A stretch of 64,000 nucleotides of DNA from a virus, in IMG/VR virus record IMGVR_UViG_3300043749_000038, positions 5,072-69,071 of that record, one strand, 5' to 3'. The position numbers were made by a program, and so were the translations under genes. Below, in pieces: positions 1-64,000 of the stretch; positions within the stretch are counted from its first letter, which is position 1, and each line of letters opens with the position of its first letter. Under the pieces are notes generated by a model. The model did not search any database, was not told the origin of the DNA, and worked only from the letters and a program-made list of their open reading frames with translations.

Positions 1-2
1 TG

Positions 3-419
3 GCGCTCGGTATCAAACGAAAAGAAAAAGAACTTGGTATCGAGAACCGCGTTGTTGGTGGTCCCGCCGACTCGGCTATTTACGCTGTTACAGACGATGA
101 ATCCATTGGTAACAACATGGAGTCTGAAGGCGTGTTCTGGACCATGGCGGATAAGAAAGCCGGTAGCCGGAAGAACGGTTGGGAACTGATGCGCAACCGT
201 TTAAGCGCTGTAACCGATCCGATGCTCAAAGACAGGCCAGGCTTGTACGTGTTTGAAAATTGCCGCGATTGGATTCGTACTGTTCCGCCTATCCCTCGCG
301 ATACTAAAGACCCGGACGATGTTGATACCGATGCAGAAGACCACGCAGCAGACGATACGCGCTATCGTGTGTTAGCACTCGACGGAACCGCAATTAAAGT
401 CAAAATTGGTGGAGTTTAA
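3..419 (+). CDS. Terminase large subunit, C-terminal part (5' truncated by window)
   Basis: Frame is open from position 3 (ALGIKRKEKELG...GPADSAI); nuclease-domain end DVDTDAEDHAADDTRY; directly upstream of portal. Confidence 0.85.
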   Translation, partial: ALGIKRKEKELGIENRVVGGPADSAIYAVTDDESIGNNMESEGVFWTMADKKAGSRKNGWELMRNRLSAVTDPMLKDRPGLYVFENCRDWIRTVPPIPRDTKDPDDVDTDAEDHAADDTRYRVLALDGTAIKVKIGGV

Positions 420-420
420 A

Positions 421-1977
421 ATGGGCGTAGCGAATACACACGAAGATTACGATAACATGTTGTCGTCCTGGCAAGACTGCGCGCTTGCTATCGCGGGGCA
501 TAAGGCGGTGCAGAACGCAGGCGTTGCCGTCCTACCCATGCTGTCGGACCAGAGCAATGTGGAGTATCAGGCATACTTGCAACGCGCGACGTTCTTCAAT
601 GCGACGAAACGTACCTTGCAAGGTCTGTCGGGCATGATTTTCCGTAAGCAGTCGAATGTGGTTGTCCCGCCGTCGGTGCAACCGATGCTGCAAGACATCG
701 ACATGACCGGCAACTCGCTGGAAGTGCTCGCCAAGGCTACTGTCAACGCAGTGGTTGGCCTGGGCCGTGCGGGTTTGTTCCTGGATTATCCAACTGTCGA
801 CACGACGCAGGCAACCCAGGCAGACGCTAAGCGCCTGAACTTCCGTCCAATGATCAAGCTGTACGACGCGTTCTCGATCACTAACTGGAAGACGCGTGTC
901 ATTAATAGCATCAGCGTGCTGAGCCTGGTCGTGCTCAAAGAAATCAACAAGCAACCTATCGACGAGTTCACCGACAAGGACGTCGTGCAATACCGTGTCC
1001 TGGACCTGTTCGACGTGACCGACAGCAATGGTGTGGTTAGCACCCAGTATCGCGTGCGCGTTATGGAAGTGCAGAAGGACGAGAACACCGGCGAGGAAAA
1101 AGACGTCGTGGTGGAGGGACCGTTCTTCCCGAAGCTGAATGGCAAACAAATGGACTTCATTCCGTTCCAGTTTGTTGGGCCGGAAAATACCAACTGGCAA
1201 GTCTGCGAGCCTCCGCTGCTGGACCTCGTTGAAGTGAACCTGTCGCACTTCCGTGTTACCGCCGACTACGAACACGGTTGCCACTTCACCGGCTTGCCCA
1301 CACCTGTCATTAGCGGCTATGTGCCGGAGAACCAGAACGAGAAGTTCTACATCGGTAGTCTGTCGGCGTGGGTCTTCCCGAACGCCTCGGCCAAGGCTGC
1401 ATACCTCGAGTTCACCGGTCAGGGTTTGACCTGCTTGCGCACCAACCTCGAGGACAAGAAGAAAGACATGGCTGTGCTGGGGGCACGCATGCTCGAGGCA
1501 GAACCGACTGCGGTGCAGAGCGCAAATACCGCCGCAATACACCGGGGCGGGGAACAGTCCATGCTTGCAGCCATTGCGGAAACCGTGTCGACTGCAATTC
1601 AACGCATGCTGGGCTGGTTCTGTCAGTTTGCCAACGCAAGCGCGACGGACGTTAAGTTCCGCCTGAACAAAGACTTCTTCCCGATTCCGATGGACTCGCT
1701 GACTCTGACCGCAATCGTTGCAGCATGGCAGAACCAAGCAATCGACTTCGAAACCATGATCGACAACCTGAAGTCTGGCGAGATCGTCGATACGGACGCA
1801 ACCGCAGCGGACATCCAGGCAAAGATCAAGGCCAACCCGCCTCCGCTGCTCGACGTGCCGACCACTCCGGGGGACCGCGCACACAACGGTCCGGCTCAGG
1901 GCGCTGCCACGGGCACCACCCACAAAGGCGGGGCGACGAGCAGTAATCCAACGCAGACACAACTGCAAAACAGCTAA
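421..1977 (+). CDS. Portal protein (DUF4055-like)
   Basis: 518 aa after terminase; RATFFNAT, PPLLDLVEVNLSHF and YLEFTGQG motifs; GGAG RBS before ATG 421. Confidence 0.85.
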   Translation: MGVANTHEDYDNMLSSWQDCALAIAGHKAVQNAGVAVLPMLSDQSNVEYQAYLQRATFFNATKRTLQGLSGMIFRKQSNVVVPPSVQPMLQDIDMTGNSLEVLAKATVNAVVGLGRAGLFLDYPTVDTTQATQADAKRLNFRPMIKLYDAFSITNWKTRVINSISVLSLVVLKEINKQPIDEFTDKDVVQYRVLDLFDVTDSNGVVSTQYRVRVMEVQKDENTGEEKDVVVEGPFFPKLNGKQMDFIPFQFVGPENTNWQVCEPPLLDLVEVNLSHFRVTADYEHGCHFTGLPTPVISGYVPENQNEKFYIGSLSAWVFPNASAKAAYLEFTGQGLTCLRTNLEDKKKDMAVLGARMLEAEPTAVQSANTAAIHRGGEQSMLAAIAETVSTAIQRMLGWFCQFANASATDVKFRLNKDFFPIPMDSLTLTAIVAAWQNQAIDFETMIDNLKSGEIVDTDATAADIQAKIKANPPPLLDVPTTPGDRAHNGPAQGAATGTTHKGGATSSNPTQTQLQNS

Positions 1978-1992
1978 AAGCACAAATAGTCG

Positions 1993-2021
1993 TTGCATTC
2001 CAAAATTAGACGGACTATAAT
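1993..2021 (+). promoter_or_regulatory. Sigma70-like promoter for head genes
   Basis: TTGCAT-17 bp-TATAAT upstream of scaffold gene. Confidence 0.6.
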
Positions 2022-2103
2022 CGTACAAGTATCACCGTCTGACTAGGTCAACGACTATTTCACTTCTGCGGCTAGGCCGTTAATTCATCCTAAGGGGATA
2101 AAA

Positions 2104-2877
2104 ATGCATCCGAAATATTACACTGCTCCGAAACTCACACCGTTCATGCTGTTCGCCCGTGAAGGCGAAGGCGGTGGCGGCGGGGAAGCCGAGGCAGCGA
2201 TCCAGAAACGTATCGCGGATGCAGTGGCCGCAGAAGTGGCAGGTCTGAAAGCCAAGAACGACGAGCTGCTGGGCAAGAACAAAGCGTTGAGCGAATCGAA
2301 CAAACGCTTCGAAGGCATCGACGTCGAGAAGTACAACGCGTTCCAGCAACGCCTGGACACCGACGAAGACGCCCGTCTGATTTCCGAAGGAAAGACGACC
2401 GAGCTGGTTCAGAAGTACACCGAGCGCATGCGTAAGGAACACGAAACTCAACTCGCAGCAGTGCGGGCCGAGGTCGACGCTGAAAAAGTGCGCGGCAAGA
2501 AATACGAACAAGCGGTGCTGGACAACCAGATCCGCGCCGCATGTGTGGGCATGCACCCCAGCGCCATCGAGGATGCGCTGCTGCACGGTCGCACTGTGTT
2601 TTCGCTCGATGCCGAGGGCCGGGCGGTCAAAGCGGATGGCTCCGGCCGTCCGGAGCTTGGCAAAGACGGCCAGACTCCATTCAGCCCGGCTGAGTGGATC
2701 GAGTCGCAAAAAGAATCCAAACCGCACTGGTTCCCTGCATCCAGCAGCGGCTCGGGTTCGGCTGGTTCCAGCGGTGCTGGTGCCGGTGGCAAAACCATGT
2801 CTCGTTCGAAGTTCGACTCGTTGCCTGCAAGTGAAAAGGCAACTGTCGCGCGATCGGGCGTTAAAATCGTCGACTAA
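2104..2877 (+). CDS. Capsid scaffolding protein
   Basis: Coiled-coil, GLKAKNDELL motif, PHWFP then Gly/Ser-rich tail; immediately before the capsid gene. Confidence 0.8.
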   Translation: MHPKYYTAPKLTPFMLFAREGEGGGGGEAEAAIQKRIADAVAAEVAGLKAKNDELLGKNKALSESNKRFEGIDVEKYNAFQQRLDTDEDARLISEGKTTELVQKYTERMRKEHETQLAAVRAEVDAEKVRGKKYEQAVLDNQIRAACVGMHPSAIEDALLHGRTVFSLDAEGRAVKADGSGRPELGKDGQTPFSPAEWIESQKESKPHWFPASSSGSGSAGSSGAGAGGKTMSRSKFDSLPASEKATVARSGVKIVD

Positions 2878-2889
2878 TAAGGAGCCATC

Positions 2890-4035
2890 ATGGCAGTCAA
2901 TAGCCTTACCAACCTCATCGGCCCCCTGTTCGAATCGCTGGACATCGTCTCGCGCGAACTGGTGGGTGCCATCCCATGCGTCACTCTGGACGCTCAAGTC
3001 TCGCGTGCAGCCGTCGGCCAGCAAGTGACCTCGTTCATGTCGCCGACCGTCTCGGCTACCGACATCGTCCCGGGCATGCTGCCGCCGGACGACGGTGAAC
3101 AGAACTTCGGCAACGTTCAGCTGACCATCCAGAAGTCGCGCCGTATCCCGTTCCGCTGGAACGGCGAACAAGAGCTGGGTCTGAACAACAGCGGCTCCGG
3201 CGCTCGCAACCTGAAGAACGCCCAGATCACCCAGGCCATCCGTGCACTGGTGAACGAAATGGAAGTCGACGTCGTGACCGCTGCTCGCGTGGCAGCTTCG
3301 CGTGGCTGGGGCACCCCGGGCACCACCCCGTTCGCAAGCGGCGTGGGCGATTCCGCACAACTGCGCAAGATCCTGGACGACAACGGCGCCCCGCCGACCG
3401 ACCGCGCCGTTATCATCGACACCACTTCCGGCGCCAACCTGCGCACCAACACCCAGCTGACCAAAGCGAACGAAGCCGGTTCCATCCTAACCCTGCGTTC
3501 GGGCGAGCTGATCGAACTGCACGGCATGTCGTACCACGAGTCAGCCGGCGTCAAGCACGTCACCCCAGGCAACGGCGCCAACTACACCACCAACACGGCA
3601 GGCTACACGGCCGGTTCGACCGCCATCACCCTGATCACCGGTACGGGCGCCATCAACGCCGGCGACGTCATCAGCTTCGCAGGCGACCCGAACAAGTACG
3701 TGGTGGCAACCGCCCTGACCGGCGGCGTCGTGACCCTGGCAGCACCTGGCCTGATGCAAGCACTGCCGGCATCGGCCCAAGCTGTCACCGTCCTGGGCGC
3801 GTTCACGCCGAACGTCGCATTCGCCAGCTCGGCAATCATCCTGGGCTGCCGTCTGCCGGCCCTGCCGGAAGGTGGCGACTCGGCAGTCGACCGCATGACC
3901 ATCACTGATCCGCGCTCGGGCATCACCTTCGAGATCTCGATGTACGCCCAATACCGCCAGATGCAGTACGAGATCTCGGCGTCGTGGGGCGTGAAGGGCA
4001 TCAAGTCCGAGCACACCGCCCTGCTGCTGGGCTAA
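2890..4035 (+). CDS. Major capsid protein (P22-coat-like, with beta-rich insertion domain)
   Basis: 381 aa, strongly biased codons, position after scaffold, C-terminal WGVKGIKSEH. Confidence 0.85.
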   Translation: MAVNSLTNLIGPLFESLDIVSRELVGAIPCVTLDAQVSRAAVGQQVTSFMSPTVSATDIVPGMLPPDDGEQNFGNVQLTIQKSRRIPFRWNGEQELGLNNSGSGARNLKNAQITQAIRALVNEMEVDVVTAARVAASRGWGTPGTTPFASGVGDSAQLRKILDDNGAPPTDRAVIIDTTSGANLRTNTQLTKANEAGSILTLRSGELIELHGMSYHESAGVKHVTPGNGANYTTNTAGYTAGSTAITLITGTGAINAGDVISFAGDPNKYVVATALTGGVVTLAAPGLMQALPASAQAVTVLGAFTPNVAFASSAIILGCRLPALPEGGDSAVDRMTITDPRSGITFEISMYAQYRQMQYEISASWGVKGIKSEHTALLLG

Positions 4036-4058
4036 TCTCGGCGCAGTGTGGGCATCAG

Positions 4059-4086
4059 ACCGGCCGGAGAAATCCGGTCGGTTTTC
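4059..4086 (+). terminator. Rho-independent terminator after capsid gene
   Basis: ACCGGCCGGA-GAAA-TCCGGTCGGT hairpin followed by T run. Confidence 0.7.
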
Positions 4087-4105
4087 TAATAATTAGGAGT
4101 CCAAC

Positions 4106-4303
4106 ATGCAACTCGAAACGATCAAGGTCAAGTGCGCGGTTGTCCCGGGCAACGATCAAGGTTTTTACGTCATCAACAAGGAAGACTTCGATGCTGAAAA
4201 GCACGAGCTCTTCGATGCACCGGCCGAAGTCCCGAAGCAGGAAGAAACTAAACAAGAAGAAAAACCTGCCGAAGAGACCGTCAAGCCGTCCTGGCAGCAG
4301 TAA
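4106..4303 (+). CDS. Small virion-associated protein
   Basis: AGGAG RBS; INKEDFDAEKHELF motif of the kind seen in post-capsid small proteins. Confidence 0.55.
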   Translation: MQLETIKVKCAVVPGNDQGFYVINKEDFDAEKHELFDAPAEVPKQEETKQEEKPAEETVKPSWQQ

Positions 4304-4330
4304 TAACCACACATGACGTAGAGGTTCTAG

Positions 4331-6280
4331 ATGGCTAAGGGTGCACTTTCCACAAACCCGGTATCGACATACACGCTTCCGGCGGGTTGCGCGCCTTATG
4401 GTGTCGCTGCATCCCCCGACAGCAAGAACGTCTACGTCGTCACATCGGGATCGACTGCTGCAACAGCCGGTGTGATCCAGCTTGCGGTTAGTTCCGCCGA
4501 CGGCTCGCTCGGGCAGATCGGTACGCAGCCGCTGCTTGCGGCCACTTCCAACGGCCCGCGCCATGCGGTCGTGTCGCCGGACGGCAAGCACGTCTATGTG
4601 ACCGTCACGGGCTATGACAAGCTGTCGTATTTCGTGCGCAGCGCCACCGACGGTTCGCTCTCGGGGCTCACGTCCTATACGTCCGGTGTCTCCTACCCGA
4701 CGTACGTGGCGATCTCGGCCGATGGTGCGCACGTCTACCTCGTCAACAACAACAGTGGCGGTGCCAGCGGCAACGTCCAGGTCTACTCGCGCAATGCCAG
4801 CACCGGCGCGCTAACCCTGCTCCAGACGATTGCGCTTGTTGGCGCATTCGGCGTTGCAGCTACGAAGGACGGCAAGGCCGTCTATGTGTCGACCACAGCC
4901 AGCGGCGGTCAAGTCGTTGCCTACACCCGCGACGGCAACTCGGCGTCAGGTACGTACGGCCAGCTGACCGCTGTTGCATCGGGTGCGTACGCCACTGCTT
5001 CGGGCTTTCCGAACGCTGTCGGCATCTCGGACGACAGCGCATTCGTCTATGTGCTGAGCGACGCTGGTTCGCAGTACACGAGCTGCTATGCGCGCAACGC
5101 TGCTGACAACACGCTGACTCACGCGTCCACATGGTATCCGACGGTCGCCGCTGCTGACGCCAACGGTAACTGGGATATCGCACTGTCTGCAGATACGGGC
5201 AACACCTCGCTGTATTCCGCAATCAGCGATGGTCAGCGCATTGCGCAATTCACTCGTAATACCAGCACAGGCGTTCTGACGTCCAACGCAGCAGCGCCGT
5301 CGGTGTTCACGTCGAACTACAACGGCACGGCGCGTGGTAGCAACGGCCCGTACGGCCTCGCTGTCCTGCCGAACAATGCCTATCTGTATGCAGCGTCTTC
5401 CGCAGCCGCTAACACGGTCGACGTATTTACGATCGACCAAGGCGCAGTTGCTGACAGCACGCCGCCAACGTTCACCGGCACGATTGCCGCAACTTCGACC
5501 GGCAGCACGACCGAAACGCTCGACTGGAGCTCCACGACCCATACGGACAATGTGGGCATCACGTCTTACGACTACAGCCCGGACGGTACGAACTGGACCA
5601 ACACGGGCAGCACTGCAACGAGCGTCGGTCTGACCGGACTCGCGCCTTCCACGCAATACACGTATCAGGTTCGTGCCAAAGACGCGGCCGGCAATGTCTC
5701 CACCCCGGCCTTGTCCGTGACGTTCACCACTGCTGCGGGTGCAGACTCCGTCGCCCCTGTGATGCAAGGCTCGCTGTCGCTGAGCAACATCGGAAAGACC
5801 GGCGCCACGGTGAGCTGGTCCGCCGCAACCGACAACGTCGCGGTGACTGGTTACAAGGTGGACAGCGGCACCGGAGCCTACGTGGATGTGGGTAACGTGC
5901 TAACCACAAATGTTACGGGCAGAGCCGAACTGTCAAGTTCCGCAATTCGTGTGGTGGCATACGACGCAGCGGGTAACGTCTCGACGCCGCTGACCGCAAC
6001 CCTGAACACCATCGGCGCTTCGTACACTTTCGACACGATGAGCAATGGGTCAGGCGGTTACTGGGCAAATCAGGCCGTTGTCTGGAACTGGTGGCCGGGC
6101 GGACGCATCGGTTCGCTTGCCGGCATCACCCCTAAGCAGGGAACCGGCACCACGAATGCTTCCGGTGTGCTGACGCTCTCTGGCAACCTTCCGACCGGCG
6201 CAGGCCTGGCTCTGGTGGCAAAACAGAACACCGGCGCCACCGACGACGCTGTGTTTTATCAGGCTGGGACGGCGAACTAA
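4331..6280 (+). CDS. Putative head/neck fibre: beta-propeller plus two fibronectin type III domains
   Basis: Repeated SPDGKHVYV-type blades; two DxxxP...W...DNVxxTxY...VxAxDAAGNVS FN3 units. Confidence 0.7.
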   Translation: MAKGALSTNPVSTYTLPAGCAPYGVAASPDSKNVYVVTSGSTAATAGVIQLAVSSADGSLGQIGTQPLLAATSNGPRHAVVSPDGKHVYVTVTGYDKLSYFVRSATDGSLSGLTSYTSGVSYPTYVAISADGAHVYLVNNNSGGASGNVQVYSRNASTGALTLLQTIALVGAFGVAATKDGKAVYVSTTASGGQVVAYTRDGNSASGTYGQLTAVASGAYATASGFPNAVGISDDSAFVYVLSDAGSQYTSCYARNAADNTLTHASTWYPTVAAADANGNWDIALSADTGNTSLYSAISDGQRIAQFTRNTSTGVLTSNAAAPSVFTSNYNGTARGSNGPYGLAVLPNNAYLYAASSAAANTVDVFTIDQGAVADSTPPTFTGTIAATSTGSTTETLDWSSTTHTDNVGITSYDYSPDGTNWTNTGSTATSVGLTGLAPSTQYTYQVRAKDAAGNVSTPALSVTFTTAAGADSVAPVMQGSLSLSNIGKTGATVSWSAATDNVAVTGYKVDSGTGAYVDVGNVLTTNVTGRAELSSSAIRVVAYDAAGNVSTPLTATLNTIGASYTFDTMSNGSGGYWANQAVVWNWWPGGRIGSLAGITPKQGTGTTNASGVLTLSGNLPTGAGLALVAKQNTGATDDAVFYQAGTAN

Positions 6281-6490
6281 ATGTTACGCAACCTTAACGT
6301 ATCTACAGCCGGTTCGAGACTTCTGAGCAGCCCTGCTGTTCAGGGCCCTCCGCCGGTCACTATTGACGCAAGTCAGATTCCGAAGATTCGCTGGATCACG
6401 TTTGCTGGTAACAGCCGTGTTGTCAGCTTCGAAGGAACCGGCCGTGTTATCAGCTTTGATGGTACTAACCGTACCATCCCGTTTAACTAA
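6281..6490 (+). CDS. Hypothetical protein with 9-aa RxxxFxG repeats
   Basis: Abuts previous stop; RWITFAG/RVVSFEG/RVISFDG/RTIPF. Confidence 0.5.
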   Translation: MLRNLNVSTAGSRLLSSPAVQGPPPVTIDASQIPKIRWITFAGNSRVVSFEGTGRVISFDGTNRTIPFN

Positions 6491-6498
6491 GGACTATC

Positions 6499-6843
6499 AT
6501 GACGATCAACCGTAACCCGTATTACGACACCGCAAGGGATCGTTGGTATGTCGACAAAGACCCTGACAATCAGTGGACTTACGTTGCTGACATGACCTCC
6601 GAACTGACGCTGAACAACACCACGGCGTCGACTTGCACAGCAATTGTGAGCGATTCGCGCATTACGGTACTCGCTGGTCCGACCGTGCAGACTCCCGGCA
6701 ATTTGCTGATCAAAGTGAAGTTTTCTGGTCCGGTTGTCGGAAGCGGAACTTACACGGACGACGCGTTCATTACTCTGCGTACGGTATGCGCTAACGGGGA
6801 CCAGTTCGACAAGACCATTTGGGTCAAGCCCGTGCAGGACTAA
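6499..6843 (+). CDS. Putative fibre adaptor protein
   Basis: KDPDxxxxYxxD motif, beta-rich, AAGGA RBS. Confidence 0.5.
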   Translation: MTINRNPYYDTARDRWYVDKDPDNQWTYVADMTSELTLNNTTASTCTAIVSDSRITVLAGPTVQTPGNLLIKVKFSGPVVGSGTYTDDAFITLRTVCANGDQFDKTIWVKPVQD

Positions 6844-6844
6844 C

Positions 6845-7015
6845 ATGGACCAGATTGACGCCACCATGCTGGTTAAGATCCAGAAGGAGCGGTTGCTGAA
6901 AGAGCAAGCTGCTCCCGTAACTGCGCCCGCTCAAACTGTGCTCCCGCAGCCCAGCGCGGGGCCTTACCCATTGAAAGGCGTCGTCCCCAATTATCCTTTG
7001 AAGGGTAAAGTATGA
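6845..7015 (+). CDS. Hypothetical protein (56 aa)
   Basis: Fills gap between neighbours, ATGA overlap with next gene; duplicated YPLKG. Confidence 0.45.
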   Translation: MDQIDATMLVKIQKERLLKEQAAPVTAPAQTVLPQPSAGPYPLKGVVPNYPLKGKV

Positions 7016-7563
7016 GCCTCATCGTTGAAGACGGCAGTGTTGTGGCCGGTGCTGAGTCTTACGTCACTGTTGAAGACGCGGACTTGTACCACTACAACAG
7101 GGGCATGACGGCATGGACAGGCCTTGACGTAGCGAGCAAAGAACAGGCCCTCCGCCGTGCCACTGACTTCATGCTCGGTCGGTATCGCGGTCGTTGGAAG
7201 GGTGCTAAAACTCGCTATCAGCAAGCGTTGGACTGGCCGCGCGTCGGCGTGACGCCGGACGATGCGCAGAATCCATTCAGCACTCAAATCGGTTACGGGT
7301 ACGGTTATAAATACGTGATCCCTTATACCGTTGTTCCGAACGAGGTGAAGAACGCTTGTTGCGAACTGGCCTTGCGTGCTGCGTCTGGTCCGCTGCTTGC
7401 CGACCTTGAGCCGCGCATCTTAACCGAGACGGTTGGTCCGATCACGGTCAAGTACGACCCGAGCTCGCCTCAATACATCCGTTATGCGCAAGTCGACGCA
7501 ATTCTTTCACCGCTGCTTGCAAACGGCGGCGTGGGTGCGACTGTCAAACTGACACGCACTTAA
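7012..7563 (+). CDS. Head-tail adaptor (DnaT-like annotated family)
   Basis: MSLIVEDG...AESY, QALDWPR, VKNACCELA, ETVGPITVKY motifs. Confidence 0.8.
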   Translation: MSLIVEDGSVVAGAESYVTVEDADLYHYNRGMTAWTGLDVASKEQALRRATDFMLGRYRGRWKGAKTRYQQALDWPRVGVTPDDAQNPFSTQIGYGYGYKYVIPYTVVPNEVKNACCELALRAASGPLLADLEPRILTETVGPITVKYDPSSPQYIRYAQVDAILSPLLANGGVGATVKLTRT

Positions 7564-7569
7564 AAGAGC

Positions 7570-7598
7570 TTGCTTTGCCCAAACTTCCATGCTACCAT
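7570..7598 (+). promoter_or_regulatory. Sigma70-like promoter for neck/tail genes
   Basis: TTGCTT-17 bp-TACCAT in intergenic gap. Confidence 0.45.
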
Positions 7599-7622
7599 GC
7601 CTGTATTCTGTAAGGTGTGGGC

Positions 7623-8015
7623 ATGGACTATACTCGGATCGCGCAAGTTGTAGTAAAGCAGATCGCCAGCTACGGGCGAGATGTTACCTTGCGCCAGTTT
7701 CCGTACGGAGCAGCAACCTACGACCCTACCAGCTTGACCGTAAGCGCTCCAACGTCCCAGCCCGTTGAGACTGTCGTCAAGGGTCTTGTTACCGACCAGC
7801 CTGGTAAAAGGATCGGACCTCAGTACGGCACGAACATGAAGAAAGACACTCTGATCGAAGACGGTCAGAAGTGGATTTACATTGACGGCATGGGTCCGAG
7901 GCCTAAACCGAATGACAAAATTGTAATCGGCGACGTAGAGTACACAGTCGACGATGTGCAGGAAACTGCACCCGGCGACGTGGTTCTGTTCTATTTAGTA
8001 GTGCTGTACCGATGA
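7623..8015 (+). CDS. Head closure/stopper protein
   Basis: Position, size, YGRDVTLR and YDP motifs. Confidence 0.6.
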   Translation: MDYTRIAQVVVKQIASYGRDVTLRQFPYGAATYDPTSLTVSAPTSQPVETVVKGLVTDQPGKRIGPQYGTNMKKDTLIEDGQKWIYIDGMGPRPKPNDKIVIGDVEYTVDDVQETAPGDVVLFYLVVLYR

Positions 8016-8545
8016 GCAAGTACGGGATCAACACTGCGGCAATGGAAGGTATCTTTGCCTTCGTGAGCCGAAGCAAACAGGGGATTCACACTTGCACGAA
8101 GTATGCTCTGTTGGAGATCGGTGTACGGTTGCAGATGTATTCGGCTGTGGGCGATCCGAGTTTGTGGTCGAAAGAATCTGTGCGGAGGGCGTTGCATAAG
8201 AATTACGTACCGGGTTTATTCATCAACAATTGGCAACTTGGAGTTGACCAGTTCCCCACAGGGATGTTGACGAATACGCCTGACGCTAGTGCAAGCACGT
8301 CGACAAGGAGCTTGACAAAGATTCCTCGTTGGCCTGCTTATCACGACTATTACTTCGTGAACAATACGCCGTATGCTCAGAAGTTGGAGCTAGGCTACCA
8401 TTCGCACCAAGTGCCACCGGGGGGAATGGTTGGGCGCGTAAGGTTGGAGTTCCCACAGATTATTCAGGAAGCAATCGCGAAGTATCATTCTGGAGTTGGA
8501 GATGTCACAGGTAAAAATCAAGTCAGCTCTGCATACGGCGATTAA
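8012..8545 (+). CDS. Neck/tail completion protein (HK97 gp10-like)
   Basis: NNTPYAQKLELGYHSHQVPPGGMV motif. Confidence 0.7.
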   Translation: MSKYGINTAAMEGIFAFVSRSKQGIHTCTKYALLEIGVRLQMYSAVGDPSLWSKESVRRALHKNYVPGLFINNWQLGVDQFPTGMLTNTPDASASTSTRSLTKIPRWPAYHDYYFVNNTPYAQKLELGYHSHQVPPGGMVGRVRLEFPQIIQEAIAKYHSGVGDVTGKNQVSSAYGD

Positions 8546-8909
8546 CGCAATGTCGCCGTCTTTGCCGACGGCTTGGCCGAACGTGACGTTCGATCCTGAT
8601 AACAGAGTTCCGTGGCAGAAGGTTAATGTGGTATTCTCCCAACCGTCCGAACCTACGGTTGGGAGCGATTACTATCAAGAAATCGGCTTCCTGCAAGTGA
8701 CCTTGTATTACCCGCTCCTTCAGGGGGATGGGCCAGCTACGTCGAGGGCGGAGCTGATTCGCAATACCTTCAAAAAAGGGACGTCCGTTGTTAAGGACGA
8801 CGTAACGGTCCAGTTTAACAAAGTGGCACAAATCTTAGAAGGCGTACCGACAGACGAACAGTACATCGTCGTTGTTCGGGTTCCATTTTACGCTAATATT
8901 TACCTCTGA
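8502..8909 (+). CDS. Tail terminator protein
   Basis: AWPNVTFDP, GFLQVTLYYP motifs; precedes tail tube. Confidence 0.7.
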   Translation: MSQVKIKSALHTAINAMSPSLPTAWPNVTFDPDNRVPWQKVNVVFSQPSEPTVGSDYYQEIGFLQVTLYYPLLQGDGPATSRAELIRNTFKKGTSVVKDDVTVQFNKVAQILEGVPTDEQYIVVVRVPFYANIYL

Positions 8910-8920
8910 AAGGAACGATC

Positions 8921-10174
8921 ATGACGATCGCAGTCGGCGTAGCCAAACTCCTATCCTACAAGAAACAAACCGGCCTGGGCGTCAAAGCTCCGTCCGGCGC
9001 AGCGGGCAGCGCGCGTTACCTGCGCCGCGTGTCCTCGAACCTGTCGCTGAAAAAAGCCACCTACAGCTCGACCGAACTGCGTCCGTCGCAGCAGGTCGCT
9101 GACTTCCGTCACGGCGTGCGATCGGCCGAAGGCACCATCAGCGGCGAGATCAGTGTGGGCACCTACCAGCAGTTCGAAGAGTCGCTGCTGCGCGGCCTGG
9201 CTGTCGTTGCTGTCTCCACCGGCGCACAAGCCACCATCGCTTCGGCAAGCACCACCGGCGCCAGCGGCACGATGACCCGCAGTGCTGGTTCGTTCCTGAC
9301 CGACGGCTTCAAGCTGGGCATGGTCGTACGCGCGACCGGCTGGACCGCTCCGGCAAACACCCTGAACGGCATCAACCTGTTCATCGTCGGCCTGAGCGCA
9401 ACCGTGATGACTTTCGTGCGCATGGACGGCGTGGTTGTCCCGACCAAAATCGCCGGCGACAACGTCACCATTTCCGAAGTCGGCAAACACATCTCGATCC
9501 CGCAGACCGGCCAGAACCGTGACTACTACACCTTCGAACACGACTATTCGGACGTGAAGCAGTCCGAGCAGTTCAGCGACTGTGTGGTCACGCAGATGGA
9601 CGTCAAGTTGCCTGGTTCGGGCATTGCCACCTGCGACTTCGCGTTCAAGGGCCTGGACATGCAGACGACCGACTACTCGGCCGCTGGTTCGTCGTACTTC
9701 CTGTCCCCCGCAGCCGCGTCGACCGGCGCCGTGCTGGCTTCCTCGAACGGCCTGCTGTACGTCAACGGAACGCCCGTTGCGCTGATTACCGGTCTGAACT
9801 TCTCGGTCAAGGGCAACCATACCACCATCGGCGGCGTCGTGGGCTCGAACGTCGACCCGGACATCTTCCCGGGCAGCATCACCGTGGACGGTCAAGTGAC
9901 CGTGCTGTTCCAGGATGCCACCCTGCGCGACATGTTCGTCAACGAGACCGAGTTCTCGATGTACGCCGTGTTCACCTCGAACAACACCGGCACCGCGGAC
10001 TTCAAAGCTTACAGCTTCGCGCGCTGCAAGTACTCGACCGCCGACAAGGACGACGGCAACAAGAGCCTGGTTCAAACGATGTCGTTCACCGCACTGGAAA
10101 ACAGCGCGAACGGCGGCACCGGCACCAACGCTCACGCGTCGACCATCGCAATTCAAGACAGCCAGTACCAGTAA
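8921..10174 (+). CDS. Major tail tube protein
   Basis: 417 aa, highly biased codons, LRRVSSNL and STELR motifs, position. Confidence 0.85.
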   Translation: MTIAVGVAKLLSYKKQTGLGVKAPSGAAGSARYLRRVSSNLSLKKATYSSTELRPSQQVADFRHGVRSAEGTISGEISVGTYQQFEESLLRGLAVVAVSTGAQATIASASTTGASGTMTRSAGSFLTDGFKLGMVVRATGWTAPANTLNGINLFIVGLSATVMTFVRMDGVVVPTKIAGDNVTISEVGKHISIPQTGQNRDYYTFEHDYSDVKQSEQFSDCVVTQMDVKLPGSGIATCDFAFKGLDMQTTDYSAAGSSYFLSPAAASTGAVLASSNGLLYVNGTPVALITGLNFSVKGNHTTIGGVVGSNVDPDIFPGSITVDGQVTVLFQDATLRDMFVNETEFSMYAVFTSNNTGTADFKAYSFARCKYSTADKDDGNKSLVQTMSFTALENSANGGTGTNAHASTIAIQDSQYQ

Positions 10175-10218
10175 TCAGCTGTCTCCCCTTCAGGCTGATT
10201 GGACCGGCCTGTGCTTTT

Positions 10219-10247
10219 CCCTCCGGGTAGCTCCCGGAGGGCTTTTT
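10219..10247 (+). terminator. Rho-independent terminator after tail tube
   Basis: CCCTCCGGG-TAGCT-CCCGGAGGG followed by CTTTTT. Confidence 0.7.
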
Positions 10248-10276
10248 AAACTAGTATCACAATAACGGAAAATATC

Positions 10277-10723
10277 ATGAACCAAGCACAAAAAATCCTG
10301 TTCGATCTGGGCGCCCTCAAAACTCTGCCGGGCGCGACCTTCAACTGCGATGTCCTGTTCGACGCAGAAGGCAAACCGTACGCCGGTTTCACCATCGTCG
10401 GCAAAAACAGCCCCGAGTACCGCAGCGGCCAACGTGAGCTGCGCATCGACGGTATGCAGCGCGCGGCCAACCGCTCGGAAGAAATCGACACCAAGACCGC
10501 CGAAGGCGCGCAAACCGTCGTCGACAGCATCGACGAACAGCAACTGCGCACCGCTTGCTCGGTTGTCACCGGCTGGTACGGCTTCGGCGCCGACGGCAAC
10601 GAAGTACCGTTCGACAAGTCGCAACTGCCGAACATCTTCCAGGTGATGCCTGACTGGCAAGCTCGCATCCTGGCCGCTCTCGAAAAGCAGGCAAATTTTA
10701 TGCCCGTCTCGTCGAACGGCTAA
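10277..10723 (+). CDS. Tail assembly chaperone (gpG-like)
   Basis: Between tube and tape measure; slippery site near 3' end. Confidence 0.8.
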   Translation: MNQAQKILFDLGALKTLPGATFNCDVLFDAEGKPYAGFTIVGKNSPEYRSGQRELRIDGMQRAANRSEEIDTKTAEGAQTVVDSIDEQQLRTACSVVTGWYGFGADGNEVPFDKSQLPNIFQVMPDWQARILAALEKQANFMPVSSNG

Positions 10724-11079
10724 TCGCTTACGCGAAGTGTCGGTTTTACTGGAGCGGGCGGACTAAGGACGGTGCTACGGTTTCACAGCACGTCGAAAAA
10801 GCGAAAGCTAGTCCGCTCGCTTCACTTATCGTAACTGATAAGACATTCGACGAGGCGCCGGAAGAAGTAAGATGCCCACATGAACTTGCATATGTGTGGG
10901 CATGGTTCAGAGAGCTAGACGCAAGACGTACCAACAGCGGTATGGGATTCAATCCAATTACGCACGAAGCAATTAGTGCATGGTCGGACGGTTTCGAAAT
11001 AGGCATTACACCATTTGAACGGCAATGCATTGTTGAGATTGACGATGCTTACAGGGATTACTGCAACACAAAGGAATAG
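10693..11079 (+). CDS. -1 frameshift extension of tail chaperone (gpGT-like)
   Basis: A-AAT-TTT heptamer at 10693-10699 in the correct phase; -1 frame is open to 11079 (YARLVERLIAYAK...VWAWFRELDARR...). Confidence 0.8.
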   Translation, partial: KFYARLVERLIAYAKCRFYWSGRTKDGATVSQHVEKAKASPLASLIVTDKTFDEAPEEVRCPHELAYVWAWFRELDARRTNSGMGFNPITHEAISAWSDGFEIGITPFERQCIVEIDDAYRDYCNTKE

Positions 11080-11081
11080 AC

Positions 11082-14000
11082 ATGGCAATGGACGATACTG
11101 GTGGTTCGGGTGGTAACACTCAAGTTGAAGGCCTTGCTATTAACGTTGCTGTACCGGGCGGCAAGGAAGCCCCCGGTATTCTCGACGGTGTTGCAAAGTC
11201 AGCTGACAACCTTGCGACCGTTTCTGTCAAGACCATGTCTTCGGTTGCAGGTCTAGAATCTGCACTCGAGAAGGCTGCTGCGCAATACGAAGCGACGCGC
11301 GGATCCACCAAGAACCTGACCGACGCACAGCTTGCGCAGCATCAGGCAAATAAACTCGCGCTCGAAATCGCGCAAGAACGCTACGACCAAGGCACTCGCT
11401 ATCTGGCACAACTAGACCAGATGGTTGCAACGTTCAATATGACCACAGACGAGCTCCAGCGTTATAAAGCTGCTCAGCTCGGAGTGAGCCAAGAAGCTGA
11501 AGTCTATATCTCGCAGATGAAATCAATGCGGGACGCGACTGCGCAATATGGTGTGGTTATCAAAGAAGTTGCGGAGATCGAAAAGGCGCGTTTGGATTGG
11601 GAGACAGCAAGCGCTACTGCTCTCAATGCGCAACGGATTCGTTCGCTTAGCGAACAAGCTGCGCTTGAAGAATCTTCCTCCGTTGCACTCAATGCTCAGC
11701 GCAAACGGGCGCTTTCGGATCAGGCCGCAATGGAGGAGTCGGCAAGCACCTCTCTGAATGCGCAGCGCACGCGTGCATTGAACGATCAAGCAACGCTCGA
11801 AGAGTCTGCAATGACCGCTCTGAACGCCCAGCGTGTGCGTGCACTTAACGACCAGGCAGCTTTGGAAGAATCGGCAACAACGTCGTTGAATGCTCAACGT
11901 GTTCGTGCCTTGAACGATCAAGCTCGTTTGGAAGAATCCGCTCAAACCGCATTGAACGCGCAGCGTATCCGTATGCTGAACGAACAAGCTGCTGCGGAAG
12001 AGTCGGCAATGGCTGCACTCAATGCGCAGCGCATCCGGGCTGTAAACGATCAAAAGGCATTGGAGGAGTCCGCGCAGACCTCCCTTAACGCACAACGTAT
12101 CCGCGAAACTAACGAACAAGCTGCTAAGGAGGAGTCTGCGCGCACCGCCTTGAACGCACAGCGCATTCGCGAAACTACAGCTGCCGCTAAAGCAGCAGCG
12201 GATGCTGAGAAAGCTGCTCAGGAAGAGATGCAGCGCAACCAGACCATCTTTAACGCATTCAAGATTCGCACTCTGAATGAGAACCGAGTGGAGGGGCTTC
12301 GCATTCGCGAGCAGATGGCAAAGGACGCTGCTGCACTGGCTGAAAAGCAAGCTGAAGATGAAATTCGTTGGAATATGTTGTCTGTCAAGACTCGTATTAC
12401 CCAACTGCAAATGCTTCAGCAGTATATCGACAATCCAAAGATTAGCCAGAAGACAACCGAGGATACCTTCAGTTCTGCTGCTTTTAAAGACCTGCCCAAC
12501 CTCGACGCACTTATCAAACAGTACAACGATAGCTTGAGCAAGCACAGCAAGACGCTTGATGAAGCTACGCCCAAAGCCAAGGGTTGGGGTGATGCGTTAA
12601 GTAATAACCGAGTGCGCACCGAAGCCCTAGTGCTCGCACACGAAGCGCTCCAGGGTCGTTTCACCCGTATGCCTGGCTCGCTCATGGTGATGGGGGAGTA
12701 CCTAACCTCTGCTGGTATCGGCATGGGCGCAATGATGGGTACGGCGCTCAGCTTGGCTGCTGCTATCGGCTTTGTTGGCTACGAGATGGAGCGCGGCTAC
12801 AAACAGACCAAAGAGTTCAACGATGCAATTAACCGCACTAACGGTTACTCCGGCGAGACCACGCAGAGCCTGGAAGCCCTGGCGCAGAGTGTGGGCAAAG
12901 TACATGGTGAGTACACCGAGGCGTACAAAGCTGCTGCTTTACTGACGTCCAGCGGCAAGTTCACCAAGGACCAAGTGGATATGATTACGCAGTCCGCTGC
13001 GGACCTATCACACGCATTTGGTCAAGATGTCAATACCACGATTAAAGAATTCGAAACCCTCGTTGTACGTAGTACGACATCGGGGGCTGCTGGTATGTTG
13101 CAAGTCAGCAAAGCCGTTGAGAAGCTGGATGAACAGTATCACTTCTTGACCGTGCAGCAAATGCAGCACATTATCCAACTTGAGAAAGAAGGTCAGGTGC
13201 GCGAAGCTTCCGCGCTGGCTATCAAACTGTTTGGTGAAGAGACTCAGAAAGAGGCAAAGAACGCCGAAGAGTATATTGGATGGGTCGAGCAAGCCTGGAA
13301 TGGTGTTACGCGTGCTATTAAAGGAACCATTCAAGCTATTGCTGACATCGGCAAGAAAGACACGTTTGCAAACCAAGAAAAGACGCTGCTCAATCAGCTC
13401 GAAAAGAATGCAGACGGCTCGCTGAAGACCGACGAAGCTCACATGTCGCAGACGAACAAGTATCGTCTGCAAGCTTACTACGCGCTCGAGCAGGAAATCT
13501 CGAACTACAACCAAAAAGCTGCCGATCAAGCAGATAAAGAACAAAAAGCTGCTGTTGCCAAGCACAACCTCGAAGCGCGCGCGATTGAAGACGTGCGTCT
13601 GATGAAAAAGACGCAGACTGAACTGCAAGATGCGCTGGACCGCAATGCAAAGCAGAAAGCTGAAATTGTTGCTGCTGATCCAACATACTTGGAAGATCCA
13701 AAGAATGTTCAGTACGAAGCTGATCGCGTGCAAGCTATCATCAAGGCGCACACCGACAAAACTCGCCAAACGATTAGCGACGGGCGTAAGCAGGAATTGA
13801 TAAATCAGCTAAATGCTGATGAACAATCGTACAAACTTGCCCAAGAAGCTGCAGATAACCAGATTAAGATGGCCAAGGAGTATGCTGACCAGCATATCAC
13901 CAGCCGTCAGAGCGAATACGATGCCGTTACGGATTCGTATAACCGCGAGCTTAAAGCTGCGCAGGACATGGAAGCAGCTAAGCTCGCCACTCTCGAATCT

Positions 14001-17000
14001 TACAAGCCGAAGAACAAAACCGACGCGGAAGAGACGGTTAAACGTATTAACGATGTTAAGCGCGCCTACGAACTTGCCGCTGCCGAAATCAACGACGCAA
14101 AGCAAAAAGATCAACAGGCTATTATCGGCAAAGGCGTTAAGGAAGTTAGCCTTGTCGACGATAAGGAACTCAATAAGCTCCAGACGCAGATTGACAATCT
14201 GAAGAAGTACAATGCCGAGGTTGGCAAGACCGCTGAGGAGAAGAAACTCGCACTTGCTCAGCTCGACGACGAAGCGTTGATCCAGGCGCAGATTCAACTT
14301 GTGCTGGAGCAATCCAAAGTTGACAATGAACAATTGGGTGCTGTTGAGCAAGCCCAGGCTGACGCACGTATTGAGAAACTGAATGCAATCATTGCGAAGC
14401 TGCGGGAGAAGAAAGACCTCGAAGGCACTGGCGCACAACTTGAAGCCCAGGCGGCTGCGGATAAGTTGTGGGCAGACCAAAATAAGAAGCTGGAAAACGA
14501 CATTGCTAGCGCAATTATTGACGGTGGCGGTCGCGGTTGGAAGAAGCTTATCCGCGATATGGAGCTGGCTTTTGCTAAGCTGATCCTGCAACCGATCATT
14601 GCGCCGGTAGCTGGGAGTATTAGCAGCATTTTAAACCCCACTGCAACGCAGGCAGGGGGTGTTGCCGGTGCGGACGCTGCTGGGGGCATGGGTAGCTACC
14701 TTGGGGCTGCTAACGCTGCTGCCAGCGCGTATAAATTTATCTCCTCCGGCCTTACCGGGATGGTTGGTGGAGTCGGTTCGCTCGTCACACAGGCGGGTAA
14801 TCTACTTGGTTCCTCCAACCTTGCGGCGTTCGGTTCCGGCATGTCCATGACTGCCGAGCAGTCCGCAGCCGCTGCCGGCGCTTACGCTGACGCAGGGATG
14901 ACGGGTATCTCAAGCTCCATCGGCGCAGGTGCGGCCATTGCTCCGTATCTTGCCCTCGGTGCAGGCGCGCTGGGTGGCCACATGATCGGCGGTGCCATTT
15001 CTGGTCAGTACGGTAGCGAGTCAACCGTTAATACTAGTGAAGCTGCTGGTGCCGCAATCGGCACGGCGATGGCTGGTCCAATCGGGGCTGCTATCGGTTC
15101 GTTCCTGGGCGGTACTGTCGGCGGTCTGCTAAACCGTGCGTTTGGCATGGGTAACAAGAATGTCACCGAAACAGGCATCAAAGGTACGATTTCCGACTCG
15201 GGCGTTACTGGTTCGAACTATAGCGACTGGACTCAGTCCGGAGGCTGGTTCCGCAGCAACAAGAGTGGCGAAGACAGCAGCGCGCTGACCGCAGACCAGA
15301 CCAACAGCCTGGGCACTGGTTTAACCACGATGAAATCGACGGTCACTAACCTGGCGCAAGTCCTTGGTGTGGGCAACGAAGCACTGAACAACTACAGCAA
15401 GAGCTTTGATATCCTGCTCACCCCGTTGAAGCAGGTGACTGGTGATGCTGCTCAGCAAGCGCAGATCGTCCAAGAGAACCAGCAAATTGCTCAGCAGAAT
15501 GCAACTGCTATTACCACCTTCTTCACGTCGGTTGGCGACGACATGGCAACCAAGCTGATCCCGAATATCAGCAGCTTTGCGCAAGCCGGTGAAACTGCTT
15601 CGCAGACTTTGACGCGCCTGAACGCAACGTTTACGCTGACCAACAACATCGCTGGTCTGCTGGGCAAGACTGTGCAACAAGCTTTCGGTGGCTCAGGCTT
15701 GAGCTCGGACGCTGTACGTGAAAGCCTGGTGAACCTTGCGGGCGGTTCGAGCAACCTGCAAAGCTACACGCAGAATTATGCTTCGAACTTCCTGACGAAC
15801 GCCCAGCAGCTCGCACCGACTCTGAAAGCCGTTAGCGATGCGATGGGCGCACTTGGACTGTCGAGTATCACCACGCGCGCTCAGTTTGCAGCAGAGATTA
15901 GCAGCTTGGACCTTACCAAGACTTCGGATCAGCAACTGTTCGTCTCGCTGATGCAACTGTCCAGCGCTTTCGCAACTGTCACCCCTGCGCTCGACGATGC
16001 AACCAAGTCGGTTCAGGACATTGCCAACGAGCGTAAGAGCTTGCAGGACCAGCTCGACCAGTTGACCATGACCTCGACGCAATTGCTCCAGAAGCAGCGT
16101 AACGCCTTGGATGACAGCAACAAGGCCCTGTTCGACCAAGTCCAAGCAATCCAGGCGCTGAAAGACGCTTCGACAGCACTGAGCAGCAATGTGGACGACG
16201 CTTTCAACGTCCTCCAGAGTGTGGTCAACAAGCAAAAAGATGCTCTCACCAAAGCGCACGACGCTCAGAGCAAACTGCTTGACCAGCAAATTACCTCGCA
16301 GCAGACCGCTCTGGATACCGCTAAGTCCTTAGCTGATGCTTTCTCGTCTGCACTGGATAGCCTGAAAGACCCAAGCACCAGCGGAGCGCTGTGGCAGGGT
16401 GCCAAGGGTATGCTGGAAAAAGCTCTTGGGACTGCACAAGCTGGCGGCGGTTTGCCCACACTGGACAGCATGAAGGACTCGCTGAATACGATCTCGCAGG
16501 GTCCGCAGACAGCGAACTACTCGAGCCGTTTCTCGTACCTGCAAGACCTGTACAGCGCGCGCAACACTCTGTCCATCTTGAAGAACGCCACCGGCAGCGG
16601 CGAGGACGTGCAGCAGAAAATGCTGGACGCTCTGAACGCGCAGAAGACCGCTGCTGACGACGCTTACCAAGCACAGTCAGACGCGTTGGACAATCTGGTG
16701 AATAACGCTCAAGACCAGATTACAGAGATGAAGGGGCAGTCGACGTCCCTGCTCTCGATTGACCAGGCAATGCACGGTGTCCTGCTGGCAATCCAAGGTG
16801 CTAACGGGAACGCACTGATTTCGGGTACGCAACAGATTAACAACGCATACCAGACCTCGCTGGGTCGTGCGCCGGACGCTGCTGGCATGACGTACTACCA
16901 GCAGTCGCTGACCAACGGCAATTCGATTAACGATATCGTTAATAGCATCAAGAATTCGCCGGAAGCGCAAATCCAAAGCTTGTATCAAGGCTTGCTGGGT

Positions 17001-17408
17001 CGTAGTGCGGATGCAGCAGGTCTGCAATATTATTTAAACAGCGGAGGCTCGATCGACCAAATTCGTGCTAGCATTATGGGAAGCACGGAATACAAGGGCC
17101 TGCACTCCTTCGACGTCGGTACGAACAACGTTCCGTACAATATGGTGGCCAAGCTGCACGAAGGTGAGGCGGTCATCCCGAAAGCGGACAATCGCGCCCT
17201 GCGTTCGGCTGTGAGCAACAATGCGGCAAGTAGCATGCAAGTGGTGACGGCAATTGCATCCTTGCAAAAAGAAATGGCAAGCTTCCGTCAAGAGAACAAA
17301 GCAGGTATGGTTGCAATGCAGCGCGATACCGCAGTCACCGCGAACCGTCTGCGCAAGTGGGACGGCAACGGTATGCCGGCAGCTCGAGACCTGACTCAAG
17401 GCGTGTAA
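11082..17408 (+). CDS. Tape measure protein
   Basis: 2108 aa, Ala/Gln-rich helical, Gly-rich hydrophobic segments, C-terminal FDVGTNNVP...LHEGEAVIP. Confidence 0.9.
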   Translation: MAMDDTGGSGGNTQVEGLAINVAVPGGKEAPGILDGVAKSADNLATVSVKTMSSVAGLESALEKAAAQYEATRGSTKNLTDAQLAQHQANKLALEIAQERYDQGTRYLAQLDQMVATFNMTTDELQRYKAAQLGVSQEAEVYISQMKSMRDATAQYGVVIKEVAEIEKARLDWETASATALNAQRIRSLSEQAALEESSSVALNAQRKRALSDQAAMEESASTSLNAQRTRALNDQATLEESAMTALNAQRVRALNDQAALEESATTSLNAQRVRALNDQARLEESAQTALNAQRIRMLNEQAAAEESAMAALNAQRIRAVNDQKALEESAQTSLNAQRIRETNEQAAKEESARTALNAQRIRETTAAAKAAADAEKAAQEEMQRNQTIFNAFKIRTLNENRVEGLRIREQMAKDAAALAEKQAEDEIRWNMLSVKTRITQLQMLQQYIDNPKISQKTTEDTFSSAAFKDLPNLDALIKQYNDSLSKHSKTLDEATPKAKGWGDALSNNRVRTEALVLAHEALQGRFTRMPGSLMVMGEYLTSAGIGMGAMMGTALSLAAAIGFVGYEMERGYKQTKEFNDAINRTNGYSGETTQSLEALAQSVGKVHGEYTEAYKAAALLTSSGKFTKDQVDMITQSAADLSHAFGQDVNTTIKEFETLVVRSTTSGAAGMLQVSKAVEKLDEQYHFLTVQQMQHIIQLEKEGQVREASALAIKLFGEETQKEAKNAEEYIGWVEQAWNGVTRAIKGTIQAIADIGKKDTFANQEKTLLNQLEKNADGSLKTDEAHMSQTNKYRLQAYYALEQEISNYNQKAADQADKEQKAAVAKHNLEARAIEDVRLMKKTQTELQDALDRNAKQKAEIVAADPTYLEDPKNVQYEADRVQAIIKAHTDKTRQTISDGRKQELINQLNADEQSYKLAQEAADNQIKMAKEYADQHITSRQSEYDAVTDSYNRELKAAQDMEAAKLATLESYKPKNKTDAEETVKRINDVKRAYELAAAEINDAKQKDQQAIIGKGVKEVSLVDDKELNKLQTQIDNLKKYNAEVGKTAEEKKLALAQLDDEALIQAQIQLVLEQSKVDNEQLGAVEQAQADARIEKLNAIIAKLREKKDLEGTGAQLEAQAAADKLWADQNKKLENDIASAIIDGGGRGWKKLIRDMELAFAKLILQPIIAPVAGSISSILNPTATQAGGVAGADAAGGMGSYLGAANAAASAYKFISSGLTGMVGGVGSLVTQAGNLLGSSNLAAFGSGMSMTAEQSAAAAGAYADAGMTGISSSIGAGAAIAPYLALGAGALGGHMIGGAISGQYGSESTVNTSEAAGAAIGTAMAGPIGAAIGSFLGGTVGGLLNRAFGMGNKNVTETGIKGTISDSGVTGSNYSDWTQSGGWFRSNKSGEDSSALTADQTNSLGTGLTTMKSTVTNLAQVLGVGNEALNNYSKSFDILLTPLKQVTGDAAQQAQIVQENQQIAQQNATAITTFFTSVGDDMATKLIPNISSFAQAGETASQTLTRLNATFTLTNNIAGLLGKTVQQAFGGSGLSSDAVRESLVNLAGGSSNLQSYTQNYASNFLTNAQQLAPTLKAVSDAMGALGLSSITTRAQFAAEISSLDLTKTSDQQLFVSLMQLSSAFATVTPALDDATKSVQDIANERKSLQDQLDQLTMTSTQLLQKQRNALDDSNKALFDQVQAIQALKDASTALSSNVDDAFNVLQSVVNKQKDALTKAHDAQSKLLDQQITSQQTALDTAKSLADAFSSALDSLKDPSTSGALWQGAKGMLEKALGTAQAGGGLPTLDSMKDSLNTISQGPQTANYSSRFSYLQDLYSARNTLSILKNATGSGEDVQQKMLDALNAQKTAADDAYQAQSDALDNLVNNAQDQITEMKGQSTSLLSIDQAMHGVLLAIQGANGNALISGTQQINNAYQTSLGRAPDAAGMTYYQQSLTNGNSINDIVNSIKNSPEAQIQSLYQGLLGRSADAAGLQYYLNSGGSIDQIRASIMGSTEYKGLHSFDVGTNNVPYNMVAKLHEGEAVIPKADNRALRSAVSNNAASSMQVVTAIASLQKEMASFRQENKAGMVAMQRDTAVTANRLRKWDGNGMPAARDLTQGV
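11601..12175 (+). repeat. Nine tandem 66-bp (22-aa) repeats within tape measure
   Basis: LNAQRxRxxxxQxxxEES unit counted nine times. Confidence 0.9.
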
Positions 17409-17409
17409 T

Positions 17410-19278
17410 ATGAAAATCATTCGTCCGTATCAATTTGCAGAAGGCGGCACACCGTTCAGCCGCCCTTCGTCCGCCAGCATGTGGGATAAGACGGGTACGC
17501 TCGTCAGTGTGGGCAACGATACCCCACGCTTTTCGTACGACCCGTTGAATACCGCCAACCCTCCGATCTTGCTGCTTGAACAGGCAGCAACGAACCAGCT
17601 CCTTTATTCTGAGCAACTTGATAATACATCTGCCGGGGCTTGGACTACATTTCAAGCTACGGTGACGCCCAATGCAGCTACCGCCCCTGACGGCACACTA
17701 ACGGCTGATAAGTTCTGCAACAACGGCGCATCGGAGCAATCTTTGAAAGCCGCTGGTTCTTATACTGCCGGTCAACAATACACGGCATCGGTCTATGCGA
17801 AAGCATCCGACGCTAGCGTCTTTGTTGCAACCATTTCAACAGTCTTGTCGCTTCCAACAAGTAACGGCGGAGCGCAAGCTATCTTTAATCTTGTGAACGG
17901 AACGGTATCGAGCGTTAGCATCGGCATTTCAGCGGCAATCAGCTTCGTTGGCAATGGTTGGTATCGTTGTTCTTTGACATTTACTCCTGGCGTCACACTG
18001 ACGTCTAATTTTGGTGGATACTGGCTCAATCTGGCGATGGGTGCTTCTGCTCCGGGCGTTGGTGTCTACCTTTGGGGTGCGCAACTTGAAAACGGCCCCG
18101 TTGCTACTTCCTATATCAAAACAGTTGGAGCAGCGGCAACTCGCGCTGCTGACGGGGTTGGTAACAATCTCATCACCTTGCTTGCTGAGAACGATGCGCC
18201 CAACTGGAGCTCCACCAATCCTTATGTGATCGGTGATCGTGTTGTGGTCAACCACAGGATTTACCAGTCAAACACCGGCGCATCCTCCAGCGTTTCCGTC
18301 AGCACGGCAGCTAGCGGATCGCCCATTGTTGTGAACTGGAACGCGCATGGTGCGGCCCTCAACGAGCCGGTTGTGTTTGTGTCAGGCGCTGTGCCGACAG
18401 GCCTTGTTGCAGGCGTTGTCTACTATGTTCAGAGCACGACCGCAAACACCTTCCAGGTATCTACAACTGTCAACGGGGTTGCAATCGTTTCCGCTTCAGC
18501 TTTTGGAACAATCGGAGGCGTTGTTGCCAGGCACTCCGCTAACTTAAACCAGACCCCGTCATCCACTAGCACTGTGTGGTTAGACGCTGGACCGACGAAC
18601 AAGTACGGCGCGTTCGACCAGTCGGTTGAAAGTCAGTCTGTCAACAGCTACGAGCTCAACTTCGCGTTTCAGACGCCGAGCACGATGTTTGCGGACAGCC
18701 TTGTGATTCAGAATGCAAATGCCCAAGCTATTCGAGTGGCTATTATCGACCCTGTTGACGGTATTGTGTACGATCAGACCGTCACAATGGTGCAAGACCT
18801 CGACAGTGCTGATCCATACGAATATTGCTTTGAGCCCATTGTCCGCATGACGGACGTAATGTTTGACGGTATTCCGCCGTACGCTAGCGCCACGTTGTCG
18901 GTTTCGCTTATTGATCCTTACGGATCTCCAGCGTGCGGTTTGTGTATCGTCGGGCAGTCCAAGGAGTTCGGACCAACTCAATCGGGAATGTCAATTGGTA
19001 TTCAGGATTACTCCTTGAAAACCAAGGACGAATTCGGTTATACTAACTTGCAAGAGCGCCCGTACGCTAAAACCATGACGCTCACAGCGTTTGTTGATCG
19101 CGCAGCGATGAGCAATCTGATCAACCTTTTGAACAGCTTGCGTGCAACGCCTGTTGTCTACATTGGTGACGAAAGTGTAATTGCGTCGTTTCAATACGGC
19201 TTCTTTAAAGATTATTCGATGGGTGCGGACTATGTCGAGCACTCAACCCTCCACATTGAAATTGAGAGCTTGACATAA
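17410..19278 (+). CDS. Distal tail/tail-tip protein with inserted carbohydrate-binding-like domains
   Basis: Follows TMP; insert with APDGT, GNGWYRCS, WGAQLE, ATSYI...RAAD motifs; C-terminal IQDYSLKTKDEFG. Confidence 0.65.
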   Translation: MKIIRPYQFAEGGTPFSRPSSASMWDKTGTLVSVGNDTPRFSYDPLNTANPPILLLEQAATNQLLYSEQLDNTSAGAWTTFQATVTPNAATAPDGTLTADKFCNNGASEQSLKAAGSYTAGQQYTASVYAKASDASVFVATISTVLSLPTSNGGAQAIFNLVNGTVSSVSIGISAAISFVGNGWYRCSLTFTPGVTLTSNFGGYWLNLAMGASAPGVGVYLWGAQLENGPVATSYIKTVGAAATRAADGVGNNLITLLAENDAPNWSSTNPYVIGDRVVVNHRIYQSNTGASSSVSVSTAASGSPIVVNWNAHGAALNEPVVFVSGAVPTGLVAGVVYYVQSTTANTFQVSTTVNGVAIVSASAFGTIGGVVARHSANLNQTPSSTSTVWLDAGPTNKYGAFDQSVESQSVNSYELNFAFQTPSTMFADSLVIQNANAQAIRVAIIDPVDGIVYDQTVTMVQDLDSADPYEYCFEPIVRMTDVMFDGIPPYASATLSVSLIDPYGSPACGLCIVGQSKEFGPTQSGMSIGIQDYSLKTKDEFGYTNLQERPYAKTMTLTAFVDRAAMSNLINLLNSLRATPVVYIGDESVIASFQYGFFKDYSMGADYVEHSTLHIEIESLT

Positions 19279-20288
19279 TGACTATCGGACTCCTGCCCAC
19301 ATCACCGTCGCGCAACATGGCCCCGGCAGACTACGTGTCTGCCATGAACGCATTCCTTGCTGCGCTGCCTCAGTTTGTTAACGACGCAAACTCACTCGCT
19401 GCTAACATGAACTCTGTTGCAGCGGGAGGGGCGTACGCACTGCCGTTCAAGTTCAGCACCAGCACGACAGTTGGGGCTCCAGCGAGCGGCTATCTGTCTG
19501 CTGACAATGCGGCGTTCGGCAGCGTTGCGAACCTGTCCATCAGCGCTAACACCGCTGCGGGCAATGCCTGCACGTCCTGGCTCAACAGCATGGGCGAATC
19601 TACGTCTACCGTAAAAGGCACTATTCGCCTCAGCTCTGTTGACGGCAGTCGTTACGTACTATTCCGAGTACTGTCAGTTACCAATAACAACGGCTGGTTC
19701 GATATCGGCGTGAGCTTCATTAGCGCGTCGGCCACTCTGTATTTTTCGGCAAACGAAATGTTTGTCATGTTCTTCCAGCGCACCGGAGATGTAGGAAGTG
19801 CGGGGACCGGGTCTTTGCAGTTGCTCGCACAAACCACCGTCGGTGCGCAGGTAGCAAGCATCGACTACTTCAATGTATTCACATCTGCTTACGACACTTA
19901 TGTGATCGAAGTTGAAGGGCTTGTGGTCACCGCGCAGGGCAATCTTCTTATGTACATGTGCAAGGCGGGGTCTCTGGACCTGACAGCAGTGTACACAGCC
20001 CCAGTTGCTGACGGTGGAGCCTACACCAATGGTCAAACCTCTTTTACGTTCCCAGTTGTAATTCCAACCGCCGGGACGCTTGCCTTAGCAGGCACATTTC
20101 GGGTCTTGAACGTAAATTCAACAACAACGTCTAAAGTTGTCTCATTGGTTGGCTCTTCAAATGGGACGACTTGTGCCAAAGCCGGTGCTTATACGGGGTC
20201 AAATGCAGTATCCGGTTTCAGGCTTGCACCTGCGTCCGGCGCATTTACGAACGGCACGGTTCGTATCTACGGTCTCAAAAATAGCTAA
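19278..20288 (+). CDS. Tail fibre / receptor-binding protein
   Basis: Beta-rich; FTSAYDTYVIE and GTVRIYG C-terminal motifs; position. Confidence 0.65.
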   Translation: MTIGLLPTSPSRNMAPADYVSAMNAFLAALPQFVNDANSLAANMNSVAAGGAYALPFKFSTSTTVGAPASGYLSADNAAFGSVANLSISANTAAGNACTSWLNSMGESTSTVKGTIRLSSVDGSRYVLFRVLSVTNNNGWFDIGVSFISASATLYFSANEMFVMFFQRTGDVGSAGTGSLQLLAQTTVGAQVASIDYFNVFTSAYDTYVIEVEGLVVTAQGNLLMYMCKAGSLDLTAVYTAPVADGGAYTNGQTSFTFPVVIPTAGTLALAGTFRVLNVNSTTTSKVVSLVGSSNGTTCAKAGAYTGSNAVSGFRLAPASGAFTNGTVRIYGLKNS

Positions 20289-20300
20289 GGAGATATTGCA

Positions 20301-20639
20301 ATGACCTATCAATTATTGGTAGACGGCCAAGTGCGAGACGCCACGCCGGAAGAAGCAGCTGAACTGGACTCGATGCGAGCGACCGCGCAAGCATTCGTCC
20401 CCCAAACCGTAACGCGTCGACAAGCCCGACAAGCGTTGCTGATTAAAGGGTTGCTGGACAAAGTTGATCCAGCAATTGCTGCAATCGCCGATCCGACGCA
20501 ACAAGGCTTGGCTAAGATCGAATGGGAGGACTCTTTGGAGTTCGAACGTTCGCGTCCGCTGGTGATTCAAATCGGCACAGCAATCGGACTCGACGCTGCT
20601 GGACTGGACAGTCTGTTTACTTACGCTGCAACTCTGTAG
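20301..20639 (+). CDS. Tail fibre-associated chaperone-like protein
   Basis: VPQTVTRRQARQAL...IEWE...LDSLF motif common next to fibre genes. Confidence 0.6.
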   Translation: MTYQLLVDGQVRDATPEEAAELDSMRATAQAFVPQTVTRRQARQALLIKGLLDKVDPAIAAIADPTQQGLAKIEWEDSLEFERSRPLVIQIGTAIGLDAAGLDSLFTYAATL

Positions 20640-20746
20640 GTAAAAGGCTATAGTCCAAAGGCCTTGAGGACTACAAAATTGTTGACCCTGCTTGCGTTGT
20701 GTGTAACACTTAGCGCTTGCGGGGTCTTTTACTTTCCGGAGGGTGT

Positions 20747-21253
20747 ATGGACTACAGCCTGGCGAGGGACCAGATTAAGTCTGGTGACGTAATCGCACTA
20801 TCACACGATCAATGGGGTTCGTGGTACGATCTCCAGATCCAAGCTGTTCGCATGTTCACGGAGAGTGAGTATTCCCACATTGCCCTCGCATGGGTCTTTG
20901 CTGGTCGAGTGTTCCTCATCGAGAGCGTTGAACCAGTTGTGCGCATCCTCCCTCTGTCGAATCTTGCAGACAAAGGTTTCTATCACATTCCGATTGGTGT
21001 TGACTACACCGAAGCGGAGTTGGAGTTCCTGATGTCCAAGGTTGGCGTAACGCCCTACTCCAAACTGGAAGCAATCCTTGCATACTTCAAGAAAGCCAAG
21101 ATTGGTGACACTCGTGTTGAAGAGTGCGCAAAGCTAGCCATCGAAGCACGTCGACTGTCGGGCATAGACCTGGGCGACAAGGCGACCCCGAGTGCAGTTG
21201 TCAAAACTCTCCTGGAGTCTAACCATGTCATCCAGTACGTCAAGAAAGCATAA
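20747..21253 (+). CDS. Permuted papain-like (NlpC/P60, YiiX/YaeF-type) enzyme
   Basis: IKSGDVI, YSHIAL (His), PYS, ECAKL (Cys), TP motif order. Confidence 0.65.
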   Translation: MDYSLARDQIKSGDVIALSHDQWGSWYDLQIQAVRMFTESEYSHIALAWVFAGRVFLIESVEPVVRILPLSNLADKGFYHIPIGVDYTEAELEFLMSKVGVTPYSKLEAILAYFKKAKIGDTRVEECAKLAIEARRLSGIDLGDKATPSAVVKTLLESNHVIQYVKKA

Positions 21254-21254
21254 C

Positions 21255-21506
21255 ATGAACCTCAGCAAAATGTCCACTACCGAACTCAGCAGCTACGCAG
21301 GTGGCGCAACAGCAGTTGGCGCCTCTCTGACCTTGACCCAAGTCGGCGTGATTGTGGGCATTGTGACGGCACTCCTCACATTCGCGCTCAACGCGTACTA
21401 TACCTATCACAAGAACAAACGCGAGCAGCGCCTGGCTGATCTCGAAGTCCGTGAGCGTGAAGCACATATCAGACTTATGGAGCAACAAAGTGAGCCCAAA
21501 TCTTAA
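21255..21506 (+). CDS. Holin
   Basis: 83 aa, hydrophobic helix VGVIVGIVTALLTFALNAYY, charged tail, overlaps endolysin. Confidence 0.7.
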   Translation: MNLSKMSTTELSSYAGGATAVGASLTLTQVGVIVGIVTALLTFALNAYYTYHKNKREQRLADLEVREREAHIRLMEQQSEPKS

Positions 21507-21972
21507 AGCCTTTCGTGACACCATTGCATTCAGCGAACTTGGTTTAATCATCCTTTCCAAGTCCGACAATGGCTACAACGTACTTGTGGGCAGCACGCCA
21601 GACAACGTAGTAACGTTCAAAGGCTACGCCGACCATCCGCATATCATCGTGCAGGTCAAGCAAAAGAACGGGAATATCATTCCAAGCTCTGCTGCTGGTC
21701 GTTACCAGATCATGCGAGCAATCTTCGACCATTATAAGATTCAGCTGAACCTGCCTGATTTCTCCCCTGCCTCGCAAGACGCAATTGCAAACCAACTTAT
21801 CAAAGAGTGCGGAGCTATTGCCGACATTGAGGCAGGCCGCTTCGACGTTGCTATCTTCAAGTGTAAGAGCCGCTGGGCCTCCTTGCCCGGTGCAAACTAT
21901 CCTGGCCAGCGAATGAATCCGATTGCGGACCTGCGTAACGCATTCGTCAAGGCCGGCGGTGTTCTTGCATGA
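21490..21972 (+). CDS. Endolysin, lambda R-type lytic transglycosylase
   Basis: AFRDTIAFSE, YNVLVG, SAAGRYQ, DFSPASQD, WASLPG motifs. Confidence 0.9.
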   Translation: MSPNLKAFRDTIAFSELGLIILSKSDNGYNVLVGSTPDNVVTFKGYADHPHIIVQVKQKNGNIIPSSAAGRYQIMRAIFDHYKIQLNLPDFSPASQDAIANQLIKECGAIADIEAGRFDVAIFKCKSRWASLPGANYPGQRMNPIADLRNAFVKAGGVLA

Positions 21973-21991
21973 TACTAAGAAAGGATTGACT

Positions 21992-22168
21992 ATGCCCACA
22001 CTCTACGTTAAGCTGTTCGTTGGACTGGTTCTGTTCGCTACGTGGATCGCTCTCGTTGTCTACAAGGTTCCAGGAGCGGATGCACTGATCGCCTTTATCC
22101 AGGCCTCGCTGGGTGCGTTGTTCGGTTATCACGCCGCAGACCGCAGCCCAAAGTCGGCGGCGCAATAG
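21992..22168 (+). CDS. Small two-TM membrane protein (possible lysis accessory)
   Basis: AAGGA RBS, two hydrophobic segments. Confidence 0.55.
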   Translation: MPTLYVKLFVGLVLFATWIALVVYKVPGADALIAFIQASLGALFGYHAADRSPKSAAQ

Positions 22169-22197
22169 CGCCACCTCAATCAACTAGGAGAAATGAA

Positions 22198-22626
22198 ATG
22201 TTTGCAACTCTGCTGTCGTTCTTCGTGAGCGCTACCCCCTACCTGGCCCTGGCCAGCAACCTGCTACCGATCCTGGCAATCGCTCGTTCGCAGAACGACC
22301 CAGCCGTCAGCAATGCCGGTCTGCTGAACACGATCAAAGCAATCCAGTTCGTACAACCGATCGTTGCACAAGTCGAAGCTGTCTCGAACGCTGGTCCGTC
22401 CAAGATGTCCGGTCCGGACAAGCTGCAACTGTTCCAGACCATCCTGCAAGAAGCACAAGCTGCAACTGCCGGGCAGGACAACAAGCTGACCGAAACCCTG
22501 CCGCTGCTGAATGCTGCCGTCGCGGCCGTGTGCGCCAGTATGAAGACCGCTCCGCTGACCATCCCGGCAACCACGTCTGCTACGAACGCCGCCGTCCCGG
22601 CGCCGGCTCTGCAGAACAACGCGTAA
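22198..22626 (+). CDS. Hypothetical protein with hydrophobic N-terminus
   Basis: AGGAG RBS, biased codons. Confidence 0.6.
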   Translation: MFATLLSFFVSATPYLALASNLLPILAIARSQNDPAVSNAGLLNTIKAIQFVQPIVAQVEAVSNAGPSKMSGPDKLQLFQTILQEAQAATAGQDNKLTETLPLLNAAVAAVCASMKTAPLTIPATTSATNAAVPAPALQNNA

Positions 22627-22629
22627 GGT

Positions 22630-22902
22630 GTGGGCATGAGCACCCCAATGCGCGCAAAGCTGGTTGTCAGCAACGTCGTGTCGAACGGCGAAAGCGATCG
22701 TGTGAGCTTCCGTGCCGTCTGCAAGTCGGACGGCTACGGCGCAGATGGCCTGGACGAGAACAACACGTTCTCCAAGTTCAGCCCGTCCGCAGATCTGCAC
22801 ATGTCGATCTGTAATCCGGAACTGGTCGGAAAGTACAAGGTCGGCGACACGTTCTACGTGGACTTCACGCCCGTGCTGGTTGTGCAACGCAACCCCCAGT
22901 AA
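22630..22902 (+). CDS. Hypothetical protein
   Basis: MRAKLVV...ENNTFSKFSPS...FYVDFTP; last + strand gene of late arm. Confidence 0.6.
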   Translation: MGMSTPMRAKLVVSNVVSNGESDRVSFRAVCKSDGYGADGLDENNTFSKFSPSADLHMSICNPELVGKYKVGDTFYVDFTPVLVVQRNPQ

Positions 22903-22912
22903 ACGCACGGCA

Positions 22913-22945
22913 AGGGGTGCGCCCGCTGCGCAATAGCGCACCCCT
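22913..22945. terminator. Hairpin at convergence of the two arms
   Basis: AGGGGTGCGC...GCGCACCCCT inverted repeat between convergent genes. Confidence 0.55.
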
Positions 22946-22960
22946 AACACACCTCCCCAG

Positions 22961-23209
22961 CTAACCCCCGTAACGCTTGCCGCGTGCGGCAAAAATGTTG
23001 TCTTCTATCCGCTTTACCTCAGTGTCCGGCACCCAATCTGCTTGGATTCCCTCCGCTGTGTAAATCATCATATCTTCAATGTACAGCTCCGGCCACGTAG
23101 GGTCGGTTGCTGCGTAAATCGTGTAGAGCACCAATACAGGGACGCCAAATACTTCGTCCTGATGGGTGCTGTGGTTCGGATATCTGTCTTTCAACTCTAG
23201 AATAGTCAT
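22961..23209 (-). CDS. Hypothetical protein
   Basis: Trimmed ORF beginning MTILELK downstream of polymerase; TGTTATACT extended -10 upstream. Confidence 0.45.
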   Translation of the reverse strand: MTILELKDRYPNHSTHQDEVFGVPVLVLYTIYAATDPTWPELYIEDMMIYTAEGIQADWVPDTEVKRIEDNIFAARGKRYGG

Positions 23210-23243
23210 TGCACACCCCCATGCACAGCATATTAGTATAACA

Positions 23244-25292
23244 TTATTCAACAAGCTGTGGCGTAGACTGACCCACTTTTTCCAGAATGGAGTACGACTC
23301 GTTGATGTACCATTCATAGTCCAAGTCTTCAGGCATTCCGTTAGGCAGGTTCATGCAAGGAACGGCCCCGTCCGAGCGAGGGACTTTGTTGCCCGAATTT
23401 GCCATAACAATCTGACCGCTGGCTTGGGTCGAGTAATACCAGCGAACGGTCTTGCCAAGGAACTCGTAGCACTTCTCATCTTTCATGTAAACGCCACCGC
23501 CGCCCTTTGCCAGCTCGCGCATGGTTGTGAACATCGACACTTGGTCGCACGAGCGGATTGTGTGGGCAATAGACGTACCGTGCTCGAAGTAGTCCTTAAT
23601 CGCCTTGACGCAAATCTCGTTGACCGCGTTCTTCATCGAAGAAGTCTTAGCGTACAGACCTTTGGTCTTGAACCAATTGCCTTTGTCAGGTTCAGTGTAC
23701 GTTGCAATGTAGTTGTTCACGTCCTTTGCGAGATAGGACTTGTAACGGGTTTCTTCGGTTCCGAATCCTGTCTCCTTACCCCACTGCTTGACAATTGCGT
23801 CGAACTGTGCGCGCATGCTGCGCTTGCAACGGACAACGACGCCGTCAGTGTTCGCGTTGATAACCTTAATGCCTGCAAGCTCGAAGCGCTCGATGAGCAT
23901 CAGCAGGGACAGCTGACCCGTCAGCGTAACTTGCATCATTAGGTTCGGTGCGTACATGACCGAGAACATGTTTGCCAGCTTTCCGAACGAGCCGTTAAGA
24001 ACAATCTTTAAGCACTGCGCGGTGATAGGATCTGTCTTCTTCGCCGCAATACGTGTCTCGTAAATCGTACGGTAGATCTTAAGAAAGATCTGCCCCATGT
24101 TGGTAGGGGTTAGACCCGCATTAAGGATCAGAGTCGGGTAATACGAAGTTGCGTCAGTGTCTGCAATAAAGTATTCGTCGTCCTCAACATATCCGACGTT
24201 GCTCTCTTTACTGTGCAAGCCTCCGATACCGAATGCGTACTCACCATCTGCAATCTTTAATTTAAGACCGGTGAACTCTGGAGGGTTGAGGATGCCGCCC
24301 TCGTATGTGCCCACAACGTAATGCGCGTCCTGCACCAGCTTCAGCAGCGAGTTCAGGTACGGCGTTTGGAACTTAACAAAGCTCGGTGTCTTAAAGCGGT
24401 AGGTTGTTCCCTGCGCAATCTCCGCAGGCTTGATATACTTGTCACCAGTGAGACGAATGTACTCAGCTCTGATAATGGCTTCTGCCATCTGAGCGTCGGA
24501 CTTTGAGCGCAAGTCCACGTCGTATCTTGCACCGAACTCCTCGCGCAAGCTAATGACGTCAAGCTTGGACGTGTAGACCAAGTGGGTGTTATCCAAGTCG
24601 TTCACGTTGTATCGCTTCAAGACCAGACACTGCTCGAACGAAAGCACTGTACCGGGCTTGAATGGGAGGTCTTGCAGCTTAGGCGCGTGCAGGCGAGCAG
24701 CGCACTTCTTCAAGCCAGGGGCTTGAGCCGTGAGCTCGATAACGTCAATCTGCTCTATTTCAACCTTATTCTTTTTCTTGTAAGAGATCCCGTAGTGGCG
24801 GAGGACTTCGTAACCCTTGCAGCCCTCTTGAATAAGCATGCAGGTTGCTGCCCACATATCAGTGTGGTCATACAATTCCTGGCACGCTACCTGAGCAATG
24901 GTTTCGTCGAACTTAATGCCGTTGAAGGTAATTAGCGTGAAGTTCGCGAGAACCCACGCCAACTTCCGTCGATCGTAATCGTGCCCAAAGTCGCTGCTCT
25001 CGAAGAACAGGTGCTTGCCAGTTTCAATGTTCTTGAAACCGTGCAGACCGTAGTTCGGGTAGGATTCAACGTCGTAGATGAGCTTGTGCTTATTCTGCCA
25101 GGCAGCAATAAGCTCCATGTCGTTCATCTCGTTAAAGTTGAACGAACAGGCTTCTTCATACGCACCGGGCGGGATGAAGCCAGGTTCGAGCCAGTATTGG
25201 GCGGGCGGAGTTTTTTTGACTTTTTCTTTCTTGGGAGGCTTAACGGGTGCGATGTCCTCCCAAAATAAGCCTATCGAGTCGGCACGAGGCAT
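23244..25292 (-). CDS. Family B DNA polymerase with 3'-5' exonuclease
   Basis: ExoI YDVESY, ExoII FNGIKFD, motif A DATSYYP, motif B KIVLNGSFG, motif C NTDG. Confidence 0.9.
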   Translation of the reverse strand: MPRADSIGLFWEDIAPVKPPKKEKVKKTPPAQYWLEPGFIPPGAYEEACSFNFNEMNDMELIAAWQNKHKLIYDVESYPNYGLHGFKNIETGKHLFFESSDFGHDYDRRKLAWVLANFTLITFNGIKFDETIAQVACQELYDHTDMWAATCMLIQEGCKGYEVLRHYGISYKKKNKVEIEQIDVIELTAQAPGLKKCAARLHAPKLQDLPFKPGTVLSFEQCLVLKRYNVNDLDNTHLVYTSKLDVISLREEFGARYDVDLRSKSDAQMAEAIIRAEYIRLTGDKYIKPAEIAQGTTYRFKTPSFVKFQTPYLNSLLKLVQDAHYVVGTYEGGILNPPEFTGLKLKIADGEYAFGIGGLHSKESNVGYVEDDEYFIADTDATSYYPTLILNAGLTPTNMGQIFLKIYRTIYETRIAAKKTDPITAQCLKIVLNGSFGKLANMFSVMYAPNLMMQVTLTGQLSLLMLIERFELAGIKVINANTDGVVVRCKRSMRAQFDAIVKQWGKETGFGTEETRYKSYLAKDVNNYIATYTEPDKGNWFKTKGLYAKTSSMKNAVNEICVKAIKDYFEHGTSIAHTIRSCDQVSMFTTMRELAKGGGGVYMKDEKCYEFLGKTVRWYYSTQASGQIVMANSGNKVPRSDGAVPCMNLPNGMPEDLDYEWYINESYSILEKVGQSTPQLVE

Positions 25293-25657
25293 CACCAAAC
25301 CTTTTCAAGCTGACGGGTTAAATCACGGATGAGGTTTTTGTTACGGCTTAGTTTAGCACGTTCCAACTGTGCCAGCAAAGCTTGACGCTTGGGGCTTGGT
25401 TTGGACGGTGCAATTGGATCGCCAAAGCTTGTGAGCTCGTCGATGACCATCGAATCAACACCCACGCCAAACACCCTAGTTTGAGCAGGGTGCATGAGGA
25501 TAACATGCACTCCAGCGGCCTGAGCAGCTTCCGCAGCGGCCCGCACTCTCCTACTCATTGTCAGGTCAGATGTGAGGATATAAATTTTTGGGTCGTTACC
25601 AAACGTAACTTTGTCACCGTCTTTTAAGATGACTTCCTCTACGTTGATGTAGGCCAT
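25292..25657 (-). CDS. Hypothetical protein
   Basis: Coupled by TGATG overlaps on both sides. Confidence 0.5.
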   Translation of the reverse strand: MAYINVEEVILKDGDKVTFGNDPKIYILTSDLTMSRRVRAAAEAAQAAGVHVILMHPAQTRVFGVGVDSMVIDELTSFGDPIAPSKPSPKRQALLAQLERAKLSRNKNLIRDLTRQLEKVW

Positions 25658-25938
25658 CACCGTCCCGTCCTGTAAACACGTCCCGGAGGAGTACGCTTCG
25701 GTGGCGGAGAATTCCAAGCGCGTTTCCATTCGTTAGACTGACCCCTGAATCCACGCACAAGATAAACAATCTCCGCCGTTTCACGCGCGCTATCACTCGG
25801 GTACGGCATGCAGTGAATGTTGAACTGATGGATTACCGCGTTGCACCACTGCTCACGCGTCCAGGTTGGTTCAACTTTGACTTCAACACCCATCTGGTGC
25901 ATGGTATGAAGCATCTTAACAACATTCAGTTTGATCAT
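25657..25938 (-). CDS. Hypothetical protein
   Basis: Overlapping start/stop with neighbours. Confidence 0.45.
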   Translation of the reverse strand: MIKLNVVKMLHTMHQMGVEVKVEPTWTREQWCNAVIHQFNIHCMPYPSDSARETAEIVYLVRGFRGQSNEWKRAWNSPPPKRTPPGRVYRTGR

Positions 25939-26903
25939 TTCTTCATCCCGATAAGAACACCGCGCAATAAATTGTCTTCGCTAAGGAAGGCGCACGGACG
26001 CGGGTAGGTAGTCCAGTCCACCCTAGCCGCGAGACCCTCCAGCAACTTGAGATATTTGATGTTATACAGCCCTTCGTTGACCAGCCCAGGCACTTCGAAC
26101 GAAGCTCCCTCGGACTCGTCATTGTGGGTAAACATCCGACCGCCGTTGAAATGCACGCTACCGAGTTGGTCGACAAACGGTGCAATGCTATCGATAGCTT
26201 CGAAAAATGTTTCCGGAATTTGTGTTGGGTTTGACGGTGCATTTAGCCGACTTGCTAGGTCCGGCCATTCGGTAAGGCTGTAAAGCTGCGTGCGGAGCCA
26301 GCGGTCGCCGGTGTAGTGGAAGGTAACACTGCCCTCCGCAACCTGCGCGTACAGCGGGGCTTCCTTAACCCGCATCATTTCTTTGATCGCTGCGCCCGGA
26401 ATGTTAATGGTGTGTGGGAAGTCAATCCCCAGCCAGTATTGCACCAGGCAAACGTTATTTGTCGCATAGAGCGATCGATCACGGACAAGGATGCCTTGCG
26501 CCCACTTCCGCGACGCGTCCTCACCGATGAACGGAGCAACACGCTTGACGCCTTCATAGAACTTTTCTCCATCAAATTGGACAATGGTGCCTTCCGGATG
26601 TACGTGAGGGGTGTCACCCTCGATGGACTCGATGTGCACTTTGAACGAACCGCTTTTGACGGTCAGCTTACCGCCCGGCGTCATGGACAGTTGTACGGTG
26701 TCCTTGCAGTTCGCAATTGCTTTGACCAGCTTTTCAGCTTTCGGCAAGCAAGCGATGTCAAACGGAATTGGGCTGCACAGTGCAATCGTGCCATTGAACC
26801 CGCGCACCTTACCATGCTCAATGCGGAAGTGCGTAAGCTCCGACACGAAGTCCTTACGGGCTACGCTGCCGGCAACGAACTTGAGGGATTCGAGGAGTGT
26901 CAT
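25935..26903 (-). CDS. Putative sliding-clamp (DNA polymerase beta-like) protein
   Basis: 322 aa; LTHFRIE and LYATNN beta-clamp-like pattern; near polymerase. Confidence 0.55.
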   Translation of the reverse strand: MTLLESLKFVAGSVARKDFVSELTHFRIEHGKVRGFNGTIALCSPIPFDIACLPKAEKLVKAIANCKDTVQLSMTPGGKLTVKSGSFKVHIESIEGDTPHVHPEGTIVQFDGEKFYEGVKRVAPFIGEDASRKWAQGILVRDRSLYATNNVCLVQYWLGIDFPHTINIPGAAIKEMMRVKEAPLYAQVAEGSVTFHYTGDRWLRTQLYSLTEWPDLASRLNAPSNPTQIPETFFEAIDSIAPFVDQLGSVHFNGGRMFTHNDESEGASFEVPGLVNEGLYNIKYLKLLEGLAARVDWTTYPRPCAFLSEDNLLRGVLIGMKK

Positions 26904-27130
26904 GGGAGTTTATTCCACGGTTTAATAGACGCATCGCTGTACTTTGCATCGCGGAGCGGGCTGTAGCTAAGGTCGATAATGTGCACATCCCCCGCTATGG
27001 TGTGTACATAGCGTTCCTCTCTGTGCGTGACAGGAATAAGCAACGGCATCCCACCGGGAATATTGGAGGGGCGAATCTCCTTAACTTGGCGCTTCTGCTT
27101 CTCGCCCTTAATGATCACTTCCATTAACAT
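26900..27130 (-). CDS. Hypothetical protein
   Basis: Coupled between dpdA-like and clamp genes. Confidence 0.45.
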   Translation of the reverse strand: MLMEVIIKGEKQKRQVKEIRPSNIPGGMPLLIPVTHREERYVHTIAGDVHIIDLSYSPLRDAKYSDASIKPWNKLP

Positions 27131-28059
27131 TAGAAAAGCTCCTGTACTTTTAACACGTCAAAGTCGTTCTGTTTCTTTTCAAGACGTTTGTTAATCTGCT
27201 GGTTCACTTCCATGTAGCCCAAGATGTTATACACAGCGCGGCTCTCGTAAATTGTACCAAGCCGCTGTACATCAAAGCCCTTACTATTTAGCATCCGTTC
27301 CACTGCTGCGCGCTCGATGTCGGTTAGTGTGGTTATATGCCTGCCCGCGTCGTGCTTGGCTGGAGAGTTTTCAGACACGGCAAGCGGCCCGTGCTCGCTC
27401 GTGTAAATGGAACCAAACGCTGCTGCTTGAATCCATGACGACGAGTCAACGCTGTACCATGGATACCGTTCCATTAACCACACAGCAGTCATACCGAACG
27501 CATGGACCTTGAGCTTGGGCCTGCCGGAACCATCAAGCATAAGCGGCCAGATGCGGTCAAGCCATACGCGCTGACTTTCCGCGGTACGCCGAACGAGGCC
27601 TCCAATGGTGATGTAATCGTAATTTGCAACGTACCATTCGAGGTAACGGACATCTTCGCCGTAGTGGAAGCAGGGGAGGGGTTTTGCATTTTGTGACTCC
27701 ATGTACAGTTGGTTCCTGTAAGTTTGAAGTGGATCTCCAATGCCGTCAAGTACAGATGCCATAACGATTCCATCTTCCTTACGCAGGATATCCTCGTTGC
27801 GCTTGATGTAATCGCAGTAAGCGTTAATGTCAATACTTACACCGAGGGAGTGCGCGGAGAACGCACCTGAGTCCAGGAACACTTGCGCACCCTGCTCCCG
27901 CATGGTATCGACAAAGCGCTGTCCGTGGACGTAGTGATATGATTCGAGTATATGAGGAATAGTAGGCGTGATTGCAGCCTCCACCTCGTTTAACTTTTCA
28001 TAACGTTGTTGACCTTTCATGTATGAGTTGGTATAAACAGCCGCTAAGAATAGATTCAC
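27130..28059 (-). CDS. dpdA: TGT-fold DNA guanine transglycosylase (DpdA-like)
   Basis: FLDSGAFS, VLDGIGD, FHYGE, IGGL, VHAFG, SVDSSSW TGT-family motifs; beside preQ0 genes and replication genes. Confidence 0.8.
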   Translation of the reverse strand: MNLFLAAVYTNSYMKGQQRYEKLNEVEAAITPTIPHILESYHYVHGQRFVDTMREQGAQVFLDSGAFSAHSLGVSIDINAYCDYIKRNEDILRKEDGIVMASVLDGIGDPLQTYRNQLYMESQNAKPLPCFHYGEDVRYLEWYVANYDYITIGGLVRRTAESQRVWLDRIWPLMLDGSGRPKLKVHAFGMTAVWLMERYPWYSVDSSSWIQAAAFGSIYTSEHGPLAVSENSPAKHDAGRHITTLTDIERAAVERMLNSKGFDVQRLGTIYESRAVYNILGYMEVNQQINKRLEKKQNDFDVLKVQELF

Positions 28060-28278
28060 AGGTTGTACTCCTCGCGTGCTGTGTTCGAAAGTCTTGTTAG
28101 GACCTCCTTTTCTTCTTTGGTGAACTCAATCTGGAATCCACCGCTAACGTCGATGTAGTCAATACTTTCCGAGTCAATAATGCGAGCAATGTATTTTTTG
28201 AACAGAGCTTCGTAGTCCACAGTAACAACCCTTGCGGTAAATGCGTACGCCGCTTGCGGTAGCGCACGGCAAAGCGTT

Positions 28279-28311
28279 AAAAATGGGGAGGTGCACACTG
28301 TACCCTCCCCA
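28279..28311 (-). terminator. Rho-independent terminator between que genes and dpdA
   Basis: Minus strand TGGGGAGG-loop-CCTCCCCA-TTTTT. Confidence 0.65.
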
Positions 28312-28335
28312 CTAGCTGCGCAGCGTGCCGCGCGT

Positions 28336-28434
28336 TTAAATGCTTGGTGTCACAGCCAGTGCGCACACGAACAGCAGGCCGAGAAAGATGTAAGCTACAA
28401 CACGTTCGAACTTCTTTTGATTACGGTTGCGCAT
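28336..28434 (-). CDS. Putative 32-aa membrane peptide (not in ORF track)
   Basis: MRNRNQKKFERVVAYIFLGLLFVCALAVTPSI; AGGT RBS; fills gap before terminator. Confidence 0.45.
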   Translation of the reverse strand: MRNRNQKKFERVVAYIFLGLLFVCALAVTPSI

Positions 28435-28442
28435 GACGTTAC

Positions 28443-28688
28443 CTATGTTAAGTCAACAAGCAAGGCTACAACAGGGTGGCCTTCCCCACGGACCCAAAGC
28501 TGAACGCTCTTACCTTCATTCAAAGCTTTGAGCTCCTCCGGCGTTGGTTCCCATGCAGAGACCATAAATTTACCTTGGTCGGTCTCAACCTCCTTGACAG
28601 GAAGACCGGCGCAGCTTGAACCGTCGTCTTTCCAGTCAGATGGTGCGCCAAAGACCTTGGTAGCGTTTTCGATCCGGCGGACTAGCAT
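28443..28688 (-). CDS. Hypothetical protein
   Basis: GAPSDW...C.GLP...SAWEPTPEELKAL...HPVV, recognisable small phage family. Confidence 0.6.
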   Translation of the reverse strand: MLVRRIENATKVFGAPSDWKDDGSSCAGLPVKEVETDQGKFMVSAWEPTPEELKALNEGKSVQLWVRGEGHPVVALLVDLT

Positions 28689-28698
28689 AGCGCCGCCC

Positions 28699-29289
28699 CT
28701 ACGCTTGGTTCAAGAAATCCGCGCGGCGATCCGGGTCGGTGTACAGATAACCGCGCAGCGCCTTGGTGATGGTATGATGTCCTTGCTGACGCAGGCCGCG
28801 GTTTTCCATGCAGAAGTGTCGAGCGCGGATGACCACACCTACCGCCTTCGGATTCAGGTGCTCGACCAGTGTGTCGGCAATCTGTGTGGTCAAACGTTCC
28901 TGCACTTGCAGCCGGCGCGCGAACGCGTCAGCCAGGCGGGACAGCTTGGACAGGCCGACGATCTTACCGTTCGGATGGTACGCGATGGTCGCGGTGCCGA
29001 AGATGGGCTCCAGGTGATGCTCGCACTGGCTGTAGATCGGGATGTCTTTGACGATCACAAGGTCGTTGTAACCCTCGGCGCCGTCTTCGAACACCTTCAG
29101 CAGCGACGGGATGTCAACACCGTAACCGGAGGTCTTTTCGGCCCAGGCCTTAACGACTCGGTGGGGGGTTTCCAGAAGGCCGGGGCGAGGCTCCTCGCCA
29201 ATAACAAGCGAGATCAGTTGCCGGATCACGTTGCGCTTTTGTTGCTGGATTTCTTCGTTGGTGCCTTGCGGCAGGAGTTCGTATTGCAT
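28699..29289 (-). CDS. folE: GTP cyclohydrolase I
   Basis: GLLETPHRV, SQCEHH, GLSKLSR, RLQVQERLT, HFCMENRG. Confidence 0.95.
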   Translation of the reverse strand: MQYELLPQGTNEEIQQQKRNVIRQLISLVIGEEPRPGLLETPHRVVKAWAEKTSGYGVDIPSLLKVFEDGAEGYNDLVIVKDIPIYSQCEHHLEPIFGTATIAYHPNGKIVGLSKLSRLADAFARRLQVQERLTTQIADTLVEHLNPKAVGVVIRARHFCMENRGLRQQGHHTITKALRGYLYTDPDRRADFLNQA

Positions 29290-29290
29290 G

Positions 29291-29767
29291 TTATTTTCCA
29301 AAAAAGGTTGCAGAGTTGGCACCATGCTCGGAGCATTTAACCGAGGCGACGCGTACGCGATGGAAACGGCCGCCGGACGCATGCTTTCCGTTCAGCTCCC
29401 GCACGAGCAGAGCGACTTCGTTGTAGACTTCTTCTGCGAACGATTCGCAGCCTACGCGGGGTACAACCCTGAGGTCGATGATCTTCTGGTCGTGCAACAC
29501 GCGGAAGGCGTCCAGTGCTGGATCGTCCTTGGCAATGACGGTCTTGTGGTCGAACATCTCGCCAAGCCTGGAGCGCAGCGATTTAAGACCGCCGAAATCG
29601 ATAAGCCAGTTGCGGCCGTCCAGCGTGTTGGATTCGAAGACGATCTCGAATGCCAAGCTGTAACCGTGCAGCATCGAGCAGTGCGAGTGCGTCGCTTTGT
29701 GCTGCCGGAAACAGCAGGACAATCCGAGGTTGTGGTCATAGACCTTTGTTACTTGGTAGCTGGACAC
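29291..29767 (-). CDS. queD: 6-carboxy-tetrahydropterin synthase
   Basis: HCSMLHGY, IDFGGLK, FDH, terminal E-H-G-A-N-S-A. Confidence 0.9.
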   Translation of the reverse strand: MSSYQVTKVYDHNLGLSCCFRQHKATHSHCSMLHGYSLAFEIVFESNTLDGRNWLIDFGGLKSLRSRLGEMFDHKTVIAKDDPALDAFRVLHDQKIIDLRVVPRVGCESFAEEVYNEVALLVRELNGKHASGGRFHRVRVASVKCSEHGANSATFFGK

Positions 29768-29934
29768 AGGTGCACCATCTTTCGCAGTTGTTCGACTTGG
29801 TCTTTCAGATCCGTATTTTCCTGAAGCAGCTTAGCTTCACGCGCAAGAACTTCGTCGAGTTTCTTACACTTTTCACCGTACTGCTGTTCCAGATTGCGGA
29901 GGGCTTTGTGGGCCGGGATGGGTTTAGCAGCCAT
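29749..29934 (-). CDS. Small coiled-coil protein
   Basis: Coupled between queC and queD. Confidence 0.5.
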   Translation of the reverse strand: MAAKPIPAHKALRNLEQQYGEKCKKLDEVLAREAKLLQENTDLKDQVEQLRKMVHLCPATK

Positions 29935-30797
29935 TATTCGTCACCGCTTGGTTGCTGGTAGGCTGGATTTTCAGCCATGGCGCGATCGTGCTCGGCCGCC
30001 GTGTCCAGCGAGCGTTGATCGCCGCAGCACAGATCCATACAGACGTTGGCGTAGTTCGGGGTTTCCGGCAGCTTCATCAGCCCTTCACGTGCTGCACGCA
30101 CGACCAGCGGGTCCGGCACGCCGGCCTCTTCGAAGCCCTTGGCGCGCAGCAGGGTAGCATGGTCCTTGCCGACCGGCGGATAGGCGCCGTCGTACGATGT
30201 GTGGGAATATGCCAGAGCTTCCATGCATCCCGGGATCGCCTGCGCCAGACGCACACTGTCCGCTTTGGTAAGGTACATGAGCGGGGTAAGGATGCGCAGT
30301 GGTCGCAGCGTACCCGGCTCGCCGGTGAACGTACCGTAGTTGATCGCGTCTTGCAGAGCACTGATGAACGTTGCACGGCAGTCCGGATAGCCGCCGCTGT
30401 CTTCCTGGCACACACCGGTGATCAGCACGTTGCAGCCCAGGACGTAAGCGCGGTTTGCAGCCAGCGTCAGGAACAGTTGGTTGCGCATCGGAACGAAGGT
30501 CTTTTCCAGACCGCCAGGCAGGGACTGATGGTCCGCGTACTGCTCGAGGACTTCGTCCGGATTGGTCAGCGGCGACGTGCCGGCCAGGATAGGACCGACG
30601 GTTGTCAGGAACTGCTTGCTCGGGTGCACGCCGACCATGCGAGCGATGATACCTGCGGACTCGATCTCGGTCGCATGTTTCTGACCGTAATCGAAGGTGA
30701 TAGTGTGGACGTCGTAACCCTGCTGCTTGGCCCAGAACAGGCAAGTGGTGGAGTCTTGTCCGCCGGACAAGACCACTAGAGCTTTTTGCTTGAGCAT
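29934..30797 (-). CDS. queC: 7-cyano-7-deazaguanine (preQ0) synthase; possible longer start at 30911
   Basis: VLSGGQDSTT, FDYGQKH, TFVPMRN, GYPDCR, TPLM motifs. Confidence 0.92.
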   Translation of the reverse strand: MLKQKALVVLSGGQDSTTCLFWAKQQGYDVHTITFDYGQKHATEIESAGIIARMVGVHPSKQFLTTVGPILAGTSPLTNPDEVLEQYADHQSLPGGLEKTFVPMRNQLFLTLAANRAYVLGCNVLITGVCQEDSGGYPDCRATFISALQDAINYGTFTGEPGTLRPLRILTPLMYLTKADSVRLAQAIPGCMEALAYSHTSYDGAYPPVGKDHATLLRAKGFEEAGVPDPLVVRAAREGLMKLPETPNYANVCMDLCCGDQRSLDTAAEHDRAMAENPAYQQPSGDE

Positions 30798-30912
30798 ATC
30801 TTTAACCTTCCTTTTCTCGTAAAATTGGAAATCGCAGCAATCGCATTTCTTTGTAGCAGAATAAGCGAACGCGTAGCATTTAGGGCACACCTTTAGCGGT
30901 GCGTCACCCATG

Positions 30913-31128
30913 TTATTCCCCATTTTTGAAATAGTCGACTTGAACTTCTTTACCCATGCGAACAATGCAGCCCAGCATGAGAAGGATCCAGAACGCAGCA
31001 ACGGCGCCCCACACCCAGCCGGAGGGCTGAAACTTGTCCAGCAGCAGGTAGAAGACGATGCCCCAGCCGATCGGCAGACGGGTAGGCAGGTTACTTGGCG
31101 CGAGGACGCGCGGATTCTTTTTGGACAT
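30913..31128 (-). CDS. Small membrane protein
   Basis: Two hydrophobic segments, within que cluster. Confidence 0.55.
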   Translation of the reverse strand: MSKKNPRVLAPSNLPTRLPIGWGIVFYLLLDKFQPSGWVWGAVAAFWILLMLGCIVRMGKEVQVDYFKNGE

Positions 31129-31131
31129 TTG

Positions 31132-31317
31132 TTAGACCTTTGCTTTCTGGATTGCGGTGAAGATTGCTTCGCGAAGTTGAGATTCGATCAGCGGTTCATC
31201 CTTACGAACAGGATTCTGCACCATCGATTGCAAAGCAGCTAATTCAGCAGCGTCGCAAGCAATGGTAAAGTGATAAACCGTTTTCATGGATACGTTAACG
31301 TGTGCAATTGCCATCAC
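31132..31317 (-). CDS. Hypothetical protein
   Basis: Overlaps queE stop. Confidence 0.45.
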   Translation of the reverse strand: MMAIAHVNVSMKTVYHFTIACDAAELAALQSMVQNPVRKDEPLIESQLREAIFTAIQKAKV

Positions 31318-32033
31318 TCCACCCCGAGGTATTTGTGGGTCTGAAGCTGGAGGGTGTAACCGAAGCGCAAGCAGCTATCGACAACCGCTTTAATGTTCTT
31401 AGCGTTAGTTGCTTCGTCCTTGGAGTCCATCGGCTGGAGATAGACGGGCTTGCCACCATGTCGAGCAACCTGCGGCGCCGCAGTGTGGTTAAGCGCAAGG
31501 ATAGGAAGGCCGTCGTTCGGATTCACGCTGTCGTGAGACAGGACGTACTTGAAGCACTTTGCGCGCGAACGAATCCATTCTTGCACCTTGCCGGCCTTGG
31601 GGCTGCAAACGATGTGGATTTGTTCCCACACTGGATGGTCTTGCGTGCCGGGCCCGGGAGCAAGCGTGCCGTTCGTTTCGATTTGCACGGTGTATTCGTG
31701 CTTTACCAGCAGTGCGCACAGTAAAAGCAAGCTTTGACGGAAGGGTTCACCGCCGGTAATGACGATGAGCGGTTTACGATGGGACCGTGTGGACTGCGTC
31801 TTGATTGAGTCCAAGATGGATTCCACATTCATCACAAGACGACCCTTCGTGTACTCCGTGTCGCAGGACGGGCATTGCAAGTTGCAACCCGCAAGGCGCA
31901 CGAATACAGCAGGGCGTCCGGTGAACGGACCCTCACCCTGAATTGTATAGAAGATGGAATGGACGTCGAGGACGGAACCGTCCGACTTGACCGACTTTTC
32001 AATCGGTTGGGTGTTGATTGGGATAACTTGCAT
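31314..32033 (-). CDS. queE: 7-carboxy-7-deazaguanine synthase (radical SAM)
   Basis: FYTIQGEG, RLAGCNLQCPSCDT, TGGEP, IETNG, SPK, LQTHK. Confidence 0.95.
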   Translation of the reverse strand: MQVIPINTQPIEKSVKSDGSVLDVHSIFYTIQGEGPFTGRPAVFVRLAGCNLQCPSCDTEYTKGRLVMNVESILDSIKTQSTRSHRKPLIVITGGEPFRQSLLLLCALLVKHEYTVQIETNGTLAPGPGTQDHPVWEQIHIVCSPKAGKVQEWIRSRAKCFKYVLSHDSVNPNDGLPILALNHTAAPQVARHGGKPVYLQPMDSKDEATNAKNIKAVVDSCLRFGYTLQLQTHKYLGVE

Positions 32034-32074
32034 GCTACCTCACGAAGATCAGCCTTAGCTGAGTACGGGTAATT

Positions 32075-32162
32075 TGGCGGAAAGTGTAGGATTCGAACCT
32101 ACGGAGCCTTTCGACTCGTCTGGTTAGCAACCAGATGCATTAAACCACTCTGCCAACTTTCC
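32075..32162 (-). tRNA. tRNA-Ser(GCT)
   Basis: GGAAAGT acceptor, TCTGG-TTGCTAA-CCAGA anticodon arm, long variable arm, GTTCGAATC, G discriminator and encoded CCA. Confidence 0.92.
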
Positions 32163-32278
32163 TTTAGGTGAGGACGGCCCGACTGATACGGGCTGTAAGA
32201 GACCGCTTGCGGCGCAATACAGTCGAGCTGTGCGGCGCAGGCGGGTTAGCGTCCTCTAGAGGGTGCTACCAGGCCGAA

Positions 32279-32953
32279 TTAGGCAGCTTTGTGAGCGTGG
32301 GCGTGCTCGGTCGATGCGGCGGTTTCGGTTGCAGCCGGCGCCGGTGCAGCGGCCTTGGAGACTTGGCCGTAGACGCCGTGGAACTGCTTCCAGCGGGCGT
32401 ACTGGGTGCGGATGGTGGCGTCGTTCAGGCCGGCCTTCTGGGCTTCGGGCATCAGTTCCGAGATAGCGACCGGACCGTTCTTCGCGGCCGACAGGGCGTT
32501 GGCGATGTCCCAGACTTGACGGGTCTTGGTGCCTTCTTTCGGCTGGGTGATGCCGCGCTGGCTGACCAGTTGTACCTTGACCTTGGCGGTAGCAGCCTGC
32601 TCGCGGTCCTTGGCTTTCTGCTCAGCAGCCAGGCGCTTGGCTTCGGCGGCGGCAGCCTTTTCTTCAGCCTTCGTCTTGTCGGCCAGCTCCTTGGCCGCTT
32701 TCTTTTCGGCGTCAGCCTTGGCCTTCGCTTCGGCCTTTTCAGCCTTCGCCTTTTCGGCGGCGGCTTTCTTTTCAGCAGCAGCGGCTTCCTTCTCGGCCTT
32801 GGCTTTGGCCTGGGCTTCGGCTTTTTCGGCTTCGATCTGCTCGGCGGTCTTGGTTTCCGGCTTGGCGGTGCCGCCGGCGGTTGCGTTGTGGGTAGCGGAC
32901 ATCAGAACGGCGGTCGCCAGAGCGAACATTGCGTAACGGTTGGTGCGGATCAT
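32279..32953 (-). CDS. Ala/Lys/Glu-rich protein with C-terminal putative DNA-binding domain (paralog 1)
   Basis: Low-complexity AEKAKA region then GITQP..G.KT..VW.IA...N.ATI.TQYARW. Confidence 0.7.
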   Translation of the reverse strand: MIRTNRYAMFALATAVLMSATHNATAGGTAKPETKTAEQIEAEKAEAQAKAKAEKEAAAAEKKAAAEKAKAEKAEAKAKADAEKKAAKELADKTKAEEKAAAAEAKRLAAEQKAKDREQAATAKVKVQLVSQRGITQPKEGTKTRQVWDIANALSAAKNGPVAISELMPEAQKAGLNDATIRTQYARWKQFHGVYGQVSKAAAPAPAATETAASTEHAHAHKAA

Positions 32954-33012
32954 GTTGGACTCCTGTGTGGTTGGTATTACTAGCGAAAAAGTTTGTTTGC
33001 TGCTGAGTTATT

Positions 33013-33041
33013 ACTATATAGAATTCTTAACATGTGCGCAA
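33013..33041 (-). promoter_or_regulatory. Sigma70-like promoter
   Basis: TTGCGC-17 bp-TATAGT on minus strand. Confidence 0.55.
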
Positions 33042-33082
33042 GCGATTTTTGCTGATACTTGCGCACTTTCTGGTATCCAGGG

Positions 33083-33826
33083 CTACGAGTTAGCTTTGGA
33101 ATGTTTCCATTTAGAAAATTGAACTGACATCGTGCTATCGTTAATGCCGTCCGCCTTGCATGCTGCTGCTACCAGTGCGCGCAGTTGCTTATCCAGATGC
33201 GGATGTTTTGCGTAGCACTCGTCGGAGATTGCCCACACACGCTCGGTCTTGCTGCCGGCGGCGGGACGAGCAGACACCTCACGTGGTGTGCTTGGATCCC
33301 GAGGGGTAGGTACATCCGGTTCGACAATGTGCGGGTTCACACCAACCTTGTCGATGTATGCGTGCACCTTATTAGCAGGGCGCACATAGTAGCGTTTGTT
33401 CGGTGCTTTATGACCCGGAACGCTAACCAGACCATCCGGCACAAAAAGCTCTTGCTGCTGGAGCGGAAGCGTGCTGCCGTACTGGTAGCGGTAGCCACCC
33501 TGCTCCGGTTCTTTAATAGACAAGAGCTGTGCTTCCACTTCACTTGCGCGAAGTTGCGTCTCGGGCAGCATGCTAACAAGGCGCGTTACACTTTGGATGA
33601 GACCCCCACGATGGAAGCCGTCATGCTGCATGCCGCAGATGTTGCTGAACAACACCTTCAGCTCATAGTCCGTGAAACGTTCGTAGCTGCCTGCGTCCGT
33701 AGCGCTCATAACTACAATTGCGCTCTCTGGCACTTCGATGTTTGCCAAGTTCATCACCGCCGCTTGGTCGGGGTTCTTGTACAGGACGCGTAAGCGTTCC
33801 AAGTCTACACAAATAAACAAATTCAC
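33083..33826 (-). CDS. Hypothetical protein with same C-terminal domain (paralog 2)
   Basis: RPAAGSKTERVWAISD...GINDSTMSVQFSKW. Confidence 0.65.
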   Translation of the reverse strand: MNLFICVDLERLRVLYKNPDQAAVMNLANIEVPESAIVVMSATDAGSYERFTDYELKVLFSNICGMQHDGFHRGGLIQSVTRLVSMLPETQLRASEVEAQLLSIKEPEQGGYRYQYGSTLPLQQQELFVPDGLVSVPGHKAPNKRYYVRPANKVHAYIDKVGVNPHIVEPDVPTPRDPSTPREVSARPAAGSKTERVWAISDECYAKHPHLDKQLRALVAAACKADGINDSTMSVQFSKWKHSKANS

Positions 33827-33858
33827 CTCCGGTTAAGTTTTGCGCTACCACAATGTTT

Positions 33859-33887
33859 ATTGTACGCACTAAGCGTGCAGTTTGCAA
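33859..33887 (-). promoter_or_regulatory. Sigma70-like promoter
   Basis: TTGCAA-17 bp-TACAAT on minus strand. Confidence 0.65.
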
Positions 33888-33891
33888 ACAT

Positions 33892-35628
33892 TTAAAACGG
33901 AATATCGTCGTCTTGTGGCGAAATCGGTGCTTCGAATTCGTCCATGAAGCACTCGTCCATCACTTGTGGGAAAGGATGCGCATTTGCCCACACACGCACA
34001 TGCGTTGGGACCGGGAAGTCCGGGATCATTTTAACCGCTTCCTCTGCGCTATTTGGCATTGGAAGATTGGTGCGCTTCTTCCACCACTTCTCAGCCTTGT
34101 CGCGAAGGTGCGGGCTGTGATTGATTAACAAGAAGTGCATCACCTTCTGACTAAAGCTGTGGTAGTATGTGACGCGTACACTATCGGGTTTGCCCGCCTT
34201 CTTGTTGACTGAACAAAGAACCTGCTCAACTCGGTAAACTTTAACCTCCGGCGCTTCGTTCCTGATAACTTCCTGCGTGCTAGCTTGTTTCTGAATCTTC
34301 ACTTGGAAGATGAATTCAGCCCCGCATCCCATCGGGGTCTTGTATGGCTCACCGCCGCAGAACCGCGCCGAGATGTGGTTATACGCATCGCAGTGATCGC
34401 AAATTTTAATCGGCGCTTCGCCTTTGGACGCACCTTTCTTTTTCGGGATAATTGGGTCGTTAATCGGGCCGCAACGCTTGATGTTCCCAGCGAAGTCCAT
34501 CACCAAGCAGTTCTGCTTTGGACTTGCCGCAATTGAAGCTAATCGGCCTTGAATAGTGGTAAGGTCGTAACCTTGTTTGACAAACAGAGGACGTGTACCG
34601 CGCCCGAGCATTTGAACCCAAAGCTTGGAGGACATCGTAGGGCGCAACATGACAATAAGATCAAGACCCGGATGGTTCACACCTGTAGTCAAGATACCCA
34701 TATTGATAATTGCGGTGTACTCGTAGTTCTTCCAGGCGCGGATGTTATCATCACGCTCCCCGTCGGACATCTTGCTATGCACAACCCGGCACGAAACGCC
34801 CAGATGTGTAAGCATCTCTCGAATTTTTTCGCAATGCTCTAGACCAGAAGCAAAGACAATCCAGCTCCGACGATCGTGCGCGTAGTCAAGTGTTTCCAGA
34901 AGCGCAGCGTAAGTGATCTTATCTTTGTTGACAGCGAGTTGAAGCTCTTTCTCGTTGAAGTCTCCGCCAACTAGCTTAACCCCGTCGACGTCGAGGATGG
35001 TCTTTGTGGGCTTGGAAACAGGTGGGACCAAATAACCTTCTTTGATGAAACGGTTGAACGACACCATGTCGGTGAGGTCGATCGCCATGTGCGTAAAGAT
35101 ACCATCACCTTGGGTTAAATGACCCTGCCCCTCCCGCCAAGGAGTGGCGGTAAACCCCAGCACACGCAGGTAAGGATTGCGCTCCTTTAGCGCCGTAATA
35201 AGGCGCATGTACATCGAGGTTTCGCGATTGCTAATGAGGTGACACTCATCAACGATAAGGATGTCAACTTTGCCAAACTTTGCTACGTTCTTAATGATTG
35301 AAGCGATACCAGCAAAGATAATCTGCTGACTGGTATCCTTACGCTTGAGACCTGCGCTATAGACGCCGGCGGGGGCGGTTGGCCAGATATTCAATAACTC
35401 CAGATAGTTTTGCTCAACTAGTTCTTTGACGTGTGTTGCGTTAATAAAACGCTGGTTCGGCGCAGCGCGCAAGGCATTGTACATGAAGTAAGCGATCGAA
35501 AACGCCTTGCCCGTACCGGTCGGCATACCCACGATAGGATGCGTATTCGGGTCGGGGTTGGTGGCGAACCAGCGCCAAATGGCGCCGTCGACCGCTAGCT
35601 GATAGTCACGCGGGATCAGTGTGGTCAT
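33892..35628 (-). CDS. Superfamily 2 DNA helicase (RadD/UvsW-like)
   Basis: PRDYQ, PTGTGK, DECH, TATP, QMLGRGTR, C-terminal Zn ribbon. Confidence 0.9.
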   Translation of the reverse strand: MTTLIPRDYQLAVDGAIWRWFATNPDPNTHPIVGMPTGTGKAFSIAYFMYNALRAAPNQRFINATHVKELVEQNYLELLNIWPTAPAGVYSAGLKRKDTSQQIIFAGIASIIKNVAKFGKVDILIVDECHLISNRETSMYMRLITALKERNPYLRVLGFTATPWREGQGHLTQGDGIFTHMAIDLTDMVSFNRFIKEGYLVPPVSKPTKTILDVDGVKLVGGDFNEKELQLAVNKDKITYAALLETLDYAHDRRSWIVFASGLEHCEKIREMLTHLGVSCRVVHSKMSDGERDDNIRAWKNYEYTAIINMGILTTGVNHPGLDLIVMLRPTMSSKLWVQMLGRGTRPLFVKQGYDLTTIQGRLASIAASPKQNCLVMDFAGNIKRCGPINDPIIPKKKGASKGEAPIKICDHCDAYNHISARFCGGEPYKTPMGCGAEFIFQVKIQKQASTQEVIRNEAPEVKVYRVEQVLCSVNKKAGKPDSVRVTYYHSFSQKVMHFLLINHSPHLRDKAEKWWKKRTNLPMPNSAEEAVKMIPDFPVPTHVRVWANAHPFPQVMDECFMDEFEAPISPQDDDIPF

Positions 35629-36524
35629 ACCGCATTAAACTGGACGTAATGCTCGCACGCTGCAAGCTGTTGTTCTTTGGACAGGACTTCGCCGGTTTGA
35701 CCACACACCCAGCTACCATGTTCAGCGTCAATTACAACGCTATGACATGTGCGGCAATTGCGTTCTGGTTCAGCGTTACCATGGCAGAGCAGCTTATTCT
35801 CGCAGAACTTGCACTCGTACCAGCTAGGTGATTCGTTAATACGCTTCGGTGCTTCGCGCAGCATGATGATATTACGGGCGCGCTGCACCATCTGTTCGCC
35901 CATGGTTGGGTCCAGATGGATGATTTCCAGATGCAGGGAATCGTCATCCTTGCAAACGGCGCCGTACATGGCGATACCAAGCCCCATTCCGCGCAAGTAA
36001 ACTTGCATCTGCGCGTAGTGCTCAGGCTTTGCTTCGCGGACACCCTTTGCAACAAGCTTGTCGAAAGACTTCTTGCTGTGCGTCTTAAATTCTAAGAGGC
36101 CGTAGGTGTTAGCAGGAAAATCAGGGATGCCATAGCCAACCCCGTCACCGCTCCCACCAAACAGGCCACCAAAATAAGAGACACGGAACTGATTACCTTT
36201 AGCGTCCTGTTGAAGGACTTGAACGCCAATCGTAAGTAATAGTGCGATAAACCTTGCTTCTTCAAGATGACCCCTGTTAAAAAGACGAAGAATGCGGCCG
36301 CTGAATTTAGGCTTTCGGGCCCAACGGAATCCATACCAGATGTCCCGCGCGCAGGATTTACCAATCAGCGATGCGCCCAAGTGGTTGCGAAAACCTTCGT
36401 CCGCGCCACGGTATGCGTCACCAATATGAGGAATTACTCGTTGGAGGTTTTGACGGTAAGCACCGCCTTGGTCTGCTTCCAGCGCTGCGTCAATAGCGGC
36501 TAGAGTCTTAGTTGCAAGCTGCAT
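35625..36524 (-). CDS. Cas4-like PD-(D/E)xK exonuclease
   Basis: LGASLIG..C, DG...LEFKT, HYAQMQVY, CKFC....C. Confidence 0.8.
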   Translation of the reverse strand: MQLATKTLAAIDAALEADQGGAYRQNLQRVIPHIGDAYRGADEGFRNHLGASLIGKSCARDIWYGFRWARKPKFSGRILRLFNRGHLEEARFIALLLTIGVQVLQQDAKGNQFRVSYFGGLFGGSGDGVGYGIPDFPANTYGLLEFKTHSKKSFDKLVAKGVREAKPEHYAQMQVYLRGMGLGIAMYGAVCKDDDSLHLEIIHLDPTMGEQMVQRARNIIMLREAPKRINESPSWYECKFCENKLLCHGNAEPERNCRTCHSVVIDAEHGSWVCGQTGEVLSKEQQLAACEHYVQFNAV

Positions 36525-36537
36525 GTAGGCTCCTGTG

Positions 36538-36630
36538 ATTTATAGACGAACTTTAGAGGGACTCGAACCCTAGCACTTGCCGATTGCCTCGGCCGTTCTG
36601 CCAATTAAACTATAAAGTTCGTCTATAAAT
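36538..36630 (-). ncRNA. tRNA-like element with extended acceptor stem and short anticodon loop
   Basis: 18-bp perfect terminal inverted repeat enclosing D arm (GTTT-AATTGGCA-GAAC), GCCGA-GGCAA-TCGGC arm and AGGG-TTCGAGT-CCCT T arm; no CCA. Confidence 0.7.
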
Positions 36631-36657
36631 GCCCTGTTTCCAGGGCAAGGGCCTACA

Positions 36658-37557
36658 TTACTGCGGGGCGCCCCACGGCACCGGAGCCGCTTGCGATGCT
36701 GCATAAGCGGCTTGCTGTTCCGGGCTCATTACCGGCGCGACTTGCTGCGGAGCTGCTGCCTGAGGAGCGCCCCACGGCTGTTGCGGAGCTGCCGCCCAGT
36801 CCGGCTGGCCTTGAACTGCACCCGGCTGGAACTGTTGCGGTGCCTGCTGTTGAGGAGCCGTCTGGAACTGCTGTGCCGGGGCCTGGAACTGCGGAGCTTG
36901 TTGCTGCTGTTGGGGCGCTTGGAACTGCAGCTGCATCTGCTGGGGTTGCATGCTCGGCTGTTGCGGCGCCATCGGCTGCTGAGCGTTTGCCTGCCATTGT
37001 TGTGCCGGCGCCATCGGTTGCTGCGGCGGGATCACGTTTGCTGCCGGCGGGATGGTGCCGGGTGCAGTGCCAGCAGGCTTGGCGGCGGCCTGGGTGGCGG
37101 AAGCGGTCTTCGCTGCACCAGCGATAGCGGCTTGGTCGTTGAGGTTGCTGTAGGCGCTCGGCTCGTTCTTTTCTTCGTATTTGACGACGCCCGGATTCTG
37201 GTCGTCCATGACGGCTGGGGTCAGCTTCAGGCGGGTGAAGAACGGGATGTTCTTGAGCTGGTCGGTGTCCGACATTTCCAGCACATTGACAGCGTGGCAC
37301 AGGGCGCTCAGCTGCTTGCGGCCGATTTCGACAGCTTTTTCGTTCGGGTTCTGGACGTTGAAGTTGTTGAAGAACATTGCGCCCTTGTAGGTGCCTTCGG
37401 CGACCTGGAACGAAACAGCGATCATCATGCCTTCGCCGGAGCCGGTGGGCTTCAGCTCGGTCTTCGTGACCATCGTTTTGTACCAGCCGGCCGGGATTGC
37501 GCCCTTGCGTCCCTGATCCGGTTCGACATCTCGTGCGTTAAACTGGAATTGTGCCAT
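36658..37557 (-). CDS. ssDNA-binding protein (DUF669-like) with Gln/Pro-rich tail
   Basis: IPAGWY, NPNEKAVEIG...L..LCHAV; C-terminal PW. Confidence 0.7.
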   Translation of the reverse strand: MAQFQFNARDVEPDQGRKGAIPAGWYKTMVTKTELKPTGSGEGMMIAVSFQVAEGTYKGAMFFNNFNVQNPNEKAVEIGRKQLSALCHAVNVLEMSDTDQLKNIPFFTRLKLTPAVMDDQNPGVVKYEEKNEPSAYSNLNDQAAIAGAAKTASATQAAAKPAGTAPGTIPPAANVIPPQQPMAPAQQWQANAQQPMAPQQPSMQPQQMQLQFQAPQQQQQAPQFQAPAQQFQTAPQQQAPQQFQPGAVQGQPDWAAAPQQPWGAPQAAAPQQVAPVMSPEQQAAYAASQAAPVPWGAPQ

Positions 37558-37558
37558 T

Positions 37559-37882
37559 TCAGTTGCTTCCTTGATTTTGTGCAGTCTGTTGAGCGCCAGA
37601 CTGCTGAGCGTTGGTGTGGGCATCCAGGTCGAAGAAGGGCTTCACGCCCAACTTTTCGCGGATGTAATCGACCGGCAGTGCGGTCGCGTCGTGCAAGCGC
37701 AAGATCATTTCTGCGCTTACCGGAACCCGGTTATGACGGATCTTGCTAACCGTCGGCGGCTGCATGCCAATGATGGTCAGCAGTTCGGTGCGGTTACGCG
37801 CTTGGATTTTTTCCTGCGCTTTGTCCAGCAGCTGATCGATTGCGCTGTTCGGTGGAACCAGCGGACGGCCCATGGTAATCAT
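37559..37882 (-). CDS. XRE-type helix-turn-helix protein
   Basis: NRTELLTIIGMQPPTVSKIRHNRVPVS; ATGA coupling at 37879-37882. Confidence 0.65.
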   Translation of the reverse strand: MITMGRPLVPPNSAIDQLLDKAQEKIQARNRTELLTIIGMQPPTVSKIRHNRVPVSAEMILRLHDATALPVDYIREKLGVKPFFDLDAHTNAQQSGAQQTAQNQGSN

Positions 37883-38040
37883 TGCGACCCCCAGGCGGCA
37901 AGCGCTGTGCGCACAGCTTGTGCGATCCGCGTCATCTGCATTCCGTGGAACTGGAGCTGCAAGAAGTTTTTGCGACGTTCCATGTTGCGCGTGAAGGTCG
38001 AGTAGGCCAGGGCTTTTGCGTGTTGTGCTTGTTTGTTCAT
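37879..38040 (-). CDS. Hypothetical protein
   Basis: ATGA overlaps at both ends (MNKQAQ...). Confidence 0.45.
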   Translation of the reverse strand: MNKQAQHAKALAYSTFTRNMERRKNFLQLQFHGMQMTRIAQAVRTALAAWGSQ

Positions 38041-38882
38041 TGCGGTGCATCCCTGTTGTAGTAGTCGCGGCCGCTGCACTGGTAGATTGCGTGGGCCAAT
38101 TGGTTCCAGCCATTGTCGCGCGGCATGGAAATTGGTTCAACCATGTTGAAGCGGTTGCCCGCAACGTAACCGGGTTGACGGCTGACGCCAAGCACGCGGC
38201 CTGCGTTTTGGCTCACCGCTTGGTTCATGTTCTTACCTTCGCTGACGAAAATGGGTTCGTGCAAGAAGCCGACGAGGTCCGCCCATTGGGTCAGCATTTC
38301 GCGCTTGCCATAGGTCTTGTCGTTCTTCGGCGAATGCAGAAGCAGATCCCACGAGTGGTACGTGCCCGCGGTCGGGTCTTTGACTTCGCCGGTGAAGACA
38401 TGGCAGGTCAGAATGACGTTGACGCCGCATTGGACGGAAAGCTGGTCGCACTTGCTCAGGAAGTTCTGGAACAGTTCGTTTGCGAACTGGTAGCCCTTGC
38501 CGTAGCCGCCCAGCGCCGAGTCCATGGTAACGGTCTTTTTGTTGCCGGGGGAATAGTTCGGATCGCGACGCAGGACTTCCGTGTGGATCATCTTTTCCAG
38601 CGCAGTAACGCTGTCGATAACCAGCGACATGTAAGGGAACTGACCGGCTTGCACGTACTGGATGATCTCGTCCAGCAGTTGCATCACATGCTGGAACTCG
38701 GTCAGCTGCGGGGTCATGTTGACGCTCACGCCGCTATAACCAACCTCCAGTGGCACCAACAGCGCACGCGGAGCGTTCGTCGTCAGCGTGGTTTTGCCGA
38801 CTTTTTCAACACCAGCGATGACAGCGCGCAGACCGGGACGGACGCCTTGGCTAGTGTGGGTAACTGCTGCAAGAATGGACAT
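38037..38882 (-). CDS. AAA/RecA-like ATPase (Sak4-like recombinase)
   Basis: GVEKVGKT, LVIDS, GYGKGY; adjacent to SSB and exonuclease. Confidence 0.75.
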   Translation of the reverse strand: MSILAAVTHTSQGVRPGLRAVIAGVEKVGKTTLTTNAPRALLVPLEVGYSGVSVNMTPQLTEFQHVMQLLDEIIQYVQAGQFPYMSLVIDSVTALEKMIHTEVLRRDPNYSPGNKKTVTMDSALGGYGKGYQFANELFQNFLSKCDQLSVQCGVNVILTCHVFTGEVKDPTAGTYHSWDLLLHSPKNDKTYGKREMLTQWADLVGFLHEPIFVSEGKNMNQAVSQNAGRVLGVSRQPGYVAGNRFNMVEPISMPRDNGWNQLAHAIYQCSGRDYYNRDAPQ

Positions 38883-38940
38883 TTATACTCCGAAGAGAGG
38901 ATTAAAAAACCGCTACCGACTAGCGGCAGCGGGTAGGTAT

Positions 38941-38969
38941 ATTATGCACCAGCCATTGTTTAATTGCAA
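38941..38969 (-). promoter_or_regulatory. Sigma70-like promoter
   Basis: TTGCAA-17 bp-CATAAT on minus strand. Confidence 0.6.
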
Positions 38970-38987
38970 GGGCGTTGCGCTGATAGT

Positions 38988-39941
38988 TCACATGTCTTCA
39001 GCACTGCGCAAGCTAACCCATTGCGTAAAGCGCGGGGCATCTTTGATGCCTTTCGGGAACATCTTGAACTTAGACGGTTTGCCCACAATAAGCGACGGGT
39101 CCGCTAGGAACGCACGTTTGAGGTCCTCGGTCATATGACCCGGCGACGAGTTGAAGATTTGGTCTTTTTTGACAAGGAGTTTACTTTTATCGTAGACATC
39201 GTAGACGTCCACAAGCGATCGCGCAACAATAGTTCCGACCAAACCATTGGGCACTTTATTCTCCTGATGCGAGGAACGGAATTGGCGCCCAAGCTCATTG
39301 ATCTGCGCAGCGTTGAGGTTAGTTTCGCCTTCAATAACCTCTTCGACGATCGCTTCAAAGTCAACGAAATCCTTGCGGCGCAGACAGCCACCATGTCGTG
39401 GCGAGGATTTCCCTTCCTTGTGCGTTGCTTTCGGATCATAATAGCAGCTCCCTTCGTAGCCGGCGGTCATGTATTCCTCGTGGATCGCGTCGTACTCCTC
39501 GAGTGTGTGGGCAACCTTGTAGCGGAGCACGCGCAAACGCTCACCAAGCCCCGCTTCGGTAAGCTCTCGTAATTTTGCGCACAGCAGCTGATACCGGAAC
39601 TCGTACGGCTTGTCGACGGTGTCGCGTGTGACGTAATCGAACAGGTGCCACAGGGTGTACGGTTCGCCGGCGATGGTGCCCACAGCAGAGCTAGTGAGCC
39701 TGCACAGGTCCGGATGGCATTCGTGTTGAGCCGCGAGTTCACCGTCCAGACCGATGTACTGCGACCGGCTGAAGTAGGATGTGGTGTAACGGTTCTTGTG
39801 CTGCTTGAGCGTACGCGCCAACAGCGTGCCTTGCGGATTGTAACCCCGTACGCCATCTACTTTTGGGAATACCCAAATTGGGAAACGGATCTTTTCGCGC
39901 TCGTAGTTTTCCGCGCGCATGACTTTGATTTCACCGGCCAT
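38988..39941 (-). CDS. ATP-dependent DNA ligase
   Basis: KVDGVR, LDGEL, FDY, GYEG, terminal PRF motifs. Confidence 0.9.
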   Translation of the reverse strand: MAGEIKVMRAENYEREKIRFPIWVFPKVDGVRGYNPQGTLLARTLKQHKNRYTTSYFSRSQYIGLDGELAAQHECHPDLCRLTSSAVGTIAGEPYTLWHLFDYVTRDTVDKPYEFRYQLLCAKLRELTEAGLGERLRVLRYKVAHTLEEYDAIHEEYMTAGYEGSCYYDPKATHKEGKSSPRHGGCLRRKDFVDFEAIVEEVIEGETNLNAAQINELGRQFRSSHQENKVPNGLVGTIVARSLVDVYDVYDKSKLLVKKDQIFNSSPGHMTEDLKRAFLADPSLIVGKPSKFKMFPKGIKDAPRFTQWVSLRSAEDM

Positions 39942-40525
39942 TATTGGTTCTCCAGTTCGATATCGCAATTCTCGCAAACGACGTGCGAACAACCAACCCC
40001 ACCCACTTCGACGAACTTGTGTTGCTTGCACGGGATGTTGAGATAGTTCCGCCACTTAACCTTTACACCGTTGACCAGAAAGCCCCACGTCCCACGATAG
40101 CGGTAGGTGATGAATAAGGTCCAGACACCACCGCTGCTCACCTGCGTGATTTTGTGGTAGTCGCCGAAGTTAATCGAAGCGGTGTCGCCAGCTTTCCGAC
40201 GCGTGGAAGCGTAGCCCAGTGGTTCTGGACGTCGCTCCTCGTACCAGCCACGCAAAATGATCGTACGCGCGTCCCAAGGATGGTCGTGCATGTGCTCGTC
40301 GCGATCTTCGCGCAGTATGTGGTGAAGACGCACAGATGGGAAGAAGCGGCACCAGCCTTTCTTTTGGTCCGGTGCGCTTTTCGGGTATGGGTTGAACAGC
40401 CAGTAGCGGTTCATATAACCCTCGAGATGGCTGTACGGCGCCTTCATCGCACGTTTGATCAGCCAGCCCGTTACAGCAGGGCGTGCAAGCACCTTGGCTA
40501 GAAGCTTCCAGAACAGGCTCTTCAT
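39941..40525 (-). CDS. Conserved phage protein, cupin-like His motifs
   Basis: RLHHILREDRDEHMHDHPW, YHKI, WTLF. Confidence 0.6.
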   Translation of the reverse strand: MKSLFWKLLAKVLARPAVTGWLIKRAMKAPYSHLEGYMNRYWLFNPYPKSAPDQKKGWCRFFPSVRLHHILREDRDEHMHDHPWDARTIILRGWYEERRPEPLGYASTRRKAGDTASINFGDYHKITQVSSGGVWTLFITYRYRGTWGFLVNGVKVKWRNYLNIPCKQHKFVEVGGVGCSHVVCENCDIELENQ

Positions 40526-40860
40526 TTGCGCCTCCCTGCTTTACGAGCAACACGCATGCGAACTGCCAACGTCCGCTTGGCGTAGTAGACCTGTTTTTCA
40601 GCATCGTACACGCCGTCCGGGTCCGCACCCTTTTTAACCAGGCCGAGCGTGCGCTGTGCAGCACTGCGCCACAACGCTTTGAACTCGCAACCCTCGGAGA
40701 AGGTCATGCCGAGCGCTTCGATGATGTCTTCGCACTCTGCGATGTACGGAGGACGGTCGGGACGTTTCGGTTCCTCAACGACAACCGTGTAGTAGTCGAC
40801 GTCGTTGCCGGTGAATTCTTCTTTTGGCTCAATGCCGAGTGGAATTAATGGACCAGGCAT
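40522..40860 (-). CDS. DUF3310-like protein (putative nucleotide kinase family)
   Basis: ECEDII...F..G..FKALWR...D.EK..YY pattern. Confidence 0.55.
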   Translation of the reverse strand: MPGPLIPLGIEPKEEFTGNDVDYYTVVVEEPKRPDRPPYIAECEDIIEALGMTFSEGCEFKALWRSAAQRTLGLVKKGADPDGVYDAEKQVYYAKRTLAVRMRVARKAGRRK

Positions 40861-40861
40861 A

Positions 40862-41716
40862 TCACACCGCCACTTTCGCTTTGATTGCAGGATGGGGATT
40901 GTAGTCCTGAATTTCGAAGTGCTCGATCTTATAATCGAACAGGCTGGGGGCCTTGTGCAGGAAGATGGTGGGATTGCCGCGTTCTTCACGCGACAGTTGA
41001 AGCTCGACCTGTTCCATGTGGTTGGAGTACAGGTGGCAGTCACCGCCGGTCCAGATGAACTCGCCTGGTTGCAGCCCGGTCTGCTGCGCGAACATGTGGG
41101 TAAGCAGAGCATAGGACGCGATGTTGAACGGGACGCCGAGGAAGATGTCGGCGCTGCGCTGGTAGAGCTGGCAGGACAGCTTGCCTTCAGCCACATAGAA
41201 CTGGAACAGTGCGTGGCACGGTGGCAGATTCATATTCGGGATGTCCGCAACATTCCAGGCTGAGACGATAATGCGACGGCTGTCCGGGTTATTCTTGATG
41301 GTGTGCAGCGCTTCCGATATTTGGTCGATGGACTTACGAACGACGTATTCCATATAATTCCCGTCACTGTCTTCGTCGTCCACGACAGTAGTGTACGGCC
41401 AACTGCGCCACTGCGCACCGTAGATCGGTCCCAGCTCACCCGTAACAGGGTCAGCCCATTCATTCCAGATGCGAACGCCGTTGTCTTGTAGGTATTTGAC
41501 GTTCGTATCGCCGGCGAGGAACCAGATGAGCTCGTGGATGACGGACGGCATGTGGACCGACTTCGTAGTGATCAGCGGGAAGCCCTGCTGCAAGTCGAAG
41601 CGCATTTGATAGCCGAACACGGAGCGCGTGCCGGTGCCGGTGCGGTCGGTCTTGACCACACCATTGTCGCGGACGTGCCGCATGAAGTCGTGATATTGGG
41701 CGGTTGCGGTTTTCAT
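40862..41716 (-). CDS. thyA: Thymidylate synthase
   Basis: [37 protein letters not shown]. Confidence 0.97.
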
Positions 41717-41934
41717 AGCGTGACCTCCGCCACCGATTCCAGATAGCAGTAGGCGCTACCATCAACTTGAGGGCAGAAAGTCCGTTCTTCCCGCGCAGTG
41801 GTTACTTTGGTGTGGTTGACCACAACATGTCCCCGGACCCCACGTCCGGACTTTTGCCTCACGTACTCACGCAGGGCTTCCTGGACTTCGACGTTGCTTA
41901 GCACAACCTTATCGTAAGATTTTTGGATGTCCAT
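41713..41934 (-). CDS. Hypothetical protein
   Basis: Coupled to thyA start. Confidence 0.45.
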
Positions 41935-41935
41935 G

Positions 41936-42364
41936 TTACGCTGCCTTCTTTGGTTTGGTGATCTCCAGCGACGGTGCACCGGGTTTGATTTCCAGCACTT
42001 TGTCGAAAACCTTGCGCTGTTCGTCGGTCAGCTTTTTGTAAGCGGTGACGGACAAGGACGGCGTAAGCTTGATGAGGTCCTTCAGCGGCAGGTTTGCTGC
42101 CGCAAGTTCTTCCGCATGCGTAGCCAGAAGTTCTTCCTTCGGCTTGCGGTCGATCTTGTAGGTGCCTTTCATCACCCAGCCTTCGGACATCGGGACGTTG
42201 TTCACGCCTTCTTCGGGTGCTTGGAAGAAGAAACCGAAAATCTTCTTGCGCAGTTCCATCTCGCGGACTTTATCCGCAGCCAGGCGCGCAGCCACCGCGA
42301 ACCATTCGTTAATCTCGTCCTGCGTAACGGGCGCAGGTGCTACGGACAGATTTGCTTGTTCCAT
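41936..42364 (-). CDS. Hypothetical phage protein
   Basis: GGAG RBS, biased codons. Confidence 0.6.
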   Translation of the reverse strand: MEQANLSVAPAPVTQDEINEWFAVAARLAADKVREMELRKKIFGFFFQAPEEGVNNVPMSEGWVMKGTYKIDRKPKEELLATHAEELAAANLPLKDLIKLTPSLSVTAYKKLTDEQRKVFDKVLEIKPGAPSLEITKPKKAA

Positions 42365-42400
42365 TTTAACTCCGATGAAGCGGGCTACCCCGCTGTGTGG

Positions 42401-43000
42401 TTATTCGCCCTGCGCCTTGTCCGCACGCGCGATCGCCGCTGCGTCGGAGTAACTGCCGCCGGCGTAGCGAGGTTTCTTGCCGGTAACGAGCTTGTTCTGG
42501 TTGTGGGCCATGCAGTCGTCGAGGGTGAGATATTCACCATCGCCCGTTCGTGGAGAGTCCCAGCGCAGGAATTCTTCGAAGGCGATGATCCAGTTTGCCA
42601 TCGCTTGCTTGAACTTGCTAGCATCGAATTCGCGCCCGTAGACCCAGCACTTCTTAGCTTGGTCCAGGAGTTCGCCGGCGCAGTAGGACAGGCAGTGCAT
42701 CTCGTAGTCCTGTACGGTCTGGTTGACGGTACTGCCCATTGCTTCCAGTTCCCGGATATCGTAGCCGGTCATGTTCAGCAGCGCCTGGAAGTAGAACAGC
42801 GCGTCACCACTTTCTTCGATGAAGTTGTCTTCGTCAGGTAGCAGGTAGGCCGGAACCAACTCAGCGCACTCACCGGCGATACCGATGGTTGCGTGCATGC
42901 GCTGACCGTCAGCGCCGCCCAGTTCCTTGGTGAACAGACCACGCACCATGCCCGGATAGTCCTGTGCGCGGGGCAGCGCTTTTGCTTCTGCAAGATTCAT
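42401..43000 (-). CDS. MazG-like nucleotide pyrophosphohydrolase
   Basis: GIAGECAEL...EESGDALFY, N..KL...RY motifs. Confidence 0.7.
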   Translation of the reverse strand: MNLAEAKALPRAQDYPGMVRGLFTKELGGADGQRMHATIGIAGECAELVPAYLLPDEDNFIEESGDALFYFQALLNMTGYDIRELEAMGSTVNQTVQDYEMHCLSYCAGELLDQAKKCWVYGREFDASKFKQAMANWIIAFEEFLRWDSPRTGDGEYLTLDDCMAHNQNKLVTGKKPRYAGGSYSDAAAIARADKAQGE

Positions 43001-43073
43001 TTTTCTTCCTTGGGTTAAGTTGCACATGCAACACTTAATTGTAGCGCAGCAAGGCTGCATTAGTACAGCGAAA

Positions 43074-45503
43074 TTAAGCTTCTCGCCTTGCTTTGCGGAC
43101 CTCTCGGTCTTCTTCCGTATTCATTGGAATATGGATGATACGGTAGCATTTTCCAAGGAAGTTGAATTGGGACATAGCCTTGTCTTTGGCCATTTCGGCC
43201 AAGTAACCGCTGTCGATAAGCGAACGAATGGTGCTATCTAGCGCTTGGATTTGTCCGCCTCTGTGCGACGTGAAGTTGGTGGCTTTTTGCGTGCACATTT
43301 GGAGGTATTTGCGCGGGACCACACTTGCAGTGCGCATGCCCTCCGGTACACCATAGCTTGCGGGTGCGCCATCCTTTAAGAACTTCTTAATCAAAGACAG
43401 CACTTTGCGCTCACGCGATGCGTCACCAGCGCCCACGTCACCTGTACTAATGCGCCGGCTCATAACCGCGATGTCGCGTCGGATAAGCTGCATCGCCCAT
43501 TCAGCATGGCGTTTCTCGATGGTCGGAAACACGTTATTGTCCGCTACTGCTAACAAGGCTGAGATACGGTACGCTTTCAGATGCGCACGGTTCCACATTT
43601 GTCGGAAGCCTTCGTCATCGCTGCTGTTGATCTTCTGATCGCACTCGAGATTGAACTCGTCAAGGATAAGCGCAGCTTCCCTGCTACGTCCAACCTCTTG
43701 CGTCTGATACTTGCCGTTGAGGTCAATAGCGCGCGAAGCTAGCGCACACATTGCGTCCAGCAATTCACGTGGCGGTTCCTTAACTGCCAACTCATTGTGG
43801 GCGGGACGATCGCCAACATATTCGATAATAGTGAAACGGCTCAAGAAGCCGTCTTCCATCATCGTTTCGGTTAGCGCATCGTAAAACGTGCTGGGTGTGG
43901 TCTCGCCGATCATGCTGTACGCTACACCGGACACGGAAGCAACGTTCTGTTCCTTGTTAGAGTAGCCGATACCTCCGACAATGCTCTTCGGGCCCGACTT
44001 TTGGTAAAGGTTCGTCATTACAGTACGCAAAGACTGCATCGGACCTTCCCGTCCGTCTTCTTGTCCCAGCCTGCGCAGCTTACGCCCCCACTCACCAGAC
44101 ACATTAACAAAGCAGGGATTCGCTGCAACAGCTTTCGACAATGCAGGACCAGAAGCATAGTCTGAGAAATCCACAAAGTTCATGGCGTTCGGTTCGGACT
44201 CGCGCATTGCCGCAAGCATGTTTGCAATTCCGCTGTGCATTGCCTCTTTACCGATAGCTGACTTAGCAACCAGAACCATGTAGACGTTCAGACCAGACTG
44301 CGGGATGCAGAACGCTTTCCCACACAAACCGGCTAGCATACCTAGCGCCCCAACAATCGAGACTTCTTTCACCGGGCGCGGAGAACCTTGGTAGATGTAA
44401 TACGCAAGATGACCAGCGTTACCCGGAGGCCAAGGCAGGCCAGATTCGGTTTGTGGAGGTTCGTCGTTGGCCGGTGCTTGTGTGGGCAAATTGAGCGCGC
44501 TGAAGTCCAGCACACGCATGTTAGGCGGGTACTGGAAATCGTCAATGCCTTGGGCAGCAAACAAACCGTTCACAAGCTTTTGACCCGCTTCCGCTGCTGC
44601 TGCATCCAGTTCGTCTTCTTGTTCTTCTCGTCCGCGAATCATGCGCAGCGTACGGTTAATGTAAACGTCGTCTTTGACAGCCTTCTTGCGTTGGCCGAGT
44701 TCGGTTGTGCGGAACAACCTGCGTACCTGCGCGTTCGACTTCGTGTAGAAGGTGAACATACTGAGCAGCGCAAGGTCAGCTTCCGATTGCGACGGATACC
44801 CAGTCATGTCGCCGTTGCACAGCGCGATGAACTTATCCGAGTTGTCCGCGTTGCGCGCACGTTCCATAATGGTTTCGTCGCTCTCGCTCTCTTCGATCTC
44901 GAGCAGTTGAACCTTTGGTGCGGACTTGGAACGGATCTCGTGCACAAGGATGTCAAGCAGGTCTTGAGCGTCTTTGATGTCGCGGTTCAGGTACACATCG
45001 CCTGTGCAGATGATAAAACGCTCGCGCGAGTACACCTCAACGCCGTCGCGTTTGCAACCCTGACCGATGTCACCTTTGACCCAAATGTGCCAGCCTTGAC
45101 CGGACGAACTGCGTTCGGTATAGCTATCGAATTTTTCGATGATCTTGCGGTAGCGTGCAATGTCCTCTTCCGAGGTCCATTCAACAGGCTTACCATTGTG
45201 GTCTACTTTGTTTGGGTAGTTGTGGACGTTCTTGACGTCCAGGTCAATGACGGTATAAACATCATTGGTTGACAGGATGTACCCAACACCGCAAGGACGG
45301 AACATTGCAGCAGCGTCTGCAATTGTTTCGATATCCTTCCAGTGACCTGAGCCATCCAGAGTAGGTTTGATTTTGAAGATGCCGCGAGGGCCAAAACTAT
45401 ATGGGGCTTTGAACCGACCGTCTTCGTCCGGGCCAGCAAGGCACCAAGAACGGTCCCACCTCAACTCCTCGGGAATGTTGTCATAGCAGATATTAGCAGG
45501 CAT
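43074..45503 (-). CDS. Primase-polymerase fused to helicase-like (DUF3987-type) domain
   Basis: IDLD, ERSSSGQGWHIW, SQSEADLAL, AKSAIGKE, DGFLSRF. Confidence 0.8.
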   Translation of the reverse strand: MPANICYDNIPEELRWDRSWCLAGPDEDGRFKAPYSFGPRGIFKIKPTLDGSGHWKDIETIADAAAMFRPCGVGYILSTNDVYTVIDLDVKNVHNYPNKVDHNGKPVEWTSEEDIARYRKIIEKFDSYTERSSSGQGWHIWVKGDIGQGCKRDGVEVYSRERFIICTGDVYLNRDIKDAQDLLDILVHEIRSKSAPKVQLLEIEESESDETIMERARNADNSDKFIALCNGDMTGYPSQSEADLALLSMFTFYTKSNAQVRRLFRTTELGQRKKAVKDDVYINRTLRMIRGREEQEDELDAAAAEAGQKLVNGLFAAQGIDDFQYPPNMRVLDFSALNLPTQAPANDEPPQTESGLPWPPGNAGHLAYYIYQGSPRPVKEVSIVGALGMLAGLCGKAFCIPQSGLNVYMVLVAKSAIGKEAMHSGIANMLAAMRESEPNAMNFVDFSDYASGPALSKAVAANPCFVNVSGEWGRKLRRLGQEDGREGPMQSLRTVMTNLYQKSGPKSIVGGIGYSNKEQNVASVSGVAYSMIGETTPSTFYDALTETMMEDGFLSRFTIIEYVGDRPAHNELAVKEPPRELLDAMCALASRAIDLNGKYQTQEVGRSREAALILDEFNLECDQKINSSDDEGFRQMWNRAHLKAYRISALLAVADNNVFPTIEKRHAEWAMQLIRRDIAVMSRRISTGDVGAGDASRERKVLSLIKKFLKDGAPASYGVPEGMRTASVVPRKYLQMCTQKATNFTSHRGGQIQALDSTIRSLIDSGYLAEMAKDKAMSQFNFLGKCYRIIHIPMNTEEDREVRKARREA

Positions 45504-45723
45504 TGGCAACCCCCCGGCGAGCGTCGAGTTCTTCTTTCCAAGCCTTGAGGGAGGGCGCAACCCGTTCACGGTTCCACATAAACGGGCCGCTCGGGACGCT
45601 AATTGAATCTGGAAGCTTGCCCGTGCGTCGTGCGCGCAGCAATGCGGTCCTCGTTACACCAAGGAGTTCCATTATTTCAGGGGCGCAGATATAGCGCTCG
45701 TTGAAGAGTTCTTGTTCCGACAT
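45493..45723 (-). CDS. AlpA/excisionase-like HTH protein
   Basis: EIMELLGVTRTAL...GKLP...W. Confidence 0.65.
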   Translation of the reverse strand: MSEQELFNERYICAPEIMELLGVTRTALLRARRTGKLPDSISVPSGPFMWNRERVAPSLKAWKEELDARRGVANAC

Positions 45724-45752
45724 GGTGTGGTTATTAGTTGGTGCGGACAGCT

Positions 45753-45781
45753 ATGGTAACGTGCGTTACAACTTATTGCAA
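45753..45781 (-). promoter_or_regulatory. Sigma70-like promoter
   Basis: TTGCAA-17 bp-TACCAT on minus strand. Confidence 0.6.
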
Positions 45782-45804
45782 GCCCTAACGCACGTTATTT
45801 TGTA

Positions 45805-45975
45805 TCAATGGTAGACGATGGGTGGTCGATCTTTGGTTGCTTCTTCGATTGCAATTACAGCTATGCCCACACAACCTTCACAAATGGCTGCCGAGTCGTC
45901 TGAGGCGACAACTAACTCTTCATCCTCTGCTGGTGGAGTTCCGCAGAAACTGCAAATCGTTCGGTAGCCGTTCAT
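45805..45975 (-). CDS. Stand-alone ClpX-type C4 zinc-finger protein (56 aa, not in ORF track)
   Basis: MNGYRTICSFCG...LVVA....AICEGCV; AGGAG RBS. Confidence 0.7.
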   Translation of the reverse strand: MNGYRTICSFCGTPPAEDEELVVASDDSAAICEGCVGIAVIAIEEATKDRPPIVYH

Positions 45976-46395
45976 GTTTAATCTCCTAATTCACCTTCTC
46001 TAAGTCATTCCCGACTTGCTTGTACACTCCCCGTCACAAGTGTACACATGGAACTCACCATACTTGCCCCACACACCGGACAGCTTACAATGATTAGCCC
46101 TCAAGCCAGTTTGGAAAGCCTGTTGCAAATGCTCGTCCAAAGTTCTTTGTTCGAGAATGCTATTAATAAGATTGCAAGCTATTAGATATAGCGAAACAAA
46201 GCCTAAAATAAGTAAGATTGTTTTCATGCTAATCTCCTTCAGGAACAGGTGGGATGGGATTGAGAACAAAACCCCAAAACAGAAGCCAGAGGAAGAATGG
46301 GTTATAGATCATTGTGCCTCCGGCCGATGGAGTATCCGCAGGCAAAGGCGAGCCACAGCAGAGCTTGGACGGTGACGAATATGGACCAATCGAAA

Positions 46396-47289
46396 TCACT
46401 CATCGCGCGCCTCCTTACCGATAGCTGCGCGGGAGGGCTCAGCAGGGGTGGCGTAGACCAGCGATCCAATAGCAGGGGCTTCGCCGCGTAGTTTGATCAC
46501 TGCTTCGCCATGACGCAGCCACACGCCCGCAATCTCGCCAATCGGCTCGGCAGTCGGGGCTTGGCCGATAGCGGGCGCGGCTTGAGATGCAGCGGCGCGA
46601 AACATGGCAAGGGCTTCGACAATCCTGTCGCGCGCCTTTAAGTTACGGCCGAGAGTGAGGTCTTGGCGCGCCATTTCCAGCGTGTTGCGAAGGTCATCCG
46701 ACGCCGCTACTACTGGCGCTGGCGATACGGAGGGCTGGGCGAGGGCTGCGCGGGCGTAGTCGTGCATCTGGTAGGCAGTGAAGAGTTCCACAGAGCTGTT
46801 CTTGCACCACGAACCGGGACGGCCGACGCTCACGCCGGAGAGCTGACGATGGCCGTCGTTTGGATCCAAGCCGGTAAGTCCAATCACGCCATACGCCACG
46901 CACTTCGGCAACGGCGGCAGCGCCCGCTCGTCTTGTCCGATCTTCTCGGGCTGTCCGATCTGCGGCGGTGCGCCCAGCGTCATCATAATAATGCCCGCAC
47001 TTGTTAATGCCATCTGACAGTTCATGCAGATATAATGGATACCTTCGATGTACGCAATGGAGCCGCGCGCACCGTTACCAGCTAGCTTGAGCGCTTGCTC
47101 CTCGGCGTGCCCTTTTTGCCCACACACTTCGCGGCAGAGCTCGTAACCTTGCCCGCTGGGCATACCACCTCGCGGACAAACTTCCTGCGGACGTGCTACA
47201 TCGTTGCGCCCCACCCATCGACGCCCGTCCGGGTGAACCAGCGTGCACGTCACGACTTGCTTGGCGCACGGTCCTAATTGTGTGGTCAT
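46396..47289 (-). CDS. Zn-dependent (dCMP/cytidine) deaminase-like domain fused to unknown C-terminus
   Basis: CAKQVV, GRN, HAEEQAL, CMNC motifs in first ~110 aa. Confidence 0.65.
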   Translation of the reverse strand: MTTQLGPCAKQVVTCTLVHPDGRRWVGRNDVARPQEVCPRGGMPSGQGYELCREVCGQKGHAEEQALKLAGNGARGSIAYIEGIHYICMNCQMALTSAGIIMMTLGAPPQIGQPEKIGQDERALPPLPKCVAYGVIGLTGLDPNDGHRQLSGVSVGRPGSWCKNSSVELFTAYQMHDYARAALAQPSVSPAPVVAASDDLRNTLEMARQDLTLGRNLKARDRIVEALAMFRAAASQAAPAIGQAPTAEPIGEIAGVWLRHGEAVIKLRGEAPAIGSLVYATPAEPSRAAIGKEARDE

Positions 47290-47297
47290 ACATTCTC

Positions 47298-47747
47298 CTA
47301 TTCCGGCATGATACCGAGTTGTTTAAACGACGTGATTTCGTTGCCCGCTACAATGATGTGGTCGAACACATGCACGTCAATGACGCGCAAGATGTCAAAC
47401 AAGTGTTTGGTCAATTCCTTGTCGCCAGGGCTTGGCATTTTGCTGCCTGTTGGATGGTTGTGGTACAGAATCACGCATGCTGCATTGTGCTTGATCGCAT
47501 ACTTCACAACCTCGCGCGGAGAGACCTGCGTGTAAAGCAAGCTACCACGGAACAGAACTTCGTGGTCGATGTAACGAAGTTGATTGTCCAAAGCAACGAC
47601 GCCGAAGACCTCATGCTCCATTAACCCAAGGCTGAGGGTGAGTAGCTTCCTCACGTCCTCAGGTTGGGCCATAAACTTGCCTCGTTTCGCAATGCGATTG
47701 TGCAAAATTGCCATCGCTTGTTCCACGATTACATCATCTTTATTCAA
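47298..47747 (-). CDS. RadC-like JAB-domain protein
   Basis: HEVF, PREVVK, HNHPTG..PSPGD, DHIIV. Confidence 0.9.
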   Translation of the reverse strand: MNKDDVIVEQAMAILHNRIAKRGKFMAQPEDVRKLLTLSLGLMEHEVFGVVALDNQLRYIDHEVLFRGSLLYTQVSPREVVKYAIKHNAACVILYHNHPTGSKMPSPGDKELTKHLFDILRVIDVHVFDHIIVAGNEITSFKQLGIMPE

Positions 47748-48268
47748 TTCAACCTCCTGAACAGCCTTTGCAGGCGCGATTTGTGATACAGTAAAATTTT
47801 CTCAGGTGCGCTCAGATTACCAGCTTGCGCGTTGCAATCTTTATGTGCGAGAAACTTGTTGCTGATGTGCTGCGGTCCTCCGTGGCAGACAGGTACAAGA
47901 TGCTCAATTGTTCCTTGACCTTCAGGAACATGCTCCGCACAGAAGAAACAGTCGCTACCATCGCGTTGACGGATCGTACGATATTCCACGCTTTGCGAAG
48001 GCTTACGTTTAGTTGGTGGGATAGCCCTCCATTTGGTCTCAGGATTGAGGAACTCCAGCCAGGCTTGTTGTGCATCGCCAATGAAGGAACAGGTTGCGTT
48101 CTCGTCCTTACTACGATAGACGATAGCTACACCCTTGCCCGTTTTAAAGCGGATCAATTCCCATTCATTTGTGACAGACAGCAGCTCAGCACCGCGCTGG
48201 CCCAAGAACGTCTTAAAGTTCTCGAGCCGTTTAATTACTTGGTTAGCTGTCGGCAGATCTTTACGCAT
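47744..48268 (-). CDS. HNH endonuclease
   Basis: RDG..CFFC, TIEHLVP..GG, N...AH..CN. Confidence 0.8.
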   Translation of the reverse strand: MRKDLPTANQVIKRLENFKTFLGQRGAELLSVTNEWELIRFKTGKGVAIVYRSKDENATCSFIGDAQQAWLEFLNPETKWRAIPPTKRKPSQSVEYRTIRQRDGSDCFFCAEHVPEGQGTIEHLVPVCHGGPQHISNKFLAHKDCNAQAGNLSAPEKILLYHKSRLQRLFRRLN

Positions 48269-48418
48269 AATCCAAGTAAGTCAGCGGTGGATATTGACGA
48301 TCGCACCAATCTCGAACCATGCGCTCGATGCCAGTTTCGCCCATTTCGTTGGCGTCCCGTTCGGTCAGTGTGGTTACAAAGATAGGCTTCTCCTTCTCTT
48401 CTACTACAGCATAGATTT

Positions 48419-51400
48419 TCATATTCCTGTAATCTCAAATAAGTAAATTTTCAATCCCGGATTCATCTCTTGCACCTTCTCGACAACCAGTTTAAACTCA
48501 ACAGGGTTGCGAGTTTTAAACGGCTTGATCTTGGGCAGGTTAGTCCTCATCACCCACATGACCTTCGGTGGTTCAGGTTGACCGGCCTTTTCCTTCTCAA
48601 GCTGTCGCATTACTGCGGCCATCAGTGCAGGATGATCTGAAGCACGGATACCCATATACAACCTCCTACAAGCTGCGCAGGGTTATTACCCAAGCATACC
48701 CCTACGCGCACATTTTTAACAGCGGCAAAGCGTGTTGCCGCACGCGGCAGGGTGCAGTTTTACCCCTTGGTAAGCAGGTTCGGGTAAAACTTCGCCAGTT
48801 GCTCGTTAAGGGAGTTAAAAACCTGCTTGTTGAGTTCGGACTCTTTCACCGAAGCAGCGATAAGAACTCTGTCGGTTGTCGACTGCATTGCCATGCGTGC
48901 AAGCGTGGTTTGATCGGTCAAAGCGCGAACAATTAGACCGAACTGCTCAGCGGTGATGTGCACGTTCAAACCATAGCGTTGGAAACGCTCTGCTTCATCA
49001 AGACGGCTTGTACCTTTGTGCTGTTTGACCACACTGAGCGCAGCTTGGAGCGAACCAACCGAGCGATGCAGTTCACTGATGTCATACACCAGAGCATATT
49101 GCAGGTCAGGCGAGAACTTACCGAAGTATTCCGCCTCCATTTGACGGGCAAGCGCAGGATTCTCGAACTTTGTGCACCATGCTTTGAACAGCGGAGGATG
49201 TTCAGTGAAGAACTTCCGCGCTTGATCAGGCAACTTAGCCATAATCTGCTCAGATGTCAGACTACGAATAAGTTCTGCAAAATTATCTTCCATTGTTTAC
49301 TCCTCATATCGAGCAAAAGTGCCCGTCAATGCGCCACCGAAGTGACGCATTAGCTGGAACTTTAATCGTCTAGCTGGAACTTTACAGAGGTTCGCCGACG
49401 TATGCGGACGGGTCGACGTTGTAACCCAAGCCGATCAAAGCTTTAGCTACATCGCGCGGTAAGCAGGAGCGACCATCGTAATCCCTCAAGCTCTTGTCCG
49501 TCTCAAACCAGAGTCCGCCACCTTCACCGTAGACGTCGTGCTCGTAGTAACCGTAATTGGTCGTCGGCGAAACTTTCACTTCCCATTTGCCTTCCTTGGC
49601 GGTCAGGGTGTAGTCGTGCTTTTTGAGATCCATATTATTCTCCATGTGTGGTTAAGGGTAACACAGTTCAAGCAGCTTGCTTGCGTTTTTGAAGGTCTTG
49701 GTGGACCGTTGTTTCCAAGACATCGTTAAGCGCCTGCACGCACTTCAGGTGGAAGTCAGCTTCACGCTTGTGGTCAGCAATCTTGCGCTGATTGTAGAAC
49801 ACGGCTGAATCACCGTTTTCCATCTTGTGTTCATACCGACGCTGGGAATTGCGGTGACTTTCCACGCGCTTCCAGTGCCAGATACGAAGTTGGGTAAGAT
49901 TCATATTCATTCCTTTTCCAGACGAGACATTGAGTTTCCAAATTGCGTGTTGATGAAAATCGGCAACTTTGTGCAGCTTACGGATTTCCGACTTTCTACA
50001 AGGGGCATCGTGGCTGTTCGCAGCACTGAAAGCTAAGTTACGGAATAGAGCAAACTTATCTTTATGCCATTTGTGGAGTTCTTCGAGGGTCATCAAGCCA
50101 CCTTTGCAATCTGAACAAAAAGACTTGCTTGGTAATTCTGCATTTTAATGACCAGATTCCCTGCAACCAATTCGTAAAGTTCCTGACGCTGGCTGATGTC
50201 AGTCTTAGCGATTGTTTCTGCTATTTGTTCAGCCATCTTGTTAAGTTCGCCTTTGGTGTGGTAGCTCATGCATGAACCCCCGTTGCTTTGATCAAGAGCG
50301 TAGCAGCTTCGGTTTTGGCGTCGATGAAGTAAAAGTTGTAACGATTGTAGGCGTCAGTGGCTTTGTCGAACGACTCGCTAATGTGCTTGCTATTGATTTG
50401 ACCCCACACGCAGTAGTTCTCGAGCATGCCCACAAAATCGAGGTTGAGCTCAACGCGCCCGTCGTTGGTGTGCACGAGGAAGCGCTTGATTTCGCGATCG
50501 GGTTTGATGACGTATTCTTCAACAACCCAGCTACCGTCGTTGTTCATCGCTTCAAGTTCAGCCTTGTGCTCTTCGGCAGTACCGAAAGGATTTAAGCTTC
50601 TTTCCATTTCGGACAGATACTCTTTCCTGAATTTAGGACTGAAATCTCCAACCAGCTTCACACAGTGATTGCTGTATTGCAGCATATCGTTCTTAATAAT
50701 GCTCATCTTGGTTCTCCTTGACTTTAAGCCAAAAGTTTTCAACTTCAAGGGCAAACGCTTTGTCTTTCAACGCCACGTTCTCCTTAACGGTTCGCGCTAG
50801 TTCCTTTGCTAATTCCTCTTTGGTGCGCGACTCCATGAGGTAGGTGAAGAGGTTCAATCAACACCCCATCCCGTTTGTACAACTTCACGACGCACCTCAA
50901 CAGGGATGTAGGTGAGTTTGTCCGGTAGGTTCGCAGGGCGCCGTCCGGTAATTATCCGATGATTTGGATACTCAAGCACGGTAGCCAGTTCAATGTTGCT
51001 GGTTTCACCAACATGGACCGACTCCGTCCCCCACTTTAAAACCACACTAATGATTAGGAACGTGCCATCTTCCTTGACGGCGACGTATCCTTTTGTGACT
51101 TTCATATTTCCTCCTTTAACGGACCAATCGTCCGACAAGCCACCCTGTTGCCAAGGTAGCTTAGCTGACGTTATCGGTTACGTTGTTGATCTTGGTACTG
51201 ACGCTTCGGCATATCCCACTCGTCCAAGAAAGGCTCAATGGCGTCACCGCGCTTCTCGCGCAAATCCAGGGCAATGCGGACGTGTGGGTAATACTTGGCA
51301 ATCGCCTTGATCAGGATGCCGTCGCTGACGTAGCAACCGAAGTTGCCACCGTTCTTCCACCAAGCTTTAGCTTTCACATTTATGTGAATAAATCTGCCGC

Positions 51401-54400
51401 TGTCGGGAATGATCTCGTACTTCACCTTACCTTGCTTAACCAGATGGTACGGGTCAGACATGTCGACAACAGTCAGCTCGCTGTAACCTGCTGGTGAACC
51501 TCCAAACCACGGACCACGCAAGTGCACCGTGCGCCCGTCCTTCAGTTTGATGGTAAAGGTGGCGCCCGCGTAGCCGTTTTGCTTGGTGGTTTGCCAGTGG
51601 CCTTCAGGAAGCGGTTTGCCGTTGTCGTCCTTATTGCTAAGAGCTCCGCTGTGCCAGTGCTGCTGCATTACGCCTTCGTGCTCGCGGAACCAGCGACCAT
51701 TTTCACCCTGCTCCCAAAGCACATCCTTGGGCATTGGCTGTGTTGCGCATTTGAACTTGACGCGAGGGCTATTGGCCCAACCCATCATCCAGTCGATGTG
51801 CAAACCCTTCACCCAAGCGGGCAGATCCTGCGGGCCAACCGGGCGTTCAATTTCAACCCAGTTCGGGGCGCCTTCAAGACCATGACGAATTGCCAAGGTC
51901 TGATCTTTACTGGCTATCATGCTATCTCCTTGTTAGTGTTACCGGGTAAGTCACCCGTAACAGTGCTCTGTCACAGCACTGTGGCTGGTTACTTAATCCT
52001 GCTCGTGCTTGCCGCTACCGGCAAACTTCTGTTTGCTGAATTCACCAACGATCGGAACACCGTTGGGCGCAAGCACCGGACATTTCTCGCTCATGCTGTG
52101 AACGCCGTTGCGCTTGCCGCAATGCGCGCAGAGTTCGGTGAGCTCGAACTGCCTTCGGCTGTCGTTGAAGTGTGGTGCCATGTTGTGGTTATCCTTTCAA
52201 ATGTTAGGGTATTCGCGCACGGTGCGCAGGAACACGTTACGATCTGCGTCCCATTCCTCGACGCATACTTTGCCGTACGTCGCAGACAATTCGTTAGCAC
52301 GCTCAAGAGCGCGCTGCTTGTTCAGTTCGTTGTGCTCTGGTTCGCCGACGTACCAACCTTTTTCGACACGGCTCCAGTTAAGGGCGCTGCCGGTTAAGGA
52401 TGCCCACACTTCGTAGCGCAGGCGGGTTGCGTTTGCCATTAGTAGCTCCTTTCAGCGTTGGAATTAACTTCACGTTTCGGGTTAAACCGGCCCAGGATGT
52501 AATCTGGCCGGCGTTGGTCCGGTTGTGGGCACGCTGCAAGGATGCGCCAACCAGAGTCCAACTGGCTTTGCAGGTTGTCGGAGCAAGAGTTCTCGCACAA
52601 CATGACTTCGTTGTAGGTTGCGAGCGCTTGCCCGGGCATGTGCACTTCGCAGCGCTCGTTGTAAGCACGCTCTTGCGGTGCAAGGTTCAGCAGCTTGTTA
52701 GCTACTTGCTCGAAGCGGTTATAGTCGAATGCTTCTGGGCCGTTGAATTCACGAATGCCCTTAAGCTCGAACTTAAAGCCATTTTCAACAGCATAGAGCA
52801 TCTGTTCTCTAGATAGTAAGATGCCGTGCGGTTGGCTTTCTTGGTGCTCGCTGAGCTCATTTCCGATAGATTTCAACCATGCGCTGCGTGCTTCCAATAC
52901 AGCCTTGGTTTGGGCGTTGTCTTCATCTGTGCTGTAGCTGGATTCGTACAGCCATTGGAAGTCCACATTGTACAGTTTCATTTGCAGTTCTCCTCTTGAA
53001 ATTTGTGTCTACGGTTACAGTGCTGCAACTGTTATTGTACCACAATTCCAGCACTATGGAAGGGTCTATTGTGCGCAATCAGCGATCAATTTGTCAATCC
53101 AAGCTTCGCGCGCACGATTGTAGATATTGTTCTCGTCAGCCCAGGCAAAGTGCTGGTGTCTTGTGTAATTATCAATATATTCAACGTTGAGCTGGATGCG
53201 AAGCCAGTGATTGAAAGTATAGAGGTAATTGAGCCCTGCTTGAATCTCTTGCAGGAGGCTTTCAGCTTCGACGGAAAGCTCGGGCATGCTGTCTCTTATG
53301 TGCTCAATAGAGTTGCACATAAAGACGTCCGAGGACGTGCGGTCTTGAAACTCTGCTTTCAGCATGTTCAGGATTTTGAGACGATTCTTGTTCATTTAGA
53401 CTCCTTGTACAGTGAGGTAATACCAGTGGTCCTCCACTCCCTTGCGTCCTCCGCCGTTGAGGATGTGCTCCAACTGCTCGTCGTTGCGCGGGATTCGTTC
53501 TCTTAACTGCTCGATGGTGGGTTTGTTTGCCCACACAGCAACGAAGTACTCGCCGTGCTGATCGTACTCGTTGTATTCCTCGGTGAGAATCCAAACGGAG
53601 GGAACTTGTGTGGGCACATGCTCGGGCATTGCAATGACTTCGCGGAACGCGCCCATTACGTAGCCTTGCAGCTTTTTAGATAGCAGACGTGCAATATGCT
53701 GATGAAATGCAGCTTCCAGCTTTTGGGCCGGTGTCTCTTGTCGGTTCATTTAGACTCCTTTATGCCAATAAGGCGGTTATCGGATAAGCATCCGTAAATG
53801 CACCCTGTCACAGTGCATTGGCTGAGGCTTACAAATACGCGTCTGCTAGGTAGCGGCAGAGGTAGAAGAACGAAGGGACGCACATTACTTGTTGACCATT
53901 AATGAACCCACCCCAAACACGATTGCCATGCAAGGAACGGCCCACTACTTTGATATGTGGTTTGTTCATGGTCTTAACCCCAATAGCTGAAGATGCACCA
54001 CTTCGGTTCCTGCCAGGGGATGTTGTGGCGGGTGCAGAAGTCGCGCAGGGCTTTGACTTCGCTATCGTGTACGTGCCCGAACACAGCAGCGGTCGGATAA
54101 CCACGCAGAGCCACTTGCTTCGTCCCACGCACGGCCAGGAAGTACATTGGGTTATCGCGGGAGCAGTGACGGATAAGGTCAACTGGGACTTTGTTGATGT
54201 CCTCGACGGGCGTTGTATCAGTGCTGTAAAGATCCAACAGCACTGCTTCTTCGTCGTTGTCGTACTCGTCGAACATGCGCGCTAAACCTTCAGGCAGGTT
54301 GTTATCCAGATCGCCCAGGTCGAAACCGAAGGCTAGGATTGCGTTTGTGCTCACTCCCATTTTACCTCCTCGTTATGGTTTGGATTGCGTTTGTAGATTG

Positions 54401-55572
54401 GCCCATTTTATTGCTCCTTAATGTTTGATTGGTCTACGTGGTGCAACTCCCCGTTGAATGCGACAAGGTAAGCAGGCTCGGTGTCGGTACTGGTGAACCG
54501 CCTGTTGACAACCTTGCCGTTCTCGCGCATTTCACCGTCAAAGCACTTGGCTTTCACGATGGTGTCGCCGATTGTGAATTTGTATTGGTTCATGTTAGTC
54601 CTCCTTGTTGTGGTTATACCAGATTAAATTCTGCTCGGCGTAATACTTCAGCCGCTCTTCGTAACTTGCGTCAGCAGCATCATAGCGTTTCTTAACCCGT
54701 TCGTATTCTTCCGAGTCCGTTATGGTCGCGAGCTTAGCAGCACGCTGCTGTCTCTCGTCAACCTTCGGTTTGCCGGCCTCGGCAGCGAGCATAATTGGAT
54801 TCATTACGCTCAGGTGGAAGGGCTGCAACGTACCGGGCAAGCTGTTTGGATCAGCAAGCGCCATCTTCTTTAGATCACGCAGTTGCTTATCGCTAAAGCC
54901 ATCTCCCGTTCGTGCGTAGTGCGTCGAGAGCTTTTTGAAGTTATCGTCAACTTGCCCGTCACTTGTTTCATTCGGCTTTGCGTCTTGCTTTTGACGGCGA
55001 GCATTAACGCGCAGCTCCAGAGCGTCGTTACGCAAACGCAAGGACCGCAAACGTTCCTGCTCATACTCCAGCTTTACTCGACGAAGCTCCTGAAGGGTTT
55101 CGTTCCTTGTGTAGGACTTGGGCTCTTTAACCACAGGTGCTTTGGCTGGACAACCTTCACCAATAAAGTCAAGAATAACTTTGCGCTGGTAGTCGTCGAA
55201 GATATAGTAGTCCAGGAAAGCCTTGATATTATCTGTGCTTTCGAAACCTTCTTCAAGCAGGTTGTACGTTACGTACGCCACAGGTTCGTGAACGCTTGTG
55301 CCGTGAACAACACCTTCGTCCAAGTCAAGCTCGCGGATGACGTTAAAGAGCAATGCAATGCGCGCATACTTGGTAACGGGCTTCGGATTGAACCAGTTGC
55401 CCTGACGGTTGTTGTAAACCTGACGGATTACACGCTGCCCGTACGAAGGATTAGTTTCGATCCAGTAGCGAACAGGCGTACGCTGGTGGTTGAGCATGTA
55501 CTGGTCCGTCTCGAAACAGGTAGCTTGCGATACATGGTTAATAATTTGATTGTCTTGCAGATAATGTGACAT
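48419..55572 (-). other. Array of small early/middle hypothetical genes (e.g. 48760-49293, 49382-49645, 49668-50096, 51171-51920, 52439-52981, 53066-53395, 53396-53749, 53974-54360, 54408-54593, 54595-55572)
   Basis: Tightly packed co-oriented ORFs with GGAG-type RBS; no recognisable family. Confidence 0.6.
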
Positions 55573-55605
55573 GTAGAACTCCGTAAAATTAGCGAAAGCA
55601 TGTAC

Positions 55606-55634
55606 ACTATACGCATGAAAATAAAAAATGTAAA
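55606..55634 (-). promoter_or_regulatory. Sigma70-like promoter
   Basis: TTTACA-17 bp-TATAGT on minus strand. Confidence 0.65.
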
Positions 55635-56705
55635 GTTATTTGCTGTTTGGTGGGAGGGTGCCCGAGGAATGGGGGTGTCCCCGCTAGTTTTGCAGCCCCC
55701 CAGAGTGTGAAAAGTAAGCTGTTTGTACGGGGGGTGGGGCCTATAGGGGCTACCCTGGCTACCAAACTCGCTTTTTAAACTTTTCACAATGTGTGTTTTT
55801 AAGTTTTTTTGTTAATTAATTTGGCTAATTTCTGTAGTTTAGCTATGTAAACCCGGTAAGAATCGGGTTAGTAACAGGTTTAATGCATCAAAATCACACA
55901 AACCACAGACCAGCAGCTCGCTTCAGCATGCAAGCCACACAAAAATGCGCGGCTCAAAGCGCACAACTGTATATCCACTCCATAGTGTGGGCATACAGTT
56001 GGAGCCTGGTGCAAAACCAAGCTCCTTAGCTCATCTCACAGCCTGAGTAGATTGTTCATGAGTATTCAGTCCTTATCGCTTATAACGTTCAATAATTGCT
56101 TCGGTCATCGTTACAACAGCCTGTTCGCCCATGCGCAGCAAATCTGCGAGGGTCTCAGGCTTGTAGCTGTGAGCTCCTGTCTCGTTAATGATGGTCAGCC
56201 CGTGGACTTTGTGGGTGCGGTACTCAACCGTCACCGCGCGAACCATAAAAGACAGCTCGTCGTCACGGAAACTAAAATCAATGTGCGTGCGGACCATACT
56301 TCCTCCTATGTGTGGTTATAAAGCCTGAGCAGACTACTCGTGAGCAGCCCAGGCGGGTGGGTTAAAGTAAAACAACACCGACACTGAACTTAATGACGGT
56401 GGACGCAGGGTCCCATTCGTAATGCGGAGCAGACAGCTTACCAGTCGCGACGCTGCGCGATTGGGAATAGTACAATTGCTCTGTGTCGGCGTCTAAGACT
56501 TCGGCGTACGTTGCCTTGTATTTGTTGATCTGCAGATTGCGCACAACGTTGACACTTGCTTCGAACAGGTTAGAACCGCGAGTGGTCTTGACCAACTCAG
56601 TCTTGTACCAATAACGCGTCATTAACTTCGGTGGTGCATCCTTGACCGAGCCAGTCTGCATCACAATTTTACCTTCCATAATTCACTCCATTTAATGTGG
56701 CACAT

Positions 56706-56759
56706 ACCACAGACGCCCAATTAAGGGCGTTTCGACCAATTAGGTCTCGTCAGTGTGGT
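56706..56759 (-). ncRNA. Type I hammerhead ribozyme
   Basis: ACCACA-CUGACGA-GACC(UAAUU)GGUC-GAAAC-GCCC(UUAAUU)GGGC-GUC-UGUGGU: full catalytic core and three stems. Confidence 0.9.
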
Positions 56760-56963
56760 TATAAAAGCTTGCTCATACGATCGCGAAGCTCATCCTCAAC
56801 GTTAATGGTGTCGAGTATCTTAAGCATGTCGTATTGGTTTAAGTCTTTACCGAACTCATGCTTTAAGACTTGCAAGAGCTCCATTGCGAACTTATCGAGC
56901 GTGTTGTTCACAACTGCGTCCAGCCGACTCATTGCGCTCATGAGTAATCTCCTCAAGGTTAAT

Positions 56964-56987
56964 AAAAAGCCCGCTGGTTAGGCGGGC
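56964..56987 (-). terminator. Rho-independent terminator
   Basis: GCCCGC-loop-GCGGGC-TTTTT on minus strand. Confidence 0.65.
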
Positions 56988-56995
56988 CGGGCGAA

Positions 56996-57622
56996 TCACT
57001 GTGCTGCCGGAGCAGGCTGTGTAGGCATGCTGGCCACCGGGATGAGCTGGGAGCGACCTTTGATGCCGTTGTACGAGCGCCACCGAGCGAACTGAGTTTT
57101 GATCGTGTGCTCGTTGACGTCCTTGAGATCCGGGTGCGCACGCACTTGGCTGATGAGCGCCGGGTGGCCGTTCTGGTCGTGGCTGATCTTGTCAGCGATT
57201 GCCCAGATTTGGCCGCACAGCGAATCTGGTGCCGGGCGGGTGATGCCGTTCTGCTGCTGCTTGTCCGCCTTGGGAGCACGAGCTTGCTTGGGCTGGCCAA
57301 GGACGACCGAAGGGTTGATGCCGAGTGTTGCTGCGAGTTGTTCAACTTGCTTCTTGAACTCGAGCTCTTTCTTCTGCTCTTCGGTCAGCTCCGGTTCCTT
57401 GTGCACTGCCGGCGTGGTTTGGGTCGTCGGTGCGAACTGCTGGCGACGATCGTGGTCCGCCTGGCGGCGTTCAGCCTTGCGCTGCTCTTCGTCGACTGCG
57501 TGTTCCTCTTTCGGAGTCTCGAGGTTCTTGCCTTTCGGGCCTTCGACGGTGCCTTGAGCGACTTTGTGCACACGCGGAGCACGTTTTGCAGCAGCTTTCG
57601 GGGCGGTTTGAGTAGTTGCCAT
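56996..57622 (-). CDS. Putative DNA-binding protein (paralog 3)
   Basis: NGITRP...QIWAIAD...NEHTIKTQFARW. Confidence 0.7.
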   Translation of the reverse strand: MATTQTAPKAAAKRAPRVHKVAQGTVEGPKGKNLETPKEEHAVDEEQRKAERRQADHDRRQQFAPTTQTTPAVHKEPELTEEQKKELEFKKQVEQLAATLGINPSVVLGQPKQARAPKADKQQQNGITRPAPDSLCGQIWAIADKISHDQNGHPALISQVRAHPDLKDVNEHTIKTQFARWRSYNGIKGRSQLIPVASMPTQPAPAAQ

Positions 57623-57699
57623 GATAAATTACCTTTCGCTAGTAGGTTTAAAGAGCAACGTCCTTGCGGACTTCGGCAGGATTGCCGGCAGTATGCACG

Positions 57700-57833
57700 G
57701 TTAATGCACACTGCGAGCACCCCTACAACGCACGGCAAGCTTTGTTGCCACGGTTTTCGCAGCTTGGGTAGGGTGGGAGTAGCTTCCCACCCCTTACACC
57801 GCTTGTAGCTTGCGGCGCCCAAACTGCATTAAC
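57700..57833 (-). ncRNA. Putative multi-branched structured RNA / leader
   Basis: 9-bp closing stem GTTAATGCA/TGCATTAAC just downstream of TAAAAT; internal hairpins with repeated AAGCUAC loops. Confidence 0.5.
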
Positions 57834-59071
57834 TACATTTTAGCCCAAAATTGCGAATTTAAACGTGCTGGGCGTCGCTTTTTGGGGTCTTATCAGCGTC
57901 AAAGAACGATTCAGCGAACACAAGAGCGGGATAACCTCGGATTCCAAGGAATAACTCGAGATTTATCATAATGCTCTGCACTCCCATGCCCTTCTTGACC
58001 TCGTCTTTGATAACCTCGACAGTGTGGTTATACTGCTTGCCAAGGTAGAAGCGAACGTCGTCCATCGCCTTCTTGCGCTTGAGGTCTTCATTCGTGAATT
58101 TTGAGTAGTCTACGGTCCAGTGCATGATTAACGTCCTTTCTCGCGAGCGAATTGAGCGAAACCAGTTGCAATGTCGGCATCAGGCGTCTGGAAGATGTCC
58201 AAGTCGGTCTTGGCAAGGTATTCGTCAATGAGATCGTCGAGCATTCCGATGTACCAATCGTGCAGCAAGATGCTGAGCCAGTCTTTACGAGCCGTGACAA
58301 ACGCTGCGTTCTTGATCTCACACGGCGTGTCTTTGTATTCTTGCAGTTTCATTTGTTCTCCTTAGTTGAGTTCGAGCAAAGCGCTCGACAAGTGAGCCAG
58401 TTAAGGCCCACTTAGCTAGAGCTTTACTTCATGCAGTCCATGACAGCTTCCATCACTTGACCCTTGCGCAGAGCCGAGTCAACAGCGTCGTACATGTAGT
58501 CCTGCACGAAGCCGCTAACGCCTTGATCGCGAAGGAACGCGAGGAAGTCCGGGTTGAAGAAGTTCCCTTCGAATCGTGGCAGGAGTCGATGCTTCATGAC
58601 TACTTGCATCCCACCTTCAACGGGGGCGAACTCCACTTTGTCGTTCGACTTGAAGTCGACTGCGGTAATTTGCAGGTCATTCATGACGTCAGCACGCATC
58701 GTTTCTTCGTAGGTGTTGACGCGGGTGGTTTTAGTTGCCATGTTGATTCTCCTTGGTTGGTACTGCGGTTATGAGCAAAAGCGCTCGTGAATGCCCACGG
58801 TATGTGTGGGCATAAGCTAGAGCTTTACTTAATGTTGAAGCGACGCTTGAGTTCTGCCTTCACTTCACGAGCAACAGGACCTCGCCAGGTTTGTGCATTG
58901 ACGAGGAAGTAGGTGCAGATTTCCTCTGCGTTGGCGAAGCCGTAACGGTCACCATCCTTCACGAAGGAAAACATCGCTTCGATGTAAGGGACCGCGCCGA
59001 AGTAAGGCTTCTTCCAGTCGTCTTTAATGATCTTGGCGATTTCAGCTACGCGCATGTCTTGCAGGTTCAGA

Positions 59072-59245
59072 TTACTCATGGCTATTCTCCTCTTGCTGTT
59101 TGACGTACTCAACGAGTACTTTGTTCATCATTGGTTGGTAATTCGCGCCAAGTTCCTCAGCACGTTGTTTGAAATAAGCGACAACTTCCTTGTCTACATA
59201 CAAGCAAACTCGGTCCTTGTCGTCATTTTTACGCTCTCGGCCCAT
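59072..59245 (-). CDS. BrnA-like ribbon-helix-helix protein (57 aa)
   Basis: RVCLYVDKEVVAYFKQRA...NYQPMMNKVLVEYV resembles the BrnA/CopG RHH pattern. Confidence 0.6.
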   Translation of the reverse strand: MGRERKNDDKDRVCLYVDKEVVAYFKQRAEELGANYQPMMNKVLVEYVKQQEENSHE

Positions 59246-60928
59246 GATTAAGCCCCCATCGTGAAACCACCAGCCCAACCATCGGGTTGGCGTTCGACGC
59301 TGCGATCTTCGTTGCAGATCCAACCCTCGACAAGTTCCACTTCAACCAAAGCGATGGACGCCAGTTCGTAGTGGTCGCCTGCCACGGCATCTACTTTCAT
59401 CATAGCAAGCAGCTTTTCTTGGCTGTCACGTGACACTCCCAGGCTACGGATACTTTCGAGCATCTCGTTTGCACGGTTGATAACACCAACGACGTTGGCT
59501 TGTTTGAATTGGTTCGAATTCATGATTTACTCCTTTAAGGTTAGATGCAAAGTGCATCCAGTAGCCCAGCACGCTGAGCTATAAGATTACTTTACGGTCG
59601 CAAGCTCAATGGCCTGTACAGCGTGCGGAGGTAGCGGATGCTATCCCACCACAACCGAGCAGACTCGAGATCATAGAAGATTGCTTCGAAACTATGATCA
59701 GTTCCAAACTGCTCAGCTGTTTGGTACTCCACCTTGTATTCTTTCATGTTTAGAACTCCACATCTTCTGGTTTAACAATGATCCACATTGCCATTACTTG
59801 CAACAGGATCGACGGAACACTGCACAATGTCCGATTCCACACAGTGGAATCCATCGGCAGGTAGTAATTGAGTACGAACATGTAGACGATGGCTGAGATA
59901 GTCATAGCTACGCTCATCACGCTGTTGATGATCAGCTTCTCTTTTTGGAGTTGGTGCTCGGTTTTGGCTTTGTACATGATTTTTATCCTTGTTGTTGAGT
60001 TAGTGCAAGAGCGCACTCACTACCTCAGCACGCTGAGGTAGTAAATTGCTCTTACTTACTCGCAGCCATCAGAGCGTCTTCCATTACCCACTCAAACAAG
60101 TCACCTTCAAGCGTGTCGTGAACTGCATTACGCAAGCTGACTGGTTTGCTGTAGTCTTGTTTGTTGAGGAAGACTCCTTCTTTGATTCCTTGCTCAGCAC
60201 GTTTGATTGCGCAGCGTACGATCAACCAGACTGCAAAGTGGGTGAGTAGATGGTTCATGATTAATCTCCTCTCGTTGGTTGAATTAGTTGCACACTTCCA
60301 TTGCTTCAGGTTCGGTCCAAGTGAGGTCGCCCTCGGTCTTGGTGACTTCCACGATTTGCTGCTTGCACTCGTGAGTAGCCTGCTCATGCTGCTTGTGCGC
60401 AGCGTACATGACAGGCAAAGCAGCGACTGCTAAGATAACAGCGTGCACGACCATGTAGAAGTGTATCTTTTTCATGTTGTTGCTCCCTTGTTGTGTGGTT
60501 ATCAACTAATGCAGCCTGTTCCCAAGCTCCATTAGTATGCCGCCTGTCACGCGGTCACACCCCAACCATGGCGGACTCAATTACTCGTGATGTTGTACTA
60601 GCCTTGAGTAGTTGCTTTAGGTTGGTGAGTACTCATGTGCATGTTTAATGGCTTTTCGGGTAAGGTACTGTTAATTACGAACTTGCTATGTCTGCAAGCC
60701 ACTTTAACATGAACCCCTATTATTGTTGACTACTGGAGTACCGCTTTACAGTGTTACCCTTTTGCATGAGTGTGTTGCTGTACTGTTGTATTGTTAAAGA
60801 ACCGACCAGTGCACAGCGTTATGTGTGCGGCCTACTGCAAACTAGCTAAGTGGTGCGCTTGATGCTGCTTAGTTGGGCATACTGTCACTACACCCAAGTA
60901 AGCAACCCTTGCGGGTTGCGCTACCGCA

Positions 60929-61363
60929 TTACTGCTGTTGCGCTGCTGCCTTTGCTGCTGCGGTGCGGTACACACCAACTTGCGTACTAGCAGTTGCTTT
61001 GTTAATACCGTTGTCGGTGCACAACTGCACCATTTGTGCGCGCGTGTAGTGCGGGTACTTAGCGCACAGTGCGTGTACAGCAGCGCAGGGGCGCAGCGCT
61101 ACCCCGTCGACTACAACACTAGTGTTGCTTGGGGTAACTGTTGCGCTATTAGCACGCGCGGTGCCGGTATGCAACAAGTGTTGTACGTTTGCAATACCGT
61201 GCTGCGCAGCAAGCTGTTGCACACCAGCAATAAACGCTGCTTGCGCTGCTGCATGTTTACGTGCAGCATTTTTGCTTGCGCGCAATTGTTGCACCACAGC
61301 AATGCGTTGTTGCATACGGGTAACAGCGTTGCGTTGCACTTGGGTAAGTTGTTGTTTTTGCAT
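60929..61363 (-). CDS. First gene of leftward arm; Glu-free protein with putative DNA-binding domain (paralog 4)
   Basis: RPCAAVHALC...RAQMVQLC...GINKATASTQ; own promoter and AAGGT RBS. Confidence 0.7.
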   Translation of the reverse strand: MQKQQLTQVQRNAVTRMQQRIAVVQQLRASKNAARKHAAAQAAFIAGVQQLAAQHGIANVQHLLHTGTARANSATVTPSNTSVVVDGVALRPCAAVHALCAKYPHYTRAQMVQLCTDNGINKATASTQVGVYRTAAAKAAAQQQ

Positions 61364-61456
61364 GGTTGCACCTTAACAATAAAAGTTAATAAAAAGTAAT
61401 GTGTGGTATTTTTACCACGTTTACCAGGTAGCACCGTTGCTGCTTGGTATGTGTTT

Positions 61457-61485
61457 ATTATACGCTTAATTGCGCAAAAATGCAC
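61457..61485 (-). promoter_or_regulatory. Sigma70-like early promoter
   Basis: GTGCAT-17 bp-TATAAT on minus strand. Confidence 0.6.
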
Positions 61486-61553
61486 TGTATGCCTGTACAG
61501 CCCGAGTAACATATATTTTTATTGAAACTGCTGGCTCGATAGGTAAAACCTAT

Positions 61554-61644
61554 TGCTTAAAAATTAGGCAACTTGCCCGAAATTTAGGCACTGCCTAATT
61601 TATAGGCGCTGCCTAGTTTGTAGGCATTGCTTAAAAAGTAGGCA
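61554..61644. repeat. Five tandem 17-bp imperfect palindromes TGCCTA-N5-TAGGCA
   Basis: Units start at 61554, 61574, 61592, 61610, 61628. Confidence 0.85.
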
Positions 61645-61916
61645 ATGTTGCTTACCGTAAATAAGTTGCCAATTTGATAAGATTTTCGGGTATGGGCCAT
61701 CTACCAGCAATAAAAACTCCGTCCTGCCTAGATAGGACATCAAGTTACACTTAATACATCAATAATCCCAACTCCCTATCCAACACCCACCCCCTTCCTA
61801 AAATACTGCCAACATCCCAATTCTGGATCCCCAAAAAAACAAAGGTTGGATACTATATTTTCTACACTAGTTTCAGTAAACACGGTACACTGCGGTTTTC
61901 TCTTAAAGGTGTCTAA

Positions 61917-62501
61917 ATGAACGACTTTAAAATTGACGGCAAATGGGCCCGCTCTGTCGGCGGAACTCTTACTTATTCGTATCAAATCTGGTATAGCATG
62001 ATGCAGCGCTGTATTCCGGGAGGTCGAATCCAAAAACTTTACAAAACGTATGACGGTTGTCACACTTCGGAATTGTTCTCTGACTTTGATCGTTTCGCAG
62101 ATTGGCTTTCTGTGCAGCCGGGCTACCAGCTTCCTGATTACGATCTCGACAAGGATTTGCTTTTTGACAATAACAAGCTTTATTCTGAAGACACTTGCGT
62201 TTTAATCCCACACGCACTGAACACATTTTTTATCGCTACCAGAGACAGAGAATTGCCACAAGGGGTTAGCGCTCCTTTAAGCCGTTTTGGAACAAAGAAG
62301 CCGTTCAAAGCGCAGTTGAGGGTTGACGGGGAGATTAAATACCTCGGCATGTTCCCAACTGCAGAGGCTGCGTTTTCGGCTTATAAAGTGGCAAAAGAAG
62401 CACATGCTAGGCAATGGGCCGAACGTTTAGCTGCTGGTGAGTTCATTGTAGATCCTCGGGTCATTGATAGGATGCGCGTCTGGACTGTGCCATCCAAGTG
62501 A
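61917..62501 (+). CDS. HNH-type homing endonuclease with AP2-like DNA-binding domain
   Basis: W.SM.QRC, LDKDLL...K.YS..TC...P..LN, YLGMFPTAEAAFSAY; lower GC. Confidence 0.75.
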   Translation: MNDFKIDGKWARSVGGTLTYSYQIWYSMMQRCIPGGRIQKLYKTYDGCHTSELFSDFDRFADWLSVQPGYQLPDYDLDKDLLFDNNKLYSEDTCVLIPHALNTFFIATRDRELPQGVSAPLSRFGTKKPFKAQLRVDGEIKYLGMFPTAEAAFSAYKVAKEAHARQWAERLAAGEFIVDPRVIDRMRVWTVPSK

Positions 62502-62523
62502 TAGATAGACACCACAATTCATT

Positions 62524-62532
62524 TGCTATAAT
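62524..62532 (+). promoter_or_regulatory. Extended -10 promoter
   Basis: TGC-TATAAT upstream of 62586 ORF. Confidence 0.5.
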
Positions 62533-62585
62533 GCATTGCCCAGCATATAGTAACAACACAACAACGCCAACCGACTGGATACAAG

Positions 62586-64000
62586 ATGACCATTAAACCC
62601 GCCCTCAAGCCGCGACGCAACAACATCATCGCCGACCACCTCAATATCCAGGAACTCCTGCTTCCGGGCCGTTGTGTGGGCAAATCCACTGCCCTGGCCC
62701 TGCGCACCATTGCACACGCCTTGCAAAACCCGGGAATGGATTTCCAAATTGTGGACCACGTCCCGCAAACCCGCGCAGAAGAGCATACCATGCGCCTCGT
62801 CGAGAAATACCTCCAAAAACTGAACTTCGTGGGTTTCACCATCAAAAAGACGCCCAACGGCAAGTTCTTCCTGCGTTTCGACCTGTATCCAACCAAGGCG
62901 GCTTAACCATGGACCATCTCGACGCCCTCGACCTCTTCTACTGCGCGCTCCCAACCATCCTCGCAGTTGTGTGGGCATGGTATTCCAACTACAAGATCAT
63001 GTTGCTGGAAGCCGAGAACGCTCAACTGCGTGCAGAACTGTACCAAGCAACCTTCCGGCGCTCGCTGGACTAACCACAAGGAGAAACAAATGACCGCACT
63101 TACCATCGGACTTAGCTGCATCCTCGTTGCCTCCATCTTGCTGAACTTGTTCCAGTACCTGGAGACCTGCAACATCCAGGGCGAGAACTACCGGCTGCGG
63201 GACCAGTTAGAAGGAAGCGTGCGCCACAACAAGGACTTGACGGTCAAGCTCGAAGTGCAAAGCGATCGGCTCGAGAAGCTGAAAGACACTTACGCAATGA
63301 CTGCAACCCGCGCCGTTCACGCAGAACGCGATTACCGCAACGTGCGCGCAGCTCACGTCGAACTGCTGGACAAAATTGCCGCAGGTACGGTTATTGATCC
63401 CGCCATTGTGCAAATGTTCACCAATCAACAAGATAGTTAATCATGCCCACAGTAACCCAAACCTGGAACCATACCGAGCCTTGGGGCGAGAATCTCCACA
63501 AAGAACTTCAACTGCTCACCATCGGTGGAATCAGTGTGCTGGGTCGCTGGAGCGGTAAGTTCGGAGAGCATTATGTGGGTTGGGCAAAGCCCGCGTACAT
63601 TGCGCTCTCCCCCTACAACCCTGTCCCTCAAAGGAGCAACGATGTTACTCACAGCCTTTCGTGAGATTTGGGAGACCATCACCAAGCCTGGTTTCTGGCT
63701 GCTGGTGTTCTTCAACAATGCACTGGACGCGTTTGCTGCGTACCACAACTTCAACGTCATCCAGTTTGCATGCTGCATTACTCTGATGATCACCTCCACC
63801 ATCCTCTACTTTATCTGCAAGGTGCGTAAATGACTCCGGAAGACAAAATCGAACTGAACCAAATCATCCAACAAATCGGTCCGGCTTTGCAACAAGCCAT
63901 CCAGGACGGCGTGTTGGGCGCCTTGCGTCAGCACCACGAAGAGATTTCGAAAGAGATCGTGCAGTTCGCCACCGCCGAGCTCAAGATTGCCGAGCCCCAA
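62586..64000 (+). other. Small rightward hypothetical genes (62586-62906, 62909-63073, 63090-63440, 63443-63664, 63642-63833, 63830->end)
   Basis: Coupled ORFs, several with single TM segments. Confidence 0.55.

Follow-up and report, generated by a model that had tools for sequence, protein, structure and literature searches.

The closest described counterparts of the locus analyzed here are the dPreQ0 systems (Queuovirinae-like) of phages CAjan and iggy, which likewise encode the 7-deazaguanine DNA transglycosylase DpdA. The CAjan enzyme acts at GA and GGC motifs (PMC7544227; PMC10484667), whereas iggy modifies GA only (PMC10484667). It is an open question how phages with hypermodified DNA achieve transcription and regulation; Hutinet et al. 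posed it for 7-deazaguanines and considered a clash of these bases with sigma and transcription factors possible (PMC6884629). In vitro, transcription by the Escherichia coli and Bacillus subtilis polymerases was almost abolished on templates containing 7-vinyl-, 7-ethynyl-, or 7-phenyl-7-deazaguanine, an inhibition that was assigned to initiation and to the G within the −35 hexamer TTGACA, with elongation remaining unblocked (PMC4838386).

The stretch of viral DNA analyzed here (64,000 nucleotides, referred to as the window) codes for a DpdA (27130..28059, minus strand; phrog_887, E value of 1.8e-79) with 62.6% identity to CAjan DpdA over 310 aa and 58% to that of iggy, and with no Pfam match at an E value of 1e-3. 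Nearby on the same strand (29291..32033) are the preQ0 genes, namely a QueD-like gene (29291-29767; PTPS, 1.4e-12), QueC (29934-31001; 6.5e-54), and a QueE-like radical SAM gene (31314-32033; Radical_SAM, 2.6e-7), as assigned with Pfam. FolE was not identified among the open reading frames scanned in the window. Judging from relatives with 58 to 63% identity, the enzyme probably targets both GA and GGC, and the DNA of this phage would be expected to carry the modification.

A gene nearly devoid of GA and TC

An earlier note on this DNA had described positions 60889-61503 as nearly free of GA and TC, with about 75 expected. Our recount gave 3 in the 615 bp versus ~73 expected from the frequencies of the window itself (GA, 1 versus 35.1; TC, 2 versus 37.8), at the same three positions (61014, 61107, and 61109) and at no others. 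The 395-bp GA/TC-free run from 61109 to 61504, which includes the segment 61111-61503 claimed to have none, is the longest of the window, and the next longest (129 and 93 bp) border it. For the whole 69,071-bp genome, a geometric expectation places the longest run at ~71 bp, and the five other asymmetric dinucleotide pairs have longest free runs of 47 to 136 bp. The core of the desert is the gene of a 144-aa protein, p144 (60929..61363, minus strand), with only 3 GA/TC and 3 GGC/GCC. When this gene was recoded synonymously 5,000 times with the codon usage of the genome, GA/TC amounted to 30.0 ± 4.0, with a minimum of 15. The effect extends to the protein, which contains no Glu and only two Asp, as had been noticed from its translation (Asp plus Glu, 1.4% versus 10.7% genome-wide), and to the ribosome-binding site, which was correctly described as AAGGT instead of AGGAG and reads TAAGGTG.

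The depletion is not restricted to coding sequence. The 139-bp 5′ leader and promoter-like region (61364..61503, minus strand) contains no GA/TC and, read by eye, includes a TATAAT at 61457-61462 with a weak −35 element (2/6 matches at 17-bp spacing); this may be the p144 promoter, although the promoter and terminator scan called no site for the gene. On the other side, a region with no called gene (60657..60928) has 0 to 3 GA/TC per 50 bp compared to ~6, and GA/TC-poor sequence continues for ~270 bp beyond p144, noncoding flanks included. Ten base pairs past the stop codon there is a hairpin (60902..60919, minus strand; GCAACCC-GCAA-GGGTTGC) that could act as a weak terminator, with no U-run after it and no call from the scan. 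Among most relatives (see below), the desert extends from ~100 to 300 bp upstream of the start to ~100 to 150 bp past the stop.

GA and TC are both scarce on the coding strand (0.44 and 0.31 of the synonymous expectation, respectively, with 11 homologs pooled). Since template and nontemplate strands are thus both depleted, strand bias does not discriminate between explanations. The gap with the recoded versions, the low Asp plus Glu content, the scarcity on both strands, and the motif-free untranslated flanks indicate that selection acts at the level of DNA. As had been observed, the three residual G's read GAC, each of them within CGAC, but the suggestion that GAC might be exempt has to be abandoned. 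The leftover sites of relatives include GAA, GAT, and GAG, of which one homolog (G002) keeps three each.

A second motif is missing together with the first. GGC/GCC appears 3 times in p144 versus 17.0 ± 3.2 on recoding, and none of its 31 Ala codons is GCC. Across G000, G002, G003, and G008, the gene has observed/expected GGC/GCC of 3/17.0, 1/19.5, 4/16.4, and 0/9.6 and GCC in 0/31, 0/36, 0/44, and 0/28 Ala codons, respectively. In the remaining 17 long GA/TC-free tracts of the clade, no other of the 24 trinucleotides was depleted as strongly as GGC/GCC (52 versus 143.2 under a Markov expectation), whereas the GA-poor tracts of iggy keep it (107 versus 99.3 expected). This depletion of GGC/GCC alongside GA/TC is new here.

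Conservation in relatives and extent of the avoidance

No relatives were found by a DNA search with positions 60600-61800 and a tblastn with p144 against 50,697 phage records, nor by a single-protein scan of viral contigs with p144. An alignment-based scan of viral contigs provided 15 loci, and the family comprises 42 homologs of p144. The pattern holds for homologs with 34 to 55% identity, whose genomes have a GC content of 42 to 54%, and 23 of the 43 family proteins have three or fewer Asp plus Glu. According to a ranking that rests on our own codon-bias gene caller and not on a standard program, as do the intergenic statistics below, no called gene was more strongly depleted of GA/TC than the p144 homolog in any of the seven related phage contigs (P values from 9e-5 to 3e-21), the second-ranked genes having values from 3e-5 to 8e-2. 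Further loci showed 0 GA/TC versus 39 expected (L048), 1 versus 44.5 (L049), and 11 versus 54 (L005); L048 and L049 were counted as one lineage due to their identical C-terminal protein sequence. A distant domain homolog considered paralog-type (L047, undepleted with 47 versus 52.8) was excluded from the family counts, and seven undepleted partial matches of 26 to 63 residues (L011-L015, L017, and L019) were set aside. The unusual ribosome-binding site appears as TAAGGTG, TAGGTG, TAGGTA, or TAAGGGG in the most depleted lineages (G000, G002, G003, L046, and L049), while six other homologs have TAAGGAG or TAGGAG, among them G008, in spite of its nearly motif-free coding sequence.

A dpdA gene was found in 4 of 4 related contigs that are 57 to 100% complete, and no relative of sufficient length to be judged lacks it. 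Together with the presence of dpdA in the window, the first rank of the homologs in all seven contigs, and the loss of GGC/GCC that iggy does not share, this supports the connection of the island with DpdA drawn by the earlier note. However, three homologs are only weakly depleted, about twofold (observed/expected GA/TC of 27/56 in G004, 27/50 in G005, and 19/48 in G007), and their genomes encode DpdA at 70 to 74% identity, which counts against motif avoidance as the explanation.

Outside the clade, we compared three dpdA-positive genomes (CAjan, iggy, and MMDA13) and, as the sole dpdA-negative one, lambda. Their longest GA/TC-free runs are 81, 171, 117, and 62 bp, respectively. The equivalent divergent early region of iggy (59949-60626) contains 16 GA/TC versus 65.7 expected. 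CAjan has no island, with its longest run close to expectation (77 bp) and 13 GA/TC versus 18.5 in its divergent early region, and since its DNA is modified at GA and GGC, it counts against the generality of the phenomenon.

Shorter GA/TC-free tracts had also been listed and taken as evidence that many promoters are kept motif-free. The seven tracts exist where they were placed (gaps of 89, 72, 72, 64, 63, 59, and 116 bp). In the 69,071-bp genome there are 13 GA/TC gaps of at least 60 bp versus 4.0 expected, but CC/GG shows a comparable excess (15 versus 5.0), so that these tracts are unremarkable alone in a single genome. One (33829..33900, minus strand) lies upstream of a paralog described below and contains TTGCAA-17-TACAAT, and another (28217..28288, minus strand) precedes the dpdA start by ~160 bp. 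The longest outside the island (48665..48780, minus strand; 116 bp) is mostly intergenic, and an additional tract not listed before (57786..57855, minus strand) lies between the p208 gene (see below) and the next gene upstream. Others are located at convergent gene ends, away from promoters, and the tract at 22866..22954, with a 9-bp GC-rich hairpin, follows the stop codon of the DNA polymerase gene at a distance of ~290 bp, which is not a promoter position. The observed/expected ratio of intergenic GA/TC is 0.80 to 0.88 for the clade, compared to 0.81 for CAjan and 0.92 for lambda. The promoter claim is partly supported, the scarcity of GGC/GCC in the 17 long tracts of the clade being a point in its favor. 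The related idea that −35 boxes tend to be TTGCAA rather than TTGACA finds some agreement in three TTGCAA-17-TAnnAT/CATAAT sites identified by eye within tracts; these are few cases, and a loose, noise-dominated TTGNNN scan gave 2 TTGCAA and no TTGACA among 83 matches, with TTGACA also at zero in lambda.

The p144 protein and its genomic context

The protein is Gln and Ala rich and basic (15 Lys plus Arg versus 2 Asp plus Glu in 144 aa), a composition for which we rejected an acidic DNA mimic of the Ocr/ArdA type. It has no Pfam match and no PHROG match at an E value of 1e-5. The AlphaFold model (mean pLDDT of 80.6) consists of a long N-terminal helix and a C-terminal helical domain, possibly DNA binding. 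Nothing significant was found with this model by Foldseek against the PDB (best E value of 1.2, with many weak helix-turn-helix rows) or by a wide VIA-align search (best Z score of 6.3, under the trust level).

About 45 C-terminal residues of p144 align with the phrog_11298/phrog_18634 family (hhalign probability of 88%, E value of 3.2e-6, 44 columns), and three clear paralogs of this domain are present in the window, all on the minus strand: p208 in the early region (56996..57622; GA/TC of 82 versus 76.7 expected) and, adjoining queE, p224 (32279-32953; 74 versus 82.6) and p247 (33083-33826; 75 versus 91.1), the last also matched by a hidden Markov model of the p144 family (E value of 8.8e-4). 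GA/TC is normal in all three genes and Asp plus Glu make up 11 to 13% of the proteins, so that acid-free sequence is not required by the fold. The C-terminal domain of p144 resembles that of the family, but the acidic residues of the latter have been lost. The structural neighbors of p208 include LexA, TetR, and FaeA domains (TM scores of 0.46 to 0.49), and some records label phrog_11298/phrog_18634 proteins "transcriptional activator FtrA domain-containing protein" (CAjan gp46 and an iggy gene product beside queE). The p144 protein appears to be a diverged, acid-poor, and distant paralog of a putative DNA-binding domain family. The tallies of this domain in public phages nearly match those of DpdA, which draws attention to an unstudied protein family whose distribution among phages is close to that of dpdA. 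The earlier note had further suggested that the p144 product may license transcription of modified DNA, a role that is hypothetical for this distant member of the family.

The p144 gene heads a leftward block of small genes and adjoins a divergent intergenic region. The claim that it is transcribed first stands as far as position goes, and p144 would be the first leftward early gene. As to the genome ends, the assembly has only a 127-bp terminal overlap, and in the iggy record the terminal repeat is present as a single copy. The locus was located in one sequencing run, a soil metagenome in contig form that may be its source. Upstream of p144, outside its coding sequence and within another GA/TC-free tract (61579-61676), there are three tandem palindromes TAGGCAnTGCCTA with a spacing of 18 bp (61585..61633), operator-like in their arrangement and adjoined by AT-rich stretches. 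The pattern, allowing up to two mismatches, is unique in the window to these sites (61585, 61603, and 61621), while the half-site TTAGGCA is not enriched window-wide (5 matches versus 5.85 expected). An Rfam search of positions 60300-62000 gave only rows below threshold (atoC, 26.5 bits versus a gathering score of 50).

Possible reasons for the desert and comparison with known systems

We consider it likely that avoidance of DpdA motifs is the cause of the desert. Selection would clear the promoter, leader, p144, and a short 3′ flank of DpdA targets on both strands, that is, of GA and probably GGC, which the enzyme would convert to a 7-deazaguanine base. The island would then be ordinary DNA in every copy of the genome, including a fully modified incoming one, and the host sigma-70 polymerase, as well as any operator-binding protein, would meet normal G's there, making the expression and control of the first leftward early gene independent of the modification state. 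The product of p144 could be a dimeric DNA-binding regulator, acting most plausibly at the three upstream palindromes. Securing early expression or regulation is a tentative choice of selective reason, to which we give slightly less than even chances; a promoter-only argument leaves the motif-free coding sequence unexplained, given that elongation was not blocked in vitro, and we can only infer why the coding part must be motif-free besides the promoter. Taken as a whole, escape of this unit from the phage's own modification to secure its early expression or regulation is still somewhat favored. The broader version, in which the gene, promoter, and operators of p144 make up a gene-sized blind spot of DpdA, p144 is a master early regulator, and the dpdA-linked domain family adapts transcription to 7-deazaguanine DNA, is doubtful.

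Alternatively, the motif-poor zone of ~1 kb might be a cis-acting site (an origin of replication, a site for packaging, or an extended operator field) that has to remain unmodified so that proteins can read it, with p144 being incidental. The window-unique palindromes with their AT-rich neighbors, the depleted noncoding flanks, and the 300 bp upstream of the G002 homolog, more motif-free than the gene itself, would all fit. Nevertheless, we regard this as improbable, because the palindromes lie outside the coding sequence, the depleted interval tracks gene boundaries in most relatives, and G008 and L048 are motif-free in the coding part but not upstream of it.

Slightly less probable still is that the unit is motif-free to survive a host defense directed at modified bases (modification-dependent nuclease or glycosylase), so that a protective or regulatory gene can still be expressed from incoming DNA that has been damaged. 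Unlike the initiation argument, this would account for both strands and for the whole coding sequence, and it has a parallel in anti-restriction genes carried on first-entering DNA. On the other hand, no defense targeting 7-deazaguanine DNA came up in our analysis, the basic p144 is unlike acidic DNA-mimic inhibitors, and the remaining genome would still be exposed.

Avoidance at the mRNA level (a ribonuclease acting at GA/UC) or of host restriction sites is very unlikely. GA/TC is part of many restriction sites and p144 is presumably transcribed, but the same strand is poor in GA and TC alike, all GAN and NGA contexts are about equally depleted, the depleted flanks are probably not all transcribed, the unrelated GGC/GCC is missing too, and the avoidance is limited to one gene rather than genome-wide. 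Finally, a chance origin, an effect of the low complexity of the protein, or a recent acquisition from a genome of odd composition, suggested by the Gln/Ala-rich p144 and by iggy GA/TC-free runs in PQ-rich repeats, is refuted as far as the analysis allows and has a negligible probability, as none of the 5,000 recodings reached the observed count and the pattern is kept across the divergent homologs and genomes of different GC content.

If the DpdA blind spot is real, hypermodification has a transcriptional or defense cost that is solved by local removal of motifs, and genome sequence suffices to tell whether a DpdA acts on GA alone or also on GGC. The sequence-only readout, GA plus GGC here and GA in iggy, matches both specificities measured to date, and the island provides a concrete, conserved target for testing the expression cost of the modification.

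The avoided motifs of the window have been mapped in both phages, GA in either of them and GGC in CAjan. Iggy likewise has a GA-poor early control region, CAjan has no island, and a whole motif-free gene was seen in the clade of the window alone. The main texts of the CAjan (PMC7544227) and iggy (PMC10484667) papers, in the parts consulted and supplements aside, make no mention of motif-free regions, and we found no published report of gene-sized avoidance of the motifs of a phage's own DpdA. The phenomenon resembles the avoidance of restriction sites in phages, in that selection removes short sequences targeted by an enzyme. It differs in that the enzyme is the modifier of the phage itself, in that the avoidance is local (a single transcription unit plus some tracts between genes) rather than genome-wide, and in that it concerns a dinucleotide and a trinucleotide rather than palindromic sites. 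Another parallel is gene 0.3 of T7, an early-entering anti-restriction gene. The type of protein is different, an acidic DNA mimic in T7 versus a basic and predicted DNA-binding-like p144, but in both cases a first-expressed gene would be placed or composed to work before the remaining genome is at risk.

An island nearly free of GA and TC around a small gene

Within 60889-61503, GA or TC occurred only at 61014, 61107 and 61109, exactly as the earlier note had it (one GA and two TC versus 35.1 and 37.8 expected from window frequencies). The longest GA/TC-free run spanned 395 bp (61109 to 61504), against a geometric expected maximum of about 71 bp for the genome; for the other five asymmetric dinucleotide pairs, the longest free runs were 47 to 136 bp. 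The 144-aa protein described as nearly devoid of acidic residues (here p144) is indeed encoded there, by a minus-strand ORF (60929..61363) with no Glu and two Asp. Among 5,000 recodings of this protein with the codon usage of the genome, GA/TC numbered 30.0 ± 4.0 (minimum, 15), indicating that amino acid choice and synonymous choice have both been shaped by avoidance. Since the coding strand is poor in both GA and TC and the untranslated flanks lack them too, the pattern points to selection on double-stranded DNA rather than on mRNA. Lack of GA/TC excludes TGA from both strands; spurious long ORFs appear in several frames over the island (e.g., 60938-61399, plus strand), and a naive longest-ORF call therefore falls on the wrong strand.

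The p144 gene heads a leftward block of small genes and has a TATAAT upstream (61457-61462). In the divergent region between it and the rightward genes, three tandem palindromes, TAGGCAnTGCCTA, at 61585, 61603 and 61621 (61585-61633), spaced 18 bp apart and unique in the window, look like an operator array. The first rightward gene, adjoining the island, encodes an HNH endonuclease (61917-62501, plus strand; phrog_953, E value of 7e-48).

Conservation and the p144 protein family

We recovered 42 metagenomic homologs of p144 (43 to 79% identity), and 23 of the 43 family members contain at most three Asp plus Glu. With expectations taken from the frequency of each genome, the ORF contained 3 GA/TC versus 52 in the phage of the window (G000), and in related contigs 12 versus 53 (G002), 3 versus 53 (G003), 27 versus 56 (G004), 27 versus 50 (G005), 19 versus 48 (G007) and 1 versus 37 (G008). 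At further homolog loci, where the rest of the locus provided the expectation, the values were 11 versus 54 (L005), 20 versus 55 (L010), 2 versus 13 (L046), 0 versus 39 (L048) and 1 versus 44.5 (L049). The homolog was the most GA/TC-depleted gene in all seven contigs with called genes (P of 9e-5 to 3e-21; second-ranked genes, 3e-5 to 8e-2), which range from 42 to 54% GC and whose homolog proteins are 34 to 55% identical to p144. The island observation is confirmed and extended. The most depleted lineages have Shine-Dalgarno variants without GA (TAAGGTG, TAGGTG, TAGGTA and TAAGGGG), while six other homologs, that of G008 included, have TAAGGAG or TAGGAG. A tree of the 43 proteins requires at least three switches between acid-poor and acid-normal states. 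In binned profiles, depletion sets in about 100 to 300 bp ahead of the start codon and ends about 100 to 150 bp past the stop, an interval that would correspond roughly to one transcription unit.

The AlphaFold model of p144 (20 sequences; mean pLDDT, 80.6) has a long helix at residues 8 to 55 and a C-terminal domain made of a hairpin plus three helices (pLDDT of >90). Fold searches returned weak matches only, with helix-turn-helix domains frequent among them. The C-terminal ~45 residues align with three clear in-window paralogs, p224 (32279-32953), p247 (33083-33826) and p208 (56996-57622), all on the minus strand, and also with gp46 and gp68 of phage CAjan and two proteins of phage iggy (hhalign probability of 88%, E value of 3.2e-6). 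The paralogs share a C-terminal domain of ~55 aa with these CAjan and iggy proteins, and all are assigned to phrog_11298 and phrog_18634, two families without a known function. They have normal GA/TC and 24 to 28 acidic residues each, and p144 carries neutral or basic residues where they have acidic ones (IAD, GIND). The domain was found in 150 of 50,697 phage records and DpdA, the 7-deazaguanine DNA transglycosylase, in 165, with nearly identical genus/host tallies (Escherichia, 40/41; Pseudomonas, 31/31; Vibrio, 23/23); this match, between tallies rather than accession lists, could also come from the shared ancestry of one phage lineage.

Modification genes and depletion of a second motif

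The virus record is a single contig of 69,071 bp with a 127-bp terminal overlap, of which the window covers 64,000 bases. It belongs to a tailed phage encoding portal and tail proteins, sliding clamp, helicase, Cas4-like nuclease, ligase, thymidylate synthase, primase and a DNA polymerase of family B; this polymerase shares 44% identity with its counterparts in CAjan, Seurat and related coliphages. DpdA (27130-28059, minus strand; phrog_887, E value of 1.8e-79) is 62.6% identical to that of CAjan and 58% to that of iggy, and QueC, a QueD-like protein and a QueE-like radical-SAM protein are encoded nearby. QueC (29934-31001, minus strand; 355 aa) has ~70 extra N-terminal residues ahead of the Pfam match and resembles in length the unusually long QueC of iggy (353 aa). 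DpdA (70 to 76% identity) is encoded in all four related contigs of 57 to 100% completeness; the remaining ones, all fragments, gave no match.

A new element is that depletion of GGC/GCC accompanies that of GA/TC. In three islands pooled, GGC/GCC (10 versus 42.2 expected) was the most depleted trinucleotide after GA-containing words. Against the synonymous expectation, the gene contained 3 versus 17.0 (G000), 1 versus 19.5 (G002), 4 versus 16.4 (G003) and 0 versus 9.6 (G008), and none of their Ala codons was GCC (0/31, 0/36, 0/44 and 0/28, respectively). In the relaxed homologs, this depletion was weaker or absent (G004, 12 versus 17.3; G005, 7 versus 19.0; G007, 18 versus 14.5). For the DpdA of CAjan, the reported motifs are GA and GGC (PMC7544227; restated in PMC10484667), while in iggy modification was shown at GA only (PMC10484667). 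The divergent early region of iggy (59949-60626) has 16 GA/TC versus 65.7 expected, but GGC/GCC was depleted neither there (43 versus 35.3) nor in its eight free tracts (107 versus 99.3). The choice of avoided motifs thus parallels the two DpdA specificities known so far, and the proposed link between island and DpdA is well supported by these sequence comparisons.

The shorter GA/TC-free tracts, which the earlier note placed over promoter-like or intergenic regions, do exist and are mostly noncoding within the clade (the phage of the window and its relatives), and three contain TTGCAA-17-TAnnAT or CATAAT, read by eye. However, one sits beyond the polymerase gene, where converging genes meet, so not every tract is a promoter. 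The 17 other clade tracts of at least 80 bp contained 52 GGC/GCC versus 143.2 expected from a local first-order Markov model, the most depleted of 24 trinucleotides, a deficit that favors selection over chance as the origin of these tracts. The overall observed/expected ratio of intergenic GA/TC was 0.80 to 0.88 for the clade, 0.61 for iggy, 0.81 for CAjan and 0.92 for lambda. In three genomes, a tract lies shortly after the DNA polymerase gene (window, 22866-22954; G002, 51507-51624; G005, 37792-37940), on the border with the structural block, which runs the opposite way; the window copy contains a 9-bp GC-rich hairpin. Three genomes have further tracts upstream of dpdA or its immediately preceding gene (window, 28217-28288; G005, 30740-30877; G007, 48212-48311), a possible promoter for the modification genes.

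A transcription unit probably kept without DpdA targets

Under the best-supported reading, selection keeps DpdA targets out of the p144 transcription unit. The unit would thereby stay ordinary DNA in every copy, the incoming modified genome included. In vitro, 7-vinyl-, 7-ethynyl- and 7-phenyl-7-deazaguanine templates nearly abolished transcription by bacterial polymerases, an effect attributed to initiation and to the guanine in the -35 box TTGACA (PMC4838386), which stands in a GA context. No elongation block was seen with 7-substituted templates in that work. An effect on initiation accounts for motif-free promoters and operators but not for motif-free coding sequence; the selective reason is only partly explained. 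Two rival readings are retained: that the host attacks the modified bases, and that the motif-poor zone acts in cis as a whole. As to p144 itself, we infer both its function and its transcription ahead of other genes. Word searches of the main texts of PMC10484667 and PMC7544227, as well as full-text literature searches, turned up no description of such motif-free islands.

The same scan, proposed earlier as a check, was run in phages with and without dpdA. Lambda, which lacks dpdA, had no long run (62 bp versus 67 expected), and dpdA-positive Sphingomonas phage MMDA13 had runs of 117 bp (61642-61759) and 116 bp (16598-16714) versus 63 expected, although its divergent early region showed no island; the 117-bp run sits between gp84 and the endolysin gene. 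CAjan, also dpdA positive, had no island (81 versus 77 bp), so the feature is not universal among dpdA phages; there, GA and GGC are modified, the motifs avoided in the clade, yet the longest free run is at expectation. A small annotated iggy gene, the last of a leftward block (27653-27871, minus strand), has a 161-bp free run and 6 GA/TC versus 21.2 expected. At its divergent early region, iggy has a GA-poor stretch like that of the clade but, unlike the clade, has kept GGC/GCC there.
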